NCBI GenBank assembly: GCA_044375925.1
Contig: JBILLT010000003.1
Span: 6,988-70,987 of the forward strand
Direction: 5' to 3'
Length of the DNA stretch: 64,000 nucleotides
Source of the DNA: Chthoniobacteraceae bacterium
Lineage (GTDB): Bacteria; Verrucomicrobiota; Verrucomicrobiia; Chthoniobacterales; Chthoniobacteraceae
Shown: one piece after another, positions 1 through 64,000 of the stretch
Position numbering within the stretch: the first letter of the stretch is position 1
Layout of the letters: every line of letters begins with the position of its first letter
Made by a program: the position numbers and the translations under genes
The notes under the pieces: model-generated
Told to the model about the DNA's origin: nothing
What the model saw: the letters and a program-made list of their open reading frames with translations, nothing else
Databases searched by the model: none

Positions 1-973
1 TCTCGTTCCCGAGGCGAACGAGAGGGGCGGTCGCCAATGGCGTGGGCCACTGGCCAACGACCACCGTAGCGAGCGTTTCACCGTATAAGAAAATCACCTG
101 TTTCGACTGTCCGGGATGCCCCTTGAGGTCTGAACTTGGGTGCATTCCATCGTCACCGCCGACAAAAATCACGCCGCCGGAAACTTCAACCCCGGGTCCG
201 GCGCACGCCGCCAATGGCACGGCCAGCGCTGAGCGGGAACCATTCCCGCCAACGCTCCCGCGGACATCACCCAAATAAACGCGCACAGCTTTGCCGTCGC
301 GCTCCTCAAGAGCGCAACCGCCACCCCATACAACCCTCCCGGAAAATCCTCCGCAGAGCGGAAGAATTCGCGCACACCGTTTGCTCTCTAAATCAATCCG
401 CCACCCGACATTCATGGCGGAAAGATCCAAAACCAATGCGTTTGCGATACATTCAACCGCGTCCGGCGACGCCGTTCCGCCCACAATCCGGAATTTACCG
501 GCAGACACACAGAACCCCGAATACGCCCTAGGAGACGGCAGCTTTGACGCGTGCCGCTCTACTTTGCCATCCGGACTCACCAGCAATACATCCTCAAAGT
601 GCCTCTCGCCGTTCACCCCACCCGCGATCAGCATGCCGCTCGCGTCAGGCATTGCACAGAAAGCGGCGTACGCATTGGCTTCGGGAAGATCCCCCACTTT
701 CTTCCATCGCCAGGCATCGTGCACGCGATGAAGTAGAAATATCTCCCGATGGAATTTCTTGATCCCACCCTCCCAAGGCATTCCATCCGGAAAATTCGCA
801 CCGCCGGCCGCCAAAATCGCATCATTCCCATCTGTGTCTCGCACCACCGCGGCCATCATGCCTGCCCGCCCGATACCGTCAGGCAAATCAGGGAGTCGTT
901 CCGCAGAAAAACAACTGCAGCTTATTCGGCAAAAAAGCAGAGCAGTCAGGTATAGGCGCCTCATTCCTGACAT
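1..973 (-). CDS. Kelch-repeat / cyclically permuted mutarotase (NanM/YjhT-like) secreted protein; 3' end runs off the window start (partial)
   Basis: Not in the ORF track because no stop lies in the window. My own minus-strand translation is open from the ATG at 973 to position 1. It starts with a signal-like MSGMRRLYLTALLFCRISCSCFSA, then LPDLPDGIGRAG, AAGGANFPDGMPWEGGIKKF and repeated IAGG/IVGG/FVGG Kelch-like strands, as in NanM-type mutarotases. Confidence 0.55.
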   Translation of the reverse strand, partial: MSGMRRLYLTALLFCRISCSCFSAERLPDLPDGIGRAGMMAAVVRDTDGNDAILAAGGANFPDGMPWEGGIKKFHREIFLLHRVHDAWRWKKVGDLPEANAYAAFCAMPDASGMLIAGGVNGERHFEDVLLVSPDGKVERHASKLPSPRAYSGFCVSAGKFRIVGGTASPDAVECIANALVLDLSAMNVGWRIDLESKRCARILPLCGGFSGRVVWGGGCALEERDGKAVRVYLGDVRGSVGGNGSRSALAVPLAACAGPGVEVSGGVIFVGGDDGMHPSSDLKGHPGQSKQVIFLYGETLATVVVGQWPTPLATAPLVRLGNE

Positions 974-1133
974 ATAGCTCGTTCGTTGGAAAACACCCAG
1001 CACAAGCTCTTTGCTGAACGCCACCAGATTTATAATTCGCATCTCATTCCGCTCCAATTATTTATTTATGATAAATCCGAACCTGCGGACTAAACCGCTT
1101 TACCAACGGCCGGCGAAACGCAAAAAAAGACCC

Positions 1134-2708
1134 ATGCAGAATCCCCTCAATTTCTTGGCAGCCAGTTTCGCTGCTCTTTTTTATCTGGCAGCCAACTCCC
1201 TTGCCGTCGAACGCCCGAATGTTGTGCTGATTCTTTGCGATGACTTGGGCTACGGCGACGTAGCGGCCAACAATCCTGAGAGCAAAATACAGACTCCAAA
1301 CATCGACCGCATCGCTCGCGAGGGTGTCCGGTTCACAGACGCCCACACACCCTCTTCGGTTTGCACTCCGACGCGTTACGGCTTGATCACCGGACGCTAC
1401 AATTGGCGCAGCAAACTTCAATCAGGCGTGCTGGGAGGGTTGTCTCCGCGGCTGATTGAACCTGAACGCGCGACTTTGGCATCCATGCTCAAAAGCCGCG
1501 GCTACTTCACGGCGGTGATCGGCAAATGGCACCTTGGAATGGACTGGGTCAAAAACAGCGACAAGGAGGTAAGTGTACTATCGATTGAAAAACCAGAGCA
1601 GGTAAACAATGTTGACTACTCAAAACCGATTGCGAACGGGCCGACAACTGTTGGGTTCGACTACTACTTTGGGGTCAGCGCCTCACTTGACATGGTTCCT
1701 TACACGTTTATTGAGAACGACCATGTGACAGCATTGCCAACTACATCAAGAAGCTGGCCGATGTATCCGGGACACCCTGGCGAAACAAGAAAAGGTCCTG
1801 CCGCGCCCGAGTTTGAAGTAGAGAATGTGCTGCCGCGCTTTGCCAAAAAAGCCGTTGAAACGATCCATTCACGCGCAAAGGCTGCCACCCCGTTTTTCTT
1901 GTACCTGCCGCTAACGTCACCACACACTCCTATCGCCCCCGCCAAAGAATGGATTGGAAAGAGCGGTTTAGGTTTGTACGGCGATTTCGTCATGCAAACC
2001 GACTCTGTGGTTGGCGAAATTCTGAGAGCTCTTGAAGAAAGCGGCGTCTCCGAAAATACACTTCTGATTTTCACAAGCGACAACGGATGTTCACCCGCAG
2101 CGCGAATCGACGACCTGCGTGAGAAAAAACACCTGGCAAACGGGCCACTGCGCGGCAACAAAGCTGATATTTTTGACGGCGGTCACCGGGTGCCGTTTAT
2201 CGCAAGATGGCCCGCCAAATCTACGCCGACGGTTAGCGAGCAGCTCGTTTGCCTCACAGACGTTTTCGCCACTTTGGCGGAAATTGTTGGGTATGAAATC
2301 CCGGAAAACGCAGCGGAAGACAGCTTCAGCTTTCTTCCGGATCTTTTGAACAAGGGACACTCAAAGCGCGACGCGATTGTGCATCACAGTATCAGCGGTC
2401 GGTTCGCAATCAGGCAGTCTGAATGGAAGCTGTCTCTCTGTCCTGGAAGCGGCGGGTGGTCCGGCCCCTCAGACGCGGACGCTCTAAAACAGAATCTTCC
2501 GCGCGCCCAACTCTACAAAATTGCAGGAGGCGATTTGGGGGAAACAACCAACCTGTTTGCTGAAAACCAATCCACCACGGAACGCCTCACAAAACTCCTT
2601 GAGACCATCGTCGCGAACGGCAGGAGCACACCGGGATCACCGCAGCAAAACGCTGTCCAGGTCATTCTGGAGAAACCCATTCCTCAACCCGCGAAGAAGT
2701 CAAAATGA
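1134..2708 (+). CDS. Arylsulfatase (formylglycine-dependent sulfatase family), secreted
   Basis: LILCDDLGYGD metal site; SSVCTPTRYGLITGRY (CxPxR formylglycine motif); GKWHLG. Signal peptide after the internal Met (MQNPLNFLAASFAALFYLAANSLA). The track ORF starts at a TTG at 1011, which I trimmed to the ATG at 1134. Confidence 0.9.
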   Translation: MQNPLNFLAASFAALFYLAANSLAVERPNVVLILCDDLGYGDVAANNPESKIQTPNIDRIAREGVRFTDAHTPSSVCTPTRYGLITGRYNWRSKLQSGVLGGLSPRLIEPERATLASMLKSRGYFTAVIGKWHLGMDWVKNSDKEVSVLSIEKPEQVNNVDYSKPIANGPTTVGFDYYFGVSASLDMVPYTFIENDHVTALPTTSRSWPMYPGHPGETRKGPAAPEFEVENVLPRFAKKAVETIHSRAKAATPFFLYLPLTSPHTPIAPAKEWIGKSGLGLYGDFVMQTDSVVGEILRALEESGVSENTLLIFTSDNGCSPAARIDDLREKKHLANGPLRGNKADIFDGGHRVPFIARWPAKSTPTVSEQLVCLTDVFATLAEIVGYEIPENAAEDSFSFLPDLLNKGHSKRDAIVHHSISGRFAIRQSEWKLSLCPGSGGWSGPSDADALKQNLPRAQLYKIAGGDLGETTNLFAENQSTTERLTKLLETIVANGRSTPGSPQQNAVQVILEKPIPQPAKKSK

Positions 2709-2718
2709 TCAATCGCAG

Positions 2719-4029
2719 TTAACCGCCCTTCGCAGTTGAATTCGCTGCATGCACCCGCGAGGCGACTTTGAGCCTGAGAGCATTCAGAGAAATGAATCCG
2801 GTTGCGTCATTCTGGTTGTAAGCCTTGGTTGGATCCGCCTCCATTGTCGCAATGTGAGGGTTGTAGAGGCTCACCGGAGACTTCCGTCCCGCCGCGATCA
2901 CGTTGCCTTTGTAAAGTTTTAACCGCACGGTGCCCGTCACGCTTTTCTGACTCTCAGCCACCAGAGACTGCAGTGCCAACCGTTCGGGACTGAACCAGAA
3001 CCCATTGTAGACCAGCGATGCGTACTTGGGGATTAATCCATCACGCAAGTGCATCACCTCGCGATCCATCGTCAGAGACTCCAACTGACGATGTCCGAAA
3101 ATCAGAATCGATCCGCCCGGCGTCTCGTAAACACCCCTGGACTTCATTCCGACAAACCTGTTTTCGACCATGTCAACGCGACCAATCCCATTTCTGCCGC
3201 CAAGCGCGTTGAGTACTTTCATGACCCAATACGCCGACATAGAAACGTGCCCCTCGGGATTTTTCGAGATTCGACCCGTGAATCCCAACTGAGCGAGTAT
3301 TCCCTCTATTTCTTGGTGCCCGACGGACACACAAACTCCGGCTTCAAAACCTAATTCCACGTACTCGGCGCGATCCGGAGCATCCTCAGGTGAGACAGAA
3401 AGCACGTACATGCCTTTCGAATCGGCCGCAGAAGCATCAAACCAGGGATCTTCCAAAATACCCGCTTCGAATGAAATATGGAGGAGATTCCGGTCCATCG
3501 AATATGGCTTTTTGGCGGTTGCCTGAACGGGAATAGCCCGCTGCTCACAATACGCGATCATTTCCGCGCGCCCGGGAAATTGTTCTCGAAAACGGTCCTG
3601 ACGCCATGGAGCGATCACTTCAAGCTCCGGGGCGAGGGCGGCCGCGGTAAGCTCGAAGCGAACCTGATCGTTCCCCTTGCCCGTGGCGCCGTGCGCTACG
3701 GCGTCTGCGCCCTCGGCACGCGCAATCTCGACCATCCGCTTCGCGATCAGGGGGCGGGCAATGGACGTTCCGAGCAAATACTGGCCCTCGTAGATTGCAT
3801 TCGCCTGAACCATGGGGAAGATGAAGTCGCGCGCAAACTCCTCACAAAGGTTGTCGATGTAAATTTTGCTAGCGCCAGTTTTTCTGGCCTTGTCCTCAAG
3901 ACCGTGGAGTTCCTCCTCCTGTCCGACGTCGGCGCAGAATGCGATGATCTCAGCCTGATAAGTCTCCTTGAGCCATGCAAGAAGCACGGAGGTGTCGAGT
4001 CCGCCCGAATACGCAAGTACGATTTTCAT
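2719..4029 (-). CDS. argG: Argininosuccinate synthase
   Basis: [15 protein letters not shown] (N-type ATP pyrophosphatase loop); [15 protein letters not shown]. The track ORF (to 4110) was trimmed to the ATG at 4029, which gives the canonical N-terminus. Confidence 0.95.
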
Positions 4030-4266
4030 GATCGTCGGGAATGCAAACAGAGTCGCAGGTTTTAGCCAACCCGATTTACACACCGGTCGCGTCCTGCGGT
4101 TCCGAGGCACCCGGCCGCACGGTTGAACCGCTCGGGATGAGTCGGATTCTGATGACGCGCCGATGAATCTCTCCTCCGTTGCAAAAGCCGAAAAGAGACT
4201 TCTCCGAACAGGAGAGATTAACAGGGCGCGAATTTACGACATGCCAACGGTCAGCGGAATCCACCA

Positions 4267-5598
4267 CTACCATCGATAACACACCACCCGCGGCGGATCC
4301 CCCCCGCGAGAACGCTCGTTCTGAGAGATATACAACCGGCCGCCTGCGACTGCGGGTCCGGCCCAGGTTTCCGGGGCTTCAAAGAGCGAAATGCTCTTCA
4401 CCACCACACATTTGGAATCGACATCGTTCACGAAAACCAGTCCCCCAGACTCCCCCAGCGCCAACAGTCCTGCAGAACCCAGATTCACAAACGCGCCCCT
4501 TCCGAACTTGCCGCCCAAGTCGTCGCGCCACCTCTCGCTGCCTGTAGCAGCATCCAAACAAACCAACTCCGCGAGCCGCGGATTTTGTCCGTCGAATCCA
4601 AAAATGAGCCCGTCCCGGTAAACAGGCGTGCCGAACTGGCTACCCAACTTCGTTGTCCTCCAAACTTCTGATAACGCGCCGTCGTCCTTTACCTCCACAA
4701 GCAGAGTCCCCGCCCCATAACCCTCACTGACCAAAACCCGCCGCTCTCCAACCAAGACTGGGCTGGCAGCATTGACTGATTCGGCGATCCGTGCGCGATG
4801 CGACACCGCACCCAGAACCGCTCCACTAAAAGGATCGATACACAACACTCCACCCGTGGGGGGCCGTGTCTCGCCCCCGACGAACGCCACGATAAACTGA
4901 CGCACCCCATCTTTAGTGCGAACAGAAATGGGCAGCACAGATGCATATCCCGCACCCCATTCATGCTTTGCCACCCACAAATCAGCACCCGTTTCAGCGC
5001 TAAAAGCGCCTACACACTCGCCCGATTCGCCACCGAGCGGGATGATCACCTTTCCATTCTGAACAAGCGGGGAGGAACCGTGTCCAAAAAAGTTATCCTT
5101 CATTCGATAATCCCGCTTCAAGTCGCGAGTCCATTGCATCGCACCCGTCAAAAGGTCAACGCAGTGCAACTGACCGGTAACACCGAATAAAAAAACTCTT
5201 CCACCCTCGACCACTGGACTGGAACGCACTCCATCACTGGCGCCGAACCGATCACGGTAAGGTGCATTGTACGCGTAGTTCCATTTTCCTTTTCCGGTTG
5301 CCGACTCCAAGCAATCCAGCACCTCATCGGATCCAACACGGTGGAAAACAAGCACGGAGTCGCCTGTGACAATCGGCGTCGACCAGCCTTTTCCCTTTTT
5401 GAAAGTCCACTCCTCTGTGAGGGATGAAGTTGCTATCAACCCTTCGGCCGCATGATCCGAAGGCTTCAAGTCGTTTGCCGGGCCCAAAAAACGGGACCAT
5501 TCAGAAGCATTAGCGGTTGAAGCAAACGCAACAGCGAACGCGCACAGACTGAACAACGCTCGAATCTCTGTTTTTTTAAGTTTCCGTTGAGTTTTCAT
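4267..5598 (-). CDS. Secreted BamB/PQQ-like beta-propeller repeat protein
   Basis: Signal peptide MKTQRKLKKTEIRALFSLCAFAVAFASTANA. Repeated motifs of the type G.V(F/Y).....G.L.C.D..TG...W run through the protein. Confidence 0.8.
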   Translation of the reverse strand: MKTQRKLKKTEIRALFSLCAFAVAFASTANASEWSRFLGPANDLKPSDHAAEGLIATSSLTEEWTFKKGKGWSTPIVTGDSVLVFHRVGSDEVLDCLESATGKGKWNYAYNAPYRDRFGASDGVRSSPVVEGGRVFLFGVTGQLHCVDLLTGAMQWTRDLKRDYRMKDNFFGHGSSPLVQNGKVIIPLGGESGECVGAFSAETGADLWVAKHEWGAGYASVLPISVRTKDGVRQFIVAFVGGETRPPTGGVLCIDPFSGAVLGAVSHRARIAESVNAASPVLVGERRVLVSEGYGAGTLLVEVKDDGALSEVWRTTKLGSQFGTPVYRDGLIFGFDGQNPRLAELVCLDAATGSERWRDDLGGKFGRGAFVNLGSAGLLALGESGGLVFVNDVDSKCVVVKSISLFEAPETWAGPAVAGGRLYISQNERSRGGDPPRVVCYRW

Positions 5599-5655
5599 AC
5601 TGAGCCCGCAGAAATCAAAAGGGAATGGATGAGAAACACCTCCTTAAAGCGTTTT

Positions 5656-6213
5656 TCACGTTGCATCAGTTGTCTGTCTCAAAGAAGGCAGGACCTCGAC
5701 AATTCTTGCTAAAATCATGCCGTCTGAGCGTTTCAAAATGTTGCAGCGGCCATAGAGCTCGCACCCATCCGAGCCGTCGAAAATCTCTTGCATCCACTCA
5801 CTCGGATACAACCCAAAGAAACACTGCGGCTCGCTGAAATACCCGAGCCCGTCGCGATTCAGTAGCCCCCCAAGAGGAACTTTTCCGTCCTCAATCTCGT
5901 TCTGGAGAATCCTTGAAAACCCACCCAGTACAATCTCGATCACCCCATACTCAACCGCCCTTGAATCGGTTGCTTTTCGCAAAATCACTTCCCGGAAGTA
6001 ACCCCTCTCATCAGCAATCGAGCGATTGACAACGTCGAGGCAAACTTTGTCAGCGTGCAATGCCTCGAGCCGCGATGTCATATCTCCGTTGTGAACCAGC
6101 AACGCCGCCGCAGCCTCGGGCAACTCCGCAGCGGCGAGCACTCTGATCTCGCCGACGCCGAAGGGGCGGAACATTCGCAGGAGACTCAGAAACTGATCCT
6201 GAATCATATTCAT
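5656..6213 (-). CDS. Chorismate-lyase-fold (UbiC/DUF98-like) protein
   Basis: 185 aa. LLVHNGDMTSRLEAL...V....R....ER.YFREV.L resembles the DUF98/chorismate pyruvate-lyase core. Its ATG overlaps the stop of the upstream radical SAM gene (ATGA at 6210-6213). Confidence 0.45.
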   Translation of the reverse strand: MNMIQDQFLSLLRMFRPFGVGEIRVLAAAELPEAAAALLVHNGDMTSRLEALHADKVCLDVVNRSIADERGYFREVILRKATDSRAVEYGVIEIVLGGFSRILQNEIEDGKVPLGGLLNRDGLGYFSEPQCFFGLYPSEWMQEIFDGSDGCELYGRCNILKRSDGMILARIVEVLPSLRQTTDAT

Positions 6214-7559
6214 GTGTAACGCGAGTTCTGATGTTGCGGGAGGAAAAAAGGATTCAGCAGAGTATCCACCTTGAGAAGAGCTGCGCGCGTGAGAATAAAG
6301 CAGTCGGCATTCCAGCCGCCCAGGTTCCGCGCTACGAGGTCAGCCCACTGCCCCGCAAACCGGACTCGAATATCCTCGCCGAATTTCATCAAGAAATAAG
6401 GGGCATTCACGCTCCCAAGTTTCATTTGCAGGATCAGCTCTCGGATCATGCGCTCCTCCGGAATAGTTGCCATCGCTCTAGACGCGGGCAGAGCGCCGGC
6501 TTCCACGGTCTCAATATACTGTCCGATTTCAGCGACATTTTGAAAATGCACGCCACCAATGTGAGAAAATGAGGCCACTCCGGCGCCGATCAGGTCAGCT
6601 CCCTTCCAGAGCGAATCGCGGTAAACAAACTTGGTCTTTGCAGAATCAAGCACCGCCGTATACCCGCTGGTCACCGTGTATCCCGCGCGCTCCAACTCGG
6701 TGAATGCGAAATCCACCCACCCCCTCTTGGTGGCCCAGTCAGCTACTGGAGCCACCAATTTACCATCCACCTTCATCTGTTTGTAAATGCCAGTATTGTA
6801 TGGCACTTCCATTTGATAAATCGTCACGCAGTCTGGCGCCATCGCCACAAGTTTCCTGATGTTTTCCCTCCAGTTCTCATCCGTCTCCTCCACCATGCCG
6901 GCAATGAGATCCACGTTGATCTGAGGAAACCCCGCCGACCGGGCGGAAGCGTAGGCACGCTGAATCTCATCCGCCCTGTGAGCGCGGCCGTTTATTTCGA
7001 GAATTCGCGAGTCAAAGTTCTCGACACCGAGACTTAGGCGCGTGACCCCCAGTTCACGGATCGCATTGAGCTTGGCCTCATTCAATGTGCCCGGCTCAGC
7101 TTCAAAAGTGACCTCTTGCGCCTCAGTCCATGGCAGCAAAGCCTTCATTCGATCGGTCAAAGATCGCAGCTGTGAGACGCTGAGATAACTCGGAGTCCCG
7201 CCGCCGAAATAGATGAATTGCGGCAGGCGCTTGTTCACAAAAGGGGCGCTCGCGTACCTTTCCAACTCAGCAATTCCTGCATCAAGGTAGCGTTGGATCT
7301 CGCCCGCGTTCTTGTCTGTGTAAACGCGGAAATAGCAAAAATGGCAGCGCTTCCGGCAGAAGGGTATATGGAAATACACCCCGAGAGGCGTCTCCGAGGA
7401 AGCAGGAACGGCGAGTAATTCCGGAAGGTGCTTGGCAGTAGCTGGGTCCCAAAAATGAAACGGCGGGTAGTTGGAAACGAAATAGTTTCCCGCCCGTGTT
7501 TCCTCGTTTGTTTCCACCGGGCCGACAGAATGCGAAGGCAAAGATTGAGAGCTCATCAT
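6210..7559 (-). CDS. HemN-like radical SAM enzyme (oxygen-independent coproporphyrinogen III oxidase family)
   Basis: YFHIPFCRKRCHFCYF (CxxxCxxC cluster site), YFGGGTPS, and a HemN-type C-terminal region. Trimmed to the ATG at 7559 (MMSSQS...), which overlaps the stop of the upstream propeller gene (ATGA). Confidence 0.85.
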   Translation of the reverse strand: MMSSQSLPSHSVGPVETNEETRAGNYFVSNYPPFHFWDPATAKHLPELLAVPASSETPLGVYFHIPFCRKRCHFCYFRVYTDKNAGEIQRYLDAGIAELERYASAPFVNKRLPQFIYFGGGTPSYLSVSQLRSLTDRMKALLPWTEAQEVTFEAEPGTLNEAKLNAIRELGVTRLSLGVENFDSRILEINGRAHRADEIQRAYASARSAGFPQINVDLIAGMVEETDENWRENIRKLVAMAPDCVTIYQMEVPYNTGIYKQMKVDGKLVAPVADWATKRGWVDFAFTELERAGYTVTSGYTAVLDSAKTKFVYRDSLWKGADLIGAGVASFSHIGGVHFQNVAEIGQYIETVEAGALPASRAMATIPEERMIRELILQMKLGSVNAPYFLMKFGEDIRVRFAGQWADLVARNLGGWNADCFILTRAALLKVDTLLNPFFLPQHQNSRYT

Positions 7560-8719
7560 TTCTTCGGAGTTTTCAGAGCGTGCAACGCTCCGTCTTCTGC
7601 ACCGATAATAATCCAGCCATCGGAGACGGCAGCCGATGCGACAATCGGAGCACCGATATCGTATACCCATCTCTCCGCGCCATCAGTCAGAGCGATCCCG
7701 TACAATCTGCCGTCCTGCGAACCCACAACGACAGTATCGCCGCATATCACGGGAGATCCGTCGACCTTCCCCCGTGTGGAGAACTGCCAGACTCCACGGC
7801 CATCAGACAACCCGATGCAATGCACCCGCTTGTCGTTACCCCCGATGACCAAACGGTCAGCGTGAATCGCGGCGCTTGAAAGGTACGGAAAAGCGCGATC
7901 CCGATAAGTCCAGATGACTTTCGCGGCTGCGACATCCATCCCCAACACCACATTGCCGTAATGCCCCACATATGCTGTCCCATTCTCCGCGACTGCCACC
8001 GAAGAGGCCACGTACGCATCCGCTTCAATCTGACCGCGCTGTTTGCCGTCTTTCAGCGAGATAATTCGGAGAAGCGCGTCACAACCTCCGAAAATCACTT
8101 CACTATTTGGAAGAAGGGCAGGTGTTCCGTTGATGTAGTTATCCGTGAGACAGGTCCAAATTGAAGCACCCGAGAGCGCGTCGACACAGTGGAGCGTCGC
8201 ATCATAACTCCCAAAAAGCAGCCAATTGCCGGTCCCGTCGGGTGCGCCCGCAAAATTCGCCCCTCCCATTATCTTGTCTCCTGTCTCGTAAACCCAGCGA
8301 ACGTCGCCATTTTCGGCATCGAACGCGTAAAGCTTTCCATCAACCGACCCGACATACACGAGCGCTCCCAACGCCAGTGGGGTCGCCTCAATTGGTCCTT
8401 GCGTTTTGGCAGTCCAAACTTCTTTTCCATCATTCAAGCTGAGTGCATGAAAAACCCCCGCGTCATCACCCACGTAAACCTTGTCCCGCGCGATCACTGC
8501 ACCGCCCTTGATTGGTTTGCCCGCGCTAAACGTCCACTCGGACCGAGGTGCAGCGCTTGCCTCCATAGAGGAGTAGCCGTCGAGCCTCGGCCCGCCGCGA
8601 TGCATCATCCAGTCCGCTCGGATACCCGAGATCGCGCAGCAAAAAAACATGCCCATCAGCAGCGAATTTTTCGCAGCACGGCCGAATCTGCACCCTGAGC
8701 TGAGCACATGCATTTGCAT
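7556..8719 (-). CDS. Secreted BamB/PQQ-like beta-propeller repeat protein
   Basis: Repeats such as VYVGDDAGVFHALSLNDGKEVW, VYVGSVDGKLYAFDAENGDVRW and VVVGSQDGRLYGIALTDGAERW. Hydrophobic N-terminus. The ATG at 8719 overlaps the ADH stop (TGATG). Confidence 0.8.
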   Translation of the reverse strand: MQMHVLSSGCRFGRAAKNSLLMGMFFCCAISGIRADWMMHRGGPRLDGYSSMEASAAPRSEWTFSAGKPIKGGAVIARDKVYVGDDAGVFHALSLNDGKEVWTAKTQGPIEATPLALGALVYVGSVDGKLYAFDAENGDVRWVYETGDKIMGGANFAGAPDGTGNWLLFGSYDATLHCVDALSGASIWTCLTDNYINGTPALLPNSEVIFGGCDALLRIISLKDGKQRGQIEADAYVASSVAVAENGTAYVGHYGNVVLGMDVAAAKVIWTYRDRAFPYLSSAAIHADRLVIGGNDKRVHCIGLSDGRGVWQFSTRGKVDGSPVICGDTVVVGSQDGRLYGIALTDGAERWVYDIGAPIVASAAVSDGWIIIGAEDGALHALKTPKK

Positions 8720-9870
8720 CACAACAATTCCCGATAGATCGCCTCGAAATCGCTCGTTTCGTAGCGAACCGGATTGAATGAGGCGGTCCACTGGACTGAG
8801 GCCTCTTGGGCCATTTTCCCGATCGACTCTTCCGTCACGCCCAGTTTACCCAGCGGCGCGTCCAGTCCAGCCAGACCGAGAATCTCTTCAATCCTCCAGA
8901 TCAACGGCTCGAATGAAGAGTAGCCGACCAATCCGGCTAGAGCGTCATACTCGTTGACGGCGAACTCCTCCCGCACGTTGCGCCGCATCACGCTTGTGAT
9001 AAGCCGCCCTACGGCCTGACCGTGGATCACACCGAAATGGGCGGTCAGCGGGTTCGCGGCTGAATGAGCGCAGCCGAGCATTGAATTTTCAATAGCCATG
9101 CCCGCGTAGGCAGCGCCCAGAAGCATGGCCCCGCGCGCCTCAATGTCATCAGGCTTTGCGAGCACTGCGGGAAACGCATTGATGATCAAGCAAAACGCCT
9201 CGCGTGAAAAAACACGCGAAAGTTCGGTGCGCTTTTTAGTGACCGCCGTTTCCAAAGCGTGCACCAAGGCGTCGACGCCGGTGCAGGCGGTCACTCTCGG
9301 TGGCTGCGACACGGTCAGTTCCGGATCCAAGATGGCCACACGCGCCGCGGCCTTTGGGTCTCCGCACGCCATTTTCAAATGACTGGCTGGATCCGCGATC
9401 AAAGCGAAGGACTGACACTCGCTTCCAGTTCCCGCGGTCGTGGGGATCGCGACGAGTGGCAGCATTGGTTTGCTCGCCTTGCCGACCCCGTGATAGTCAC
9501 GCATCTCGCCGCCATTGGTCAGAATAAAATTCGCACCCTTGGCTGTATCCATGGAACTGCCTCCGCCAAGCCCGACAAACATGTCCACGGCGAAACCGCG
9601 CGCAACATCGACGCAGCGGGATACATCCTCGGTATCGGGATTCTCCCGGACGGCATCGAAAACGGCTACGTGAATGCCGTCCGTTTCAAGCAGCTTCCGG
9701 GCACGTTCGAGGTGCCCGGCAGCGACAATTCCCTTGTCCGTGACGATGAGGACGCGTTTCCCCCCGACATCACGCACAATCTCCCCAAGCCGACTCAACG
9801 CGCCGCCACCAAAAACGACTCGCGTACGAGGTTGGAAATCGAACGGAAGCATCATCGCCAAGCGAGTCAT
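8719..9870 (-). CDS. Iron-containing (group III) alcohol dehydrogenase
   Basis: GLGGGSSMDTAKG, IPTTAGTGSE and HALETAV...H..AN.L..HFGV.HG metal-binding histidines. The ATG at 9870 overlaps the stop of the upstream gene (TGATG). Confidence 0.9.
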   Translation of the reverse strand: MTRLAMMLPFDFQPRTRVVFGGGALSRLGEIVRDVGGKRVLIVTDKGIVAAGHLERARKLLETDGIHVAVFDAVRENPDTEDVSRCVDVARGFAVDMFVGLGGGSSMDTAKGANFILTNGGEMRDYHGVGKASKPMLPLVAIPTTAGTGSECQSFALIADPASHLKMACGDPKAAARVAILDPELTVSQPPRVTACTGVDALVHALETAVTKKRTELSRVFSREAFCLIINAFPAVLAKPDDIEARGAMLLGAAYAGMAIENSMLGCAHSAANPLTAHFGVIHGQAVGRLITSVMRRNVREEFAVNEYDALAGLVGYSSFEPLIWRIEEILGLAGLDAPLGKLGVTEESIGKMAQEASVQWTASFNPVRYETSDFEAIYRELL

Positions 9871-11312
9871 CAAGCGCGCTCAATCGAACGGCGACGGTAC
9901 AAGAACTCGAACATGTTTCCCTCGTGCGGCTGATCCCATGAGATTTTCATCGTAGAGATCGGACCTAGATTGAGGCGCTCGATCAATGGCGAATCAAGCA
10001 ACTGAGAACGGAAATCAGGATTATCAGTGATTGCGGTGACAACAAGCGATGGTCCGATTTTATCAAGCATCTCCGCCTCGGGAACCTCCACGACACTCGC
10101 GTACGGGCACAAAAACTCGCGGTTGGCCAGAGGGTGATCAAAGGATTCACAGTGCACCACCGTCGCCCTCAGATAAGTTCCACCTTCAAACACCTCTCGC
10201 CTGGATCCCCCGCGGTACTTCTCGGTCACGTCGGTCGCCCCGGGCACCTTCAATCCCTCATCGATCGCTCCGTCGATGTAGTCTGCCATTTTTGGATTTG
10301 CGAATCCGGACAATCTCGCATCCGGACTATCTGCCGGCTGCGGACGCAAGGGCCCAAGCTTTTTGGCAAGTGCGTCGGCAATCTCTCTGCCGTGCCTGGG
10401 CACCACCACTGCAGACGCATTGATGCAGGAACGGCCTCCGTTGTCGGCTATCGAGGAAACCATGAGGTCGATGTACTGTTCCCAATGATCGACGCAATCG
10501 CTGCCTATCAAGATTTTCGAGAACCCGGGTCCGTGAACCGAGAACTTTGGATTATCCCGGTACTGCGCGACAGTGTTTGCATCACCGAAAATGAGCGCGC
10601 GGCCGCAAATCCGCATGACCTCTCCCGCGCCCTCGTGATCGGTTGGATAGAAACCGAACGCTTCGGGCGGCGCTCCCGCAGCGATGAACGCCTGGATCAG
10701 GCGATAAGGTGTCCACGGTTCTTCGCGACCCGGCTTGATGATCACAGGCGTTTTAAGCGCAACGGCGGGCAGCCACAACGAATTCACAGCGGGTGAATTG
10801 CTTGGCATCACCAAGCCGAGCGCCTGCGTGGTGGGATAATAACTAACCGCAGCCCCACTCTGCTCGCCATACCCGCGGTCGATCACTTCAAGAGGCAGTC
10901 CGCGCGTCAGACCGTTGAGGACGGTGTGCATGTTGGTAAGGGCGTGATGAATCTTGCCCATGTTCCGGCTGACCATCACGTGCGGCAAACCGCTGGTCCC
11001 AGCAAGGGTGGCGATGTATTGCGCCGCAGTCTGCGTGTGCCCCTTGTCTCCGAGCGGAAGCGTGCCGTTTAAAAACAGCTCTCCGGCTTTGGATGATATC
11101 TCGATCAACTGCGCGACAGAAAACTTCCGCAATGCGGCGCGAGCCTCGCCGATGCTTTTGAGATCCTTTTTGAGAATACCCGCGTTGACCTGACTCACCG
11201 TCGCAACGACGGCGCCGGTGCGATGATCAACGATGTCATTTTTATCGAGGCTTTCATACGGCTTCCCGCGGCGGATTGCAGGCAGATGAGGAACTGTGCT
11301 TGAAATGCTCAT
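9870..11312 (-). CDS. Aldehyde-dehydrogenase-superfamily protein, LuxC-like acyl-CoA/acyl-protein reductase candidate
   Basis: 480 aa after trimming to MSISSTVPHLP. NGGRSCINASAVVV fits a catalytic-Cys loop. Size and position directly after a LuxE-like gene match LuxC. The ATG overlaps the upstream stop (TAATG at 11312). Confidence 0.7.
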   Translation of the reverse strand: MSISSTVPHLPAIRRGKPYESLDKNDIVDHRTGAVVATVSQVNAGILKKDLKSIGEARAALRKFSVAQLIEISSKAGELFLNGTLPLGDKGHTQTAAQYIATLAGTSGLPHVMVSRNMGKIHHALTNMHTVLNGLTRGLPLEVIDRGYGEQSGAAVSYYPTTQALGLVMPSNSPAVNSLWLPAVALKTPVIIKPGREEPWTPYRLIQAFIAAGAPPEAFGFYPTDHEGAGEVMRICGRALIFGDANTVAQYRDNPKFSVHGPGFSKILIGSDCVDHWEQYIDLMVSSIADNGGRSCINASAVVVPRHGREIADALAKKLGPLRPQPADSPDARLSGFANPKMADYIDGAIDEGLKVPGATDVTEKYRGGSRREVFEGGTYLRATVVHCESFDHPLANREFLCPYASVVEVPEAEMLDKIGPSLVVTAITDNPDFRSQLLDSPLIERLNLGPISTMKISWDQPHEGNMFEFLYRRRSIERA

Positions 11313-12382
11313 TAATAGACTCCTTCCACAATTTTCTTTTCCATTGCTCCGAAAGGCCGCACCTCGGCAACTCCGTCCCATGCGTACTGGTTCCTAGGTT
11401 TTCGGCGGATGGCTTCGTCACGTTCCAAGAAGCGCGGCATGAAAAACTCCTTGGTCAGTGTTGTTAACTCGACTCTTCCCCAGGTGTCATAATCGACGGT
11501 TTTTGAGGTGTCAGCGGGGTTGACTACGCGAAGGATGGCCCTCGGCTGCGGGGCATAGTAGGTGATCGAGTACTGGTCTTCCGGTGTGCGCGGAACGGAG
11601 GCAGCCAACCCCATGAGAGTGTTGCCGTAGGTCGGATAAAAACCGATTCGATTCTCCAAAACCTCCTCCACGATAAATCTGACGTACTGCGGAAGCATTG
11701 TTGTGCCCCCACAAAAGACGCCCCTGATTCCAGCGTCCCATATGTCGACGCGCTCCGCGAGAGCCTCGAGCAGCTTTGGCGTGGTAAACAGACCGCTGAC
11801 CTTACGATGTTTGAGAATTGTCGCGGCCTGATCGACCACGTGCTCCATGTAGGCCTTGGCCTGGTCAAACTGCTTGTTTGAGATCAACCGCTTGACCCAA
11901 CGCGGATCCAGATCGATGAAGTAGCATGCCGATCCCCGGACATTTGCTAGATGCTCGATCGCCAACCGGAGTCTGCGCGGGCCAGTGGGACCCATCATTA
12001 ACCAGTAGTGATTCCGGGGGAAGTGCTCGTCACTGATCTTCTCGCTGAACTCGCTGTAATCCACCTTGTAGTCATCCCAACCGATGCGTTGTTTCGGCAT
12101 GCCCGTCGTGCCGCCCGTTTAAAAAATATAACACGGCCGCCCTGCAAACGCCTTGGGAACCCAAACCTCGGGTTGCAGATCCCTGAGCCACTCATCCTCG
12201 AAGTGCGGGAACTTATTAAGATCGGCGGTGGTTTTGATTTCGGCCTTTGGATCCCATCCCGCTTTCGCGGCCCAGTTCAGCCAAAACGGCGATCCCGTCT
12301 CGGGGCTAAAATGCCACTGGATGATGTCTCTCAGGTGCGAGTCGAGTTGAGACTGCGCTGCTTCGGGTGTTGTTGTGCTCAT
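11312..12382 (-). pseudogene. LuxE/PaaK-like acyl-adenylate-forming enzyme interrupted by an in-frame TAA (12119-12121); pseudogene or recoded gene
   Basis: Track ORFs 12119..12382 and 11312..12100 are in the same frame. The minus strand reads ...GRPCYIF-TAA-TGGTTGMPKQRIGW..., so the stop sits one codon before the [ST]GGTTGxPK adenylate-enzyme P-loop. Combined length is about 356 aa, which is LuxE-sized. Confidence 0.6.
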
Positions 12383-12439
12383 AATTTTAAGTGCCTTGAT
12401 TTGTGAAACTCAGTGATTCTCGAAAGTACGGGAGATGGC

Positions 12440-14131
12440 TCAGTGTGATGATGCGGCGTCTTCAGCGGGAGGCTTCGGCAGTAGAAAGCTGAGGAGAAGA
12501 CCAATCACAAAGACCGACGTTCCCACGATTCCAGCGGCGAAAGCCACCTTGTCGAAGGTCGAGTTCCCGGGAACCATCGGCGCCACGATGTTTGTCGTCA
12601 AAAAGGCCGCTGAAGTTCCAATCATGCGCCCTCCCACATTCGTGGCAAAAGACCCCCCCGTCCCACGCAGGTGCAACGGGAAAACTTTTGGGAGAAACTC
12701 TCCGAAATACGAGAACTGAGCGACGATCAGCAAACCGCAAACTGCAATGCCCCAGTTCAACGCCTGGCCACCAGAGGCGTACAATCCGAAGTAAGTCAGC
12801 GGGACTGCGACCAGGCCGGGCACCAAGAAAATGCGCAGCAGTGTCCCACGAGCCACCGCAAGTAAAACAAGTAAAGCGAGGGCGATTCGCCCGGCTAACC
12901 CGCCGACCTCCTGCCAGAGTTGGGCACTGTTCGCACGCGCCTTCACAGCGAGATCAAAAGGTTCCTGCTTCTCGCGGTTGTCGCCAAGCTGCTTTAGGAG
13001 CTTTTCCCTGTCCAAAACCGCTGTCTTTGCATCCGGATGACTCACGCAAAGCTGTTCTAGTTCGGCGCTCAGATCCTTGAACTCCATGTTGAGCTGGTCG
13101 GCTTTTGCCTTGTCTCCCGCCTTCATCGCGACCCGGAACGCGATTCTATTTTTGGCGCGCTTCGCCCCGAGCACGCGAAGCGCGGGGATTTTGTCGAAGG
13201 CCTCTTGAGCGCGGCTGTTGGTGCCGATCATTTCGATGTTGAGAGCCTTTGCCTCATCCTGAAGAGGCTTCAACCCTGCGCGCTGCTCCGACAATTCCGG
13301 TACGCCGGGGATCACACGAAGCGGCGTGAGTTGAAGGGCACCAAAAGCGGCGGCATAAGCGCAAGCCGATAGACCGGCAGTCACCAGCGTGGTGCGGCGG
13401 AGGTCAGGAGTGAACAGACCACTCAAACTCGGGCGAGTCATGCCTCCTGCAGCCTTCCGCTCCCGCCAAACTCGCGATTCGGGCACGAAAGGCAAAAGTA
13501 ACGCGATGGGGATGGCCGGCAGAAAGCCTGTCAGTAAGGTGTACCTCCACGAGGCGTGAACATTTAGAAAGTCAGGAACCGGGAGGCCCGGGAGGTCATT
13601 CGCATGCACCACGATCCACCCGTTTACGGCGGTCACAAGGATTCCACCGAGAGATGCGAAAGCCTGTGTGAACCCGAGCGCGAACTCACGCTGTTTGCGA
13701 TCATCAAACAATTCTGCCAGCCAAGTGATTGCGGCGATGAATTCGACGCAAACTCCCACGAATGTCAGGCTGCGGAAAAAGACAAACACCGGAAGCGAAG
13801 TTGCAAACGCGGCAGCGCATGGAGAGAAGGAGTACAGGAGAATACTCAGCACCATGATCCGCTTCCGGCCGAACTGGTCGATCAGCCATCCGCCCATCAG
13901 CCCGAAGACTCCTCCGCACAAAGCAGAAATCCAAAGCATCCGCCCAGTCCAATCCGTCACGAGGGGATTGTTCGGGGGCAAAGCGAGGAGCTCCGCGATT
14001 GCAGGGACACCCACCAAAGGAGTCATCAACAGCTCGTATGTATCGAACAAAAAACCGATGCTGGCAATGATGAGAACGAGCCAGCGGGTGCCGGGGGCAA
14101 TCGGACTAGTTGGGGTGGAGTTGCTGCTCAT
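12440..14131 (-). CDS. MFS transporter with a ~130-aa hydrophilic helical insertion
   Basis: GGWLIDQFGRKR (MFS motif A-like) and about 12 hydrophobic segments. A charged K/E/A-rich segment (aa ~276-408) lies between the predicted seventh and eighth hydrophobic segments. Confidence 0.8.
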   Translation of the reverse strand: MSSNSTPTSPIAPGTRWLVLIIASIGFLFDTYELLMTPLVGVPAIAELLALPPNNPLVTDWTGRMLWISALCGGVFGLMGGWLIDQFGRKRIMVLSILLYSFSPCAAAFATSLPVFVFFRSLTFVGVCVEFIAAITWLAELFDDRKQREFALGFTQAFASLGGILVTAVNGWIVVHANDLPGLPVPDFLNVHASWRYTLLTGFLPAIPIALLLPFVPESRVWRERKAAGGMTRPSLSGLFTPDLRRTTLVTAGLSACAYAAAFGALQLTPLRVIPGVPELSEQRAGLKPLQDEAKALNIEMIGTNSRAQEAFDKIPALRVLGAKRAKNRIAFRVAMKAGDKAKADQLNMEFKDLSAELEQLCVSHPDAKTAVLDREKLLKQLGDNREKQEPFDLAVKARANSAQLWQEVGGLAGRIALALLVLLAVARGTLLRIFLVPGLVAVPLTYFGLYASGGQALNWGIAVCGLLIVAQFSYFGEFLPKVFPLHLRGTGGSFATNVGGRMIGTSAAFLTTNIVAPMVPGNSTFDKVAFAAGIVGTSVFVIGLLLSFLLPKPPAEDAASSH

Positions 14132-14254
14132 GAATTTTTATTTGGGACAAGAAGACAAACTCGCCGTGGGGGAAGAGCCACGCAGTGAAAGTTCGTTTGA
14201 ACAACGCCGACAGAGAGCCCCCCTGCCCTGCGCGGGAGGCCCGACTGCAGACAG

Positions 14255-15847
14255 TTAGGGTTTTGCTGCAGCTTGAACGGGTGTTGCGCCGTCACCGACT
14301 ACAAACATGTGCGTCTGGGAGCAAATATACATCAGCCCGTTTGCCACGATCGGCGTTGAAAAAATCGGCGCACCTACGTTGCACTCGCTGATCACTTTTT
14401 TATCCGCGGAAGACGCGAGCACCACGAAGTCGCCGTCTTCGTCGCCGACATACACTTTTCCGTCGGCAACGAAGGTCGACCCCCACATGTGAGCCTGCAT
14501 GTCATGGACCCAGTGAAGTTTTCCGGTCTTTGAATCCAAGCAGTGCACGAAACCCGAGAAGTCTGCGATGAAAAGCAAACCGTTCTCCGGATCAATTGAC
14601 ACCGTCGAGATCGACCGCTTGATCCCCTTGTAGTCCCACACCAAGGCCGACGCCGTCACGTCGCCGGTCTTGCTGGGATCGATGCAGACCAGGCGTCCCA
14701 CGCCTTCGCCGTGCTCCGGATCCTGCCCGATTGCAACATAGACACGATCGTTGTAAAAAACAGGCGTCGCGTTGATTTCACTGGGCCCCTCGGCCGCAGG
14801 GTACTTGATCGCCTTTCCATTCTTGTCCTTCTTGTACTCGGGAGGAACACAATCAAACCACCAGACGCGCTTGATGAAGTTGGAGTCGCCGTCTTTCACT
14901 GGAGTGGTGTCAAGAGCGTAGAGAACACCATCCCCGCCGCCGAAGTAGACCTGCTTCTTGCCGTTGACCACTCCGATGGATGGCGATGTCCACTGGCCGT
15001 GCAGGATCTTGGGGCCGATACCGGCTTCGTCCTCGCCGATGAGTTCACCCGTGTTTTTGTTCAATGCGATGAACGAGGGCGACTGCGGGGATGGAATGTT
15101 GACATGCGTCCAGTCCTGACCGTTGGAGGTGCACACGAAAATGGCATCGCCATCAATGATCACAGAGCAGTTGGAGGCGTTATGGGGAAACACGCCCAAC
15201 TCATCCATCATGTCGTATCTCCAAAGAATGTCGGCATCGGTCGCGAGCACCTCGAGCTTCGGTTTGCCGGGGCCGGCCATATACTGTCCTTCGTCCATGA
15301 ATGGCCCCTGGTTGCCATTCGCCTGACCCTTTAAGTCAAGGCAGAGCACCTCGCATCGGCTGGTGACGATGTAAACGCGATCCCCCTCAACACACGGGCT
15401 GGCCAGGATGCCGAGGTACTCCCAGTCATTCACCTTTCCAGAAGCAAGCTTCGGCACGGTTAACTGCCACAAGAAACCGCCGTCGCTCTCCCGCAGCGCG
15501 TACAAAATCGATTTGTCGTCTTTAAAACGCGGATCTCTTGGGGACGCGTTGTTCGTCCCCACAAGCGCAACCCCCTTTGAGACCACCGGATTCCCGTACG
15601 ACTGTGAACCGAGCTTCGCGATCCACTTCACGTTCTTTGTCGTGGCGAGATCGATTTCCTCGGAGTTCGGCTTGAAGTTGCCGGGCTTGATCGAAACTGG
15701 AAGCCCCTTCACGGGCGAATACATGTTCCGCCCGGGATTGTCCCCTCCCCACTGCGGCCAGTCGGCAGCGGTGGAGATTTGAGAAGACGCAAGGAAACCC
15801 AGTGCAATGCCGCCGAGCGCGAGAGTGTGGTGAGGAACGTTTTTCAT
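14255..15847 (-). CDS. Secreted BamB/PQQ-like beta-propeller repeat protein
   Basis: Signal peptide MKNVPHHTLALGGIALGFLASSQISTAADWPQWGG. Repeats include VYIVTSRCEVLCLDLKG, VYFGGGDGVLYALD, FIADFSGFVHCLDSKTGKLHW and VYVGDEDGDFVVL. Confidence 0.8.
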   Translation of the reverse strand: MKNVPHHTLALGGIALGFLASSQISTAADWPQWGGDNPGRNMYSPVKGLPVSIKPGNFKPNSEEIDLATTKNVKWIAKLGSQSYGNPVVSKGVALVGTNNASPRDPRFKDDKSILYALRESDGGFLWQLTVPKLASGKVNDWEYLGILASPCVEGDRVYIVTSRCEVLCLDLKGQANGNQGPFMDEGQYMAGPGKPKLEVLATDADILWRYDMMDELGVFPHNASNCSVIIDGDAIFVCTSNGQDWTHVNIPSPQSPSFIALNKNTGELIGEDEAGIGPKILHGQWTSPSIGVVNGKKQVYFGGGDGVLYALDTTPVKDGDSNFIKRVWWFDCVPPEYKKDKNGKAIKYPAAEGPSEINATPVFYNDRVYVAIGQDPEHGEGVGRLVCIDPSKTGDVTASALVWDYKGIKRSISTVSIDPENGLLFIADFSGFVHCLDSKTGKLHWVHDMQAHMWGSTFVADGKVYVGDEDGDFVVLASSADKKVISECNVGAPIFSTPIVANGLMYICSQTHMFVVGDGATPVQAAAKP

Positions 15848-15917
15848 TGGTTGAATTTGGTGGGGATAGAATGCGAGGTTAGGCCTTGTGTTTGACGCCG
15901 AGTTTGGGAAGCGCGGG

Positions 15918-18383
15918 CTACGGCTTCAATGCCGCGTTCGGGGTGACTGTGATGTTATCAATCCACGCGCGCTGCTCCTGGGGGCTGAAAGAGTAGAACC
16001 CCGGCGCGCCCTTGGTATGCGCGGTCTTGTGAACAAACTCAACGGTCCATACATCAGGTTCCGGGTCGCTTTTTTTCCAAGCTTTTGCGCGGATCACCCC
16101 GGAGCCTTTTGAATCAACGTCCACGCGGCTCTTGATCGTGTACCATTCGTTGGGAGCCCACGGGAACCGAATTTTGTGCAGGAGCCTCTCTTGATTGGAG
16201 CTGATTTCGAGCTCCTGATAGTTGCCCTTCAAAACCACGAGGTATCGCTGGTTGATCATTCCGATCTCGCTCATCTTGCGCTTGTTACCCTCAGACAAAA
16301 CATCCATCGACACGGTGTAATCCTTCGAATCGGGATGACCAATGAAGATTTGCCCGCGCTGAAAAAGTTTATTGTCGATCGTCTTGCATAGCGCCTTGTT
16401 CTCTTCAGCACCCGGAGCTTTGCGCACATCAAAACGGAACCGCGCTGCATTCCACGCGAGTGGCGGGTAAGCAAACGCGGTGGGCGGTTCAAGCGTGTTC
16501 GGGACCGCCGGAACGGGCGGCTTATCCGTCATGAAACTGAGGTCGCTTTTTTCAAAATCAATCAAAAGCGGAATGTCCGGCAGGACCCTTGCGCGCATCG
16601 TGCCAGTGATCTCGCCCATGGATGCCTGATAAGCTCCGGCGCTCGCAACAGGTTCGGCGTCCGCGACGAGACGGCCCTGGGCATCGAATGCGCCGTTCAT
16701 CTTCGCCTTCACCAACGCTGTCGGGGGCACATAGGACTCAAACTTCAAACGGCTCGCATCGATATTCTCCTCGACAGTGAACCCACTCGCATCGAGCCCG
16801 CGGATCCTGACCTTTTGGGATGCGCCCGGCTTTAAAAGGATTTCCCCCGGGATGATTTGCAACTTTGCGAGCGGACCAGGCTTCACCGTCTCCCATCCGT
16901 CGGATGCATGGACAGATTCAGCGCTGGGGTTGTTGCCTTTTTTTCCGAAGCAATAGAGTTTGCGGTCCGTCTGAATGTAGAGCTTCCCGTTGAAAGCAAT
17001 CGGGGATCCGTAGCAGCGCCCCTCGAGTAAAGTGCGGGAAATGATTTCCCCATCGTTCGATCCGGGGTTGATCACGAAAAGTTCACCGTTTCCACCAGTG
17101 TCCGCGCCTGCTGCCGATTTCTCAGCCGATCCCGCGTCGGCGATGTACATCGCGACGTAGATGTGGCCGTCGCCGAAAAATGGCGAGCTTTGGCGCTGCT
17201 CTGCGGCAAGTTTTTTCTTCCACAACACTTTGCCCGTGCCCAAGTCAACCGCCGCGAGTTCCCCCGTGCCCGTGACCAGATACATCGTGTCGCGAACGAT
17301 GCACGGGGAGCTTGCAAGATTACCCAAGGGGTTTCTCCAAAGCTCCAAGTCTTTCGGATCGTAAACCTGAGGTTTTCCCGGCTCGGGCGCCTTGGATCCC
17401 ACTGGGAGTTTGAATGCGGCGGCACGACCCACCTCGCTTGAGTCAAGATTTTCGGACTCATGAATCACAAGCAGGCTCTCCTTGTAACGGTGGATCGCGG
17501 CGTTGATGCCGCCTTTCGCGCCCGCCTTCGCAGCGGGGAATCGGAAGATAGGATCCCCATTTCTCGCGTTGATTCCGACGACGGTGGAGTCGCCGCCCGC
17601 TGATATCAAAACTCGCTTTCCATCCAACCAAGTCAGCAGAGGCTGCGAGAATGTATTGTCCTGGGGACGCTCACCGGGCGAGCTGCTCCACACCAGTTCC
17701 CCGGTGCGCTTGTCGAACGCATAAAACCGGTCGCCGGCAGGGCCGTTCGCACCCCAGTTGGAAGTGATGCCTCGAGTGATGACCAACTCCCGGTCGATGC
17801 GAGGCGAAGCCGTCCGCGAATTCGGGAAAGTCAGACGGCCAAGCTCCTCCATCAACGAATGCTGCCAGATGAGTTTCCCGTCCTTCGAAAAACAGGAAAA
17901 CACACCCTGCGTGCACTGAACGTAAACATTCCCGGTCTCCGCATCTACCGCAGGACTTGAAGTCGAGTACCTCAGGTAGATGGTGTCACTCAGGAAATCA
18001 TTGAACCGATGCTGCCATAGCTGTTTTCCGGTCTCGGCATCAAAGCAGGTGATCGCCTCCTGCAAATCCTCCGCTTCCCCCAAATAACCGTTGATGTACA
18101 AGCGCCCTTCGTGGATGACCGGCGTGGACTGGCCGGGGAAATTTGCAGTCCAGAGCGCCGACTTTGCGTCAATTTTCGACGGCAGTCCCGTCTCGGTCGT
18201 TGTGCCGTTCTGGTAGGGCCCGCGCCACTCAAGCCACGCGGGAGCGCCGTTGTTCGCGGATTTAGGGGAGGCCGCCTTCTCGGCTCCCTGCCCGGGGGCG
18301 GGTTTCTTTTTTTCCGCGGCGAAAAGAGAAGCCCCGAGGAGCGCGACTGAAAGAAGTGAGATGAAGCGTGGATTCGATGGCAT
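15918..18383 (-). CDS. Large secreted protein: PQQ-like beta-propeller, a Big_2-like Ig domain and a C-terminal concanavalin/DUF1080-like domain
   Basis: Signal peptide MPSNPRFISLLSVALLGASLFA. Propeller repeats in the N-terminal ~480 aa. KLQIIPGEILLKPGASQKVRIRGLDASGF is Big_2-like. The last ~200 aa (…YTVSMDV…WYTIKSRVD…GAPGFYSFSPQEQRAWIDNITVTP) resemble DUF1080 / 3-keto-disaccharide hydrolase lectin folds. Confidence 0.8.
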   Translation of the reverse strand: MPSNPRFISLLSVALLGASLFAAEKKKPAPGQGAEKAASPKSANNGAPAWLEWRGPYQNGTTTETGLPSKIDAKSALWTANFPGQSTPVIHEGRLYINGYLGEAEDLQEAITCFDAETGKQLWQHRFNDFLSDTIYLRYSTSSPAVDAETGNVYVQCTQGVFSCFSKDGKLIWQHSLMEELGRLTFPNSRTASPRIDRELVITRGITSNWGANGPAGDRFYAFDKRTGELVWSSSPGERPQDNTFSQPLLTWLDGKRVLISAGGDSTVVGINARNGDPIFRFPAAKAGAKGGINAAIHRYKESLLVIHESENLDSSEVGRAAAFKLPVGSKAPEPGKPQVYDPKDLELWRNPLGNLASSPCIVRDTMYLVTGTGELAAVDLGTGKVLWKKKLAAEQRQSSPFFGDGHIYVAMYIADAGSAEKSAAGADTGGNGELFVINPGSNDGEIISRTLLEGRCYGSPIAFNGKLYIQTDRKLYCFGKKGNNPSAESVHASDGWETVKPGPLAKLQIIPGEILLKPGASQKVRIRGLDASGFTVEENIDASRLKFESYVPPTALVKAKMNGAFDAQGRLVADAEPVASAGAYQASMGEITGTMRARVLPDIPLLIDFEKSDLSFMTDKPPVPAVPNTLEPPTAFAYPPLAWNAARFRFDVRKAPGAEENKALCKTIDNKLFQRGQIFIGHPDSKDYTVSMDVLSEGNKRKMSEIGMINQRYLVVLKGNYQELEISSNQERLLHKIRFPWAPNEWYTIKSRVDVDSKGSGVIRAKAWKKSDPEPDVWTVEFVHKTAHTKGAPGFYSFSPQEQRAWIDNITVTPNAALKP

Positions 18384-18655
18384 GGCGGGAGGTTTTGCGT
18401 TTCGGGTGGGGAGAGTTTAAGGGGCGCGGAGGAGGGATCGGGACTGCGGGCAGGCAGAGTGCTTTCACCGGGAGTGATGCGGCGGGGCCGCGCGGAAATT
18501 AGTATGCACACAAACTATCTGCGGGCAGTCTTTTTCTTTGTTCCTTTTTTGCTTACCAACCCCTGCCTTCGGCCCTGCCCCGGCAGAAGCTGCCGTCACC
18601 CGGAATGAGTGCGCGGACAAGTCTCCATGCGCAGACTCAACCCACTGAAGACTAA

Positions 18656-19258
18656 TTACTTCACTGGAATCGCCGCCGACGCGCTCAAGCCGTTCTGGTT
18701 GGTGATGGCCGCCTCGAGTTTGTACGTTTTTCCAGCGGTCAGACCACGGGTCGAGATGCTCATGGTGTACTCCACGCGTTCCGAGGGATTGAGTGTCAGC
18801 ACGCCCGGTTCGTCAGAAAACTCCAAGTCCTCCGAGGCCCTTCCGACAATCGTACCGTCCTCTTCACGCAACACGGCGTCAACCCTCTGGGAGGAGGGAA
18901 AGTCCATAATCTCCGCCCGCTTCCCTAAATTGCTAGCCGTCAACTTGATGTCGAGCTTTCGATCCCTCTCCAGCACCACTTGCGCGGGCGCAACCTGAAC
19001 CTGCACATTCACCTTCACTTTTTTGCGGGGGGTCCCGTCGGGATTCTTGGGCCCGATGTCAAAGACTCCGGACACAAGACCCGTCGCTTTTTTGCCAATT
19101 TTTCCCGCGACCCCGAACACCGAGGAGAGCGTCTTCTTGAAGAAATCGATGGGCTCCTTCCAACTCGGAGGCGGGCCTGGATCGTTCGGGGACTCCGCAG
19201 AAAAGGCTGGGAACGCTGCAACGATCAGAACGACGAGTATGGAGCGGCAGGAGGGCAT
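18656..19258 (-). CDS. Secreted hypothetical protein (beta-rich, Ig-like C-terminal half)
   Basis: Signal peptide MPSCRSILVVLIVAAFPAFSA. No motif recognised. Lies 54 nt downstream of the DltA-like gene on the same strand. Confidence 0.5.
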   Translation of the reverse strand: MPSCRSILVVLIVAAFPAFSAESPNDPGPPPSWKEPIDFFKKTLSSVFGVAGKIGKKATGLVSGVFDIGPKNPDGTPRKKVKVNVQVQVAPAQVVLERDRKLDIKLTASNLGKRAEIMDFPSSQRVDAVLREEDGTIVGRASEDLEFSDEPGVLTLNPSERVEYTMSISTRGLTAGKTYKLEAAITNQNGLSASAAIPVK

Positions 19259-19312
19259 ACGGCGTTAAACTAATACATTTGAGCCGGGAGCAACACCTTT
19301 CAAATGTGAAAA

Positions 19313-20773
19313 TCAGGCAAGTGTTTCCGCAAGTTTTTTGCGGTCTGCCTTGCCGTTTGCATTCATCGGAAAGCTCTCAAGGAAGATGAACTTCCGCGGG
19401 ATCATGTAGGGCGGCACATGCTCCCCCAGCTTTGTTTTGAGAGCGGCCGCCTGCTCGAAGTCGCTTCCCTGCTTTGGCCCGCTCAGAACCACGAACGCGG
19501 CCACGCTGTCCACCCGGTCGCCCTTTCGCACAGGCAACACCACCGCGTCCGCCACCTCCTCCAGCGCTCGCAAGTTTGACTCCATGTCCCCCAGCTCAAT
19601 CCGGTGGCCGTGCAGTTTGATCTGGTTGTCCATGCGGCCCTCGCAGAACACCATGCCGCCCCGGTCCCTCCCCCAGTCGCCCGTGCGGTACGCACGCGTT
19701 TCTCCGAATGGTGCAAAGGCCTTCTCCGTCAGGTCTGGCCGGTTCAAATACCCGGGACTCACGTTGGGCCCCGCAATCACAATCTCCCCGCGTTCCCCCT
19801 CTGGAACCGGCCGGCCGTCCTCACCTCTGATGATGATGCGCGTGCCGGGCATCACGCGGCCGATGGGCAGAGGATTGTGCTGTTGAATGAGCTCCCGGGT
19901 CACCGCGACCTCAGTCACCGCAATGGTGGCCTCGGTGGGCCCGTACGTGTTCCAAATTTCCGCTCGGGGAAAGCGCTCGAGCATCTGAGCCGCGGTTTCA
20001 GGCGCAAGCGTTTCCCCGCAAAAAAAGAACCTTCGGGCGCTGGGCAGCATCTGTTCGGAAAACCCCTTCTCGATCATGCACATTTGGGCAAAAGACGGCG
20101 TGGACATCCACTGCGTCGCCCCGGAATCGCGCAGGGTCTCGAAGAGTTTTCTCAAATCTGTGGCCGTCTCCTTGGTCAGGGAAAAGAGCGTACCCCCGGT
20201 ACTGAGCGCGAGGTAGATATCGTGCACGCTGAGGTCAAAGGTAAAGGGCGCGTGGTTGAGGAAAACCTCGCCCCCGATCTGGAAATCATGAGCACCCCGC
20301 ATCCACGCCAAGTAATGGTTGAGATTGGCGAGGGTGATCACCACTCCCTTGGGCTCGCCGGTGCTTCCGCTGGTAAAGAGGACGTAAAACGGATCATTTC
20401 CTTCAACCCTTTGAGCCGCATGGTACTGCGCGACAGCGGGTATTCCCGCCACCTGCTCCGGAGTCAGGCGAACGCCGGCGCCGGAAACCTCCATCACCCG
20501 ATCCACGCGGGCAGCGGGAGTGGATTGGTCGATCGGCACATAAGGACGCCCGGTTTTGACCGCAGCCAAAAAAGTCACGAGCATCTCGGGCTCCTTGTGC
20601 CCGAGAATAGCGACGGGGCAACGGGTCTCACCGAGCTCCGCATCCAGCCAGGCCGCCAGCGCGTCAGACCTTGCCGCAAGCTCCGCGTAGGTGATTCGCC
20701 GGGCATCGCTGATGTGGGCCGCTTTCTGTGGGTTGTTCCGGACATGCTCGGCGAATTGATCTAGGAGGTGCAT
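19313..20773 (-). CDS. Stand-alone amino-acid adenylation enzyme, DltA-like (D-alanine--carrier protein ligase family)
   Basis: YVLFTSGSTGEPKGV (A3), NTYGPTEATI (A5), YRTGD (A7), GRMDNQIKLHGHRIELGD (A8) and NANGKADRKKL (A10). At 486 aa there is no condensation or carrier domain. Confidence 0.8.
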   Translation of the reverse strand: MHLLDQFAEHVRNNPQKAAHISDARRITYAELAARSDALAAWLDAELGETRCPVAILGHKEPEMLVTFLAAVKTGRPYVPIDQSTPAARVDRVMEVSGAGVRLTPEQVAGIPAVAQYHAAQRVEGNDPFYVLFTSGSTGEPKGVVITLANLNHYLAWMRGAHDFQIGGEVFLNHAPFTFDLSVHDIYLALSTGGTLFSLTKETATDLRKLFETLRDSGATQWMSTPSFAQMCMIEKGFSEQMLPSARRFFFCGETLAPETAAQMLERFPRAEIWNTYGPTEATIAVTEVAVTRELIQQHNPLPIGRVMPGTRIIIRGEDGRPVPEGERGEIVIAGPNVSPGYLNRPDLTEKAFAPFGETRAYRTGDWGRDRGGMVFCEGRMDNQIKLHGHRIELGDMESNLRALEEVADAVVLPVRKGDRVDSVAAFVVLSGPKQGSDFEQAAALKTKLGEHVPPYMIPRKFIFLESFPMNANGKADRKKLAETLA

Positions 20774-21106
20774 GCGCTAAGAATCCGAAAGCCAAACACA
20801 AACTCAAGCACGCAAAAGCGCGCGCGGCAGGCATTCCCGACTGCTTCGCATTAACGTTTTGACTGCAATGTTTTTATAGCCGGAAGCCAGCCTCGGAGCT
20901 TCTACAGAGATCCGCCTCCCCTGACGCAACCTCCGTTTCGCCGCCGCAAACTCGGACCGGGAGCAGGGCAGCGCCGACAGAGAAGTTCAGGCAAGCAGGG
21001 AAGTAAGGTGTTGATGCGATCAGGGGTTTTCCGATTGGATGACAGCCCGCAACGGCCCCTGACGACGCGGAGCGCAACCCCGCCACTTTCCAACGATACT
21101 GCACCA

Positions 21107-22174
21107 ATGAAATTGTTTATTCCCGGCCCCGTCCAAGTTTCAGACAAAACCTTCGCCGCATTCTGCAAACCGATGATGGGGCACCGGAGCGGGGATTTTA
21201 AGAAACTTTACGGGGGTATCCAACCGCGACTGAAAGAGCTTTTCCAAACGAGCCAACCCGTTTTTCTGTCGACCTCCTCCGCTTGGGGAGTGATGGAAGG
21301 GGCGATCCGGAATCTAGTGGGCAAAGGCAAGGTGCTTAACTGCATGTGCGGGGCTTTTTCGGACAAGTGGCTGGATGTTTCAAAGCGCTGCGGCAAGGAG
21401 GCAGTCGCCCTGCAAGTGGAATGGGGCCAACCCATCCGGGGGGAACAGATCCGCCAGCACTTGAAGCTCGGCGGATTCGATGCGGTGACCCTCATTCATA
21501 ATGAAACGTCGACGGGAGTCATGTCTCCCATCGGCGAAATCGCCGAGGTCATGCGCGAATTTCCGGAGGTCCAGCTTATCGTCGACAGCGTGTCCTCATT
21601 TTCAGTCGTACCGATTGCGATGGATGAACTGGGGATCGACGTCCTGCTGACGGGCTCGCAAAAGGCGCTTGCAATGCCTCCGGGGCTGGCGCTTTTCGCC
21701 GCCAGCAAAAAAGCGATGGAACGCGCCGCTTCCAACGAAGGACGCGGGTACTATTTTGATTTCATTGAGTTTCAAAAAAATCAGGCGGAAGACATGACTC
21801 CATCGACCCCGTCGATTTCGCACATTTACGCCCTTGCGTCGAAACTGGAGGATATTTTCAGCGAGGGAATCGCCGCCCGCCACCAGCGGCATGCGGCAAC
21901 CAACGCGCTGGTGCATCAATGGGTGCGGGACAGGGGATTCGAATTCTTCGCGCCGGAAGGCTACCGATCCAAGTCACTGACCTGCGTTGCGAACAACCGG
22001 AATGTCGATGTCGCGGCGATGCTTACGGCGTTGAAATCCAACAGCGGGTTCATCATCGACGGCGGCTATGGAAAGCTCAAGGGCAAGACATTCCGCCTCT
22101 CAAACATGGGCGATGAAACCATGGAGACCGTCGGAGAACTTTTGGTTCAACTGGACAAAGCGCTTTCCGCGTAA
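21107..22174 (+). CDS. Class V aminotransferase (alanine-glyoxylate / serine-pyruvate aminotransferase family)
   Basis: MKLFIPGPVQVSD N-terminus, IHNETSTGV and SQKALAMPPGLA (PLP lysine). Track ORF trimmed to the ATG at 21107. Confidence 0.85.
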   Translation: MKLFIPGPVQVSDKTFAAFCKPMMGHRSGDFKKLYGGIQPRLKELFQTSQPVFLSTSSAWGVMEGAIRNLVGKGKVLNCMCGAFSDKWLDVSKRCGKEAVALQVEWGQPIRGEQIRQHLKLGGFDAVTLIHNETSTGVMSPIGEIAEVMREFPEVQLIVDSVSSFSVVPIAMDELGIDVLLTGSQKALAMPPGLALFAASKKAMERAASNEGRGYYFDFIEFQKNQAEDMTPSTPSISHIYALASKLEDIFSEGIAARHQRHAATNALVHQWVRDRGFEFFAPEGYRSKSLTCVANNRNVDVAAMLTALKSNSGFIIDGGYGKLKGKTFRLSNMGDETMETVGELLVQLDKALSA

Positions 22175-22252
22175 AATACTCTCCAAAAACAATATCAGCA
22201 CGGGCCCACACCGGCCCGCGCCGTAAAAACAAACAATCCAGCAACACACACC

Positions 22253-22885
22253 ATGTCCGTACTCGTAGGAAAAACAGCCCCCGACTTCAGCGCCGCAGCA
22301 GTCATCAACGGAGGAGAACTCGTATCGGGATTCACCCTCAGCCAGTTTCAGGGAAAGAAAAACGTTGTTTTATTCTTCTACCCGAAAGACTTCACTTTCG
22401 TGTGCCCGACGGAGCTTCACGCATTTCAAGAAAAGCTCGGGGAATTTGAGAAGCGCAATACCGTGGTCGTCGGCGTTTCGACCGACACTGAGCAATGCCA
22501 TTGGGCATGGCTGCAAACCCCGAAAAACCACGGCGGTATCCAGGGGGTCAAATACCCCCTGATTGCAGACTCCAACAAAACCATCTCCTCGGCCTACGAC
22601 GTTCTCAACGGCGAATTCGGTGTGGACGACGACGGGAACCTCTCCGCATCGAGCGAGATGATTGCTTACCGCGGACTCTTCCTCATCGACAAGAAAGGAG
22701 TGGTGAGGCACCAGTTGGTGAACGACTTACCGCTCGGCCGTAACGTGGACGAGGCACTCCGGATGGTGGATGCCCTGACCTTTTTCGAAACCAACGGAGA
22801 GGTGTGCCCCGCGAACTGGTCCGCTGGCAAAGACGGAATGAAAGCCGACTTCAAAGGCGTCGCTGAATACCTTTCGAAACACTAA
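22253..22885 (+). CDS. Typical 2-Cys peroxiredoxin (AhpC/Prx1 family)
   Basis: FFYPKDFTFVCPTE (peroxidatic Cys) and GEVCPANW (resolving Cys). Confidence 0.95.
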   Translation: MSVLVGKTAPDFSAAAVINGGELVSGFTLSQFQGKKNVVLFFYPKDFTFVCPTELHAFQEKLGEFEKRNTVVVGVSTDTEQCHWAWLQTPKNHGGIQGVKYPLIADSNKTISSAYDVLNGEFGVDDDGNLSASSEMIAYRGLFLIDKKGVVRHQLVNDLPLGRNVDEALRMVDALTFFETNGEVCPANWSAGKDGMKADFKGVAEYLSKH

Positions 22886-23214
22886 GCCGAGCCGGCAAGG
22901 GGCGGCTCCTGAGGCGATCATTCCTCCTCCTGCGACACCGCCCAGCACCTCCGGAATCGCTCCGGACGAAGTCGACAGCCTCTTCGCGGATTCTTCCCGC
23001 GGTCGCAAGATCTGTCGCTCGTGCCGGATCGGACGCGCATGCGCGGGTGTCGCTTTTTGTCACGGTCCCAACCCTGCCCTCGTGCAAACCCGCATCAGGG
23101 ATTCCACGGACAAATGGCATCAGGCGGCTGTGCGCGACTCTGTGGACATTCGCCGCGTCGAAGCGCAAACCCGCCGCCACTTGCTTGCAGGCGGATTGGG
23201 GTTACCAGTGCCTT

Positions 23215-23595
23215 ATGGACATGAAGCGACCTGTATCAGGAAAAATTCTTTTAGGATCCCACGGGCTGGGTGTTCCAGACGCCGACCTGCTCAAAAAACG
23301 CGCGTTTGAGATTGCGCAGATCGAAGAACGCGCAATTCCTGACGCAAACGACTGGGAGGAGGCCAGTCGGGAACTACACGGGCACCGCTTGCCCGAGGGA
23401 ACTGGGGCTGAGACCGCGCGGAGGGAAGCGGAGGGTGACGAAATGAGCGGAATCCACGCTCCGCTTGGACCCGAGGATGAGGTGAATGTTGTGGAGGAGT
23501 TGGTGCGCGAAGGAATGGAAGAAGCCGAGCATGAGCGCATGCTGCTCGGTCACGCGCCTACAGCGTTGGATCAAGAGGAGGGGGAAGAAGAATAA
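23215..23595 (+). CDS. Small acidic hypothetical protein, DUF2934-like
   Basis: LLKKRAFEIAQIEERAIPDANDWEEASRELHG resembles the DUF2934 motif, followed by an acidic, disordered-looking tail. The start is chosen at an internal ATG and the coding status is uncertain. Confidence 0.35.
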   Translation: MDMKRPVSGKILLGSHGLGVPDADLLKKRAFEIAQIEERAIPDANDWEEASRELHGHRLPEGTGAETARREAEGDEMSGIHAPLGPEDEVNVVEELVREGMEEAEHERMLLGHAPTALDQEEGEEE

Positions 23596-23657
23596 GGAGA
23601 GCCCATCGCCGACTCAAAGCGCCCACGGCCACGGCCCCACGGCCCCGCTGCGGAAGC

Positions 23658-24809
23658 TCAGCGGGAGCGGGCCTCCGCAACCTCGCAAACCACGGTGTAT
23701 TCTCTGGCATCACGCACGATGGTCAGCTTGACTCGAGTGCCGGGCGCCACGTCAGCGAGGGCTTTGGGAAGAGCGGCAGAGTTCTCTAGAATGACCCCGT
23801 TCAAACCGGCGATAACGTCACCTGGTTGGAGCCCTGATTTCTCAGCCGGCGAACCCGGCAGGACCTGCGTGATCATTCCCCCCACCGGAGCGCGCAGGCC
23901 GAGCTGACGGGCGAGTTCAGGGGTGAGGGCCATCGTTGAGACGCCGAGAGTCTGCCTTTGCACGCGGCCGGTGCGCAGGATGCTTTCCATGGATTGCTTT
24001 GCGACATTCGCCGGAATTGCAAATGAGATGCCCAGCCATGTGCCGGTGTTCGCTGAATAAATCGCGCTGTTGATGCCGATCACTTCGCCGCGGAAATTCA
24101 GCAGCGGCCCTCCCGAATTCCCTTGGTTCACGGCGGCGTCGGTCTGAAGAAACTCCACGCCGCTGTCGCGCACGGCCCGCCCCTTCGCGCTCACGATCCC
24201 CTGCGTGACGGTTTCCTGAAAACCGAAAGGATTGCCCACCGCGAGAACCGGCTGCCCCACGCGCACGAGATCCGAGTCTCCAAAGTTGAGCGCAGCCACG
24301 GGGCCTTTAATCTTCAGTACCGCGATGTCGGTTCCCGGGTCGCTGCCAATCAAGTCTGCGTGCTCGATTCGTCCGTCGCTGAGCTGAGCTTGGATTTCCG
24401 ACATGCCGGAGATGACATGATGGTTCGTGAGGATGTAACCCTCCGGGGAAACAATCACGCCGGATCCCAGTCCAGTTTTGGTCTGCTCTACAACGCGCTC
24501 CCGCGGACCGAAAATCAAATCGAAGGCATCCAGCACATACGGGACACGCTGCTTGATTTTGGTTTGCGTCGTGATGCTTACCACGGCAGGGACGACCGAT
24601 TTCACAAGCTCCGTATAATCGGCCTCGAGCGCCTCGAGCGCGGGGAATCGCCCGACTGCAGCGGATGAAGGGACCGCCACCGAAGGGGGCAGTGGGACGC
24701 CCAACTGGGAATCAAAAGATCTGATGGAATGTTTGAAAGGCCGAAGTTGGGCCCAACCGAACATTCCGATCAACACGACCAACCAAAGAAACACCCACTT
24801 TCTAGGCAT
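23658..24809 (-). CDS. HtrA/DegP-family serine protease with one PDZ domain
   Basis: N-terminal membrane/signal segment. TNHHVI (His), DIAVLK (Asp), GNSGGPLLN (Ser) and a C-terminal PDZ (GSPAEKSGLQPGDVI). Confidence 0.9.
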   Translation of the reverse strand: MPRKWVFLWLVVLIGMFGWAQLRPFKHSIRSFDSQLGVPLPPSVAVPSSAAVGRFPALEALEADYTELVKSVVPAVVSITTQTKIKQRVPYVLDAFDLIFGPRERVVEQTKTGLGSGVIVSPEGYILTNHHVISGMSEIQAQLSDGRIEHADLIGSDPGTDIAVLKIKGPVAALNFGDSDLVRVGQPVLAVGNPFGFQETVTQGIVSAKGRAVRDSGVEFLQTDAAVNQGNSGGPLLNFRGEVIGINSAIYSANTGTWLGISFAIPANVAKQSMESILRTGRVQRQTLGVSTMALTPELARQLGLRAPVGGMITQVLPGSPAEKSGLQPGDVIAGLNGVILENSAALPKALADVAPGTRVKLTIVRDAREYTVVCEVAEARSR

Positions 24810-24889
24810 AACGGTAAGACGAGGTTATGCATCACACGCGGCCGTGTCCAAAACAACCTGACTGCAACCGGCTGATCTCCTAAGAAAAC

Positions 24890-27800
24890 CTACCGCCGCT
24901 GCGCTCTGACGGGCGTTTCCACCGCAAGTTGAATTTCATCCGAGGAAACCTTGCCTGCGGGATTGCTCACAACAACCCGGTATTTTCCTGCGTGTAAGAA
25001 ACTGGCTTTCGCAACCTGAAACGACGGATTCCCTCCGCGTTGGACAGAGCGGCCGTCTTTGAACCACTCGTAATAGAGAGGCCACTGGCCGGAAGATTGG
25101 ACCGTTAGAATCATGGGCTGACCGGCCTTGAGACCGACCGGCGCGATTGGAGGTTGCACGATTTCCGGGGGCAGCGGGGCGTTGACGATTGCTTTGGAAA
25201 CGACAGACCCGAACTCGTTGAACGCCTCCAACTCGTACACCCCGATGTCGGCGCCACCCAGTCCCTTGATTGATAAGGTTGCAGAGGTAGCTCCCGTTAC
25301 CACGCGGTTTGGTAACGCCGTGTTTGCGAGGGTAACACCATTCACTCTCCAAACGTACCGGGTCGCATCGGTCACGGCCGCGGACAGACTGAGATCGCTG
25401 ACACCCTTCGGCAGCCGAACCAGAGGATCGAGTCCCCGCGTGATCAAGGGTGGCTTGCCGACTTTGATCCCGTAAACCCAAGCGCGATCCATGCCCCCTG
25501 CTAAAACTTCGTCTTTAGAGTAACGAAACTCCACGGTGGAAGCGCCTCTCGGGAGCTTTATTTTGCGCTGTTGCCAAGAAGACTCACCGCTGAGGTAAAC
25601 GATTCCGCGCGCCACGGGGTCCACCACGCTCCGTCCGTTCAGCAGCAGTCTCAAACCGTCATTTCTGGGCTCACTCGAAACCTTCCACCAAAAGCTCAAA
25701 ACCCCGGGACCGTTCACTGAGAAGTGCAGCGAACTTGATTGGTCGTCGCCAATTCTCCCGCTGGCAGCAACAGGCCCCTGCTGACCGTCCGCCCTCGCTA
25801 CAATGTACCCCGACCAAGGCGCAATCCCACTGGTTCTTAAATCACTCAACCCGCCGAGAGCTGCCGCCAAATCCGCGGGCTCGGGCTCAATGTTGATGGT
25901 GAACCGGCAGGCGTTCGCTCCGGCGCCATTCACGGCCCTCGCAGACAACGTCCAATTTCCCCCGATCGCCGGGGTCCCCGTGAACCTCCAAATTCTTTGC
26001 AGAACGGAGGCTTCTCCGGGGGTCGGCGAATCAATCGTCTCATCAGTGGATTCAAAGAGGATTCCCGGAGGCAGGGCGCTCTCATCCACAGAAACAACGG
26101 AACCTTCGGACACCTGAAACCCGAGGATGAACGGTTTTCCCGCCACGCCCGATCCGCTAAATGTGCCCGCCCATACGGGGAGCAAAGCCGCGTCCCCTTC
26201 GGCAAGGCTTGCGGAGACCCGATACCCGCCAACCGACCCGTATGTGGGATATCCTGACGCATAAACGCCACCGGTATCATCACCATTCTTCGCAGAGGCC
26301 ACCGTCAGACAGTACGTCCCCGGCGACAAGTTTCTGACGACGGAGCCGCCCAAGGCATCGAGCGGATTTGCAATCGCAAGCGTGGCCGCAGGAGCCAAAT
26401 CGGAGATACTTTGTAAACGAAGTTGCAAGTCTGCGTTCGCGTACCCGATGACTTCGGTGGAGGGCAGTGCCGATGCGGAGAAAGAACCTCCACGGGTTGA
26501 AAAAACAAACTGATGCGGACTCAAAGAATCACGCAAAACGCCGGAGAATCCGAAACTTCCAGCTTTGACCGCAAGCGCTCCAGCGATTCCCGATTGATCC
26601 GGCGCGGCGAATGCCACGCCGTTCTCTGTTTTGCCAATAATCGCAAGGTCGTCCTCCGTGTTGTTTGCGCTGCTATACTCCCCCCGACTCCATTGGGTAA
26701 GCGACCTGTCGTAACTTTTTCCCATGATCGGCGCCCAGCTGGTGGGGTTTGCAAGGGTTCCCCCGTGCCCACTGTAGTAGGAGGAAAATCTCGTACCGTC
26801 GTGATTCAACCCCAGCGTGTGCCCGACCTCGTGCGAGACCGCCTCAGCAACCGACTTGACCACGGTATTGAACACCCAGGCGGGGATGGTTTCGCTGAAG
26901 GAATGACCCGCCCTGCTCCAACTGTTCACATACGACACACCGCCGGAACCAGGATTAGCAGTGTCCGTTGGCGTGACAATAACCCTCATCCGCTGTCTGA
27001 CGGGGGCATTATCGTAATTGGACCGCTGGGTGGTTACATTGATATCGAAAGGCGCGAAGTCCTCTGCGACTCGGGCAACCACCTGCCGGATTTCCAGCGG
27101 TGTCAGGCCGGAGGCCGCGGCATCGATCAGCTTTCCCCCGTTCCAAGAATTGTCCGAGACCTTTTCACCGTCAAAGTCGAGGTACACAACACCCTTCGCC
27201 CTCGGACGTGTGCTGATCTCTGGGACTATCCCGCCACTCGAAATCCTCAGGTTGGAATCGGCATCTGCGGCAGCCGCTACAGGCGACTCACCTGTGACTT
27301 GGAAGTTCGTCCCTGCGGTCGCTTGATTTTCCGTGCCTGCATCCTTCGGAAGCGGCGAACACACAACAGACGAGAGCCGCCGCTCAACCATCACCACTTG
27401 GCCGCTGCGCTCAGTCGAAATCTCAACAGCTACCTCCGATTGCGGCATCAAAACCAAACCGAAAACCCGGTCAAAGTTGGTGTTCAGCGTGAAGGTACCA
27501 TCGGCTTCTTTCAGTCTGCCTCCCAGCCGGAGCCACCCGCGATCCTCGAGGCGCGACTCGACTTCCGCCAGCATTCCTTCCCCGTCGAAGGAAGGGAGCA
27601 TGACGTTCACTCCAGGCTGGAGCTTGGCCAGCCCGCGTACTCCGGCGGGATCCAGAGTGCACACCCTGCCGCGGTCATGGTGCGGATTCACTCCGTCTTG
27701 GCCCATGGGAGTCTTGCGGAGAGATCTCCCAAAAACCTCTGTGCTGCCATCCTTACGCGCCGGAGGCAAAACCGGAACTACAGCGCGAAACCCGCCCGGC

Positions 27801-28042
27801 AAGGCACCTTCTTGCGGAGGTTCAGTTGCGGCCACGTCGCCCGCCGGAACCCATGTCGTCCCTGATTCAGCAGGAGCTCCACGCTCCCCAGAAGCCTGGA
27901 TGCTTGAGTCTAACCGGTTAAAAATGAGTTGGTAAAAAATCGCGAATCCAAGAGTCAAACCACACAGCCCAGCCTTCGAAAGCAACGCGTTGGCGCATCG
28001 CTTCGGAAACGATTCTGGTTTTGGTTGACGTTTACCTGACAT
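24890..28042 (-). CDS. Membrane-anchored zinc metalloprotease (metzincin, reprolysin/M12B-like) with two C-terminal Ig I-set-like domains
   Basis: VSHEVGHTLGLNHDG (HExxHxxGxxHD) is encoded at 26795-26833. TM anchor LCGLTLGFAIFYQLIF. The C-terminus has YVWRVNGV...GVYELEAFNEFGSV and YYEWFKDGRSV...HAGKYRVVVSNPAGKVSS. The track ORF (to 28306) runs through a tRNA gene and was trimmed to the ATG at 28042. Confidence 0.8.
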   Translation of the reverse strand: MSGKRQPKPESFPKRCANALLSKAGLCGLTLGFAIFYQLIFNRLDSSIQASGERGAPAESGTTWVPAGDVAATEPPQEGALPGGFRAVVPVLPPARKDGSTEVFGRSLRKTPMGQDGVNPHHDRGRVCTLDPAGVRGLAKLQPGVNVMLPSFDGEGMLAEVESRLEDRGWLRLGGRLKEADGTFTLNTNFDRVFGLVLMPQSEVAVEISTERSGQVVMVERRLSSVVCSPLPKDAGTENQATAGTNFQVTGESPVAAAADADSNLRISSGGIVPEISTRPRAKGVVYLDFDGEKVSDNSWNGGKLIDAAASGLTPLEIRQVVARVAEDFAPFDINVTTQRSNYDNAPVRQRMRVIVTPTDTANPGSGGVSYVNSWSRAGHSFSETIPAWVFNTVVKSVAEAVSHEVGHTLGLNHDGTRFSSYYSGHGGTLANPTSWAPIMGKSYDRSLTQWSRGEYSSANNTEDDLAIIGKTENGVAFAAPDQSGIAGALAVKAGSFGFSGVLRDSLSPHQFVFSTRGGSFSASALPSTEVIGYANADLQLRLQSISDLAPAATLAIANPLDALGGSVVRNLSPGTYCLTVASAKNGDDTGGVYASGYPTYGSVGGYRVSASLAEGDAALLPVWAGTFSGSGVAGKPFILGFQVSEGSVVSVDESALPPGILFESTDETIDSPTPGEASVLQRIWRFTGTPAIGGNWTLSARAVNGAGANACRFTINIEPEPADLAAALGGLSDLRTSGIAPWSGYIVARADGQQGPVAASGRIGDDQSSSLHFSVNGPGVLSFWWKVSSEPRNDGLRLLLNGRSVVDPVARGIVYLSGESSWQQRKIKLPRGASTVEFRYSKDEVLAGGMDRAWVYGIKVGKPPLITRGLDPLVRLPKGVSDLSLSAAVTDATRYVWRVNGVTLANTALPNRVVTGATSATLSIKGLGGADIGVYELEAFNEFGSVVSKAIVNAPLPPEIVQPPIAPVGLKAGQPMILTVQSSGQWPLYYEWFKDGRSVQRGGNPSFQVAKASFLHAGKYRVVVSNPAGKVSSDEIQLAVETPVRAQRR

Positions 28043-28155
28043 ATCCGCGGCTTTGGGGTGTTCCGGGTTTTCCGGACCCCACGCAGGACATGATCCTAGC
28101 GGAAGATAGGCAGGAAACCAACCGCTAAAACCAGCACGCCGCCCCCTGAGAGGCA

Positions 28156-28246
28156 TGGCGGATGGGGAGGGATTCGAACCCTCGGTACCCTTATGGGGTA
28201 CACACGCTTTCCAGGCGAGCCCGTTCGACCACTCCGGCACCCATCC
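28156..28246 (-). tRNA. tRNA-Ser (anticodon GGA)
   Basis: Manual fold of the minus strand: acceptor ggatggg/cccatcc, anticodon loop ctGGAaa, long variable arm gtaccc-cata-agggtac, T-arm gaggg-ttcgaat-ccctc, encoded CCA. Length 91 nt. Confidence 0.88.
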
Positions 28247-28351
28247 ATTCGCAAGGGGGCCGAATGTGCTAGGGTTCGCCTCCGTGCGCAAGCCCGAAGA
28301 CTCCACGCCGCAGTCAGCCCAGCCGTAAAGCCCGTTTCAAGCCTAAAAGGC

Positions 28352-28383
28352 ATCTTGAGTTAACCCCTCAACCTGTTCAAGAT
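28352..28383. promoter_or_regulatory. Inverted repeat (atcttga-N18-tcaagat, with nested ttgag-N7-ctcaa) 10 nt upstream of the GntR start; candidate operator
   Basis: Read directly at 28352-28383. GntR/FadR-type regulators commonly autoregulate through palindromes overlapping their own promoter. No experimental or comparative support. Confidence 0.2.
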
Positions 28384-28393
28384 CGCTCAACAC

Positions 28394-29077
28394 ATGAGCT
28401 TGGCCCCGACCTCACCCTCCGCCGCGCAGCACCCGCTGATTCTCAGACTCAGCGTCACAGACCAAGTTCACTGCGAACTGCGACGGAGAATTCTCCACGG
28501 AGTGATCGGGGGCGGGGAGCCAATTCCCGAATCCCAATGCGCTGAAACACTTGGAGTGAGCCGGGTGCCTGTTCGTGAAGCCCTGCTGATGCTGGAGCGC
28601 GAGGGACTGCTTCAGAGAGACCGCAGGGGCCGAACCATCGCCCGCTCCCTCGGAGGCAAAGACTACGAGGAGATCTTGACCCTCCGGCTCGAGGTAGAAG
28701 GCATGGCGGCGCGCCTTTGCGCGCAGGCGCGAACCGAGGAACACCTCGCGGCTTTGGAGTCGAATATCGCCGCCTTCGCCGCGGCCAAGAGCGCGGAGGA
28801 ACTCGCCAGTCTGGACGCGGAGTTTCACGGCATTCTCTGCTCCGCATCGGGGCACGGCTGGCTCCTGACCGCATGGAGCACGATCCGTTGGCCCTTCGAA
28901 GCGCTTCTTGTGAAAAACTTCCGCTCCTACATTCAGGCAACAAGCTTGGAGGAATCGAAAGTTTCCACCGAAGATCACCGCCGGATCGTGGAAGCCATCC
29001 GGTGCCGCAAATCACACGAATCGGAGTTGCTGGTGCGCCAGCACATCAGCCGCTGGACGGACTGGAAACCGGCATAG
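28394..29077 (+). CDS. GntR-family transcriptional regulator (FadR/FCD subfamily)
   Basis: N-terminal wHTH (ESQCAETLGVSRVPVREALLMLEREGLL) and an all-helical C-terminal FCD-like domain (D.EFH..L....G). Confidence 0.85.
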   Translation: MSLAPTSPSAAQHPLILRLSVTDQVHCELRRRILHGVIGGGEPIPESQCAETLGVSRVPVREALLMLEREGLLQRDRRGRTIARSLGGKDYEEILTLRLEVEGMAARLCAQARTEEHLAALESNIAAFAAAKSAEELASLDAEFHGILCSASGHGWLLTAWSTIRWPFEALLVKNFRSYIQATSLEESKVSTEDHRRIVEAIRCRKSHESELLVRQHISRWTDWKPA

Positions 29078-29230
29078 ACTGAGGGGAGGTTGGCAGCGGA
29101 GAAGCCGGCTGTCTGGGGAAAAAGACTACTTTTGGCCCGTGGACCCGGGGGCCCACAAACCAGGGTAACAGGCGGATTCAGAACACTCCCGGCATTTGAC
29201 TATCTCAAACGAATCGACGACAGTGCATCG

Positions 29231-29716
29231 ATGAGTACGCCGGCATTTTGGTGGTCGCTCTCGGCGGTTCTGGTCTTGCTCGAGCTACTGACTGGAACCG
29301 TCTATCTCTTGATGGTCTCCATCGGATTCGTGGCGGGTGGAGTCGCGGCGTACTTTGAAATGAACAGCTCCGCGCAGTTGCTGGTTGCGGGTCTGGTCTC
29401 CAGTGCCGCAACGTTGGCGTGGCACGCGCGCCGCGCCAAAGGCAAGCAAACCGCGCCTTCCGCGGATAAAAACGTGCAGATGGACATCGGGGAGGTTGTG
29501 GAAGTGCGGGCTTGGGATGCGACCGGCAGTGCACGGGTCATGTACCGCGGCGCGGAATGGAGCGTGAAGTCATCGGCAACCGCCGCCACTCCTCTTCCAA
29601 CAGGAACACATCGGATCATTGAGGTGAGGGGGAACACGCTGATCGTGAGTCCGGCGGACGATGCCCAGTCAACCGCCGCCCAGACATCGCCTTTCATGAA
29701 CGATCGCCCGCAGTGA
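29231..29716 (+). CDS. NfeD-family membrane protein
   Basis: Two or three N-terminal TM helices and a C-terminal OB-like domain (GEVVEVRAWDATGSARVMYRGAEWSVKS...G.HRIIEVRGNTLIV). Lies directly upstream of an SPFH gene, the canonical pairing. Trimmed to the ATG at 29231. Confidence 0.75.
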   Translation: MSTPAFWWSLSAVLVLLELLTGTVYLLMVSIGFVAGGVAAYFEMNSSAQLLVAGLVSSAATLAWHARRAKGKQTAPSADKNVQMDIGEVVEVRAWDATGSARVMYRGAEWSVKSSATAATPLPTGTHRIIEVRGNTLIVSPADDAQSTAAQTSPFMNDRPQ

Positions 29717-29837
29717 AAAATGATGCGCCCATCGCTGCTTATGGATGAAATCTCCAGACTCAGGCCCGGCCGGATTTGAGGCGTCTGCGCGCAAAAATCG
29801 ACCATTCGAACAACACTTTCACAACCAGACCTCTCAT

Positions 29838-30779
29838 ATGCCTTCCTTCGCAATTCTTGTCTTTGTCATCGCCATCATTTTCACCATGCGCTCCATCCGT
29901 GTGGTTCCCCAGCAAAACGCATGGGTCGTCGAACGCATCGGCAAGTACCACTCAACCCTCAAACCGGGACTAAACTTCCTCATCCCTTTCATCGACTCGG
30001 TTGCATACAAACATTCTCTCAAAGAGATCCCTCTGGATGTGCCAAGCCAAGTCTGCATCACGCGCGACAACACCCAGCTGCAGGTTGATGGAATTCTGTT
30101 CTTTCAAGTCACTGATCCGATGCGGGCGAGTTACGGTTCCTCAAACTACATCACCGCAATCACGCAGTTGGCGCAAACCACGCTCCGTTCGGTCATCGGC
30201 AAACTGGAGTTGGACAAAACCTTCGAAGAGCGCGATACGATCAATCAATCTGTCGTCTCCTCGATTGACGAGGCGGCGCTAAACTGGGGAGTGAAGGTGT
30301 TGCGGTACGAAATCAAAGATCTCACGCCGCCCAAGGAGATCCTCCATGCGATGCAGCAGCAGATCACCGCGGAGAGAGAAAAGCGCGCGCTCATCGCCGC
30401 TTCTGAGGGCCGCCGTCAGGAACAAATCAACATCGCCACCGGAGAGCGCGAGGCTTCCATCGCGCGATCCGAGGGGGAGAAACAGGCCGTGATCAACCAG
30501 GCAGAAGCGGAGGCGGCATCCATCAAAGCGGTCGCGGCTGCGAGCGCGGAGGCCATCGAACGGGTGGCCCAAGCCATCCGGCAACCCGGAGGGGCGGACG
30601 CCGTCCAGCTGAAGGTCGCGGAAAAAGCCGTGGAGGCCTACTCGCGGGTGGCCGACAAGTCCAAGACCACTCTGGTGCTGCCGTCCGACCTGAATCAGGT
30701 CGCCGGGCTGATAGCCTCAGCCATGCAAGTCGCGACCTCGATAAAAGGCGGCTCCCAGTCCGCTCAGTCCCAGCCTTGA
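29838..30779 (+). CDS. SPFH/band-7 (stomatin/paraslipin-like) protein
   Basis: N-terminal TM, VVPQQNAWVVERIGKY, ITRDNTQLQVDGILFFQV, TLRSVIGKLELDKTFEERD, and an Ala/Glu-rich coiled-coil tail. Confidence 0.9.
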   Translation: MPSFAILVFVIAIIFTMRSIRVVPQQNAWVVERIGKYHSTLKPGLNFLIPFIDSVAYKHSLKEIPLDVPSQVCITRDNTQLQVDGILFFQVTDPMRASYGSSNYITAITQLAQTTLRSVIGKLELDKTFEERDTINQSVVSSIDEAALNWGVKVLRYEIKDLTPPKEILHAMQQQITAEREKRALIAASEGRRQEQINIATGEREASIARSEGEKQAVINQAEAEAASIKAVAAASAEAIERVAQAIRQPGGADAVQLKVAEKAVEAYSRVADKSKTTLVLPSDLNQVAGLIASAMQVATSIKGGSQSAQSQP

Positions 30780-30838
30780 TCGGCGCGATTCACACGAGAA
30801 GATCGGCAGGGCCCGGAAAAAAACCGCAGCCGAATGCA

Positions 30839-32269
30839 TCATTTCTTCTTCCTGCCTCTGGACTCATCAAGCACTCGACCGAGATCAGCCTCGTCCTCGG
30901 CCTTTCGCGACCTTGATTCAAGAACATCCAAGGCGGCGCTGATTGGGGCTCTTGCCTTCTCCCCCTCATCCAGCAAGCGGTAGAATTCTTTAAACTCAGT
31001 TGGAATGCCCCCTGGTTTCGGCATCGCCTCATACCAATTCATGAAATCCCGGACGCGTGAAAACCGCGCGGCGATACTCTCCCTCTCCAATTTTGCCTGC
31101 CTGAAGCGAGCCGGCAAACCTGCCAGCCGCCCTTGCATCAAATCGCCGCACACCGAGGCATACAGGGCGACTACCTCCGAGTACAAAAAGTGGACTTTGG
31201 TGCCGAGCGACAGAAATTCCGCCTGCCTCAACTGAAGCACGGATTTCATGCCGGGCAGCCTTAAGTACTCATCGAAGTCCTCAATCGGGCAGCTCACCCG
31301 CTTGAGCGTGGAGGAACTAATCACATCGATTTCCACGAGTCGCTGAATGGCAGCCTCAGACTCTTCGCCCGTCATGGTGATCCGTGAGCGCTGTGTGGCG
31401 GTAGAAGCCGTTTGCAATGCCCACGCCTTTTGAACATCAGACTCCGTGCTCCCCAGCGAGGGAAAGCAACGCGAAAGCGCCGCGTAGGGAGCGGCGAGCG
31501 GGTCGCCATGGAGTAGCTCAAAGAAGCCGCTCGCGGTGTCCGCTCGGTTTGAAAGCATGGAAATCAAGCACCGTCCAATCGACAACTCCAATTCTGAAGA
31601 TGCCCCGCCCGCCTCTTCTTCACGAAGCAAAACACTCTCCAAAGAAGGCATCGCATCCTTGGAAAAAAACACCCGCAGTTCGTCGAGAGACGCCAGAGCG
31701 TTTGGTTGCATCCAAGCGTGCATCAGACCGTCCACCAACCAGCGGGGCAACCGGACCCGTTCCGGACTTGAATCCAAAACAGAACCGGCGCGCATTCCCA
31801 TCTCGCACAAAACGATCTTCATAACAGCACGAACGAAAGGCTCCCCGTCAAAATCCTCCCGTGCAGAAACCATAAGCCTGAAGACGAACCCATCAGGCGC
31901 CTCTACGGTCTCCGTCCCCACGCTTCCGCGCGGCCGCTCAGGGTACAAAAAAATCTGCACCGGTCGTGCGCGCGGATATGAAACCTTGGGCTGCGACAAA
32001 CATGCCAGGACATGGTCGCGGACCTCGACAGCCGCCCGCAGCACCGAAGTCCGCCGCGAAAAATCCGTTATTTCCTTCAGTGCCTCGCTTTTTCCGTGGA
32101 TCTCGCTGTCAATGACAGTTATCTGCCCGTACGCATCCGAAGTTGATGCAGCTTTCACGGTTTTGCGCGCGGGTTCCTGCGATGAGATAGAGGTGCCTCC
32201 CGCCAAAACTTCAGCCGCGGCGCTCGCGACACTCAGCATCATCAGGAAGATGAAAAACCGCGGCTTCAT
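30839..32269 (-). CDS. Secreted hypothetical protein (476 aa)
   Basis: Signal peptide MKPRFFIFLMMLSVASAAA and a largely helical C-terminal half. No catalytic motif recognised. Confidence 0.5.
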   Translation of the reverse strand: MKPRFFIFLMMLSVASAAAEVLAGGTSISSQEPARKTVKAASTSDAYGQITVIDSEIHGKSEALKEITDFSRRTSVLRAAVEVRDHVLACLSQPKVSYPRARPVQIFLYPERPRGSVGTETVEAPDGFVFRLMVSAREDFDGEPFVRAVMKIVLCEMGMRAGSVLDSSPERVRLPRWLVDGLMHAWMQPNALASLDELRVFFSKDAMPSLESVLLREEEAGGASSELELSIGRCLISMLSNRADTASGFFELLHGDPLAAPYAALSRCFPSLGSTESDVQKAWALQTASTATQRSRITMTGEESEAAIQRLVEIDVISSSTLKRVSCPIEDFDEYLRLPGMKSVLQLRQAEFLSLGTKVHFLYSEVVALYASVCGDLMQGRLAGLPARFRQAKLERESIAARFSRVRDFMNWYEAMPKPGGIPTEFKEFYRLLDEGEKARAPISAALDVLESRSRKAEDEADLGRVLDESRGRKKK

Positions 32270-32364
32270 ATAACCTAGATGGATCAAAAGACCCAGCACA
32301 TCAAATCAAAAGCCGCTTCGCTGTTGATAGTTACGCCTCCACAACACGGGCCTGCCAGCATATC

Positions 32365-33786
32365 CTACCAGGTGTACCTGACACCGTAGGTGAGGGTGAT
32401 TTCGGAATCCGCGGCTACGGGAACTTCAAACTCGATGGTGTGGCTGTCTTTTTTTCGGAACTCGGCACTTTTGCGAGTCACTGTCCATGCAGAGTGGCGG
32501 GAAAGGTGCTCCACCACGCGAATTTCGACGGGAAGATGACTCCTGTTTTTGAGACGCACTTCAAATGCCTCATCCATGGTTCGGCGCGCCTGATCCACGT
32601 TAAATTCCGCGCGAACCCGCTCGCCTTGCAAATCGAAAGCGTTGCCGAGACGCATCGTCACGGTTTCGTTTCGCGGCGTGTGGCTGATCTGGTCTTCCCC
32701 CACAAATTCCAACTGCTCGCCGTCTTTTCGGTAAACCCGAATCTTCCCAGCAGGCATCGCAAAGCCGAGCTTTGAAGCTTCGTTGTTCGAAAACTCCAGA
32801 ATCGACTCGACCTTCCTTTGGCCGTGGCTTCCCCAATCGCGATCCGTAATCAACTGCCCGGCAAACGCCGAGGGCGACCCGTCGTAAACGTAAATCCGCT
32901 TGGTTTTCACTCCGGAAGCGCGCGCGAATTCCACCTGCTTGATGTTATGGTCCCGCAAAGTGAGCGGGCGCGCGAGCGTGTATAGATGGTAATCGTCGAA
33001 TTTTTTCTCCTCCACAGGTTCAGGAGAAAATGCCCGCAACCCTTTCTCGACCATCCCTCGCAGGTGGAGTTGATCTGAAACACGATTCACATCCCCTGCA
33101 ATCAACTTTACCTGCGCTTCCTCGAACTGCTTTCCAGATTCGTTTCGGATAGTCACCCAGCAGTTCAACTCCCCCTCGCTCCCTTTCGAGTCCAGCATCA
33201 AGTTGTAGTCTGCGGACCACTCCAATCCCTTTGTGATGTAGGCCAACTCTGCTTCCAGTTTTGCGGCGGCAGGGCTGTGGATCTTCCAACTCAACAAAGG
33301 CTTGAGAATGTTGTCGTCCTTCAATGCAGGGAAAACGGGTCTGCCCGGAAGCTCAAAGCACAACTTGCCGTCCACCTCGATAATCGGCTGCACAGGATCC
33401 GCCTCCGTGCCACTGCCCGCGCGTATCACTTTACCCTCAACCGAACGTTCCCCTTTCTGGGAATCAGCAATCCTGAAACTGATCACCTGCCCCTCGTACA
33501 GAGCCAAAAGCGAAGATTCACTGACCGGATCGTTTAGATAATTCTGCTCAAGGATGGACAGTATGGTGCGTCCAGTTGGATCCCTGAGAATTACCGAGCT
33601 TGGCTCCAGGAAACTCGTCGCACCTGAATAACGGACATTCGTTTCTCCCGCTTTCAATTCGAGCGCAACGGCGTCCCGCACCACCGAAAAACCACCGTTG
33701 TAGATTGTGAGACTAGGCTGGGACATCGCAGACCCAGCCAGCAAGCAAGCACCGAAAAACATTAAAGTACCCTTGAGAACGCTCAT
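32365..33786 (-). CDS. Secreted DUF4139-like (MuiA-like) protein
   Basis: Signal peptide MSVLKGTLMFFGACLLAGSAMS, then LTIYNGGFSVVRD...LKAGETNVRYSG; the C-terminus ends in ...LTYGVRYTW. The pattern matches my recollection of DUF4139 proteins. Confidence 0.55.
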   Translation of the reverse strand: MSVLKGTLMFFGACLLAGSAMSQPSLTIYNGGFSVVRDAVALELKAGETNVRYSGATSFLEPSSVILRDPTGRTILSILEQNYLNDPVSESSLLALYEGQVISFRIADSQKGERSVEGKVIRAGSGTEADPVQPIIEVDGKLCFELPGRPVFPALKDDNILKPLLSWKIHSPAAAKLEAELAYITKGLEWSADYNLMLDSKGSEGELNCWVTIRNESGKQFEEAQVKLIAGDVNRVSDQLHLRGMVEKGLRAFSPEPVEEKKFDDYHLYTLARPLTLRDHNIKQVEFARASGVKTKRIYVYDGSPSAFAGQLITDRDWGSHGQRKVESILEFSNNEASKLGFAMPAGKIRVYRKDGEQLEFVGEDQISHTPRNETVTMRLGNAFDLQGERVRAEFNVDQARRTMDEAFEVRLKNRSHLPVEIRVVEHLSRHSAWTVTRKSAEFRKKDSHTIEFEVPVAADSEITLTYGVRYTW

Positions 33787-33862
33787 AAATCGGAATTGGG
33801 GTTGGACCGAAGCATGCAGCTTAAACCCAGCCAACACAGGATTCGCATCTAAAATCTGGAAA

Positions 33863-35179
33863 CTACCTTGGCGGCCAATGGTACTCGCCCGCATCAAAGG
33901 TCATGATTTCCTGGATCGCGCCGATCCGGAACTCCTCGACCACGGCTCCGTCACCTTGCAAGAGCACCACCGAAGGCTGACGGGACTCTCTTCCAAAAAC
34001 CACCCAAGCCAGATGCGTCGTGGTGCTCAGCCGCCGCAATCGCAAACCATCGGCGGTCCGTAAAAAGCTTCCCTCGGCATCAAACCCGACCATCAAGTCA
34101 ACCTCCGATGAGACATCGCCAATGAGTGGATTTGGCTTGGTTTTAACGCGTATTTTCTTCTCGGGGACAAACGGTTTTGTCCTTCCGATATGCTTCGAGG
34201 ACGCATCGAAATTCGGAGTGTTCCAACGGTTTTTCTCAATGAAAGTCTCCCAAACGGGCGCCCCGGTTTCCGTAGAAGATCCGCTTTTAACGCCGCCCGC
34301 CGGGGGCTTCCCCGATGCAAGTCTGCGAAGTCCACGCAAACGCGTGCGATGCACGTCTTGCTCAAGCAAAAAGATCTCATCACGAGAAGCCGCTGCGGCG
34401 ATCGCCACCGGCACGGGCTCGCCGACCCCGATGCTCAAACGGCGCGCCACCTCTCCCTGTGCATCAAACTGTACCACCACAGTCTCCCCAAGCACCTTCT
34501 CAATGGACCATTTGGAATCATCCGGGCCCGGACAAGACGTTGCCCTCGCTGCACCGGCATCCAAATCTTCAATTTTTTCAAAGCTGGGCACTGACTCAAC
34601 CCCGCTGCCAGCCAATGCGTAACGCACCCTCCATCCGGCATGGTTCAAATCCTCCGCGCTTAGCTCCAACCACTCGTCGTTTCCCACTTTCGCAACCTTG
34701 ATTCCGTGAAAGTTCACCAACCTCGGAGCATCTTCGCTCAGCATCCAATCGTTACCATGATAAGCCTCGCCAGCCAGATCAATATCACCCACGGCAAACC
34801 CTAGTAGTCGATATTTTCCCGCGGAAACCTGCTTCCCTAAATCATCCTTCCCATCCCATGAAACAACGAATCCGTTCAGCGCAACCGTAAACTCGGAAGA
34901 CTCCGCGTCGGAGCGAAGCGTCCGGACCAACCTCCTGGCCTTGTCATACACGCCGAGACTAAATGTTCCCTCTATCGGAGGAGGAACAAACCCGATCTTC
35001 ACACCCCCGCCTTTCATCGCAACGGACCCGTCTTGCGCATGCAAAGAGCTCAAGAGCGCCACCACGCCAAGCAATAGCGCACCTGCGGTGCCGGTCCAAT
35101 GACGGCGCCGCGCGCTGGTAAGAGTCGGCTTCGAGAGGGGAGCGCTTTGAGCAGCAAAAGTCATGGGTGAGCTATGCAT
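33863..35179 (-). CDS. Secreted hypothetical protein with a FlgD-Ig-like domain
   Basis: Signal/TM segment GALLLGVVALLSSLHA. FTVALNGFVVSWDGKDDLGKQVSAGKYRL is a FlgD-Ig/FlgD_ig-like motif. The ATG at 35179 overlaps the end of the GH57 gene by 8 nt; an alternative ATG is at 35164. Confidence 0.5.
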   Translation of the reverse strand: MHSSPMTFAAQSAPLSKPTLTSARRRHWTGTAGALLLGVVALLSSLHAQDGSVAMKGGGVKIGFVPPPIEGTFSLGVYDKARRLVRTLRSDAESSEFTVALNGFVVSWDGKDDLGKQVSAGKYRLLGFAVGDIDLAGEAYHGNDWMLSEDAPRLVNFHGIKVAKVGNDEWLELSAEDLNHAGWRVRYALAGSGVESVPSFEKIEDLDAGAARATSCPGPDDSKWSIEKVLGETVVVQFDAQGEVARRLSIGVGEPVPVAIAAAASRDEIFLLEQDVHRTRLRGLRRLASGKPPAGGVKSGSSTETGAPVWETFIEKNRWNTPNFDASSKHIGRTKPFVPEKKIRVKTKPNPLIGDVSSEVDLMVGFDAEGSFLRTADGLRLRRLSTTTHLAWVVFGRESRQPSVVLLQGDGAVVEEFRIGAIQEIMTFDAGEYHWPPR

Positions 35180-36758
35180 AGTGGCGCCAGCGAAGGTTGG
35201 GAAAGATGTTGTCCCGCGATTCACAATTCGCAAGGAAAGCTTCATCGACAGCGCCTGAAACAGCCTGTTCATGGAGTCTGTTGAACCGGTGAATGTGCTC
35301 CTCGGTCCTGCGAACCGCGTAAGCGCGTGCCGTGCCTGTCTTCATCAGAAAGGCCCAGTCACTGGACTGGGCCAGGAGCAATTCCCGCGCAGACTGAGCC
35401 AAAAGCCGCTCCATGGTCGGGGACTGGTTTGCGAAGTACCGGCGCGCAAGCTCCGTCATCCGCCGCGCCGCACTGTGCAAATGCGGATAAATCCACGCAT
35501 TGGATTCCTCCAACCACACCTCCCAGTAGCCTTTGTGCCCCCAACTGGAGGCCGCCGGAGCGATCAACTGGTGGGTGTCATGCTGCGCCAGATAACGAGT
35601 CGGCGTCGTGAACCGGAAGTCCTGCTGATCGAACGCCGCCTTCCGGATAAATCCGTTCAGCCACTCGGGGCCCTCAAACCACCAGTGCCCGAACAACTCC
35701 GCATCAAAAGGGCTCACCACCACCGGCGGCACGTTCATGTGTTCACGAAGGCTGCGAATCTGCTCCTGGCGCGCCCGCATGAAATGCGCCGCGTGGTGAT
35801 CCGCCGCACCCAGCGCCCAATCCCGGCGGTACCAATCTTTTTGATCCGTCGCTCCGGTGATCCGATGATATTTCAAGCCGGTAAACCTGCGCAGATCATT
35901 TCTCAAAAACCTGCTTACCCGCTCTTTGGGAAGGTCAAAGCCCGCATCCCTGTAGAAATCACGATAAGCAGGGTCGCCGGGATATCCTTCCTCCGCGCTC
36001 CAAACCTGCCGGCTCGAATCCCGATCCCTGGCAAAAACCGCGGGACCCGCGGGAGTGAAACCCGGCGCATAGATCGCGTAACGCGGGCGCGGGCTGCCGA
36101 ACATCATCCCGTGCGAATCGATCACGAACCAGCGCAGATTCGCCTCCTGCAGAATCCGGTCCAAAGCGGGCACATAAGCACACTCGGGAAGCCAGATTCC
36201 AGCCGGATCCCTTCCGAAAGTCTCCCGATAATGATCGCGCCCGATCAGCACCTGGGCGCGCATCGCCTCGGGACAGACCTCCATCAGCGGCAGGAAACCG
36301 TGGGTGGCCGCGCATGTGATGATTTCCAAAATACCGGCCTCTGCAAACTCGTTGAATCCGCCGACGACATCCCGCTTCCACCGGTGGTGCCATGCGTTCC
36401 TGCACCCCTCGAGGCGTTCCACGTAGAATCGGTTCAATCGGTTGATCTCGCCGCCCAGATGGCGCGTGCACTCCTCCTCCCCTCGCGCAAGGTCGATCAA
36501 CCGTTCCAAGTGCGCATCGTAGCGCCCCATCAAGAGCGGATCACGCAGCATGTGGCAGAGCGGCGGAGTCAGCGTGAGGCTCAAGCAAGCATCCACGCCA
36601 TCGCGCAAAAAACCGTCCAGCATCGCCAGCAGCGGGAGATACGTCTCCGTGATCGCCTCGTAAAGCCAGTCTTCCTCCAAAAACGGATCGTGCTCGGGAT
36701 GCCGCACAAACGGAAGATGCGCATGGAGAACAAGCGCCAGGTAGCCGGATTCGTGCAT
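35172..36758 (-). CDS. Glycoside hydrolase family 57 alpha-glucan branching enzyme-like protein (GH57 + DUF1957)
   Basis: GYLALVLHAHLPFVRHPE, WLYEAITETYLPLL, ITCAATHGFLPL and SPFDAELFGHWWFEGP are typical GH57 branching-enzyme blocks. Confidence 0.85.
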   Translation of the reverse strand: MHESGYLALVLHAHLPFVRHPEHDPFLEEDWLYEAITETYLPLLAMLDGFLRDGVDACLSLTLTPPLCHMLRDPLLMGRYDAHLERLIDLARGEEECTRHLGGEINRLNRFYVERLEGCRNAWHHRWKRDVVGGFNEFAEAGILEIITCAATHGFLPLMEVCPEAMRAQVLIGRDHYRETFGRDPAGIWLPECAYVPALDRILQEANLRWFVIDSHGMMFGSPRPRYAIYAPGFTPAGPAVFARDRDSSRQVWSAEEGYPGDPAYRDFYRDAGFDLPKERVSRFLRNDLRRFTGLKYHRITGATDQKDWYRRDWALGAADHHAAHFMRARQEQIRSLREHMNVPPVVVSPFDAELFGHWWFEGPEWLNGFIRKAAFDQQDFRFTTPTRYLAQHDTHQLIAPAASSWGHKGYWEVWLEESNAWIYPHLHSAARRMTELARRYFANQSPTMERLLAQSARELLLAQSSDWAFLMKTGTARAYAVRRTEEHIHRFNRLHEQAVSGAVDEAFLANCESRDNIFPNLRWRHYA

Positions 36759-36803
36759 GGCTATCGGAAGAAAGCGGTGTGGCTTGAGCAGGCCACCCGG
36801 GGG

Positions 36804-37598
36804 TCAAGTTGAGAAAACATGTTCCTCCGGTCGCACTGGAATCCCCCGCGACGCCAGATGTTTTTTAACATCCGCAACCGTGTACTGGCCGAAATGAAAC
36901 ACGCTCGCCGCAAGCACCGCGTCCGCCTTGCCTGCGGAAAGAACTTCCGACATGTGCTCAAGAGTACCGGCGCCGCCGCTTGCAACAACCGGCACGCCAA
37001 CCTGCTCGCTCACCCGGCGTGTGACCTCACAGTCGTAGCCCGCTTTGGTGCCGTCGGCATCAATGGAATTCAACACAATCTCGCCAGCTCCCGATTTCCA
37101 GCCGCGCACCGCCCATTCAATCGCATCAATACCCGTCGCTTTACGGCCGCCGTGCGAATGAACTTCCCACTTATCGGGCCCGACTTTTTTTGCATCGATG
37201 GACAGAACGATGCATTGCGATCCAAACTTTACTGCACCGGCGGCGATCAATTCAGGATCCGCCAGCGCGCTTGAATTGATGCTTATTTTGTCAGCACCCG
37301 CGTGGAGCATCACCCGCATATCCTCCACCGAACGGATCCCGCCGCCCACGGTGAGCGGCATGAAACAGCGGGCGGCGGTGCGCTCAATCACATCGATCAT
37401 GGATGAACGCCCGTGGGCGCTCGCAGTGATGTCGAAAAAAACCATTTCATCGGCGCCCTGAGCATTGTAACGAACCGCCAATTCAACCGGATCACCGACG
37501 TTGCGAAGACCGCCCGCCTCCGCACGCCCGAATTGAACCCCTCGGGTAACCTTGCCGTCGTGAACATCTAAACAGGGAATAACGCGCTTGGTGAGCAT
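36804..37598 (-). CDS. hisF: Imidazole glycerol phosphate synthase, cyclase subunit
   Basis: [30 protein letters not shown] and ASGGAG. Track ORF trimmed to the ATG at 37598 (264 aa). Confidence 0.95.
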
Positions 37599-37828
37599 GA
37601 GAAGAAAACGGGGCATGATTAAAAGCCCAAGGCAAGGTCCAGCGGAAGCCCAGAACTGGCTGAATTCCGCGATTCCCAGATGCGAGACTTCACGCGCGTG
37701 CCATCGGGAACCCAAACTTGATTTGTCCCGCAGCGCAGCAGGGAGCAAATCGCATTTCAAACCGGAATCGGGTTGCCTTCAGTAGGGCCAAGGCTTAAAC
37801 CCAACGCGAATCTGGGTACTGAAACATT

Positions 37829-39124
37829 ATGGACAACCCTTCCAATGCGCCGACGACCGTTCCCCCTAGAACGCAGGCCGCTTCAAAGGGCGGGAGGTTG
37901 AAAGTGAAGAAAGACCCTCTTCTGGGAGGCCCTCCGGGCCAACCGGCGGCATCCAGGTCTGAATCTCCGAAGACATCACGCTCCGAGGCAACGCTCGGCA
38001 CACAAACGGCCCAGCCTATTCCGGCGCAGTTCTCCGCGACCGGCGCTAACGGCCACCATGAATCTCCGGAACATCCGCGGCCGCAGCATGAACACTTCGG
38101 CGCCCTGCCCGACAGCTACCACCACGACACGCTCTTCCTCGTCGCACGCGACCCGCGCTGGCTCTTTTCCTACTGGGATTTTGACTGGTCACGCGTCCCC
38201 GCCTCTTCCATGCGAGATGGCAGACAGGCCTACTACCTCCGCGTCACCAAGCGGACGGGTTCCGTTGAATCGATCGTTGAAATCCATCCGAGCGCACGTA
38301 ACTGGTACCTGCCGGTGCAGCAAGGCAACACGGATTACCGCGCGGAGTTGGGGTACTTCGACGCAAAAGGGGCCTGGTGCTGCCTGATACGATCCGGTGA
38401 AGCCCGCACCCCCGCCGACTCGATTGCCGAGGACTCCCGCTCGCAGGAGTTTGCAACCGTCCCGCAGGGACTGTCCTTCGAGAAATTGAGCGACCTGGTC
38501 CAGCAACACATGAGCGAGGGCGAGAGTTTGCTAGGGGCAATTGCCCGCATCACGGGTGCTGGAAGAATCGCCATGCAACCCGGCAGCGCGCCGACTTGGA
38601 CAGAAGAGCAAAAACGCCTGCTTGCAATGCTGCTCGGCGAATCACTCATCAACGTGATCGGACTCGGGTCGGAAGAAATTGACCGGATGCTGCGTAAAGC
38701 GCTTGCTCAAAAACTCCACAGCGAAGTCTCAAGCGGACTAGCCGCATCCCTCGGTTCGTCGCCCTCCAGTCTCTCAAGCCCGTTCGGTGCAAGCTGGAGC
38801 GCCCAGCCCTTTGGAGTCGCCAAGGATCGCGGCTTCTTCATGAACCTCAATGCGGAGATTATTTTTTACGGTGGAACCGATCCGGCAGCGGCGGTCACGG
38901 TCAACGGAAAGCCCGTCGCGCTGCAAAGTGACGGATCATTCCGCTTCCACTTCACGCTTCCGGACGGTGACTTTGAGATCCCGATCGTGGCCACTTCGCC
39001 CGACGGTCTCGAGCAACGCGCCGGAACCCTGAGCTTCAGACGCCAGACTGGAAAGACCGGCCGAGTCGATGACGCTTCACAGCCACGCGAACTGGAGCCT
39101 TTGATCGGACGAAAATTTGCCTGA
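37829..39124 (+). CDS. DUF4912-like protein
   Basis: LPDSYHHDTLFLVARDPRWLFSYWDFDW is the DUF4912 signature as I recall it. The N-terminus looks basic and disordered. Confidence 0.6.
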   Translation: MDNPSNAPTTVPPRTQAASKGGRLKVKKDPLLGGPPGQPAASRSESPKTSRSEATLGTQTAQPIPAQFSATGANGHHESPEHPRPQHEHFGALPDSYHHDTLFLVARDPRWLFSYWDFDWSRVPASSMRDGRQAYYLRVTKRTGSVESIVEIHPSARNWYLPVQQGNTDYRAELGYFDAKGAWCCLIRSGEARTPADSIAEDSRSQEFATVPQGLSFEKLSDLVQQHMSEGESLLGAIARITGAGRIAMQPGSAPTWTEEQKRLLAMLLGESLINVIGLGSEEIDRMLRKALAQKLHSEVSSGLAASLGSSPSSLSSPFGASWSAQPFGVAKDRGFFMNLNAEIIFYGGTDPAAAVTVNGKPVALQSDGSFRFHFTLPDGDFEIPIVATSPDGLEQRAGTLSFRRQTGKTGRVDDASQPRELEPLIGRKFA

Positions 39125-39264
39125 ACCGCGGGCTGCATGCACGGGCGATAATCCAGTCGCCGCCGGTTTCCGGGTGCCAACCGGAGCCGGCGATTCTTGT
39201 GTGGCACGACTGGGAGGCAGCAGATTTCTGTTGAAAAAGCTGTCCCGCGATCGCGCCTATCGCC

Positions 39265-39684
39265 TCAACCGGCGAGTTTCCGGCGCAACTCCTCCGGTAT
39301 CGCCGCGGCTTCCAGGCGGCCCGATGCCGCGTCAACCCGCGCATACACCGCGATCACCAACCCTCGCGCCGCGTCATCCGAAGCCCCCGCAACCCGCACC
39401 CGGAAGCCGTAACGGACCGAGCGGTTCCGAACCTCCTCAACGCAGAGGGTGACCTCGATCACCTCCTCAAATCGGACCGGCTTAAAATACTCGCACTCGA
39501 CTTTTACCCGAGGCCAACCGGCGACCCCATCCTCATCCTTCGCGTGTACCGAATGCCCGACGGAGCGCAGGAAAGCGTGTTCCGCAGACTCCATCCACCT
39601 CAGGAAGTTTGAAAAATGAACGATTCCCGCCATGTCCGTCTCCGAAAACTCGACGGTGCGGATCTGGGTAAACTCTACGGCCAT
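39265..39684 (-). CDS. Hotdog-fold acyl-CoA thioesterase (YbgC/4HBT family)
   Basis: 139 aa; V.FSETDMAGIVHFSNFLRWMESAEHAFL has the catalytic Asp context typical of 4HBT-class thioesterases. Confidence 0.75.
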   Translation of the reverse strand: MAVEFTQIRTVEFSETDMAGIVHFSNFLRWMESAEHAFLRSVGHSVHAKDEDGVAGWPRVKVECEYFKPVRFEEVIEVTLCVEEVRNRSVRYGFRVRVAGASDDAARGLVIAVYARVDAASGRLEAAAIPEELRRKLAG

Positions 39685-39853
39685 TTAAAGGCCATTACCC
39701 ACTGCGGTGGGGCTTGACCAGCGCGCATCCTGGGAAAATTCAAAAAATCGCGCCTGTTCGTGGCGATTGTTCCGGCAGGGCGGGCAAATTCAGAAAAAAA
39801 CTCACTTCCGGGTGTTTTCGGTTCAATACCTGCTATATTGTCCCGAGAACGCC

Positions 39854-40771
39854 ATGAACGGAGGACTCACATTCAACCACCGCGAGGATCACGGTCCATG
39901 GTTGTTGTTCTGGGGACACCCCGTGTACGCTCCGGGAGCGCTGGTGGGGGTGGCGATTGTTTCGATGCTCGCGACGACGCTCGCGATGGCTTTCAACCAA
40001 GGATGGGCGGGAGTGCTGCAGTTCTCGAGCGAGGCGATTCTCTCTCGGGGCGAACTCTGGAGAGTGGCGAGTTACGCGCTCTGGAATCCGCCCTCGATTT
40101 GGTTTGCTCTGGAGTTGCTGATGCTCTGGTGGTTCGGGCGCGAGCTGGAGGGGTATTTCGGCCGGCGGGCGTTTCTGAGGCTCTATCTTGGAACCCTTTT
40201 GGTTCCCCCGTTGGCTGCGATTTTGTTCGCCCCGCTGATGCACACGCAGTGGATCGGCCTGCCAAGCAGCTTCAGCATGTTCGTGGCTTATGCGACCATG
40301 TCGCCGAACGTGTCCCTGCTCTTCGGAGTATCCGCAAAATGGACCGCCCTGATTTTTCTGGGGATCCAGACTCTTTCGTATGCCGCCGCGCACGACTGGG
40401 CGCACATGGGGATTTCGCTAGCGAGCGCCGCGTATGCGTTCGGGTTCGTGCGGCACGAGCAGGGAATCTGGGAACTGCCCAGAATCCGCGTTCCGAGGCG
40501 TCACCCTCAACTGCGGGTGCTTGAAAAGGTGGCTCACGCCGAGAAGCCGCTGGGCGCCCAGAATGCCTCGCCGCCGATTTCGCAGCCGCAGCCTTCCTTG
40601 AAGCCGGCAAGCCGCGGCAAAAGCGCTCAACCGGATTCGCCCGCGATGGCAGCCATTGATCCGCTATTGGAAAAAATTGGCCGCTCGGGTCTTGCGAGTC
40701 TGACACCGGAGGAAAGGGTCCAGCTGCAGGAAGCGAGGGAAGCCCTTCTCAAGGAAGAGCGGCGACATTAG
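39854..40771 (+). CDS. Rhomboid-like polytopic membrane protein with a soluble C-terminal tail
   Basis: ELWRVASYALWNP...ELLMLWWFGRELEGYFGRRAFLRLYL resembles rhomboid TM1-TM2. The catalytic Ser/His could not be placed with confidence. Trimmed to the ATG at 39854. Confidence 0.45.
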   Translation: MNGGLTFNHREDHGPWLLFWGHPVYAPGALVGVAIVSMLATTLAMAFNQGWAGVLQFSSEAILSRGELWRVASYALWNPPSIWFALELLMLWWFGRELEGYFGRRAFLRLYLGTLLVPPLAAILFAPLMHTQWIGLPSSFSMFVAYATMSPNVSLLFGVSAKWTALIFLGIQTLSYAAAHDWAHMGISLASAAYAFGFVRHEQGIWELPRIRVPRRHPQLRVLEKVAHAEKPLGAQNASPPISQPQPSLKPASRGKSAQPDSPAMAAIDPLLEKIGRSGLASLTPEERVQLQEAREALLKEERRH

Positions 40772-40848
40772 GGGGAGATCGGAGTAGCAGCCTAACGAGG
40801 TATCGGCCGGAAGAAGCGGGAATAGGCTTGGCTGAAGGAGACGGGATG

Positions 40849-41445
40849 TCAGCGATCCGCGATGAGAGCGCGGTTTTTCCAGAGATAACCCAATCCGCTC
40901 CAGATTGTTAACAGCAGAGCGACTCCCATTACCGCCCAGCCCAAACCCCGCCAGAGCGCAGGCTCCCCGGGGAGCGCTGGAAACCAACCGGCCTCGCTCC
41001 ACTCGGTGCAACTCAGCAGCACGAAGTAGTAGAGAATGGCGATGATCTGCCAAATGGTCTTGTGCTTGCCCAACCGATCGGCTGGCAGCAAGACCCCTTT
41101 GGAGACAGCTATCTGCCTCAAACCGGTGATGAGAAACTCCCGGCTGATGATCACGATGGAAACCCAACCGGGGACGGCAGGCTGACCATTGTAATGGAGA
41201 ACGGAAAGGCAAATTAAAGCCGTGGCCATCAGTATCTTATCAGCCAGCGGATCCATCAGTGAGCCAAAGTCGGTGACCAAGTGATAGCGCCGCGCGATCG
41301 CGCCGTCCGCGTAGTCCGTGAGGCTCGCCGCGGCGAACAGGAGTAATCCAGCCGTGCAGCGGTAGCGCCAATCCAACTCGAGCACCGCCGCAAGCACAGT
41401 GGTGATGGCCAAACGAGCAATGGTGAGTTGGTTGGGTAGATTCAC
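40849..41445 (-). CDS. pgsA: CDP-diacylglycerol--glycerol-3-phosphate 3-phosphatidyltransferase (CDP-alcohol phosphatidyltransferase family)
   Basis: DYADGAIARRYHLVTDFGSLMDPLADK (DGx2ARx8Gx3Dx3D). I prefer the GTG at 41445 (VNLPNQLTIARL, 198 aa, PgsA-sized). An upstream ATG at 41559 would leave only 29 nt to the divergent gnd start. Confidence 0.8.
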   Translation of the reverse strand: MNLPNQLTIARLAITTVLAAVLELDWRYRCTAGLLLFAAASLTDYADGAIARRYHLVTDFGSLMDPLADKILMATALICLSVLHYNGQPAVPGWVSIVIISREFLITGLRQIAVSKGVLLPADRLGKHKTIWQIIAILYYFVLLSCTEWSEAGWFPALPGEPALWRGLGWAVMGVALLLTIWSGLGYLWKNRALIADR

Positions 41446-41588
41446 GGGATCCGCGCCGAGGTGCGGGCCGCCCCAGCTTGGAAGGGAAGACTTAATGGTT
41501 CCGGCATAAAAGTCGATTGCCGAGAAAGCTCGCCGCGGATTATCCTTTGATTCCCTCATATTTAAATTCCTCAACTGTACATAAACCA

Positions 41589-43010
<1,422 letters not shown>

Positions 43011-43046
43011 ACCGGCGCCAAATCGCCTGAAAGGATTGCGACAAAA

Positions 43047-44312
43047 ATGAGGAAGCCGCGCACACAACGACGCGGCTTCCTTCTTTTTGCGTTTGCGTCA
43101 CTTCCCCTTTTTACCACAACGACGCGTGCTGAAGATTTCCAAGGCAGCACGCATATGCTTGAATTCAACAAGCCCCCGATTCTTTACAAAAATAAAATCG
43201 CGACCGATCCTGTCGCCGCTCTGAACAAATCGCTTCGAGCGAACCGCGCCTCGGGTTGGAAGGAATATCATCCCACCTTCGGCTACCTGCCCGCGGTGCT
43301 GGAAATGCTTGGGGTTCCGGTATCCTCGCAGATGCTCGTTTTCTCAAAAACCTCGGTGCAACGCAGCTTCATTGACTCTGGAAATCCCCGCGCACTTTAT
43401 TTCTCAGACGATGTATACGTCGGGTTTATCCCGGGAGCACCTGACCTTGAAATTGCAGCGGTGGATCCCTCACTGGGAACCGTATTCTACACCGTTTCAC
43501 AGGACAATTCCGAGCCCGTCCGTTTCCGAAGGAACGACGACTGCCTCAATTGCCACGCATCGGCGCGGACGATGGGCGTTCCTGGATTCGTTGTCCGCTC
43601 ACTTGATACGGATGCAGCGGCGGAAATCGTGGCCGGCACGGACACGAACAATGTGACCCACTGCACACCGATTAACGAGCGGTGGGGCAGTTGGTTTGTT
43701 TCCAATGCGCCGCAGGATTGGGAGCACCGAGGAAACACCGTGAGTAGTGGAGACACCAGAACCCCCATCCCAAACGAGCGTCTCAACCGCGTTTTCAGCT
43801 CACCCCTTTATCCCTCGAAAGGAAGCGAAGTACTACCGCTGCTGTTGCACGACCATCAGACGCACATGCACAACTACATCACGCGCCTGGGCATGGAAGG
43901 CCAAGAGCGCATCGCATCGTACGGTCATCTTCGGTATCTTCAGGTGCAGATAGTAGCGTTCCTGCGTTACCTCTTGTTTGTTGAAGAAGCCCCGCTCGCT
44001 TCGCCAATAAACGCTTCCGAGAACTTTATTGAAGCGTTTCAAAGGAATGCGAAACGCGACTCAAAAGGGCGCTCGCTCAAAGACCTGGACTTGAAGACGC
44101 GGCTTTTCCGGTTTCCGTGCAGTTTTCTCCTCGACTCCGAGGCATTTCGAAAAATGCCGGCCATGGTTCGCGAGGCGATTTTAGCGAAGCTTCATCAAGT
44201 GCTGCTTGGAGAAAATCCGGACCGGACATTCGAATCCCTGTCGTTGCCAGATCGGCAAGCGATTCTTGAAATCTTGAAAGCGACGGCACCCGACCTGACA
44301 GCGGGTTGGTGA
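43047..44312 (+). CDS. Secreted hypothetical protein with a single CxxCH heme-binding-type motif
   Basis: Signal peptide MRKPRTQRRGFLLFAFASLPLFTTTTRA; CLNCH encoded at 43542-43556. Confidence 0.55.
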   Translation: MRKPRTQRRGFLLFAFASLPLFTTTTRAEDFQGSTHMLEFNKPPILYKNKIATDPVAALNKSLRANRASGWKEYHPTFGYLPAVLEMLGVPVSSQMLVFSKTSVQRSFIDSGNPRALYFSDDVYVGFIPGAPDLEIAAVDPSLGTVFYTVSQDNSEPVRFRRNDDCLNCHASARTMGVPGFVVRSLDTDAAAEIVAGTDTNNVTHCTPINERWGSWFVSNAPQDWEHRGNTVSSGDTRTPIPNERLNRVFSSPLYPSKGSEVLPLLLHDHQTHMHNYITRLGMEGQERIASYGHLRYLQVQIVAFLRYLLFVEEAPLASPINASENFIEAFQRNAKRDSKGRSLKDLDLKTRLFRFPCSFLLDSEAFRKMPAMVREAILAKLHQVLLGENPDRTFESLSLPDRQAILEILKATAPDLTAGW

Positions 44313-44320
44313 TGGCTGTT

Positions 44321-44941
44321 TCAGCACAATAACGCCGCAACCAGCCTTTTTTCCCACGCGGCGCGCAGGTCCTCCAACCGCATCCCGCGGCCTTTTCCGG
44401 GGGCATCCATCAGAAGCCCCTGACTGCTTGGATGAGGCAGCGCTACCAGACCCATGCCAAACTCCTTCACCAGCGGTTCGAGTGTTTGCGCGGCACATCG
44501 GCCGAGCGTAATGACCCGTTTGGCGTCCCGGACCGATGCGGCGCCGAGCTCATCACGCAGACGAGCGGTATTTCCAGTTGAAACAAGCTCGCTGCGCTTG
44601 GGGGCGCGGAAACGTTTGCCATCGTCCGTGGGGCAACAGGGGAAAGCGTTACTTAGCGCGACGCCGATCAAACGCGGCCAGAGCCCAGCAGCTCTCAAGG
44701 CGGCCCCATCCCAGCGCTCCCACACTGAATCCGCAAACTCGACGCATCCCGCAACTGCCAAAGCTCGGTAAAGCGGAATTCCGGCACCGTCCCCCCAGAA
44801 CGGGACACCGCTTTGATCCGCCCCTCTCGGACCGGGAGCTTCACCATAAATGATGCTGCGCAACGTTCCCTTCTCAGGGAAACAGGGCGATACCGCCCGC
44901 CCATGGATCCTAGGTTCACCCCAGAAATCCCCGGTTGTCAT
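44321..44941 (-). CDS. Uracil-DNA glycosylase superfamily protein
   Basis: IIYGEAPGPRGADQSGVPF (GExPG-type motif A) and LPHPSSQG (HPS motif B). The ATG overlaps the upstream TPR gene stop (ATGA at 44938-44941). Confidence 0.7.
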   Translation of the reverse strand: MTTGDFWGEPRIHGRAVSPCFPEKGTLRSIIYGEAPGPRGADQSGVPFWGDGAGIPLYRALAVAGCVEFADSVWERWDGAALRAAGLWPRLIGVALSNAFPCCPTDDGKRFRAPKRSELVSTGNTARLRDELGAASVRDAKRVITLGRCAAQTLEPLVKEFGMGLVALPHPSSQGLLMDAPGKGRGMRLEDLRAAWEKRLVAALLC

Positions 44942-45438
44942 TGCAAGTCGGCGTGAAGCGCCGAAAGGTCTGCGTCGCCTTTGGCGAAATCCCGAAACCG
45001 CTTGTCGATGCGAATGCTCCGGGCAAGGTTCATCCTCGCCGCATCGAGGTCACCCAGAACTGCATCGTAGCACGCCAAATTGTAATAGTACGTACCCTCT
45101 TTTTGAAGAGTTGGCGGCCCCTTGCGCAAAGTATCGCGTGCTCCGTTGGTGTCGCCTAATTCGTGAAGACAATAAGCTAAATGGATGTATCCAGCAGCAA
45201 GATCCGGCTGCGTCCGGCAGAGCCGTCGCGCTGCCAATGAAGCGGTCTTCCAGCGGGAGCCACGGATAAGCACCACGATCTCCAACTCAAGGACAACGGC
45301 CTTGACTCTGAGTTCAGGCGGAAGGGTCTTCAACTCCCTCATGGCCTCCCGACACATGCCCAGTTCCAGATAACCCTGGACCGCCGACAGAATTTTCTGT
45401 TGTTCGATGGGAATTGTTTCCACGTCTTGATCAGCCAA
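44938..45438 (-). CDS. TPR-repeat protein
   Basis: Helical TPR-like repeats (AYCLHELGDTNGARDTLRKG..., YYYNLACYDAVLGDLDAARMNLARSI). The upstream part of the track ORF overlaps pepF. The likely start is a TTG at 45438 or a GTG at 45423, but the start is uncertain. Confidence 0.45.
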   Translation of the reverse strand: MADQDVETIPIEQQKILSAVQGYLELGMCREAMRELKTLPPELRVKAVVLELEIVVLIRGSRWKTASLAARRLCRTQPDLAAGYIHLAYCLHELGDTNGARDTLRKGPPTLQKEGTYYYNLACYDAVLGDLDAARMNLARSIRIDKRFRDFAKGDADLSALHADLQ

Positions 45439-47224
45439 GTAACTCTTCCAGTTCTCCCACACGCCGCTCGAAGAGGGCAAGCGTTTGTTGTATCGGGCCA
45501 GGTTGCTCCATATCAACCCCCGCCCTTCGGAGGGTTGGGAGGGGAAACTCGCTTCCGCCGCTTTTGAGGAAACCCAAATACCTCTGCACCGCGGTCTGCC
45601 CCTCCTCCAAAGTCTGCCGCGCAAGCGAAACAGCCGCGCTCAAACCTGTCGCGTACTTGTAAACGTAGAACGCATTGTAAAAATGCGGAATCCGGAGGCA
45701 CTCCAAGTCCAGCTCCGCATCCAGGGCAAAATCGTCCCCGAAGTAATCCTTCAACAAACCCCGGTAGATCTGCCGGAAAGCATCGAGCGTCAGCGCATCC
45801 CCCCTCTCCTCTGCCTCATGCGTCAACTTTTCAAACTCCGCGAACATCGTCTGGCGGTAAACCGTGCCCCGAATGTCGTCGATCTGACGATTGATGAGGT
45901 ACGCGCGCATCGCACGGTCGTCGGTGTGCTCCAACAAATGATGAGTGAGAAGCTCTTCATTGAAAGTGCTCGCCACCTCGGCAAGAAATATCGGGTAGTC
46001 GTAGGTTTGAAATGGCTGGCTGCGCTTGGCGTACCAGGTGTGCATGGAGTGTCCCGCCTCGTGCGCCAGAGTATAGATGTCGGCGAAGACGTCCTCCTTA
46101 TAGTTCATCAAGATATACGGAGGCCCCTGATACCCGCCCGAGGAAAATGCACCGGAACGCTTCCCTTTGTTCTCATAGCGGTCGCACCACCGTCCGGCAC
46201 CAAGTCCATCGGTCAAGGTTGCGCAATATTCGGACCCGAGTGGTTCGAGCGCGGCGATCACTTTTTTGGTGGCATCCTCGAAACTCACGTGGGTTTCAAT
46301 CTTTGGCACAATCGGCACGCCGGTGTCATAAGCGTGGATTTCGTCGAGCTTCAACACGCGTTTGCGCAGCGCATAATACCGGAACAATGGCGCCAGTTTG
46401 GAGCGGACGGTCGAGATTAAATTGTCATAAACCGACAACGGCACGTCATCCCTGAAGAGTGCAGCAGCACGAGCTCCGGGATAATGGCGGGCACGGGCGC
46501 TGAAAACATCCGCCCGCACAGAGGACGCTAGCGTTGAAGCAAGAGTGTACTGATGCGCCGCGAATTCCTTGTAAAACTGATGGAATGCGGTTTTGCGCAG
46601 CTCGGCGTTACGCTTGACCAAAAATGACCCGTACGAGGACTGCGTTAGCGCCTTCTCGACGCCGTTTTCGTCAATCACATTGCCGAAATCCATGTCCACA
46701 TTCGTGAGTTGGGAAAACGTTTCCGCATGCCCCCGCAGCGCGGTGTAACCAAGCGCAAGCAAGCGCTCTTCCGGAGTCGACAATGTATGCGGTTTAAGCC
46801 GCCGCAATTTTCGAAGCGGAATCCGCCAGCCCTCCAACTCAGCCGTTGCGAGGAAAGACTCGAATGTCTGATCGTCGATCGCCTGAATTTCGGGGTCCAT
46901 GTAGGCGGTCACCTCCCCGATGCGGGTCATCAAGTTTTCCAACTGGCCTTCTCTTGTGAGCGACTCGGAATTGGCGCTGTCTTCGGAAGTTTTCAATGAG
47001 GCGTACTGCGCCAGACGTTCAATACGCAAGTTCACCTGCTTTGAAGCCTCCATTGCGTCACGCAGAACGGCGGCCGAACCAGCGAGCTTTCCTTCGAAGA
47101 GCGCCAATCCGGGGTACTCGCTCTGCAATGCGCTGAAGTCGCGCTCCCAAGCGGCACCATCTGGGTACAGCGGACTCAGGTCCCATGTGTCAGCGGGGCT
47201 TACTTGATCTCGAGTAGGGGTCAT
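45431..47224 (-). CDS. pepF: Oligoendopeptidase F (peptidase M3B)
   Basis: TLAHEAGHSMH (HExxH) with a downstream glutamate block (PIFLAEVASTFNE). 597 aa after trimming to the ATG at 47224. Confidence 0.9.
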   Translation of the reverse strand: MTPTRDQVSPADTWDLSPLYPDGAAWERDFSALQSEYPGLALFEGKLAGSAAVLRDAMEASKQVNLRIERLAQYASLKTSEDSANSESLTREGQLENLMTRIGEVTAYMDPEIQAIDDQTFESFLATAELEGWRIPLRKLRRLKPHTLSTPEERLLALGYTALRGHAETFSQLTNVDMDFGNVIDENGVEKALTQSSYGSFLVKRNAELRKTAFHQFYKEFAAHQYTLASTLASSVRADVFSARARHYPGARAAALFRDDVPLSVYDNLISTVRSKLAPLFRYYALRKRVLKLDEIHAYDTGVPIVPKIETHVSFEDATKKVIAALEPLGSEYCATLTDGLGAGRWCDRYENKGKRSGAFSSGGYQGPPYILMNYKEDVFADIYTLAHEAGHSMHTWYAKRSQPFQTYDYPIFLAEVASTFNEELLTHHLLEHTDDRAMRAYLINRQIDDIRGTVYRQTMFAEFEKLTHEAEERGDALTLDAFRQIYRGLLKDYFGDDFALDAELDLECLRIPHFYNAFYVYKYATGLSAAVSLARQTLEEGQTAVQRYLGFLKSGGSEFPLPTLRRAGVDMEQPGPIQQTLALFERRVGELEELLG

Positions 47225-47441
47225 ACCCCGAAAAGAAAGCACACTCGCCCGTTTTCGGAAAGGCTGGGCCCGCCCCGCCTCGGGTTCAACCCAGACATCA
47301 CAAGCCCATACCCCCCTCTGCCACCGCCCGCCGATCAACAAGAATTCGCGAGCGGTTCTGTGAAAACCAGACGGTGCAACATCCCAACACGTTTTGATGG
47401 TAAAAATCCCAAACCCGCCCCAACATTCGGGTCCACCCTTC

Positions 47442-48050
47442 ATGGAACAGTTTCTCACCGACCTACTGCGCAACTATGGAATCTGGGCGGCTCTTTTGTG
47501 GGCGCTAATCGAAACAGACCTCATTTTTTTGGTTATCGGCGCGTTTGCCAGCACGGGCCACCTCAATTTATGGGCCTGCTTTCCAGCCGCTGTGTTCTCG
47601 GCACTCACACATGACACGGTGGTTTTCTGGCTGGCGCATCACCGGGCAGAGTGGGTTCGTTCGAAGCCCGCCTACCAGAAAGTGGGGCCAAAGGTGGAGC
47701 GCATCGCGAACAAAGTGGGCCCGTGGGAACTCTCACTGTGCCGACCGTTGTATGGCACACGTTATCCCAGCGTAATCTTTTGGGGGTTGCAGAAGCTGTC
47801 GTACCCAAAGTTTTGGTTCACAAACGGCGTGGGACTGGCTTTGTGGGCGGCACTGCTCACGGGGTTGGGCTACTTCCTGGGAGATCAGATGGACAAGCTC
47901 AAGGCCATGGTGCTTCACGCTCAGGAAGGACTGCTCGCCGCTGTCGCAGCCGGAATCGGTCTTTATGTGCTCTGGCGTTGGCTGCGCACCCGAAAACAAT
48001 CTCGGAGCCCTCGAAACGAACAGGTCGCCCAAAACGCAGACGTTTCCTGA
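47442..48050 (+). CDS. DedA/VTT-domain-like membrane protein
   Basis: Four or five hydrophobic segments; YGIWAALLWALIETDLIFLVIG is an N-terminus typical of DedA-family proteins. The assignment is tentative. Confidence 0.5.
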   Translation: MEQFLTDLLRNYGIWAALLWALIETDLIFLVIGAFASTGHLNLWACFPAAVFSALTHDTVVFWLAHHRAEWVRSKPAYQKVGPKVERIANKVGPWELSLCRPLYGTRYPSVIFWGLQKLSYPKFWFTNGVGLALWAALLTGLGYFLGDQMDKLKAMVLHAQEGLLAAVAAGIGLYVLWRWLRTRKQSRSPRNEQVAQNADVS

Positions 48051-48136
48051 TTCCGCACGGCAGCGTCCCGGAGGCCGCCCCGACGGCTGGTGTGCAACGA
48101 TGCGCGTCCTTGAAGGTTACGCCCCTTCCTACCGCC

Positions 48137-49180
48137 ATGCTCACACGGATTAAGCTCGGTCAGTTTCGGTCCTTCGAAGATTTTGAGACTGAATTCCACC
48201 CAAGCCTCAATTTGATTATCGGCCCAAACGCCGCGGGCAAGACCTCGCTGCTTGAAGCGGCTTGCGTGCTCCTGCGCCTGCAGTCCCCAAGAACCTCGAA
48301 GCTCAGCGATGTCATCAGGCACGAGGCACGCGGTTTTTTTGTGGATGGACACCACCATGGAGCACACTTGCAGTTTTACTACAGCCTGCAACGCAAAAAA
48401 CTTGCGCTTGATTCAGTGCAACAAAGCTCGGCGCTGGAATACCTCAAATTTGGCAAGGTAGTCTGGTTTTCCAATACGGATATAGCGCTCGTGCGGGGAA
48501 CTTCTGATGTCCGGCGCCGCTTCATGGACTTTCTTGCCGCTCAACTCCACCCAGCTTACCGCGGCGCTTTGCGGAATTACGAACGCGCGCTGCGCGCCCG
48601 CAACCTGTTGCTGAAATCGAGTATCCCGCGATGGCGTGAAATTCAAGCGTTCAACGAACCTTTAGTGAGTGCCGGAAACCTTTTAATCGACGCACGAAAA
48701 TCTTTCGTTACCGCACTTCGCCCCCTCGCCCAACTCACCCACGGCGCTATCAGCGCATCGCGTGAAACCCTCGATGCAAAGTATACTCCATCCTGCGGGA
48801 GTGACTTCGCGGCGGCGCTTGAATCCGCGCGCGGCGAAGACCTGCGCTTAAGGCAAACAACCGCGGGACCTCACCGAGACGACCTTCAACTGATGCTATC
48901 AAACGCGCCGGCAACACTCGGTTCGGAAGGGCAGCAGCGCACCCTGGCCATTTCGCTGCGTCTCGCAGCGGCACGCTTGATCGAAGCCGACACAGGCACA
49001 CCTCCCCTGCTGCTCTTGGATGACATTTTCGGAGAGCTTGACCTTGCAAGGCGCACTGCACTTCTGCGCGAGCTTCCTGCGGCATCGCAACAAATCGTCA
49101 CAACCACAGAACTCGAGTGGCTCCCGCGGGGTCTTTCGGCAAACATCCTCCGACTGTCTTCAAGACCAAACGCGACTTAA
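48137..49180 (+). CDS. recF: DNA replication and repair protein RecF
   Basis: MLTRIKLGQFRSFEDFE...LIIGPNAAGKTSLLEA (Walker A), GSEGQQRTLAISLRLA (signature) and LLLLDDIFGELD (Walker B). Track ORF trimmed from 47651. Confidence 0.9.
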   Translation: MLTRIKLGQFRSFEDFETEFHPSLNLIIGPNAAGKTSLLEAACVLLRLQSPRTSKLSDVIRHEARGFFVDGHHHGAHLQFYYSLQRKKLALDSVQQSSALEYLKFGKVVWFSNTDIALVRGTSDVRRRFMDFLAAQLHPAYRGALRNYERALRARNLLLKSSIPRWREIQAFNEPLVSAGNLLIDARKSFVTALRPLAQLTHGAISASRETLDAKYTPSCGSDFAAALESARGEDLRLRQTTAGPHRDDLQLMLSNAPATLGSEGQQRTLAISLRLAAARLIEADTGTPPLLLLDDIFGELDLARRTALLRELPAASQQIVTTTELEWLPRGLSANILRLSSRPNAT

Positions 49181-49274
49181 GGCTATTTGCTTCAAAAATG
49201 AACTCTCCCAGCAACCATCTCTCCATTCGCAGATTGCGGTAGGCCTCCACCCCGTTCACCCTGCGCGCACGACC

Positions 49275-50105
49275 ATGCAGCTCTCCGCACGCCATCGATC
49301 CATTCAATTCCCCCGTCCTGCAATGGTGATGGGAATCCTGAATCTTTCAATGGATTCCTTCTCGGGCGACGGACTTGCGAAAACTGAAGATGCAATTAAA
49401 CGTAGCGAGCAGATGATCCGCGACGGTGCGGATATCGTCGATCTTGGAGCCGAGAGCGCGCGCACGAACCGCGGGCCGATTTCAGAGCAGGAAGAAATCG
49501 ACAAGCTATGCGGTTTCATTGAGGCATGGAATCACCTTCCCGATCGCCCCCTCCTTTCAATCAACACGTGGCGCCCAAAAGTTGCTGCTGCAGCCCTCTC
49601 GCTCGGGGGTGAGATTCTCAACGACATCGGCGCGCTGCCGGACGACCAAAACGCAAGGGTGTGCGCGCAAACAGGTGCGGCCCTTTTGATCATGCATAGC
49701 ATCGGAGTCCCGAAGGTTCCGCACACTCATGTGCAGTACGCGGACGTGCTTGATTCGATGGATCAATTCTTTGAGGAGAAAATATCCGTCGCGCTGGGGG
49801 CTGGCCTGCCCCGCGCGAACCTCATTCTTGATCCAGGGATTGATTTCGCAAAACAGCGGGCGGACAACCTTTCAATTTACGCGAACCTTCGATGCTTGCA
49901 CCGTTTTGCCCGCCCGATTCTGCTTCCAGTTTCACGCAAAACAGTGATCGGAGAGGTGCTGTCAATCGCGAACGCTGCCGACCGAGACGCCGGAACGGTG
50001 GCGTGCATTGTGGAAGGCATGCTTCAGGGCGCTCAAATCTTCAGGGTCCACAATGTGAAGGCCGCCAGCCAGACCGTCCGGACGCTTTTCCACCTCCAAA
50101 ATTAG
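49275..50105 (+). CDS. folP: Dihydropteroate synthase
   Basis: VMGILNLSMDSFSGDG, ADIVDLGAES, LSINTW, DPGIDFAK and FRVHNV. Confidence 0.9.
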   Translation: MQLSARHRSIQFPRPAMVMGILNLSMDSFSGDGLAKTEDAIKRSEQMIRDGADIVDLGAESARTNRGPISEQEEIDKLCGFIEAWNHLPDRPLLSINTWRPKVAAAALSLGGEILNDIGALPDDQNARVCAQTGAALLIMHSIGVPKVPHTHVQYADVLDSMDQFFEEKISVALGAGLPRANLILDPGIDFAKQRADNLSIYANLRCLHRFARPILLPVSRKTVIGEVLSIANAADRDAGTVACIVEGMLQGAQIFRVHNVKAASQTVRTLFHLQN

Positions 50106-50199
50106 AGGCGGCCGAGATCCAGTTGTCACCCGCCCGGCTGGTCATTTTTTTCTAGCCAGCCGCCCCCGCGTTGCTAGGGTGAATTTCGCCGGACATCAT

Positions 50200-50274
50200 G
50201 CGCGGTTAGCTCAGTGGTAGAGCGCTTGCTTCACACGCAAGAAGTCACAGGTTCGAACCCTGTACCGCGCACCA
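50200..50274 (+). tRNA. tRNA-Val (anticodon CAC)
   Basis: Manual fold: acceptor gcgcggt/accgcgc (7 perfect pairs), D-arm gctc-agtggta-gagc, anticodon stem cttgc/gcaag with loop ttCACac, T-arm acagg-ttcgaac-cctgt, encoded CCA. Length 75 nt. Confidence 0.92.
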
Positions 50275-50295
50275 TCCCGCCACCATCAACGCGGG

Positions 50296-50760
50296 TCAAC
50301 GCGGCTCGACGATCTCGCGAAGGGTAGACACGATCCTGTCGGCAACCGCCACGTCCGCGGGCGCATCTACGACGGTCCAGACATGCAGCACCGACGGCCA
50401 TCCTTCGTTCTCCGAAATCTCGAGTCTCCACTCGCGCCCAGCCAGGACGCCTGTACGCCACTCTGAACTGACCCGCACTTTGCCGAACTCAAACTCCACA
50501 ACGTCTGAATCGGGAAGCGTAGAGCGCTTGGGGAAGTCGGGATGATTCCCCAAATACATCCGCAGGTAAGACCGTCCGTTTTTGGAGATGGTATAGAGGT
50601 CAAAGTCTTCGACCGGTGATTCCTTGAGGATCGCAAAGCCCTCGGGCAGCCTGATACTGAAATGCGACTGCCGACTGATCTCATCCGCCCTTGCCGGACA
50701 CACGCCAAGCGCGATCGCGACCATAGACGCCAGTTGCCATTGCATAAAATTTATCTTCAT
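50296..50760 (-). CDS. Secreted small protein, candidate immunity protein for the upstream RHS toxin
   Basis: 154 aa with signal peptide MKINFMQWQLASMVAIALGVCPARA. The ATG overlaps the RHS stop (ATGA at 50757-50760), the usual toxin-immunity arrangement. Confidence 0.5.
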   Translation of the reverse strand: MKINFMQWQLASMVAIALGVCPARADEISRQSHFSIRLPEGFAILKESPVEDFDLYTISKNGRSYLRMYLGNHPDFPKRSTLPDSDVVEFEFGKVRVSSEWRTGVLAGREWRLEISENEGWPSVLHVWTVVDAPADVAVADRIVSTLREIVEPR

Positions 50761-53700
50761 GGGTTTAGTTTGATGATTTGCTGAATGTCCTCTGCGGTGG
50801 CCACCCCACCGTGCACGGCCATGATATTGTTCTCATACCCGGGGTGCGGCCCCACTTTATCCGTGTACCGATCAGGCAACCGCATCAAATGGCCCGCCTC
50901 GTGGGCCGCAGTCCAACCTGGACGCTCGGACGGCCATATTCCGGTATTTAGACCGGGCCCCCTCACGAATGCACGCCCGTCTCCCCGAGTGACATAAATT
51001 ACATTTTTGAGGTTTCCGGGAGTGTTTTTGTCCGCCGGCGTGACTTTGGTCGTTACCCGGTACTGCCCAAAATTGCCGCTCCAATGCTTCTCGATGCCCT
51101 GCGAGAACTTTTCCACGACCGCCGGTGTAGCGCCCGGACCCACGAAGGTCATTGGCAGCGTGACGGAGACATCTCCGCAACTGTCCCGTACAATTGCATA
51201 GAGACCCAAAGGATCGCTGGAATTGAGGGGATTGTTTCTGACATAGCGGTACAAGTTCTCGTCACCGCCACCAAATTGCAGCGGATCAGGCTGTAAAAAC
51301 CTCCCCAAGCCGGGCGAATAAACCCTGTTCCTGAGGTCATACACTCCAGCCTCCTCGCTCCACTGGGCTCCAGTAAAAAGAAACCGATTCCCAAAGGCGG
51401 AATCTCTCCGCACGGACCCGTCGGCGTCGATAATCCGGGGGACACCGAACGGACTGTACCGGTAAAACTCCACCGGTTGAGCGTACGCATCGGATAAAGC
51501 AACGGTACTCGCGATTGCATCCGAATGCGTGAAGAACTCACCAGCGGGGGAAGCAAACTTGAGAACTTCATCGGCGCCCGCCCCATAAACATACTCCGCG
51601 ACGCGCTTACCGTCCTTCCATTCCTCAATGACGTTCCATCCCGCATAAACCAACTCGCAGGCCTCTCCATCAACTGTCCTCCGACAAACACGCCCCCGCG
51701 GGTCATAATCAAAGACGATGACCCGGCCGTTCACCTCAGCAGTAATCAGGCGATTCTCCGCGTCATAGGTATAACGTCCCACATCCGATTGACGCAGACT
51801 CCCGTTGGAGTCATGCAAAAACACATGGCCTCCCGCCGTCGTAATCTGATTCAGCACATTCGACGCATAAACGCGCTGACCTCCTGCCGACTCTTCAAGA
51901 GACCGGTTGCCGGCCTCATCGTAAGAGTACAAGGTTGGTGTCTGGCTTCCATTCCGGATGGAAACAAGCTGATCATCCTTGTCGTAACCGAAAGCCTCAT
52001 CCATGCTTAAAATGCCCGATTCGGAGCGAAATGCACGCAAGCCTGAACGGTTAAATTGATAGCCAATCGACAAGGCTTTATCAGCGCCAAACCAGTGACT
52101 GACGTCTGTCGCCCGCCCGAGCGCATCCCGCCGGATCGCAGCAATGCTGCCGTTGCCATACTTGATTCCCGACAACTGTCCGCCCAGATCATAGGAAAAA
52201 TCCCCCACCACGTCCCCATTGTGCAAAACACGCTCCAAACTGCCTAACCCGCCATACCGATGCTCGACTAATCCACCGCCCGGATACGTCATGCTCGCAA
52301 CCCTGCCATCCGCGTCGTGGGTAAATGAAGTCTTCCTGATTCCGCCGTCTTTTAACTCGGTTTGCTCGCCAATCAAACGGCCCAACGCGTCGTACTCGGA
52401 GTGAATCGTGCACATACCGTTGCTTTCGAGCACCACGCGGCCGAGCAAATCAAAACGCCGGCTCACCCCAATGGTCCCGTCACTCCAGCGCCGCTCCAAT
52501 TCACGGCCGCGAGAGTCAAAACTAGAGAGACTAGATTGCCCAGCTCTGTTTATGAACTGCACAGCATTTCCTATGGAATCATATACCCATCTTTCAGAGC
52601 TTCCATCGGGATAGACAGAACTCGACAGGCGCCCGAGAGAATCATAAGTCCAGGCATACCTCGCGTTGCGCGGATCAAACATCGAGATGCGGTTGCCCCC
52701 CTGGTCGTACTCAAGCCGAACTGCGTGACCATTCGGGTTTATACTGCACACAAGTCGGTTCATCGAATCATACTCGAAAGTTGTGCGCGCACCCCCGCGC
52801 CGCTGGGTCCACAACAAATTACCGACCTCATCGTATTTCGCAGCGCTCGAAACGCCGCCGGCATCCTGGACTCTCACGCACCTGTCCCTCATATCGTAGC
52901 TGTAAATCCGAGTATGCCCTAGCGGATCCGTCAGCGAAATGAGCCGATCAACCTTGTCATATCCAAAACGAGTAACACTCCCGTCCGCCGTTGAAGACCT
53001 TTTCAACGCGATCAAATTCCAACTCATATCATAATTATATTCCACCACGCCGTTCCCGGGCGAAGTGACTTCCAAGGGATGTAAATCGGTGCAATCCGGG
53101 TGATATTTTGTTCTGATCGTGTTCCCAAGCGGATCGACCCTTGATACCACCCTACGGAACACGTCGTATTCGTACACCCAAACCTGACCCATCTCGTCCT
53201 GCTCCTGCACAAGATCCCCCTCGCTTGAGAATGCCAAGAGACGCGCACTTCCATCCGGGTTGGTCTTCTTTACCAGCAATCCGCGTTCGTTGTACTCCAT
53301 CCGCGTCACGCGACCCGCAGAATCAGTAACGGAACCCAGCCTGTCCGCAGAATCGTATCCAAAGTAAGTGCATTGGCCTGCGGCATCGCACACTTTCAAC
53401 AAAAGCCCCCTCTCATCATACTCCCGTGTCTCGACACTGCCTCGCTGATCGCGATGTAGCACAACCTGGCCGAAATGGTTGTACTCGAAATTCTCGCTAC
53501 TTCCGTCTGGATAGACAATCTGGGCCACCCTGTTAAATGCGTCCCTCAGAAAGGATGTACTGCGTCGCAATCCATCCGTGTGACGAACCACAGCCCCAAA
53601 CTCATTGCGCTCCCAAGACTCAGCGCTCCCATCGGGCAGGGTTACCGAACGTAAGTTTCCGGAGGACGTCCAAAGAAACCGCGTAACCCTGCCGATCGGA

Positions 53701-55397
53701 TCTTTTACGCTCGCGAGATAACCATCGTCCCCAATCGTGAAAAACGTCCGCCCTCCACGCGCATCAGTTTCCGTCTGGACGACGACACGACCATCTGCAG
53801 ATTCTGAAAAAAACTGCCTGCACACCGCCCCGTTCGCGAAAGTCACGGTCGGTTCGTGCGCTTTTCCCGAATGCACCCCTATTTTGAGTATTTCCCCTCC
53901 CGTCTCGATATTTACCTGAGAGTCGACCATGCCTATCACGGTGCCCGTAAGACGCGTTTGATAGACAGTTCGATACCGATTCTGCCGCAACCCGTACCGC
54001 ACGTCGGCCCATTCAGCAACCAACGGACGCGTGTTGGGGACCACTTGCGAGTACCAATAAATCGCCTTCGTTCCATCCCCGTATTCCACCTCACTCAAAA
54101 CCGGAAAAGTCCACGGTAAGTTTGCGTCAACGAATGGTGCATATCGATACCGCACTGCGCGTCCGTCGGAGGTCCGTACACCCGCAATCACGCGCATGCT
54201 TACGGGTCGCTCATTCATTCCTTCAATACGCAGCGGCTGCGCGTTTATCGCGTTTTTGACGTGGACGTTTTCCATCCCAACCGCACTCAAGACGCGAACA
54301 CGTCCAATTAAACGTGGTTGTCCAAAATCATAACCGACATACCCTCCGGATTCGGACGCAGATTCAAAAGCTGTGCCAGCATTGGAATCAGTCGCATGCC
54401 GAGCCTCATTTTGGTCAGAGCTAATCAGCGTGCCTTCGAGCCGCGCCCCGCTCAGGGCATCGTAAAATTCAACCTCGGCAATCTTACCGAACGAACCGTC
54501 GGCCTGCACGACTCTGACAAATCGGAAGGGCTTCTGCACGCCGGTTGCTAACTCAATCCATTCGCCAGCCGCTGGAGGTCGTTCCAAAGACGCAAGCAGT
54601 TGGAGGTTGGCCTGATTTCCAGAAACGGTGGCGTACTCCACCACAAAATTACGGCCGGCCGGCTCCGTAACCTTAACGATCTCGCCGCTTCCATTGTATT
54701 GAATTCGAAAAACATTCCCGAACGAGTCGGTGAACTCATGCAATCGCAGCTTACCGGCAACCTCGGGGCCGCCTCTTATAAACCGGTAACGCGACCCGTT
54801 TTTCCTCACCAAGACGAAGTCACCATCTTCCTGAGTGAGGCGATCGGTGAGCACACCGATGCTTCCCCATCGCCCTGCCTCTAGTGAGGTGAACAGAACT
54901 GAGGTGCCGTCCGGGTAAACAAGCCGCACCTGAGGACGCAATTTCTCATCCCTCCCAAACTCGGTTAACTCCCACTGGTATCCGTGCCGCCAGTAGTGCC
55001 CCATACCAAACAGATTCGCTCCAGACACAGCGCGGGAATTCGCATAGCGCGTCCAGACCATGGCTTCATCGCCAACGGCACCCCAAATTTGAAGATCTTG
55101 GATCTCTTTGAATTCATTTCCGGTGTAAGGCACAACGGGATCTCCGTAGTCCATTTTTGGCCTTGGTTGGACCTTTTCCGCGTCACTTATCAGTTTCGCG
55201 GCAGGACCCTCATTGACCACTACGACGCGGGGCACGGCAGCCGGCGAAGCATTTGCATTGCCCGTCACACGCATCTTGTTCCCGCAAGGCAATTCCGACG
55301 CAGCGTTACAGACACCGCTCACAAACGATACAGCGATCAGAAAAACCCCCGAACACACACCTCTTTTTGCATACATAGCTCTTGTCAGTTTCAACAT
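50757..55397 (-). CDS. RHS/YD-repeat polymorphic toxin with a C-terminal HExxH metallopeptidase-like module
   Basis: Signal peptide. Dozens of YD repeats (Y.YD..G.L and similar). Core-terminating NNPLNSSDPLGL motif, followed by a 147-aa tail containing AAHEAGHLMRLPDRY (HEAGH at 50889-50903). Confidence 0.9.
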   Translation of the reverse strand: MLKLTRAMYAKRGVCSGVFLIAVSFVSGVCNAASELPCGNKMRVTGNANASPAAVPRVVVVNEGPAAKLISDAEKVQPRPKMDYGDPVVPYTGNEFKEIQDLQIWGAVGDEAMVWTRYANSRAVSGANLFGMGHYWRHGYQWELTEFGRDEKLRPQVRLVYPDGTSVLFTSLEAGRWGSIGVLTDRLTQEDGDFVLVRKNGSRYRFIRGGPEVAGKLRLHEFTDSFGNVFRIQYNGSGEIVKVTEPAGRNFVVEYATVSGNQANLQLLASLERPPAAGEWIELATGVQKPFRFVRVVQADGSFGKIAEVEFYDALSGARLEGTLISSDQNEARHATDSNAGTAFESASESGGYVGYDFGQPRLIGRVRVLSAVGMENVHVKNAINAQPLRIEGMNERPVSMRVIAGVRTSDGRAVRYRYAPFVDANLPWTFPVLSEVEYGDGTKAIYWYSQVVPNTRPLVAEWADVRYGLRQNRYRTVYQTRLTGTVIGMVDSQVNIETGGEILKIGVHSGKAHEPTVTFANGAVCRQFFSESADGRVVVQTETDARGGRTFFTIGDDGYLASVKDPIGRVTRFLWTSSGNLRSVTLPDGSAESWERNEFGAVVRHTDGLRRSTSFLRDAFNRVAQIVYPDGSSENFEYNHFGQVVLHRDQRGSVETREYDERGLLLKVCDAAGQCTYFGYDSADRLGSVTDSAGRVTRMEYNERGLLVKKTNPDGSARLLAFSSEGDLVQEQDEMGQVWVYEYDVFRRVVSRVDPLGNTIRTKYHPDCTDLHPLEVTSPGNGVVEYNYDMSWNLIALKRSSTADGSVTRFGYDKVDRLISLTDPLGHTRIYSYDMRDRCVRVQDAGGVSSAAKYDEVGNLLWTQRRGGARTTFEYDSMNRLVCSINPNGHAVRLEYDQGGNRISMFDPRNARYAWTYDSLGRLSSSVYPDGSSERWVYDSIGNAVQFINRAGQSSLSSFDSRGRELERRWSDGTIGVSRRFDLLGRVVLESNGMCTIHSEYDALGRLIGEQTELKDGGIRKTSFTHDADGRVASMTYPGGGLVEHRYGGLGSLERVLHNGDVVGDFSYDLGGQLSGIKYGNGSIAAIRRDALGRATDVSHWFGADKALSIGYQFNRSGLRAFRSESGILSMDEAFGYDKDDQLVSIRNGSQTPTLYSYDEAGNRSLEESAGGQRVYASNVLNQITTAGGHVFLHDSNGSLRQSDVGRYTYDAENRLITAEVNGRVIVFDYDPRGRVCRRTVDGEACELVYAGWNVIEEWKDGKRVAEYVYGAGADEVLKFASPAGEFFTHSDAIASTVALSDAYAQPVEFYRYSPFGVPRIIDADGSVRRDSAFGNRFLFTGAQWSEEAGVYDLRNRVYSPGLGRFLQPDPLQFGGGDENLYRYVRNNPLNSSDPLGLYAIVRDSCGDVSVTLPMTFVGPGATPAVVEKFSQGIEKHWSGNFGQYRVTTKVTPADKNTPGNLKNVIYVTRGDGRAFVRGPGLNTGIWPSERPGWTAAHEAGHLMRLPDRYTDKVGPHPGYENNIMAVHGGVATAEDIQQIIKLNP

Positions 55398-55436
55398 AGT
55401 TCCATCTCACCGAACTTGATACCATTCACACCCGGA

Positions 55437-56048
55437 CTACCGCACGACGTGCAGAGCCGGCTTGCTTCCCACCCAAAAATCCAATGTTTTTTCATCAAAC
55501 CCGCGCCGAAATGTGACCCGGTGGGTTCCCTCATTGCCGCTTGATTCGAACCAAAAAGAAACAACGCGCTCCTCATCTAAGGACACGACTCGTGCAGACG
55601 CATCCGTTTCAATGGTTCCACCATCCTGTGTCTGGATTTGCACCACTTCGCCTGGAAGGCCCTCCGGATAGCTGACCTTCACGTGAACCCGCTGGTGTGC
55701 CCGCACAGATACCGGCGGAAACACCCCGTTGGCGTCCCCGTGAATCTGACGGGGAAGTCCGTCCAGCTGTACGATGACGGTCACGGGCTCGCCTCCTGTG
55801 GAGTCGTCCGCGGCTACTTGCCGCTTCTTGGTCGGCATTTTCTCCGGAACAATTGGTTCCATTGCGCGGCTTAACGCGGATTCGAAATCCCAAAAATCGA
55901 CACTTGCCGGTTTCAAACCGGCCTGAAAGCCGACCCAGGAACGTGCAAACCCCTCCCCGATCACTTCTCGGAAGCGTAATCCGCAAATCGCGAGCAAAAC
56001 TCCCAGCACCAAAATTACCCGCACAGCTTTGAGATTGACGTTACTCAT
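55437..56048 (-). CDS. Membrane-anchored hypothetical protein upstream of the RHS gene
   Basis: N-terminal TM (AVRVILVLGVLLAICGL) and a beta-rich C-terminal part. There is a 39-nt gap to the RHS start on the same strand. Confidence 0.45.
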   Translation of the reverse strand: MSNVNLKAVRVILVLGVLLAICGLRFREVIGEGFARSWVGFQAGLKPASVDFWDFESALSRAMEPIVPEKMPTKKRQVAADDSTGGEPVTVIVQLDGLPRQIHGDANGVFPPVSVRAHQRVHVKVSYPEGLPGEVVQIQTQDGGTIETDASARVVSLDEERVVSFWFESSGNEGTHRVTFRRGFDEKTLDFWVGSKPALHVVR

Positions 56049-56266
56049 TTCGACTCACCCCCCACATATTCCCTGCACCCATGCCGCCATTTTTGAGTCA
56101 ACTGAAACAGTCGGCTCCGGTTTACCCTCTGAAATCGGGACGAACTGCCTCGACAGACGTCCCCGGAACGTGTGCGCGCCTCATTTGGCCTGAACGCCGA
56201 ACAAATTCAGCCACGTATTTGCAACCTCCGGCGTTTTTAGTTACACAACACCGCAACCCTCTCTGA

Positions 56267-57649
56267 ATGCACAGCACCATCAAGAACATACACTTCATCG
56301 GAATCTGCGGAACCGCCATGGGAGCGGTGGCGGCTGCCATACAGCAGCAAGGCTACCACGTCACGGGCTCCGACTCGGACGTCTACCCGCCGATGAGCAC
56401 GTTTCTCGAGGAAAAAGGGGTCACTCTCACGGCCGGCTATTCCCCCAATAATCTTCCAGCCAACGCCGACTTGATCGTGGTTGGCAACGCCATATCCCGG
56501 GGGAATCCGGAGCTTGAGGCGGTGCTAAACAAAAGGCTTCGTTACATCTCTCTACCCGAGACGCTCAAACAATTTTTTTTGAGCGGCAAACACAATCTCG
56601 TGGTCACCGGCACTCATGGCAAGACAACCACCACCTCGTTGTTGACTTGGATCTTTCAGTGCGCTGGCTTGGCGCCGGCGTACCTTATCGGCGGAATTGC
56701 AAAGAATCTCGGTCAGGGCTGCTCACTGCATCCATCGCGCCATGTTGTGATTGAAGGCGACGAGTACGACACTGCCTTTTTTGATAAACGCTCAAAGTTC
56801 CTTCATTACCTTCCTGAGCTGGTGATTGTGAATAACCTGGAGTTTGATCACGCGGATATTTTCAAGGACCTTGATGAAATCAAAGCCAGCTTCAGGCGAC
56901 TCATGAATATCGTGCCCGAGAATGGGATTGTTCTCGTCAACGGAGACGATGAGCACGCGGTTGATGTTGCGCACGCATCGCGCGCCCCCGTTCTAAGCGT
57001 CGGCTTCGGCGAGAATGCGGCCCGCCGGATCGAGGATGCGGTGTACGGAAGCGGCGCAAAGTTCCGGTTGCTTGAAACGGAATTCACCCTAAAGATTCCG
57101 GGAGAGTTCAATGTGCGGAACGCAGCGATGGCGATCAGCGCAGCGCACTTTTACGGGATTCCACTCGAGACGATTCAAAAGGCGGTGGAGTCCTTCGAGG
57201 GCGTAAGGCGGCGCCAAGAAGTCCGTGGAAACGCGAGAGGCATCACGGTGATCGACGATTTCGGCCACCATCCGACCGCGATCACCCAAACACTGCGCGC
57301 GATGCGGCACCAGTACCCCGAGAGGCGAATCTGGGCGATTTTTGAACCCCGGTCAAACACGACCCGCCGCGCGGTTTTTCAAGAGGCGCTACCCGCCGCC
57401 CTTTCAGAGGCCGACGGCGTCATCCTTTCGCAAGTCAATCGTCTGGATAAACTTCCGGAGGATAACCGCCTGAATCCGCTCAAGGTGATCGAGGACATCG
57501 CGCGCCTCGGGAAACCGGCATTCTACGAGATTGGGGTGCCGGAAATCATTGCGAGGCTGAAACCCCTCGTGCAATCCGGAGACGTTATCGCGGTTTTTTC
57601 AAACGGGGGATTCGATAACATCCATCAAAGACTCCTCTCCGACCTTTGA
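56267..57649 (+). CDS. mpl: UDP-N-acetylmuramate:L-alanyl-gamma-D-glutamyl-meso-diaminopimelate ligase (murein peptide ligase)
   Basis: IHFIGICGTAMGAVA, VTGTHGKTTTTS and VIEGDEYDTAFFDKRSKF, which is characteristic of Mpl rather than MurC. Confidence 0.88.
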   Translation: MHSTIKNIHFIGICGTAMGAVAAAIQQQGYHVTGSDSDVYPPMSTFLEEKGVTLTAGYSPNNLPANADLIVVGNAISRGNPELEAVLNKRLRYISLPETLKQFFLSGKHNLVVTGTHGKTTTTSLLTWIFQCAGLAPAYLIGGIAKNLGQGCSLHPSRHVVIEGDEYDTAFFDKRSKFLHYLPELVIVNNLEFDHADIFKDLDEIKASFRRLMNIVPENGIVLVNGDDEHAVDVAHASRAPVLSVGFGENAARRIEDAVYGSGAKFRLLETEFTLKIPGEFNVRNAAMAISAAHFYGIPLETIQKAVESFEGVRRRQEVRGNARGITVIDDFGHHPTAITQTLRAMRHQYPERRIWAIFEPRSNTTRRAVFQEALPAALSEADGVILSQVNRLDKLPEDNRLNPLKVIEDIARLGKPAFYEIGVPEIIARLKPLVQSGDVIAVFSNGGFDNIHQRLLSDL

Positions 57650-57679
57650 TCTCAGCCGCCAAAATCTGCCTGCAACTAC

Positions 57680-58459
57680 ATGGTATTCTCTAAAATCGGC
57701 GAAGCCACTCTGGGAAGCATTGAATCCGTAGGCAGACTCGCCATCTTCAGCGCCAGAGCGCTGCGCGCGTCAGGTTCCGGCGGGGTGCTTTTCGCGCGGC
57801 TCGTCCGTGCGATTTTCGAGCTTGGGGTTCGGTGCATCCCTGTGATCACGATCATTTCAACCTTCACAGGTCTGGTCCTCGGACTCCAGGGCCACCACGT
57901 GCTGTCCCGCTTCGGCGCCTCCGAGATGCTCGGCACACTTGTTTCCTTGAGCCTCTGCCGAGAACTCGCCCCCGTGCTTGCCGCACTTATGATTGCCGGG
58001 CAGGCGGGCACGGCCTTGTCCGCAGAGCTTGGCATCCAGCGTTCTACCGAACAAATTGATGCTCTCGAATTGATGGGGATTCGTGCCGAAGGTTTCCTTG
58101 TTGGCACTAGGCTCTTCGCAAGCGCTTTTGTTTTCCCAGTGCTCACGGCTATCTTTGTGCTGGTCGGCGTATTCGGCGGCTGGATCTCCGGTTGCTTAAT
58201 GATCCACGCGGACTCCCCCACTTACTGGAGCGCGGTGCATCAAGCGGTCCATCCCAAAGATGTTTTGGAGTGCATGATCAAGGCACTCACATTTGGGTGG
58301 ATCACCATATCGATATGCGCGTTCCAAGGGTTCAACGCGCACTTACTGTCCGGTGTCGCCGGCGCGCGCGCTGTAAGTCTTGCCACCGTGCGTGGCGTGG
58401 TATTCTCGAGCATCGCAGTACTCGCCGCGGACTACCTCATCACAGCCATCATGGTATGA
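57680..58459 (+). CDS. mlaE: Mla/Ttg2-type ABC transporter permease
   Basis: 259 aa with five or six TM segments. SLCRELAPVLAALMIAGQAGTALSAELG and EQIDALELMGI are MlaE hallmark blocks. Confidence 0.85.
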   Translation: MVFSKIGEATLGSIESVGRLAIFSARALRASGSGGVLFARLVRAIFELGVRCIPVITIISTFTGLVLGLQGHHVLSRFGASEMLGTLVSLSLCRELAPVLAALMIAGQAGTALSAELGIQRSTEQIDALELMGIRAEGFLVGTRLFASAFVFPVLTAIFVLVGVFGGWISGCLMIHADSPTYWSAVHQAVHPKDVLECMIKALTFGWITISICAFQGFNAHLLSGVAGARAVSLATVRGVVFSSIAVLAADYLITAIMV

Positions 58460-59283
58460 CACAGGCACTAGACACGGCCGCCGGATCCGGCTCGACGATC
58501 AGCGCAGCGCGCTTAAATCAAGCGGCCACTGCACAAACTCCGCTCGTCAAAGTCCGGGGACTGCGAAAGAGCTTTGGCGATCACCATGTATTGTCGGGTG
58601 TTGATTTCGAAGTCGAACGAGGAGGTATTGTTTCCATTCTTGGAAGAAGCGGCACCGGCAAGTCGGTCCTTTTGAAGTGTGTGGTCGGGCTGCTTCACTT
58701 TGATTCTGGAGAGATTCTTTACGAAGGAAGGCTTCTTGCCAGCAGGGCTCGTTGGGAAGAGCTGCGGGAGAGATCAAGTTACGTATTTCAGCACAACGCG
58801 CTTTTTGATTCGTCTACGGTTCTTGAAAATACCCTAGTACCTTTGCGGGCTCTCGGTAAAGGTTCGCCAAAGGAGTGGTGCGAGCGGGCGCGTGGGGTTT
58901 TGGAAAGGCTTGAACTTCTGGGATCGGCCAACCGCTACCCGGAGGAACTGTCAGGCGGCATGCAAAAACGGCTAGCGGTGGCGAGGGCCTTGGTCACCGA
59001 TCCGGAGGTGGTCTTCTTCGACGAACCCACGGCCGGCTTGGACCCAATCCGAAGAAATGCGGTTTTCGAAATGATCACGCAACTGCAGCGGGAGCGCCAG
59101 TTTACGGCGGTTGTAGTTACGCATGATGTGCAAGAAGCTTTGATTGTCAGCTCCCGCATTATCTGGCTTGATGACGGGAGGGTGCGGTTTCTCGGCTCGA
59201 GCGAGGCTTTTAGCATGTCCGAGGAGCCGGATATTTGTAAATTTCGAGATAATATAGATGCTCTGCGGGCAAGTTTGATGTAA
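58456..59283 (+). CDS. mlaF: Mla-type ABC transporter ATP-binding protein
   Basis: GRSGTGKSVLLK (Walker A), LSGGMQKRLAVARAL (signature) and VVFFDEPTAGLDP (Walker B). The ATG overlaps the mlaE stop (ATGA at 58456-58459). Confidence 0.9.
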   Translation: MTQALDTAAGSGSTISAARLNQAATAQTPLVKVRGLRKSFGDHHVLSGVDFEVERGGIVSILGRSGTGKSVLLKCVVGLLHFDSGEILYEGRLLASRARWEELRERSSYVFQHNALFDSSTVLENTLVPLRALGKGSPKEWCERARGVLERLELLGSANRYPEELSGGMQKRLAVARALVTDPEVVFFDEPTAGLDPIRRNAVFEMITQLQRERQFTAVVVTHDVQEALIVSSRIIWLDDGRVRFLGSSEAFSMSEEPDICKFRDNIDALRASLM

Positions 59284-59304
59284 CAACGATGGCCTCACAC
59301 CCCA

Positions 59305-59775
59305 ATGAATTCACCCCGTCTGGAGAGAGCCGTCGGTCTGTTCGTGCTCGGAGGCATCGCATGCCTCGCTTACTTCTCGTTTGAATTTGGTTCTCAGAGT
59401 CTGGGGAATGGAGAATCCATCGTCGCAGTTGCTCGTTTCGCCAACATCGCGGGCTTGTCAGAGGGCGCTCCCGTCATGATCGCTGGGGTTCCGGTCGGCT
59501 CGGTTGGCAAGCTAACGCTCGGCACCGATTTCTCAGCGCAAGTTGAACTCAAGCTGCGGAAAAACCTCGCGATTCCCTCCGATTCCATCGCATCGATCCG
59601 GGGCAAAGGGCTGCTTGGTGACAAATATGTGGCCATTTCACCCGGCGGCGCAGATGAAAATCTGAGGGACGGCTCTAAAATCACGGACACTGAGGCATCG
59701 GTGGACCTTGAGTCCCTGCTCAGCCGGTTCGCATTTGGAGGAATGCAATCCGACAAAAAAACTTCCACCCCGTAA
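59305..59775 (+). CDS. mlaD: MCE-domain outer-membrane lipid asymmetry protein
   Basis: N-terminal TM, then an MCE core (GLSEGAPVMIAGVPVGSVGKL...IRGKGLLGDKYVAISPG). Confidence 0.8.
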   Translation: MNSPRLERAVGLFVLGGIACLAYFSFEFGSQSLGNGESIVAVARFANIAGLSEGAPVMIAGVPVGSVGKLTLGTDFSAQVELKLRKNLAIPSDSIASIRGKGLLGDKYVAISPGGADENLRDGSKITDTEASVDLESLLSRFAFGGMQSDKKTSTP

Positions 59776-59780
59776 GCGTA

Positions 59781-60383
59781 GTGCATTACCGATCACCCCT
59801 TCCCATCATTGTAGCAACACTGGTCGCCAGTTCAGGTTTCGCGCTAGGCGCCGAAAAGAAATCAGACGCAAGTAGTCCAGAGATCTTCCTGAGGCACGGA
59901 TTGGATGAAATCCTCAGGGTGGCAACCGCTCAAAAGACAGCGGACCCAGTCGCGCTATCGAAGGCGCTGCGTCCAACCCTTGAGAAGTTCTTCAACTTCG
60001 AGGGTCTTACAAAAAGAGCCATCGGCATGGGTTGGCGTGAACTGAGCCCAGACCAGCAAAAAAAAGCGGTGAATCTTTTCTCGGAAATTGTGATCCGCTC
60101 GTACACGGGAAAATTTGACCCGAACAGCAAGTTGGAGATGCAATTCAACGCGCCGATGGACTTGGGTGATGGAAAGAAAGAGGTCCCGGCGGTCGCGCGG
60201 TACCAAGGAAACGCGGTCACTGTGGCATACCGGGTGGAGCATGCCTCCAAGGGATGGATCATCTACGACGTTGTGATCGAAGGTGTGAGCCTCGCCGCAA
60301 ATTATCGGGCGCAATTTGAAGAAATCCGCCAGAAAAGCGGTGGAGCAAATCTACTCGCTGCAATGGAGGGTAAACTCAAGTAA
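59781..60383 (+). CDS. mlaC: Periplasmic phospholipid-binding protein (MlaC/Ttg2D family)
   Basis: GTG start and a signal peptide. FNFEGLTKRAIGMGWRELSPDQQKKAVNLFSEIVIRSY and GWIIYDVVIEGVSLAANYRAQF are typical Ttg2D blocks. Confidence 0.75.
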   Translation: MHYRSPLPIIVATLVASSGFALGAEKKSDASSPEIFLRHGLDEILRVATAQKTADPVALSKALRPTLEKFFNFEGLTKRAIGMGWRELSPDQQKKAVNLFSEIVIRSYTGKFDPNSKLEMQFNAPMDLGDGKKEVPAVARYQGNAVTVAYRVEHASKGWIIYDVVIEGVSLAANYRAQFEEIRQKSGGANLLAAMEGKLK

Positions 60384-60394
60384 TTCAGCAACTC

Positions 60395-61207
60395 ATGCAA
60401 CGTCCATCCAGACACCCCGGGTTTGAAGCAAAAAAACGGAAACTGATGCACTCTGCCCTTCTCAGCATGGCAGCGGTAAATTGCTTCGCAGGAACTTCTT
60501 CGGTCGAAATCAGCAATCGCCCGCGCCGCGCCAGTTCTAAAAACGTCGTTCCTTTTCGTCAGCAAGACAACGATGCAGTGCTTCAAGGCGCAGATAAACT
60601 CAAGACCCCCGATCCGCTGCGGCCGATAAACAAGTTTTTTTTCGGATTCAATCATCAGCTTTACAGGTTCGTTTTTAAGCCCCTTGCAAAGGTCACGACC
60701 ACCATCATCCCAAAACCGATTCGAACAGGGGTAGGAAATGTCATTGAAAACGCAGAGGCACCTGTCCGCATCGTCGGTTGTTTGCTGCAAGGCAAACTTA
60801 GCCGTGCAGGTCAGGAAACAGCAAAACTCGTGGTGAACTCTACCGTCGGCATCGGCGGGATTTTCAAGCCATCACAGTCCATCGATGCACTCAAGGACGT
60901 TCCCCAAGAAGACGTCGGGCAGGCGATCGCCAGTTGGGGAGTTCCCGCTGGTCCGTACTTGGTTCTTCCCGTGATCGGTCCGAGCAATGTGCGAGAGGTA
61001 TTCGGCCACGCCGGTGATGCAGCAGCGAACCCGGCAACGTGGCTCGGAGAGCGCTCGGTCCGAATCCTGATTCGCGGCACAAAAATTGTTCAGGAGAACC
61101 CTTACCGGATGGATCTCTATGATGCGGCAACCAAGCATGCCGTGGATCCTTACACTTCAGTGAAGGAAGCCTACCACAGCTACCGGCAGCACGAAATCGA
61201 CCGCTGA
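60395..61207 (+). CDS. mlaA: MlaA/VacJ-family lipoprotein
   Basis: DPLRPINKFFFGFNHQLYRFVFKPLAKV, STVGIGGIF and YLVLPVIGPSNVRE. An alternative start at the ATG at 60446 gives a shorter signal peptide. Confidence 0.8.
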   Translation: MQRPSRHPGFEAKKRKLMHSALLSMAAVNCFAGTSSVEISNRPRRASSKNVVPFRQQDNDAVLQGADKLKTPDPLRPINKFFFGFNHQLYRFVFKPLAKVTTTIIPKPIRTGVGNVIENAEAPVRIVGCLLQGKLSRAGQETAKLVVNSTVGIGGIFKPSQSIDALKDVPQEDVGQAIASWGVPAGPYLVLPVIGPSNVREVFGHAGDAAANPATWLGERSVRILIRGTKIVQENPYRMDLYDAATKHAVDPYTSVKEAYHSYRQHEIDR

Positions 61208-61270
61208 ACCGAGTTCCCAATCTTAATCAAACGGGGCTTTCGCCCCAGCTGATTCGCAACAATTCAGCGC

Positions 61271-64000
61271 TTACGCCAACTCCTGGCCCGCGGACTGGTC
61301 GTCACTGTGCAGATTTGGGCTCTTACCGAAACTCTCGGCCACACTGGGCACGCTCTCTAATTGCCCCCCTCCGACCACGTTTGAATCTTTTTCAGGAGAG
61401 TCTTCCCTCCTGGTAAATTTCACGCCAACCAGTCGGGAAACCCCATGCTCCTCCATGGTCACGCCGTAGAGTGCATCGGCTCGAGCGATTGTTTTCTTGT
61501 TGTGTGAAATCACAACGAACTGGCTCTGCCCCACAAAGCGGTCGAGAATTTTGATAAAGCGATTGATGTTCGATTCGTCCAAGGGGGCATCCATCTCATC
61601 CAAAACGCAGAATGGACTGGGCTTGACCATGTAAATGGAGAACAGAAGCGCCACAGCCGTCATTGTCTTCTCACCACCCGAAAGCAGAGTGATACTCTGC
61701 AACTGCTTCCCAGGCGGCTTTGCAATAATTTCAATCCCGCTCTCGAGCGGATCTTTCTCATCGCTCAATAGCAAGTTTGCCCGACCGCCTCCAAAAAGTT
61801 CGGTGAACATCTCCTGAAAATTCACCCTGACTTTCTCAAACGTTTCCGAGAAAAGCTGGGTGGTAGTGGCGTTGATCTTTGCGATCACCTGCAACAGTTC
61901 CTCCTTGGACTGCATGAGGTCATTCTGCTGCTTCTCAAGAAAAGCATACCGCTGCTCTAGTTCCTCGAATTCTTGGATCGCCTCAAGATTGACCGGCCCC
62001 ATTGCCTCCAAACGCTGGTCAATCTCCCGCACCATGACCTCGATCCGCAACCAATCCAGTTCATAGGCCTCGACACTCATAGTGTCCCCACCCGAATCAT
62101 CCCCCTGCCCCTCGGCGCTTGTCGCGGCGGCCGGCTCCTCAGAGTCAGCGTTTGAACTGAAACTCCCGCCACTTCGCTGACGCTTCATCGCATCCCGATA
62201 CGCGACTTTTAGGGAGTAGGAGTCCCTTTGAAACTCGCGCAACTCCATTTGATAGCGCCTGCGAATGTGCTCCTCCAACGCGTCCGCTTTCATGCTGACC
62301 TGACTTACACGCACCTCTAATTTGGAGCGTTGCTCGTGAATCCCAGAGAGTGCGGAACGCCTCGTTCTGAGCTCATTCGCCTCCTCTTCAACCTGCGCCG
62401 CCATCGATGAACGCTCCGCCAGAAGCTTGGACACCTCCGCCTCTGACTCTTCAACCCGACCGCGCAATCCTTCCAAGTTCGAATGAATTTCCTCCGTTTC
62501 CGAAAGCGTCGTCGCGATTCGGCCTTCATAATCCTGAATATCCCGCTCGCGCTGCTCCAAGTTGTCGCGAAGCTCAACCAGTCTGGACTCCATCGGTTGG
62601 CGCTGGTGATGAAGCGAAGAGTGCCTCTGCCGCTCGGTGGCAACGCGGACTCTTAGCTCATTCAACTCGGAAACAACCTCGACTTCCTGCGCACGACAGA
62701 CTTCAAGCTGAGCTTGCAACTCTGCCCGCTGAGCCTGCTGTTGATCGATCTGGGAAAGCAGCTCGAAAACCTCCGATTCAAACACCTCGACACGGGCGAG
62801 AGCTTCCTGAAACCGGGCTTGGGCTGCCGATTGTTCGCCACCCATGCCCTCCTGCTTTCGCCGGGTATCACTCAACTCGCGCTCGAGTTGGGCAATCTCT
62901 CCCCGCAAAGTCGACAAAGACAACTGAGCAGACTGCCGCGCCTCCCGTGCATCCTCCTGTTGAACCTGAAGTGCCTTGAGCTGGGCCGCGATCTCGTCAC
63001 GGCTGGTCTGCCGTTCATGGATTTGCGCTGCCAACGCCGACACCTCGTTCTCCAGAGATTGAATCGTGTTTCTTCGTTCAAGCATGGAGGCGGAACCATC
63101 ACCGGAATCCAATCCGCCGCACAACATCCCGTCCCTGGTAAGAACGTCGCCGCTGAGCGTGACCCACATCCACCCCTTGCGAGGACCAAGCCGCATGGCC
63201 GTCTCCAAATCCGGCACCAATACCGCAAACGAGAGTAACCGCTGCACGATTGCTTGAGCCTCCGGCTGCACAGCCACCTTGTCAATCAGCCAGCCCAAAG
63301 CCCCGTCGGGAAGAACTCGGTCAACGTGTCCGTCCTGGTCAAAGGTATGTCCCGTCTCGCGCAAAGCCAGCACAGCGCGCCCCCATTTATTGGCGCGAAG
63401 CGTTTTCAAAATGTGCCCCGCTTTCACGGAATCCCCCGTGACCACCGCCTGCAAATGTGCACCGAAAGCCGCTTCCACCGCTGCGACATATTCAGGTTCC
63501 ACACGGATGAACTGCGCTAGCGCGCCTTCAATCGCCGGCTTGAAAAAATCCGAATTGTCCAACCCTTTCAACACCGCTTGGGTTCCCGCGGAAAATCCCT
63601 CGCCAGACTCAACCAGTCCCCTGAGCACATCCAATCGACTCGCCTTCTCAGAAAGCGTCCGCTCCAACTGGCGAATCTCACCCTCGACTGTGGCCAACCC
63701 CATTGTGCTCAATCGCAGATTGCCTTCAACCTCAGTCAACTCCACCGCGCGGCGGGCCAAAGATTCCTCGTTTTCGAGAACGCGATCGCGCGCGTCACTC
63801 AACCCAGACTCAACCCGGGCCGCAGCTTCTCCCAATTGATCCAACTCCGCCTGTAGAATCCCCAACCGCGCCTCGGCGCCCTCTCGCTGCTGTGCGACAG
63901 CAGCTAATTGACCGCGCACGGCCGAAACACGGTGCTCCAGACGCTGCACCTCATGCCCCACCCGGTGCATCGCGCTTTCAGCATCACCCCGTTGCCCGGA
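61271..64000 (-). CDS. smc: Chromosome partition protein SMC; 5' end lies beyond the window (partial)
   Basis: Long coiled-coil, hinge region (GWLIDKVAV...), and a C-terminal ABC signature and Walker B (LLSGGEKTMTAVALLFSIYMVKPSPFCVLDEMDAPLDESN). The frame appears open to the window edge; the Met at 63970 is internal. Confidence 0.9.
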   Translation of the reverse strand, partial: SGQRGDAESAMHRVGHEVQRLEHRVSAVRGQLAAVAQQREGAEARLGILQAELDQLGEAAARVESGLSDARDRVLENEESLARRAVELTEVEGNLRLSTMGLATVEGEIRQLERTLSEKASRLDVLRGLVESGEGFSAGTQAVLKGLDNSDFFKPAIEGALAQFIRVEPEYVAAVEAAFGAHLQAVVTGDSVKAGHILKTLRANKWGRAVLALRETGHTFDQDGHVDRVLPDGALGWLIDKVAVQPEAQAIVQRLLSFAVLVPDLETAMRLGPRKGWMWVTLSGDVLTRDGMLCGGLDSGDGSASMLERRNTIQSLENEVSALAAQIHERQTSRDEIAAQLKALQVQQEDAREARQSAQLSLSTLRGEIAQLERELSDTRRKQEGMGGEQSAAQARFQEALARVEVFESEVFELLSQIDQQQAQRAELQAQLEVCRAQEVEVVSELNELRVRVATERQRHSSLHHQRQPMESRLVELRDNLEQRERDIQDYEGRIATTLSETEEIHSNLEGLRGRVEESEAEVSKLLAERSSMAAQVEEEANELRTRRSALSGIHEQRSKLEVRVSQVSMKADALEEHIRRRYQMELREFQRDSYSLKVAYRDAMKRQRSGGSFSSNADSEEPAAATSAEGQGDDSGGDTMSVEAYELDWLRIEVMVREIDQRLEAMGPVNLEAIQEFEELEQRYAFLEKQQNDLMQSKEELLQVIAKINATTTQLFSETFEKVRVNFQEMFTELFGGGRANLLLSDEKDPLESGIEIIAKPPGKQLQSITLLSGGEKTMTAVALLFSIYMVKPSPFCVLDEMDAPLDESNINRFIKILDRFVGQSQFVVISHNKKTIARADALYGVTMEEHGVSRLVGVKFTRREDSPEKDSNVVGGGQLESVPSVAESFGKSPNLHSDDQSAGQELA

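What the first reader, a model, noticed from the sequence alone, without database searches (positions are those of the whole stretch)
5656..12382. Six translationally coupled genes: a LuxE/LuxC/Fe-ADH acid-to-alcohol module joined to a beta-propeller, a HemN-like radical SAM enzyme and a chorismate-lyase-fold protein
Seen in the sequence: every junction on the minus strand overlaps start and stop codons. These are TAATG at 11312, TGATG at 9870, TGATG at 8719, ATGA at 7556-7559 and ATGA at 6210-6213, so the six ORFs very likely form one translationally coupled unit. An MFS transporter ends 57 nt upstream and another propeller gene starts 57 nt downstream. Established knowledge: LuxE-type enzymes adenylate a carboxylic acid, LuxC-type reductases release the aldehyde, and group III Fe-ADHs reduce aldehydes to alcohols. 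HemN-like (class C) radical SAM enzymes perform decarboxylations or methylations. The UbiC/DUF98 fold binds or cleaves chorismate to 4-hydroxybenzoate. Inference: this may be a dedicated pathway that makes or remodels an aromatic (chorismate-derived) or lipid alcohol or aldehyde, with MFS export and periplasmic propeller partners. I know of no characterised pathway with this composition.
Basis: partly seen in the sequence, partly recalled or inferred. Interest (0 to 1): 0.72.

Follow-up and report, generated by a model that had tools for sequence, protein, structure and literature searches.

The report
Verrucomicrobial aryl-acid reductase gene cluster
This is a tightly packed operon from a Chthoniobacter-like verrucomicrobium whose first two enzymes are relatives of the phenazine-pathway pair EhpF/EhpG, which are proposed to reduce an aromatic acid to its aldehyde; the operon is common in the phylum and unstudied, but in this genome its first gene is cut by a stop codon.

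Summary
All five start/stop overlaps and both 57-nt spacers are real. The first "gene" (11312-12382) is not one ORF: an in-frame TAA at 12119-12121 replaces an invariant Glu just before the TGGTTGMPK loop.

Neither LuxE nor LuxC is detected. Gene 1 is a full-length homologue of EhpF (PDB 3L2K, E 4.5e-45), a truncated adenylating enzyme. Gene 2 is a homologue of its partner EhpG. It is an ALDH-fold protein that keeps the catalytic Cys but has His in place of the general-base Glu.

Gene 3 is a group III Fe-ADH and gene 4 a secreted BamB/PQQ-like propeller. Gene 5 is HemN-like but scores below every curated HemN, HemW and ChuW cut-off. Gene 6 models confidently as a DUF98/chorismate-lyase fold.

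So the acid-to-aldehyde-to-alcohol logic and the chorismate link hold, through a different known family.

The six-gene order is not a fixed unit. It joins two modules that lie apart in other genomes. All six occur in 7 of 48 related species. The most constant neighbours of gene 1 are two upstream propellers (44 of 51) and a transporter, either MFS or sodium:solute symporter, which points to uptake rather than export. The substrate is unknown. This is a new variant of a known kind.

The parts
15918..18383 (-). Secreted 821-aa PQQ_2/BamB-like propeller protein with a long C-terminal extension.
   Evidence: Pfam PQQ_2 and PQQ. Found upstream of gene 1 in 44 of 51 species loci with enough flank. 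No PDB sequence relative.
14255..15847 (-). Secreted 530-aa PQQ_2-like propeller protein.
   Evidence: Pfam. Upstream of gene 1 in 44 of 51 loci.
12440..14131 (-). MFS transporter (563 aa) in the transporter slot directly upstream of gene 1.
   Evidence: Pfam MFS_1 and Sugar_tr. The best NCBIfam models are aromatic-acid and sialate H+ symporters, all below cut-off. An SSF-family symporter takes its place in 15 loci. Not similar to EhpJ.
11312..12382 (-). Gene 1: EhpF-type truncated ANL adenylating enzyme of 356 codons, interrupted at codon 88.
   Evidence: PDB EhpF 3L2K/3HGU, E 4.5e-45, residues 12-356 against 19-366. 33% identity to Pantoea EhpF. More than 8000 relatives; the 120 best listed are 80-92% identical.
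12119..12121 (-). In-frame TAA replacing the invariant Glu of the F-E-TGGTTGMPK motif. Codons 84 and 85 are also uniquely changed (F to C, N to Y).
   Evidence: The two fragments are on record from the source contig.
9870..11312 (-). Gene 2: EhpG-type ALDH-superfamily protein (480 aa). The Cys nucleophile is kept and the general-base Glu is replaced by His.
   Evidence: 27% identity to Pantoea EhpG, E 2e-38. Pfam Aldedh 51.5 bits. Motif alignment to canonical ALDHs.
8719..9870 (-). Gene 3: group III iron-containing alcohol dehydrogenase (383 aa).
   Evidence: Pfam Fe-ADH 3.6e-51 and ADH_Fe_C 9.4e-30. No NCBIfam equivalog reached (best ErcA, 272.6 against a cut-off of 550).
7556..8719 (-). Gene 4: secreted 8-bladed BamB/PQQ-like propeller (387 aa).
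   Evidence: Pfam Beta-prop_ACSF4 180 bits (cut-off 133) and PQQ_2. Hydrophobic N-terminus followed by a conserved ADWPMHRG motif. Nearest PDB entries are designed propellers and BamB.
6210..7559 (-). Gene 5: HemN-like (class C type) radical SAM enzyme (449 aa).
   Evidence: Pfam Radical_SAM. PDB HemN 1OLT 5.6e-32 and NocN 6.3e-26. Below all NCBIfam cut-offs. Always followed by a gene 6 homologue in relatives.
5656..6213 (-). Gene 6: DUF98/chorismate-lyase-fold protein (185 aa).
   Evidence: AlphaFold2 pLDDT 90.9. Foldseek 2NWI (DUF98) E 4.4e-7, E. coli chorismate lyase TMq 0.55-0.57. hhalign motif matches to UbiC. Fused to a halogenase-like flavoprotein in L001.
4267..5598 (-). Secreted 443-aa PQQ_2-like propeller that closes the cluster in this lineage.
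   Evidence: Pfam. Orthologues follow gene 6, or the flavoprotein, in relatives.

Best explanation
The interval is a composite operon made of two modules.

Module A comprises the upstream propellers, the transporter, and genes 1 to 4. It carries a two-component, ATP- and NAD(P)H-dependent carboxylate reductase of the EhpF/EhpG type. Gene 1 adenylates a carboxylic acid, most likely an aromatic one. Gene 2, an ALDH-fold protein with a Cys nucleophile but no hydrolytic Glu, reduces the activated acyl group to the aldehyde. Gene 3, an Fe-ADH, takes the aldehyde to the alcohol.

Module B in this window is genes 5 and 6. Gene 6 is a chorismate-lyase-fold enzyme that would make a hydroxybenzoate-type acid from chorismate. 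Gene 5, the HemN-like radical SAM enzyme, would modify it, for example by ring C-methylation. In this lineage module B sits directly downstream of A and is translationally coupled to it. It probably supplies or tailors the acid that A reduces, while the transporter offers a second route by uptake.

Shown: homology, domain content, motif status, gene order and its distribution. Inferred: every catalytic step, the aromatic nature of the substrate, and the link between the modules.

In this particular genome gene 1 cannot give an active enzyme as written. Translation stops before the P-loop, and the only downstream restart (ATG at 12100) lies after it.
For: - Gene 1 matches EhpF end to end. Like EhpF it lacks the C-terminal ANL domain: Pfam finds no AMP-binding_C.
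- Gene 2 matches EhpG. In Pantoea, Streptomyces and Burkholderia the two genes are likewise adjacent and overlapping.
- Gene 2 keeps the Cys (GGRSC) but has His where canonical ALDHs have the general-base Glu. EhpG has Gln there.
- Fe-ADH domains are clear.
- EhpF/EhpG-like pairs elsewhere lie beside chorismate-pathway genes: phzA-G-type genes, DAHP synthase with PabB, and PhzD/E-like genes. NCBI names some Streptomyces homologues 'arylcarboxylate reductase'.
- Gene 6 has the DUF98/chorismate-lyase fold, with MTSRLE, REV, PLGG and YGRCN motifs aligned to UbiC's MTKRFE, REI, PLGR and WGRRS.
- The pair of genes 5 and 6 is constant wherever either is found. In most relatives a CndH/CmlS-like flavin halogenase homologue follows, and in L001 it is fused to gene 6.
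- Modules A and B are contiguous in L001, L091 and cultured Chthoniobacter flavus.
- From my own knowledge: Bera et al. 2010 (title seen) proposed that EhpF and EhpG convert phenazine-1,6-dicarboxylate to the 6-formyl compound through an adenylate.
Against: - No enzyme here or in the Verrucomicrobiota family has been assayed. As far as I know the EhpF/EhpG mechanism itself is a proposal.
- Modules A and B lie on different contigs in GCA_031389825.1 (L004 versus L090). Module B stands alone at one locus of a complete genome.
- Only 7 of 48 species loci carry all six genes. In about half, no gene 2 follows gene 1.
- The MFS/SSS slot, and the SSS-EhpF-like-ALDH trio in a haloarchaeon, argue for an imported substrate rather than a chorismate-derived one.
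- Pfam finds no Chor_lyase or DUF98 domain in gene 6. The profile hit to 2NWI is weak (E 0.07).
- Gene 1 is 80-92% identical among the 120 best homologues and 76-91% across the 80 species loci. This is unusual for a secondary-metabolic enzyme and is not explained.
- The stop codon means this copy may be inactive.
Confidence: 0.45

Rival explanations
1. Modules A and B are functionally independent neighbours. Module A is an uptake-and-activation system. The secreted propellers bind or process an external compound, the MFS or SSS carrier imports the resulting carboxylate (not necessarily aromatic), and the EhpF-like enzyme activates it. Reduction by genes 2 and 3 is an optional branch. Genes 5 and 6 belong to a different pathway (halogenase-like flavoprotein, GT4, thioesterase, PaaK-like ligase, ABC/FtsX) of which this genome keeps only a remnant.
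For: - Propellers lie upstream of gene 1 in 44 of 51 loci, while gene 2 is adjacent in only 28 of 61.
- MFS is replaced by SSF-family symporters at the same position in 15 loci.
- A homologous SSS-EhpF-like-ALDH trio occurs in Halalkalicoccus.
- A and B are on separate contigs of one genome.
- Module B occurs alone with its own downstream genes.
- The window lacks the flavoprotein, GT4 and PaaK-like genes.
Against: - Genes 4/5 and 5/6 overlap (ATGA) here and in relatives, so B is co-translated with A in this lineage.
- A and B are contiguous in several genera, including a cultured one.
- All characterised or annotated contexts of EhpF/EhpG pairs are aromatic and chorismate-derived.
Confidence: 0.3
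2. One reading: a LuxE/LuxC-type fatty-acid reductase that makes a lipid aldehyde or alcohol.
For: The overall logic is the same: an acyl-activating enzyme followed by an ALDH-fold reductase. JGI labels gene 2 relatives 'acyl-CoA reductase-like NAD-dependent aldehyde dehydrogenase'.
Against: No LuxE or LuxC Pfam hit even at E 10. The clear relatives are EhpF and EhpG. There are no fatty-acid genes in the cluster.
Confidence: 0.05
3. Gene 5 is simply a heme-pathway enzyme (HemN or HemW), and gene 6 is a ligand-binding UTRA-like domain rather than a lyase. On this view the downstream pair has nothing to do with an aromatic pathway.
For: - Sources annotate gene 5 relatives as oxygen-independent coproporphyrinogen oxidase.
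- HemN is the best solved relative.
- UTRA effector domains score almost as well as chorismate lyase in the fold search.
Against: - Scores lie below the curated cut-offs: hemN 166.3 against 324.95, and HemW 153.8 against 205.4. The best model is ChuW/HutW.
- There is constant synteny, and in L001 fusion, with a halogenase-like flavoprotein.
- Gene 6 has no DNA-binding domain, and UbiC-like motifs are invariant in it.
Confidence: 0.08
4. In this organism the cluster is decaying. The TAA is a true nonsense mutation, the flavoprotein and downstream module B genes have been lost, and the system is no longer functional.
For: - There are three unique changes in five codons of the most conserved motif, including the stop.
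- A related contig (L098) has an independent 1-nt insertion that frameshifts gene 1.
- The window and its nearest relatives lack the flavoprotein and GT4 genes.
Against: - The rest of gene 1 shows about 165 synonymous against 30-38 non-synonymous codon differences to relatives.
- All other genes are intact.
- Both disruptions could be assembly errors in metagenome contigs.
- Only one contig carries the fragments.
Confidence: 0.4

Closest known systems
EhpF/EhpG of the D-alanylgriseoluteic acid (phenazine) cluster of Pantoea agglomerans
   Same: - Gene 1 aligns end to end with EhpF (33% identity, same truncated ANL architecture).
- Gene 2 aligns with EhpG (27% identity).
- The genes are adjacent and overlapping in the same order.
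- Both clusters hold an MFS gene and start from chorismate-derived chemistry.
   Different: - There are no phenazine core genes here.
- The partners are secreted propellers, an Fe-ADH, a HemN-like enzyme and a UbiC-like protein.
- The Verrucomicrobiota clade is far more conserved than a typical antibiotic-pathway enzyme (80-92% identity among the 120 best homologues) and forms its own tight group.
- The MFS is unrelated to EhpJ.
LuxE/LuxC fatty-acid reductase
   Same: The chemical logic is the same: activate an acid with ATP, then reduce it to the aldehyde on an ALDH-fold enzyme.
   Different: No detectable sequence membership. No transferase (LuxD) and no lipid context.
Single-polypeptide carboxylic acid reductases (CAR, Nocardia type)
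   Same: The same net reaction is expected: aryl acid + ATP + NADPH gives the aldehyde (my own knowledge).
   Different: CARs are A-T-R multidomain enzymes that use a phosphopantetheine arm. Here there are two separate proteins, no carrier domain, and an ALDH-fold reductase rather than an SDR-fold one.
Chorismate pyruvate-lyase UbiC and the DUF98 family (AF1396, PDB 2NWI; Rv2949c-type)
   Same: Same fold. Matching MT(S/K)R(L/F)E, RE(V/I), PLG and GR motifs.
   Different: Below the detection limit of the Pfam models. 15-18% identity. Activity untested. Encoded next to a radical SAM enzyme and, in relatives, fused to a flavoprotein.
Chorismate lyase plus flavin halogenase pairs (for example Bmp6/Bmp5 in bromophenol synthesis and Ab5/Ab10 in ambigol synthesis; my own knowledge)
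   Same: Relatives of the cluster carry a UbiC-like protein next to, or fused with, a CndH/CmlS/PltA-like flavoprotein.
   Different: The window itself has no such flavoprotein. Halogenation is not shown. The same flavoprotein also resembles QhpG and LodB maturases, more weakly.
HemN and class C radical SAM methyltransferases (ChuW/HutW, NocN)
   Same: CxxxCxxC and GGGTP motifs. Best solved relatives are HemN and NocN.
   Different: Fails all curated family cut-offs. The HemN_C domain is not detected in this copy.

Membership tests
EhpF-type truncated ANL adenylating enzymes | Full-length sequence similarity to EhpF | tested here: met
   PDB 3L2K/3HGU, E 4.5e-45, query 12-356 against chain 19-366. 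BLASTP 33% identity, E 7e-49.
EhpF-type truncated ANL adenylating enzymes | No C-terminal ANL subdomain (about 360 aa in all) | tested here: met
   356 codons. The alignment runs to the last residue of EhpF. No AMP-binding_C hit.
EhpF-type truncated ANL adenylating enzymes | Uninterrupted reading frame through the E-(S/T)GGTTGxPK loop | tested here: not met
   TAA at codon 88 in the window. All relatives examined, and EhpF itself, have Glu there.
EhpF-type truncated ANL adenylating enzymes | Adenylation of an aryl carboxylate | not testable with these tools
   Needs an enzyme assay.
EhpG-type ALDH-fold reductase partner | Similarity to EhpG, encoded directly after the adenylase and overlapping it | tested here: met
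   27% identity, E 2e-38. TAATG junction. Same arrangement in L085, L093 and L094.
EhpG-type ALDH-fold reductase partner | Catalytic Cys present and general-base Glu absent | tested here: met
   GGRSC aligns with GQxC. VHGPG aligns with LE(L/A)GG, placing His at the Glu position. EhpG has Gln there.
LuxE acyl-protein synthetase (Pfam LuxE) | Match to the family model | tested here: not met
   Only AMP-binding is found (28.2 bits, below its 29.9 cut-off), even with max E 10.
LuxC acyl-CoA reductase (Pfam LuxC) | Match to the family model | tested here: not met
   Only Aldedh is found (51.5 bits) at max E 10.
Group III iron-containing alcohol dehydrogenases | Fe-ADH N- and C-terminal domains above the Pfam cut-offs | tested here: met
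   173.5 and 104.2 bits. No NCBIfam equivalog reached.
HemN, oxygen-independent coproporphyrinogen III oxidase | Score above the curated TIGR00538 cut-off | tested here: not met
   166.3 against 324.95.
HemN, oxygen-independent coproporphyrinogen III oxidase | HemN_C domain | tested here: not met
   No Pfam HemN_C hit in the window protein. Only weak hits in some relatives.
HemN-like / class C radical SAM superfamily | CxxxCxxC cluster motif, GGGTP motif, similarity to HemN and NocN | tested here: met
   FCRKRCHFC and FGGGTPS in the sequence. PDB 1OLT 5.6e-32 and 9P2U 6.3e-26.
Chorismate lyase / DUF98 fold | Three-dimensional fold | tested here: met
   Model pLDDT 90.9. 2NWI E 4.4e-7, TM 0.68/0.77. 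1JD3, 1FW9, 1G81 and 1G1B TMq 0.55-0.57.
Chorismate lyase / DUF98 fold | Match to the Pfam Chor_lyase or DUF98 models | tested here: not met
   No family at max E 10. The family profile against PDB gives 2NWI at E 0.07 only.
Chorismate lyase / DUF98 fold | Catalytic Arg and Glu of UbiC (R76 and E155 by my own recollection) | tested here: inconclusive
   The invariant R74 of REV aligns with the Arg of UbiC's REI motif. The invariant E173 (IVEVLP) lies beyond the aligned stretch.
PQQ-dependent dehydrogenases (gene 4) | Score above the curated quinoprotein family cut-offs | tested here: not met
   TIGR03075 50.4 against 480. BamB model 149 against 285. It is a generic BamB/PQQ-like propeller.

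The most novel reading that the evidence does not exclude
Module A is a phylum-wide housekeeping system of Verrucomicrobiota. A small aromatic acid is either salvaged through the MFS/SSS carrier or made from chorismate by module B. The EhpF/EhpG-like pair and the Fe-ADH then convert it into an aldehyde or alcohol that the co-encoded family of secreted PQQ-like propellers needs, for example as a so far unknown cofactor or ligand. This would explain both the ribosomal-protein-like conservation of gene 1 and its fixed linkage to the propellers.
Probability: 0.1. Interest if true: 0.8.

Novelty: new variant of a known kind. Interest (0 to 1): 0.5.

Why it matters
EhpF/EhpG-type two-protein carboxylate reductases are barely studied and are known only from phenazine tailoring.

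It is always tied to secreted propellers and usually to a transporter.

That gives a concrete, testable enzymatic hypothesis for thousands of genes now labelled 'hypothetical' or 'PaaK-like'. It also points to a cultured organism, Chthoniobacter flavus, that carries the full cluster.

If the pair reduces free aryl acids without a carrier protein, it would also interest biocatalysis as a small alternative to the large CAR enzymes.

Tried and rejected
- **LuxE, LuxC, HemN_C and Chor_lyase Pfam membership.** Searched down to E 10; nothing found.
- **NCBIfam.** No protein of the six reaches any curated cut-off.
- **Query error.** My queries carried one extra Phe before the stop. This was corrected from then on. 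It changes nothing except the apparent 1-residue gap in alignment A1.
- **Fragments of gene 1.** Exact look-up of the 87-aa and 262-aa fragments by the look-up of encoding contigs found nothing. The cluster look-up did find them.
- **Recoding.** TAA is not a Sec or Pyl codon. The downstream frame is the same frame, so the slippery-looking TTTTTTAAAC is not a frameshift site. I dropped this idea.
- **Riboswitch or other RNA that might reveal the ligand.** No Rfam match in 4000-19500.
- **Promoter and terminator scans.** Uninformative.
- **Literature.** The EhpF structure paper is not held. No paper was found on the Verrucomicrobiota cluster or on the biochemistry of EhpF/EhpG.
- **The 821-aa propeller.** No PDB sequence relative.
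- **Aryl-polyene or flexirubin-like cluster for module B.** Rejected because no ketosynthase or ACP genes are present.
- **Window surroundings.** Sulfatase, argG, a BsuPI-like protein, a DltA-like ligase, an aminotransferase and HtrA are unrelated and are not conserved next to the cluster.

Full report
**Observation**

The minus strand between 18383 and 4267 carries eleven co-directional genes. The two 57-nt spacers to the flanking MFS and propeller genes are also present.

The first gene, however, is not one ORF. Codon 88 of the 356-codon frame 12382-11312 is TAA (12119-12121). The mechanical ORF list therefore gives an 87-aa and a 262-aa piece. The stop sits directly before the phosphate-binding loop (…GRPCYIF*TGGTTGMPK).

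Every relative examined reads GRPFNIFETGGTTGMPK with GAA at that codon. Codons 84 and 85 are also uniquely altered in the window. The two fragments are on record from a single 107,048-nt public contig, and the restored protein is not. So the stop belongs to the deposited assembly.

The rest of the gene differs from its nearest relatives by about 165 synonymous but only 30-38 non-synonymous codons. Any inactivation is therefore recent, or it is an assembly error. A second related contig (L098) carries an independent 1-nt insertion in the same gene. I cannot tell error from biology without reads.

**What the six proteins are**

- **Genes 1 and 2, family models.** Pfam finds no LuxE or LuxC even at E 10. 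Gene 1 gives only a sub-threshold AMP-binding hit, and gene 2 a modest Aldedh hit. No NCBIfam model is reached by any of the six.
- **Gene 1.** A sequence search of the PDB places it: EhpF of Pantoea agglomerans (3L2K, 3HGU), E 4.5e-45, aligned from residue 12 to the last residue. Identity to the plasmid-encoded EhpF is 33%. [quoted passage not shown] From my own knowledge of that paper, it lacks the C-terminal domain, and EhpF plus EhpG were proposed to turn phenazine-1,6-dicarboxylate into the 6-formyl compound through an adenylate.
- **Gene 2.** It is 27% identical (E 2e-38) to EhpG, the ALDH-family gene that overlaps ehpF in Pantoea. Alignment with canonical aldehyde dehydrogenases shows the Cys nucleophile retained (GGRSC) and the general-base Glu of LELGG replaced by His. 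EhpG has Gln there. This is what one expects of a non-hydrolysing, reductive ALDH-fold enzyme.
- **Gene 3.** A clear group III Fe-ADH.
- **Gene 4.** It has a hydrophobic N-terminus followed by a conserved ADWPMHRG motif. It is a generic BamB/PQQ-like propeller, with no sign of membership in the true quinoprotein families.
- **Gene 5.** It has the HemN-type CxxxCxxC and GGGTP motifs and is closest to HemN and the methyltransferase NocN. It scores far below the hemN, HemW and ChuW cut-offs.
- **Gene 6.** It has no Pfam family. A 32-sequence alignment gave a confident model (pLDDT 90.9). Its best structural matches are the DUF98 protein 2NWI (E 4.4e-7), UTRA effector domains and E. coli chorismate lyase. 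A profile comparison aligns its invariant MTSRLE, REV, PLGG and YGRCN motifs with MTKRFE, REI, PLGR and WGRRS of UbiC.

**Distribution and gene order**

Gene 1 belongs to a very large and unusually uniform clade. 

At 50% clustering the whole EhpF-like superfamily is small: 236 clusters at E ≤ 1e-30.

I tabulated the 80 best species loci by tblastn:

| Feature | Loci with the feature | Loci with enough flank |
|---|---|---|
| The 821-aa and 530-aa propellers upstream of gene 1 | 44 | 51 |
| Gene 2 adjacent to gene 1 | 28 | 61 |
| Genes 2 and 3 both present downstream | 22 | 48 |
| All six genes in order | 7 | 48 |

The seven loci with all six genes are all close to Chthoniobacter.

Between the propellers and gene 1 there is an MFS gene in 16 loci. 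In 15 loci there is a sodium:solute symporter (Pfam SSF) at that position.

A homologous SSS-EhpF-like-ALDH trio exists on a Halalkalicoccus plasmid. In Streptomyces and Burkholderia plasmids the overlapping EhpF-like/ALDH pair lies beside DAHP synthase and PabB, or beside PhzD/E-like genes.

Genes 5 and 6 always travel together. In most relatives they are followed by a CndH/CmlS/PltA-like flavoprotein, which in L001 is fused to gene 6. After it come a propeller, a GT4 glycosyltransferase, a 4HBT thioesterase, a small membrane protein, a PaaK-like ligase and, in most of these loci, an ABC/FtsX transporter.

This second module lies on a different contig from the first in GCA_031389825.1. It stands alone at one locus of a complete genome. 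It directly follows module A in L001, L091 and cultured Chthoniobacter flavus.

The window and its nearest relatives have only genes 5 and 6 and the closing propeller. No flavoprotein, GT4 or PaaK-like gene occurs anywhere in the 64 kb.

**Interpretation**

The best-supported reading is a composite operon.

- Genes 1 to 3 are an EhpF/EhpG-type two-protein carboxylate reductase followed by an alcohol dehydrogenase.
- Genes 5 and 6 are the front end of a chorismate-derived hydroxybenzoate-type pathway.
- The aromatic nature of the substrate is inferred from three things: the UbiC-like neighbour, the contexts of all other EhpF/EhpG pairs, and the 'arylcarboxylate reductase' label on Streptomyces homologues.
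- The replacement of MFS by SSS argues that the transporter imports rather than exports. The window's MFS is unrelated to the exporter EhpJ. So the acid may come from outside, from chorismate, or from both.

The main rival is that the two modules are merely neighbours and that module A handles an imported acid of unknown kind.

Two observations remain unexplained: the very high conservation of gene 1, and its fixed linkage to secreted propellers. They leave room for a more novel role, such as making a small molecule that the propellers use.

**Verdict**

It is wrong in the family names, in the direction of transport, and in treating the six genes as one conserved unit.
- The system is a new variant of a known kind. 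It is widespread, uncharacterised and experimentally approachable.

Noticed in passing
L098:1791-2933 (ENA contig, 81% nt identity to window gene 1): An independent 1-nt insertion (an extra A after TTCCCC, about codon 123) frameshifts the EhpF-like gene. The remainder is perfectly conserved in the shifted frame. This is a second disruption of the same gene in the window's sub-clade.
   Followed up: partly
L011:8369-9955, L045:8363-9913 and 13 other loci; window 12440-14131: The transporter slot between the 530-aa propeller and gene 1 holds either an MFS or a sodium:solute symporter (Pfam SSF). This is a non-orthologous replacement at a fixed position.
   Followed up: yes
L095:4520-8578 (Halalkalicoccus jeotgali plasmid 2): A haloarchaeal plasmid carries the same SSS symporter, EhpF-like and ALDH trio. 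Its symporter is 26% identical (E 2e-42) to the verrucomicrobial one.
   Followed up: partly
L001:16124-17956: In a close relative the gene 6 domain is fused to a 425-aa flavoprotein that has the WxWxIP-type motif (GWFWYIP) and resembles flavin halogenases. In other genomes the two are separate adjacent genes, and in the window the flavoprotein is absent.
   Followed up: partly
L096:958-5325 and 6911-7441 (Chthoniobacter flavus); L091:5809-6342; L019:9431-9952: C. flavus has a 1455-aa NHL-repeat gene inserted between the EhpF-like and EhpG-like genes. Several genomes have a GNAT acetyltransferase between the EhpG-like gene and the Fe-ADH.
   Followed up: no
window 39274-39684 (-): A 4HBT-family thioesterase 52% identical to the thioesterase of module B in L091. 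It lies about 33 kb from the cluster and away from any other module B gene.
   Followed up: no
window 19313-20773 (-) and 18656-19258 (-): Just upstream of the cluster lie a DltA-like complete ANL adenylating enzyme (AMP-binding plus AMP-binding_C) and a small secreted BsuPI-like protein. Neither is conserved next to the cluster in relatives.
   Followed up: no
window 7556-8719, 14255-15847, 4267-5598; alignment A5: Three of the four propeller proteins begin, after a hydrophobic leader, with a similar short motif: ADWPMHRG (gene 4), ADWPQWGG (530-aa) and SEWSRFLG (443-aa). The 821-aa protein may carry a weaker version (PAWLEWRG). This suggests a shared origin or a shared processing signal.
   Followed up: no
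L091:10570-11838: The module B flavoprotein also matches the cofactor-maturation monooxygenases QhpG, LodB and GoxB (E 8e-36 to 6e-24). These matches are well below its match to halogenases but are notable next to propeller proteins.
   Followed up: no
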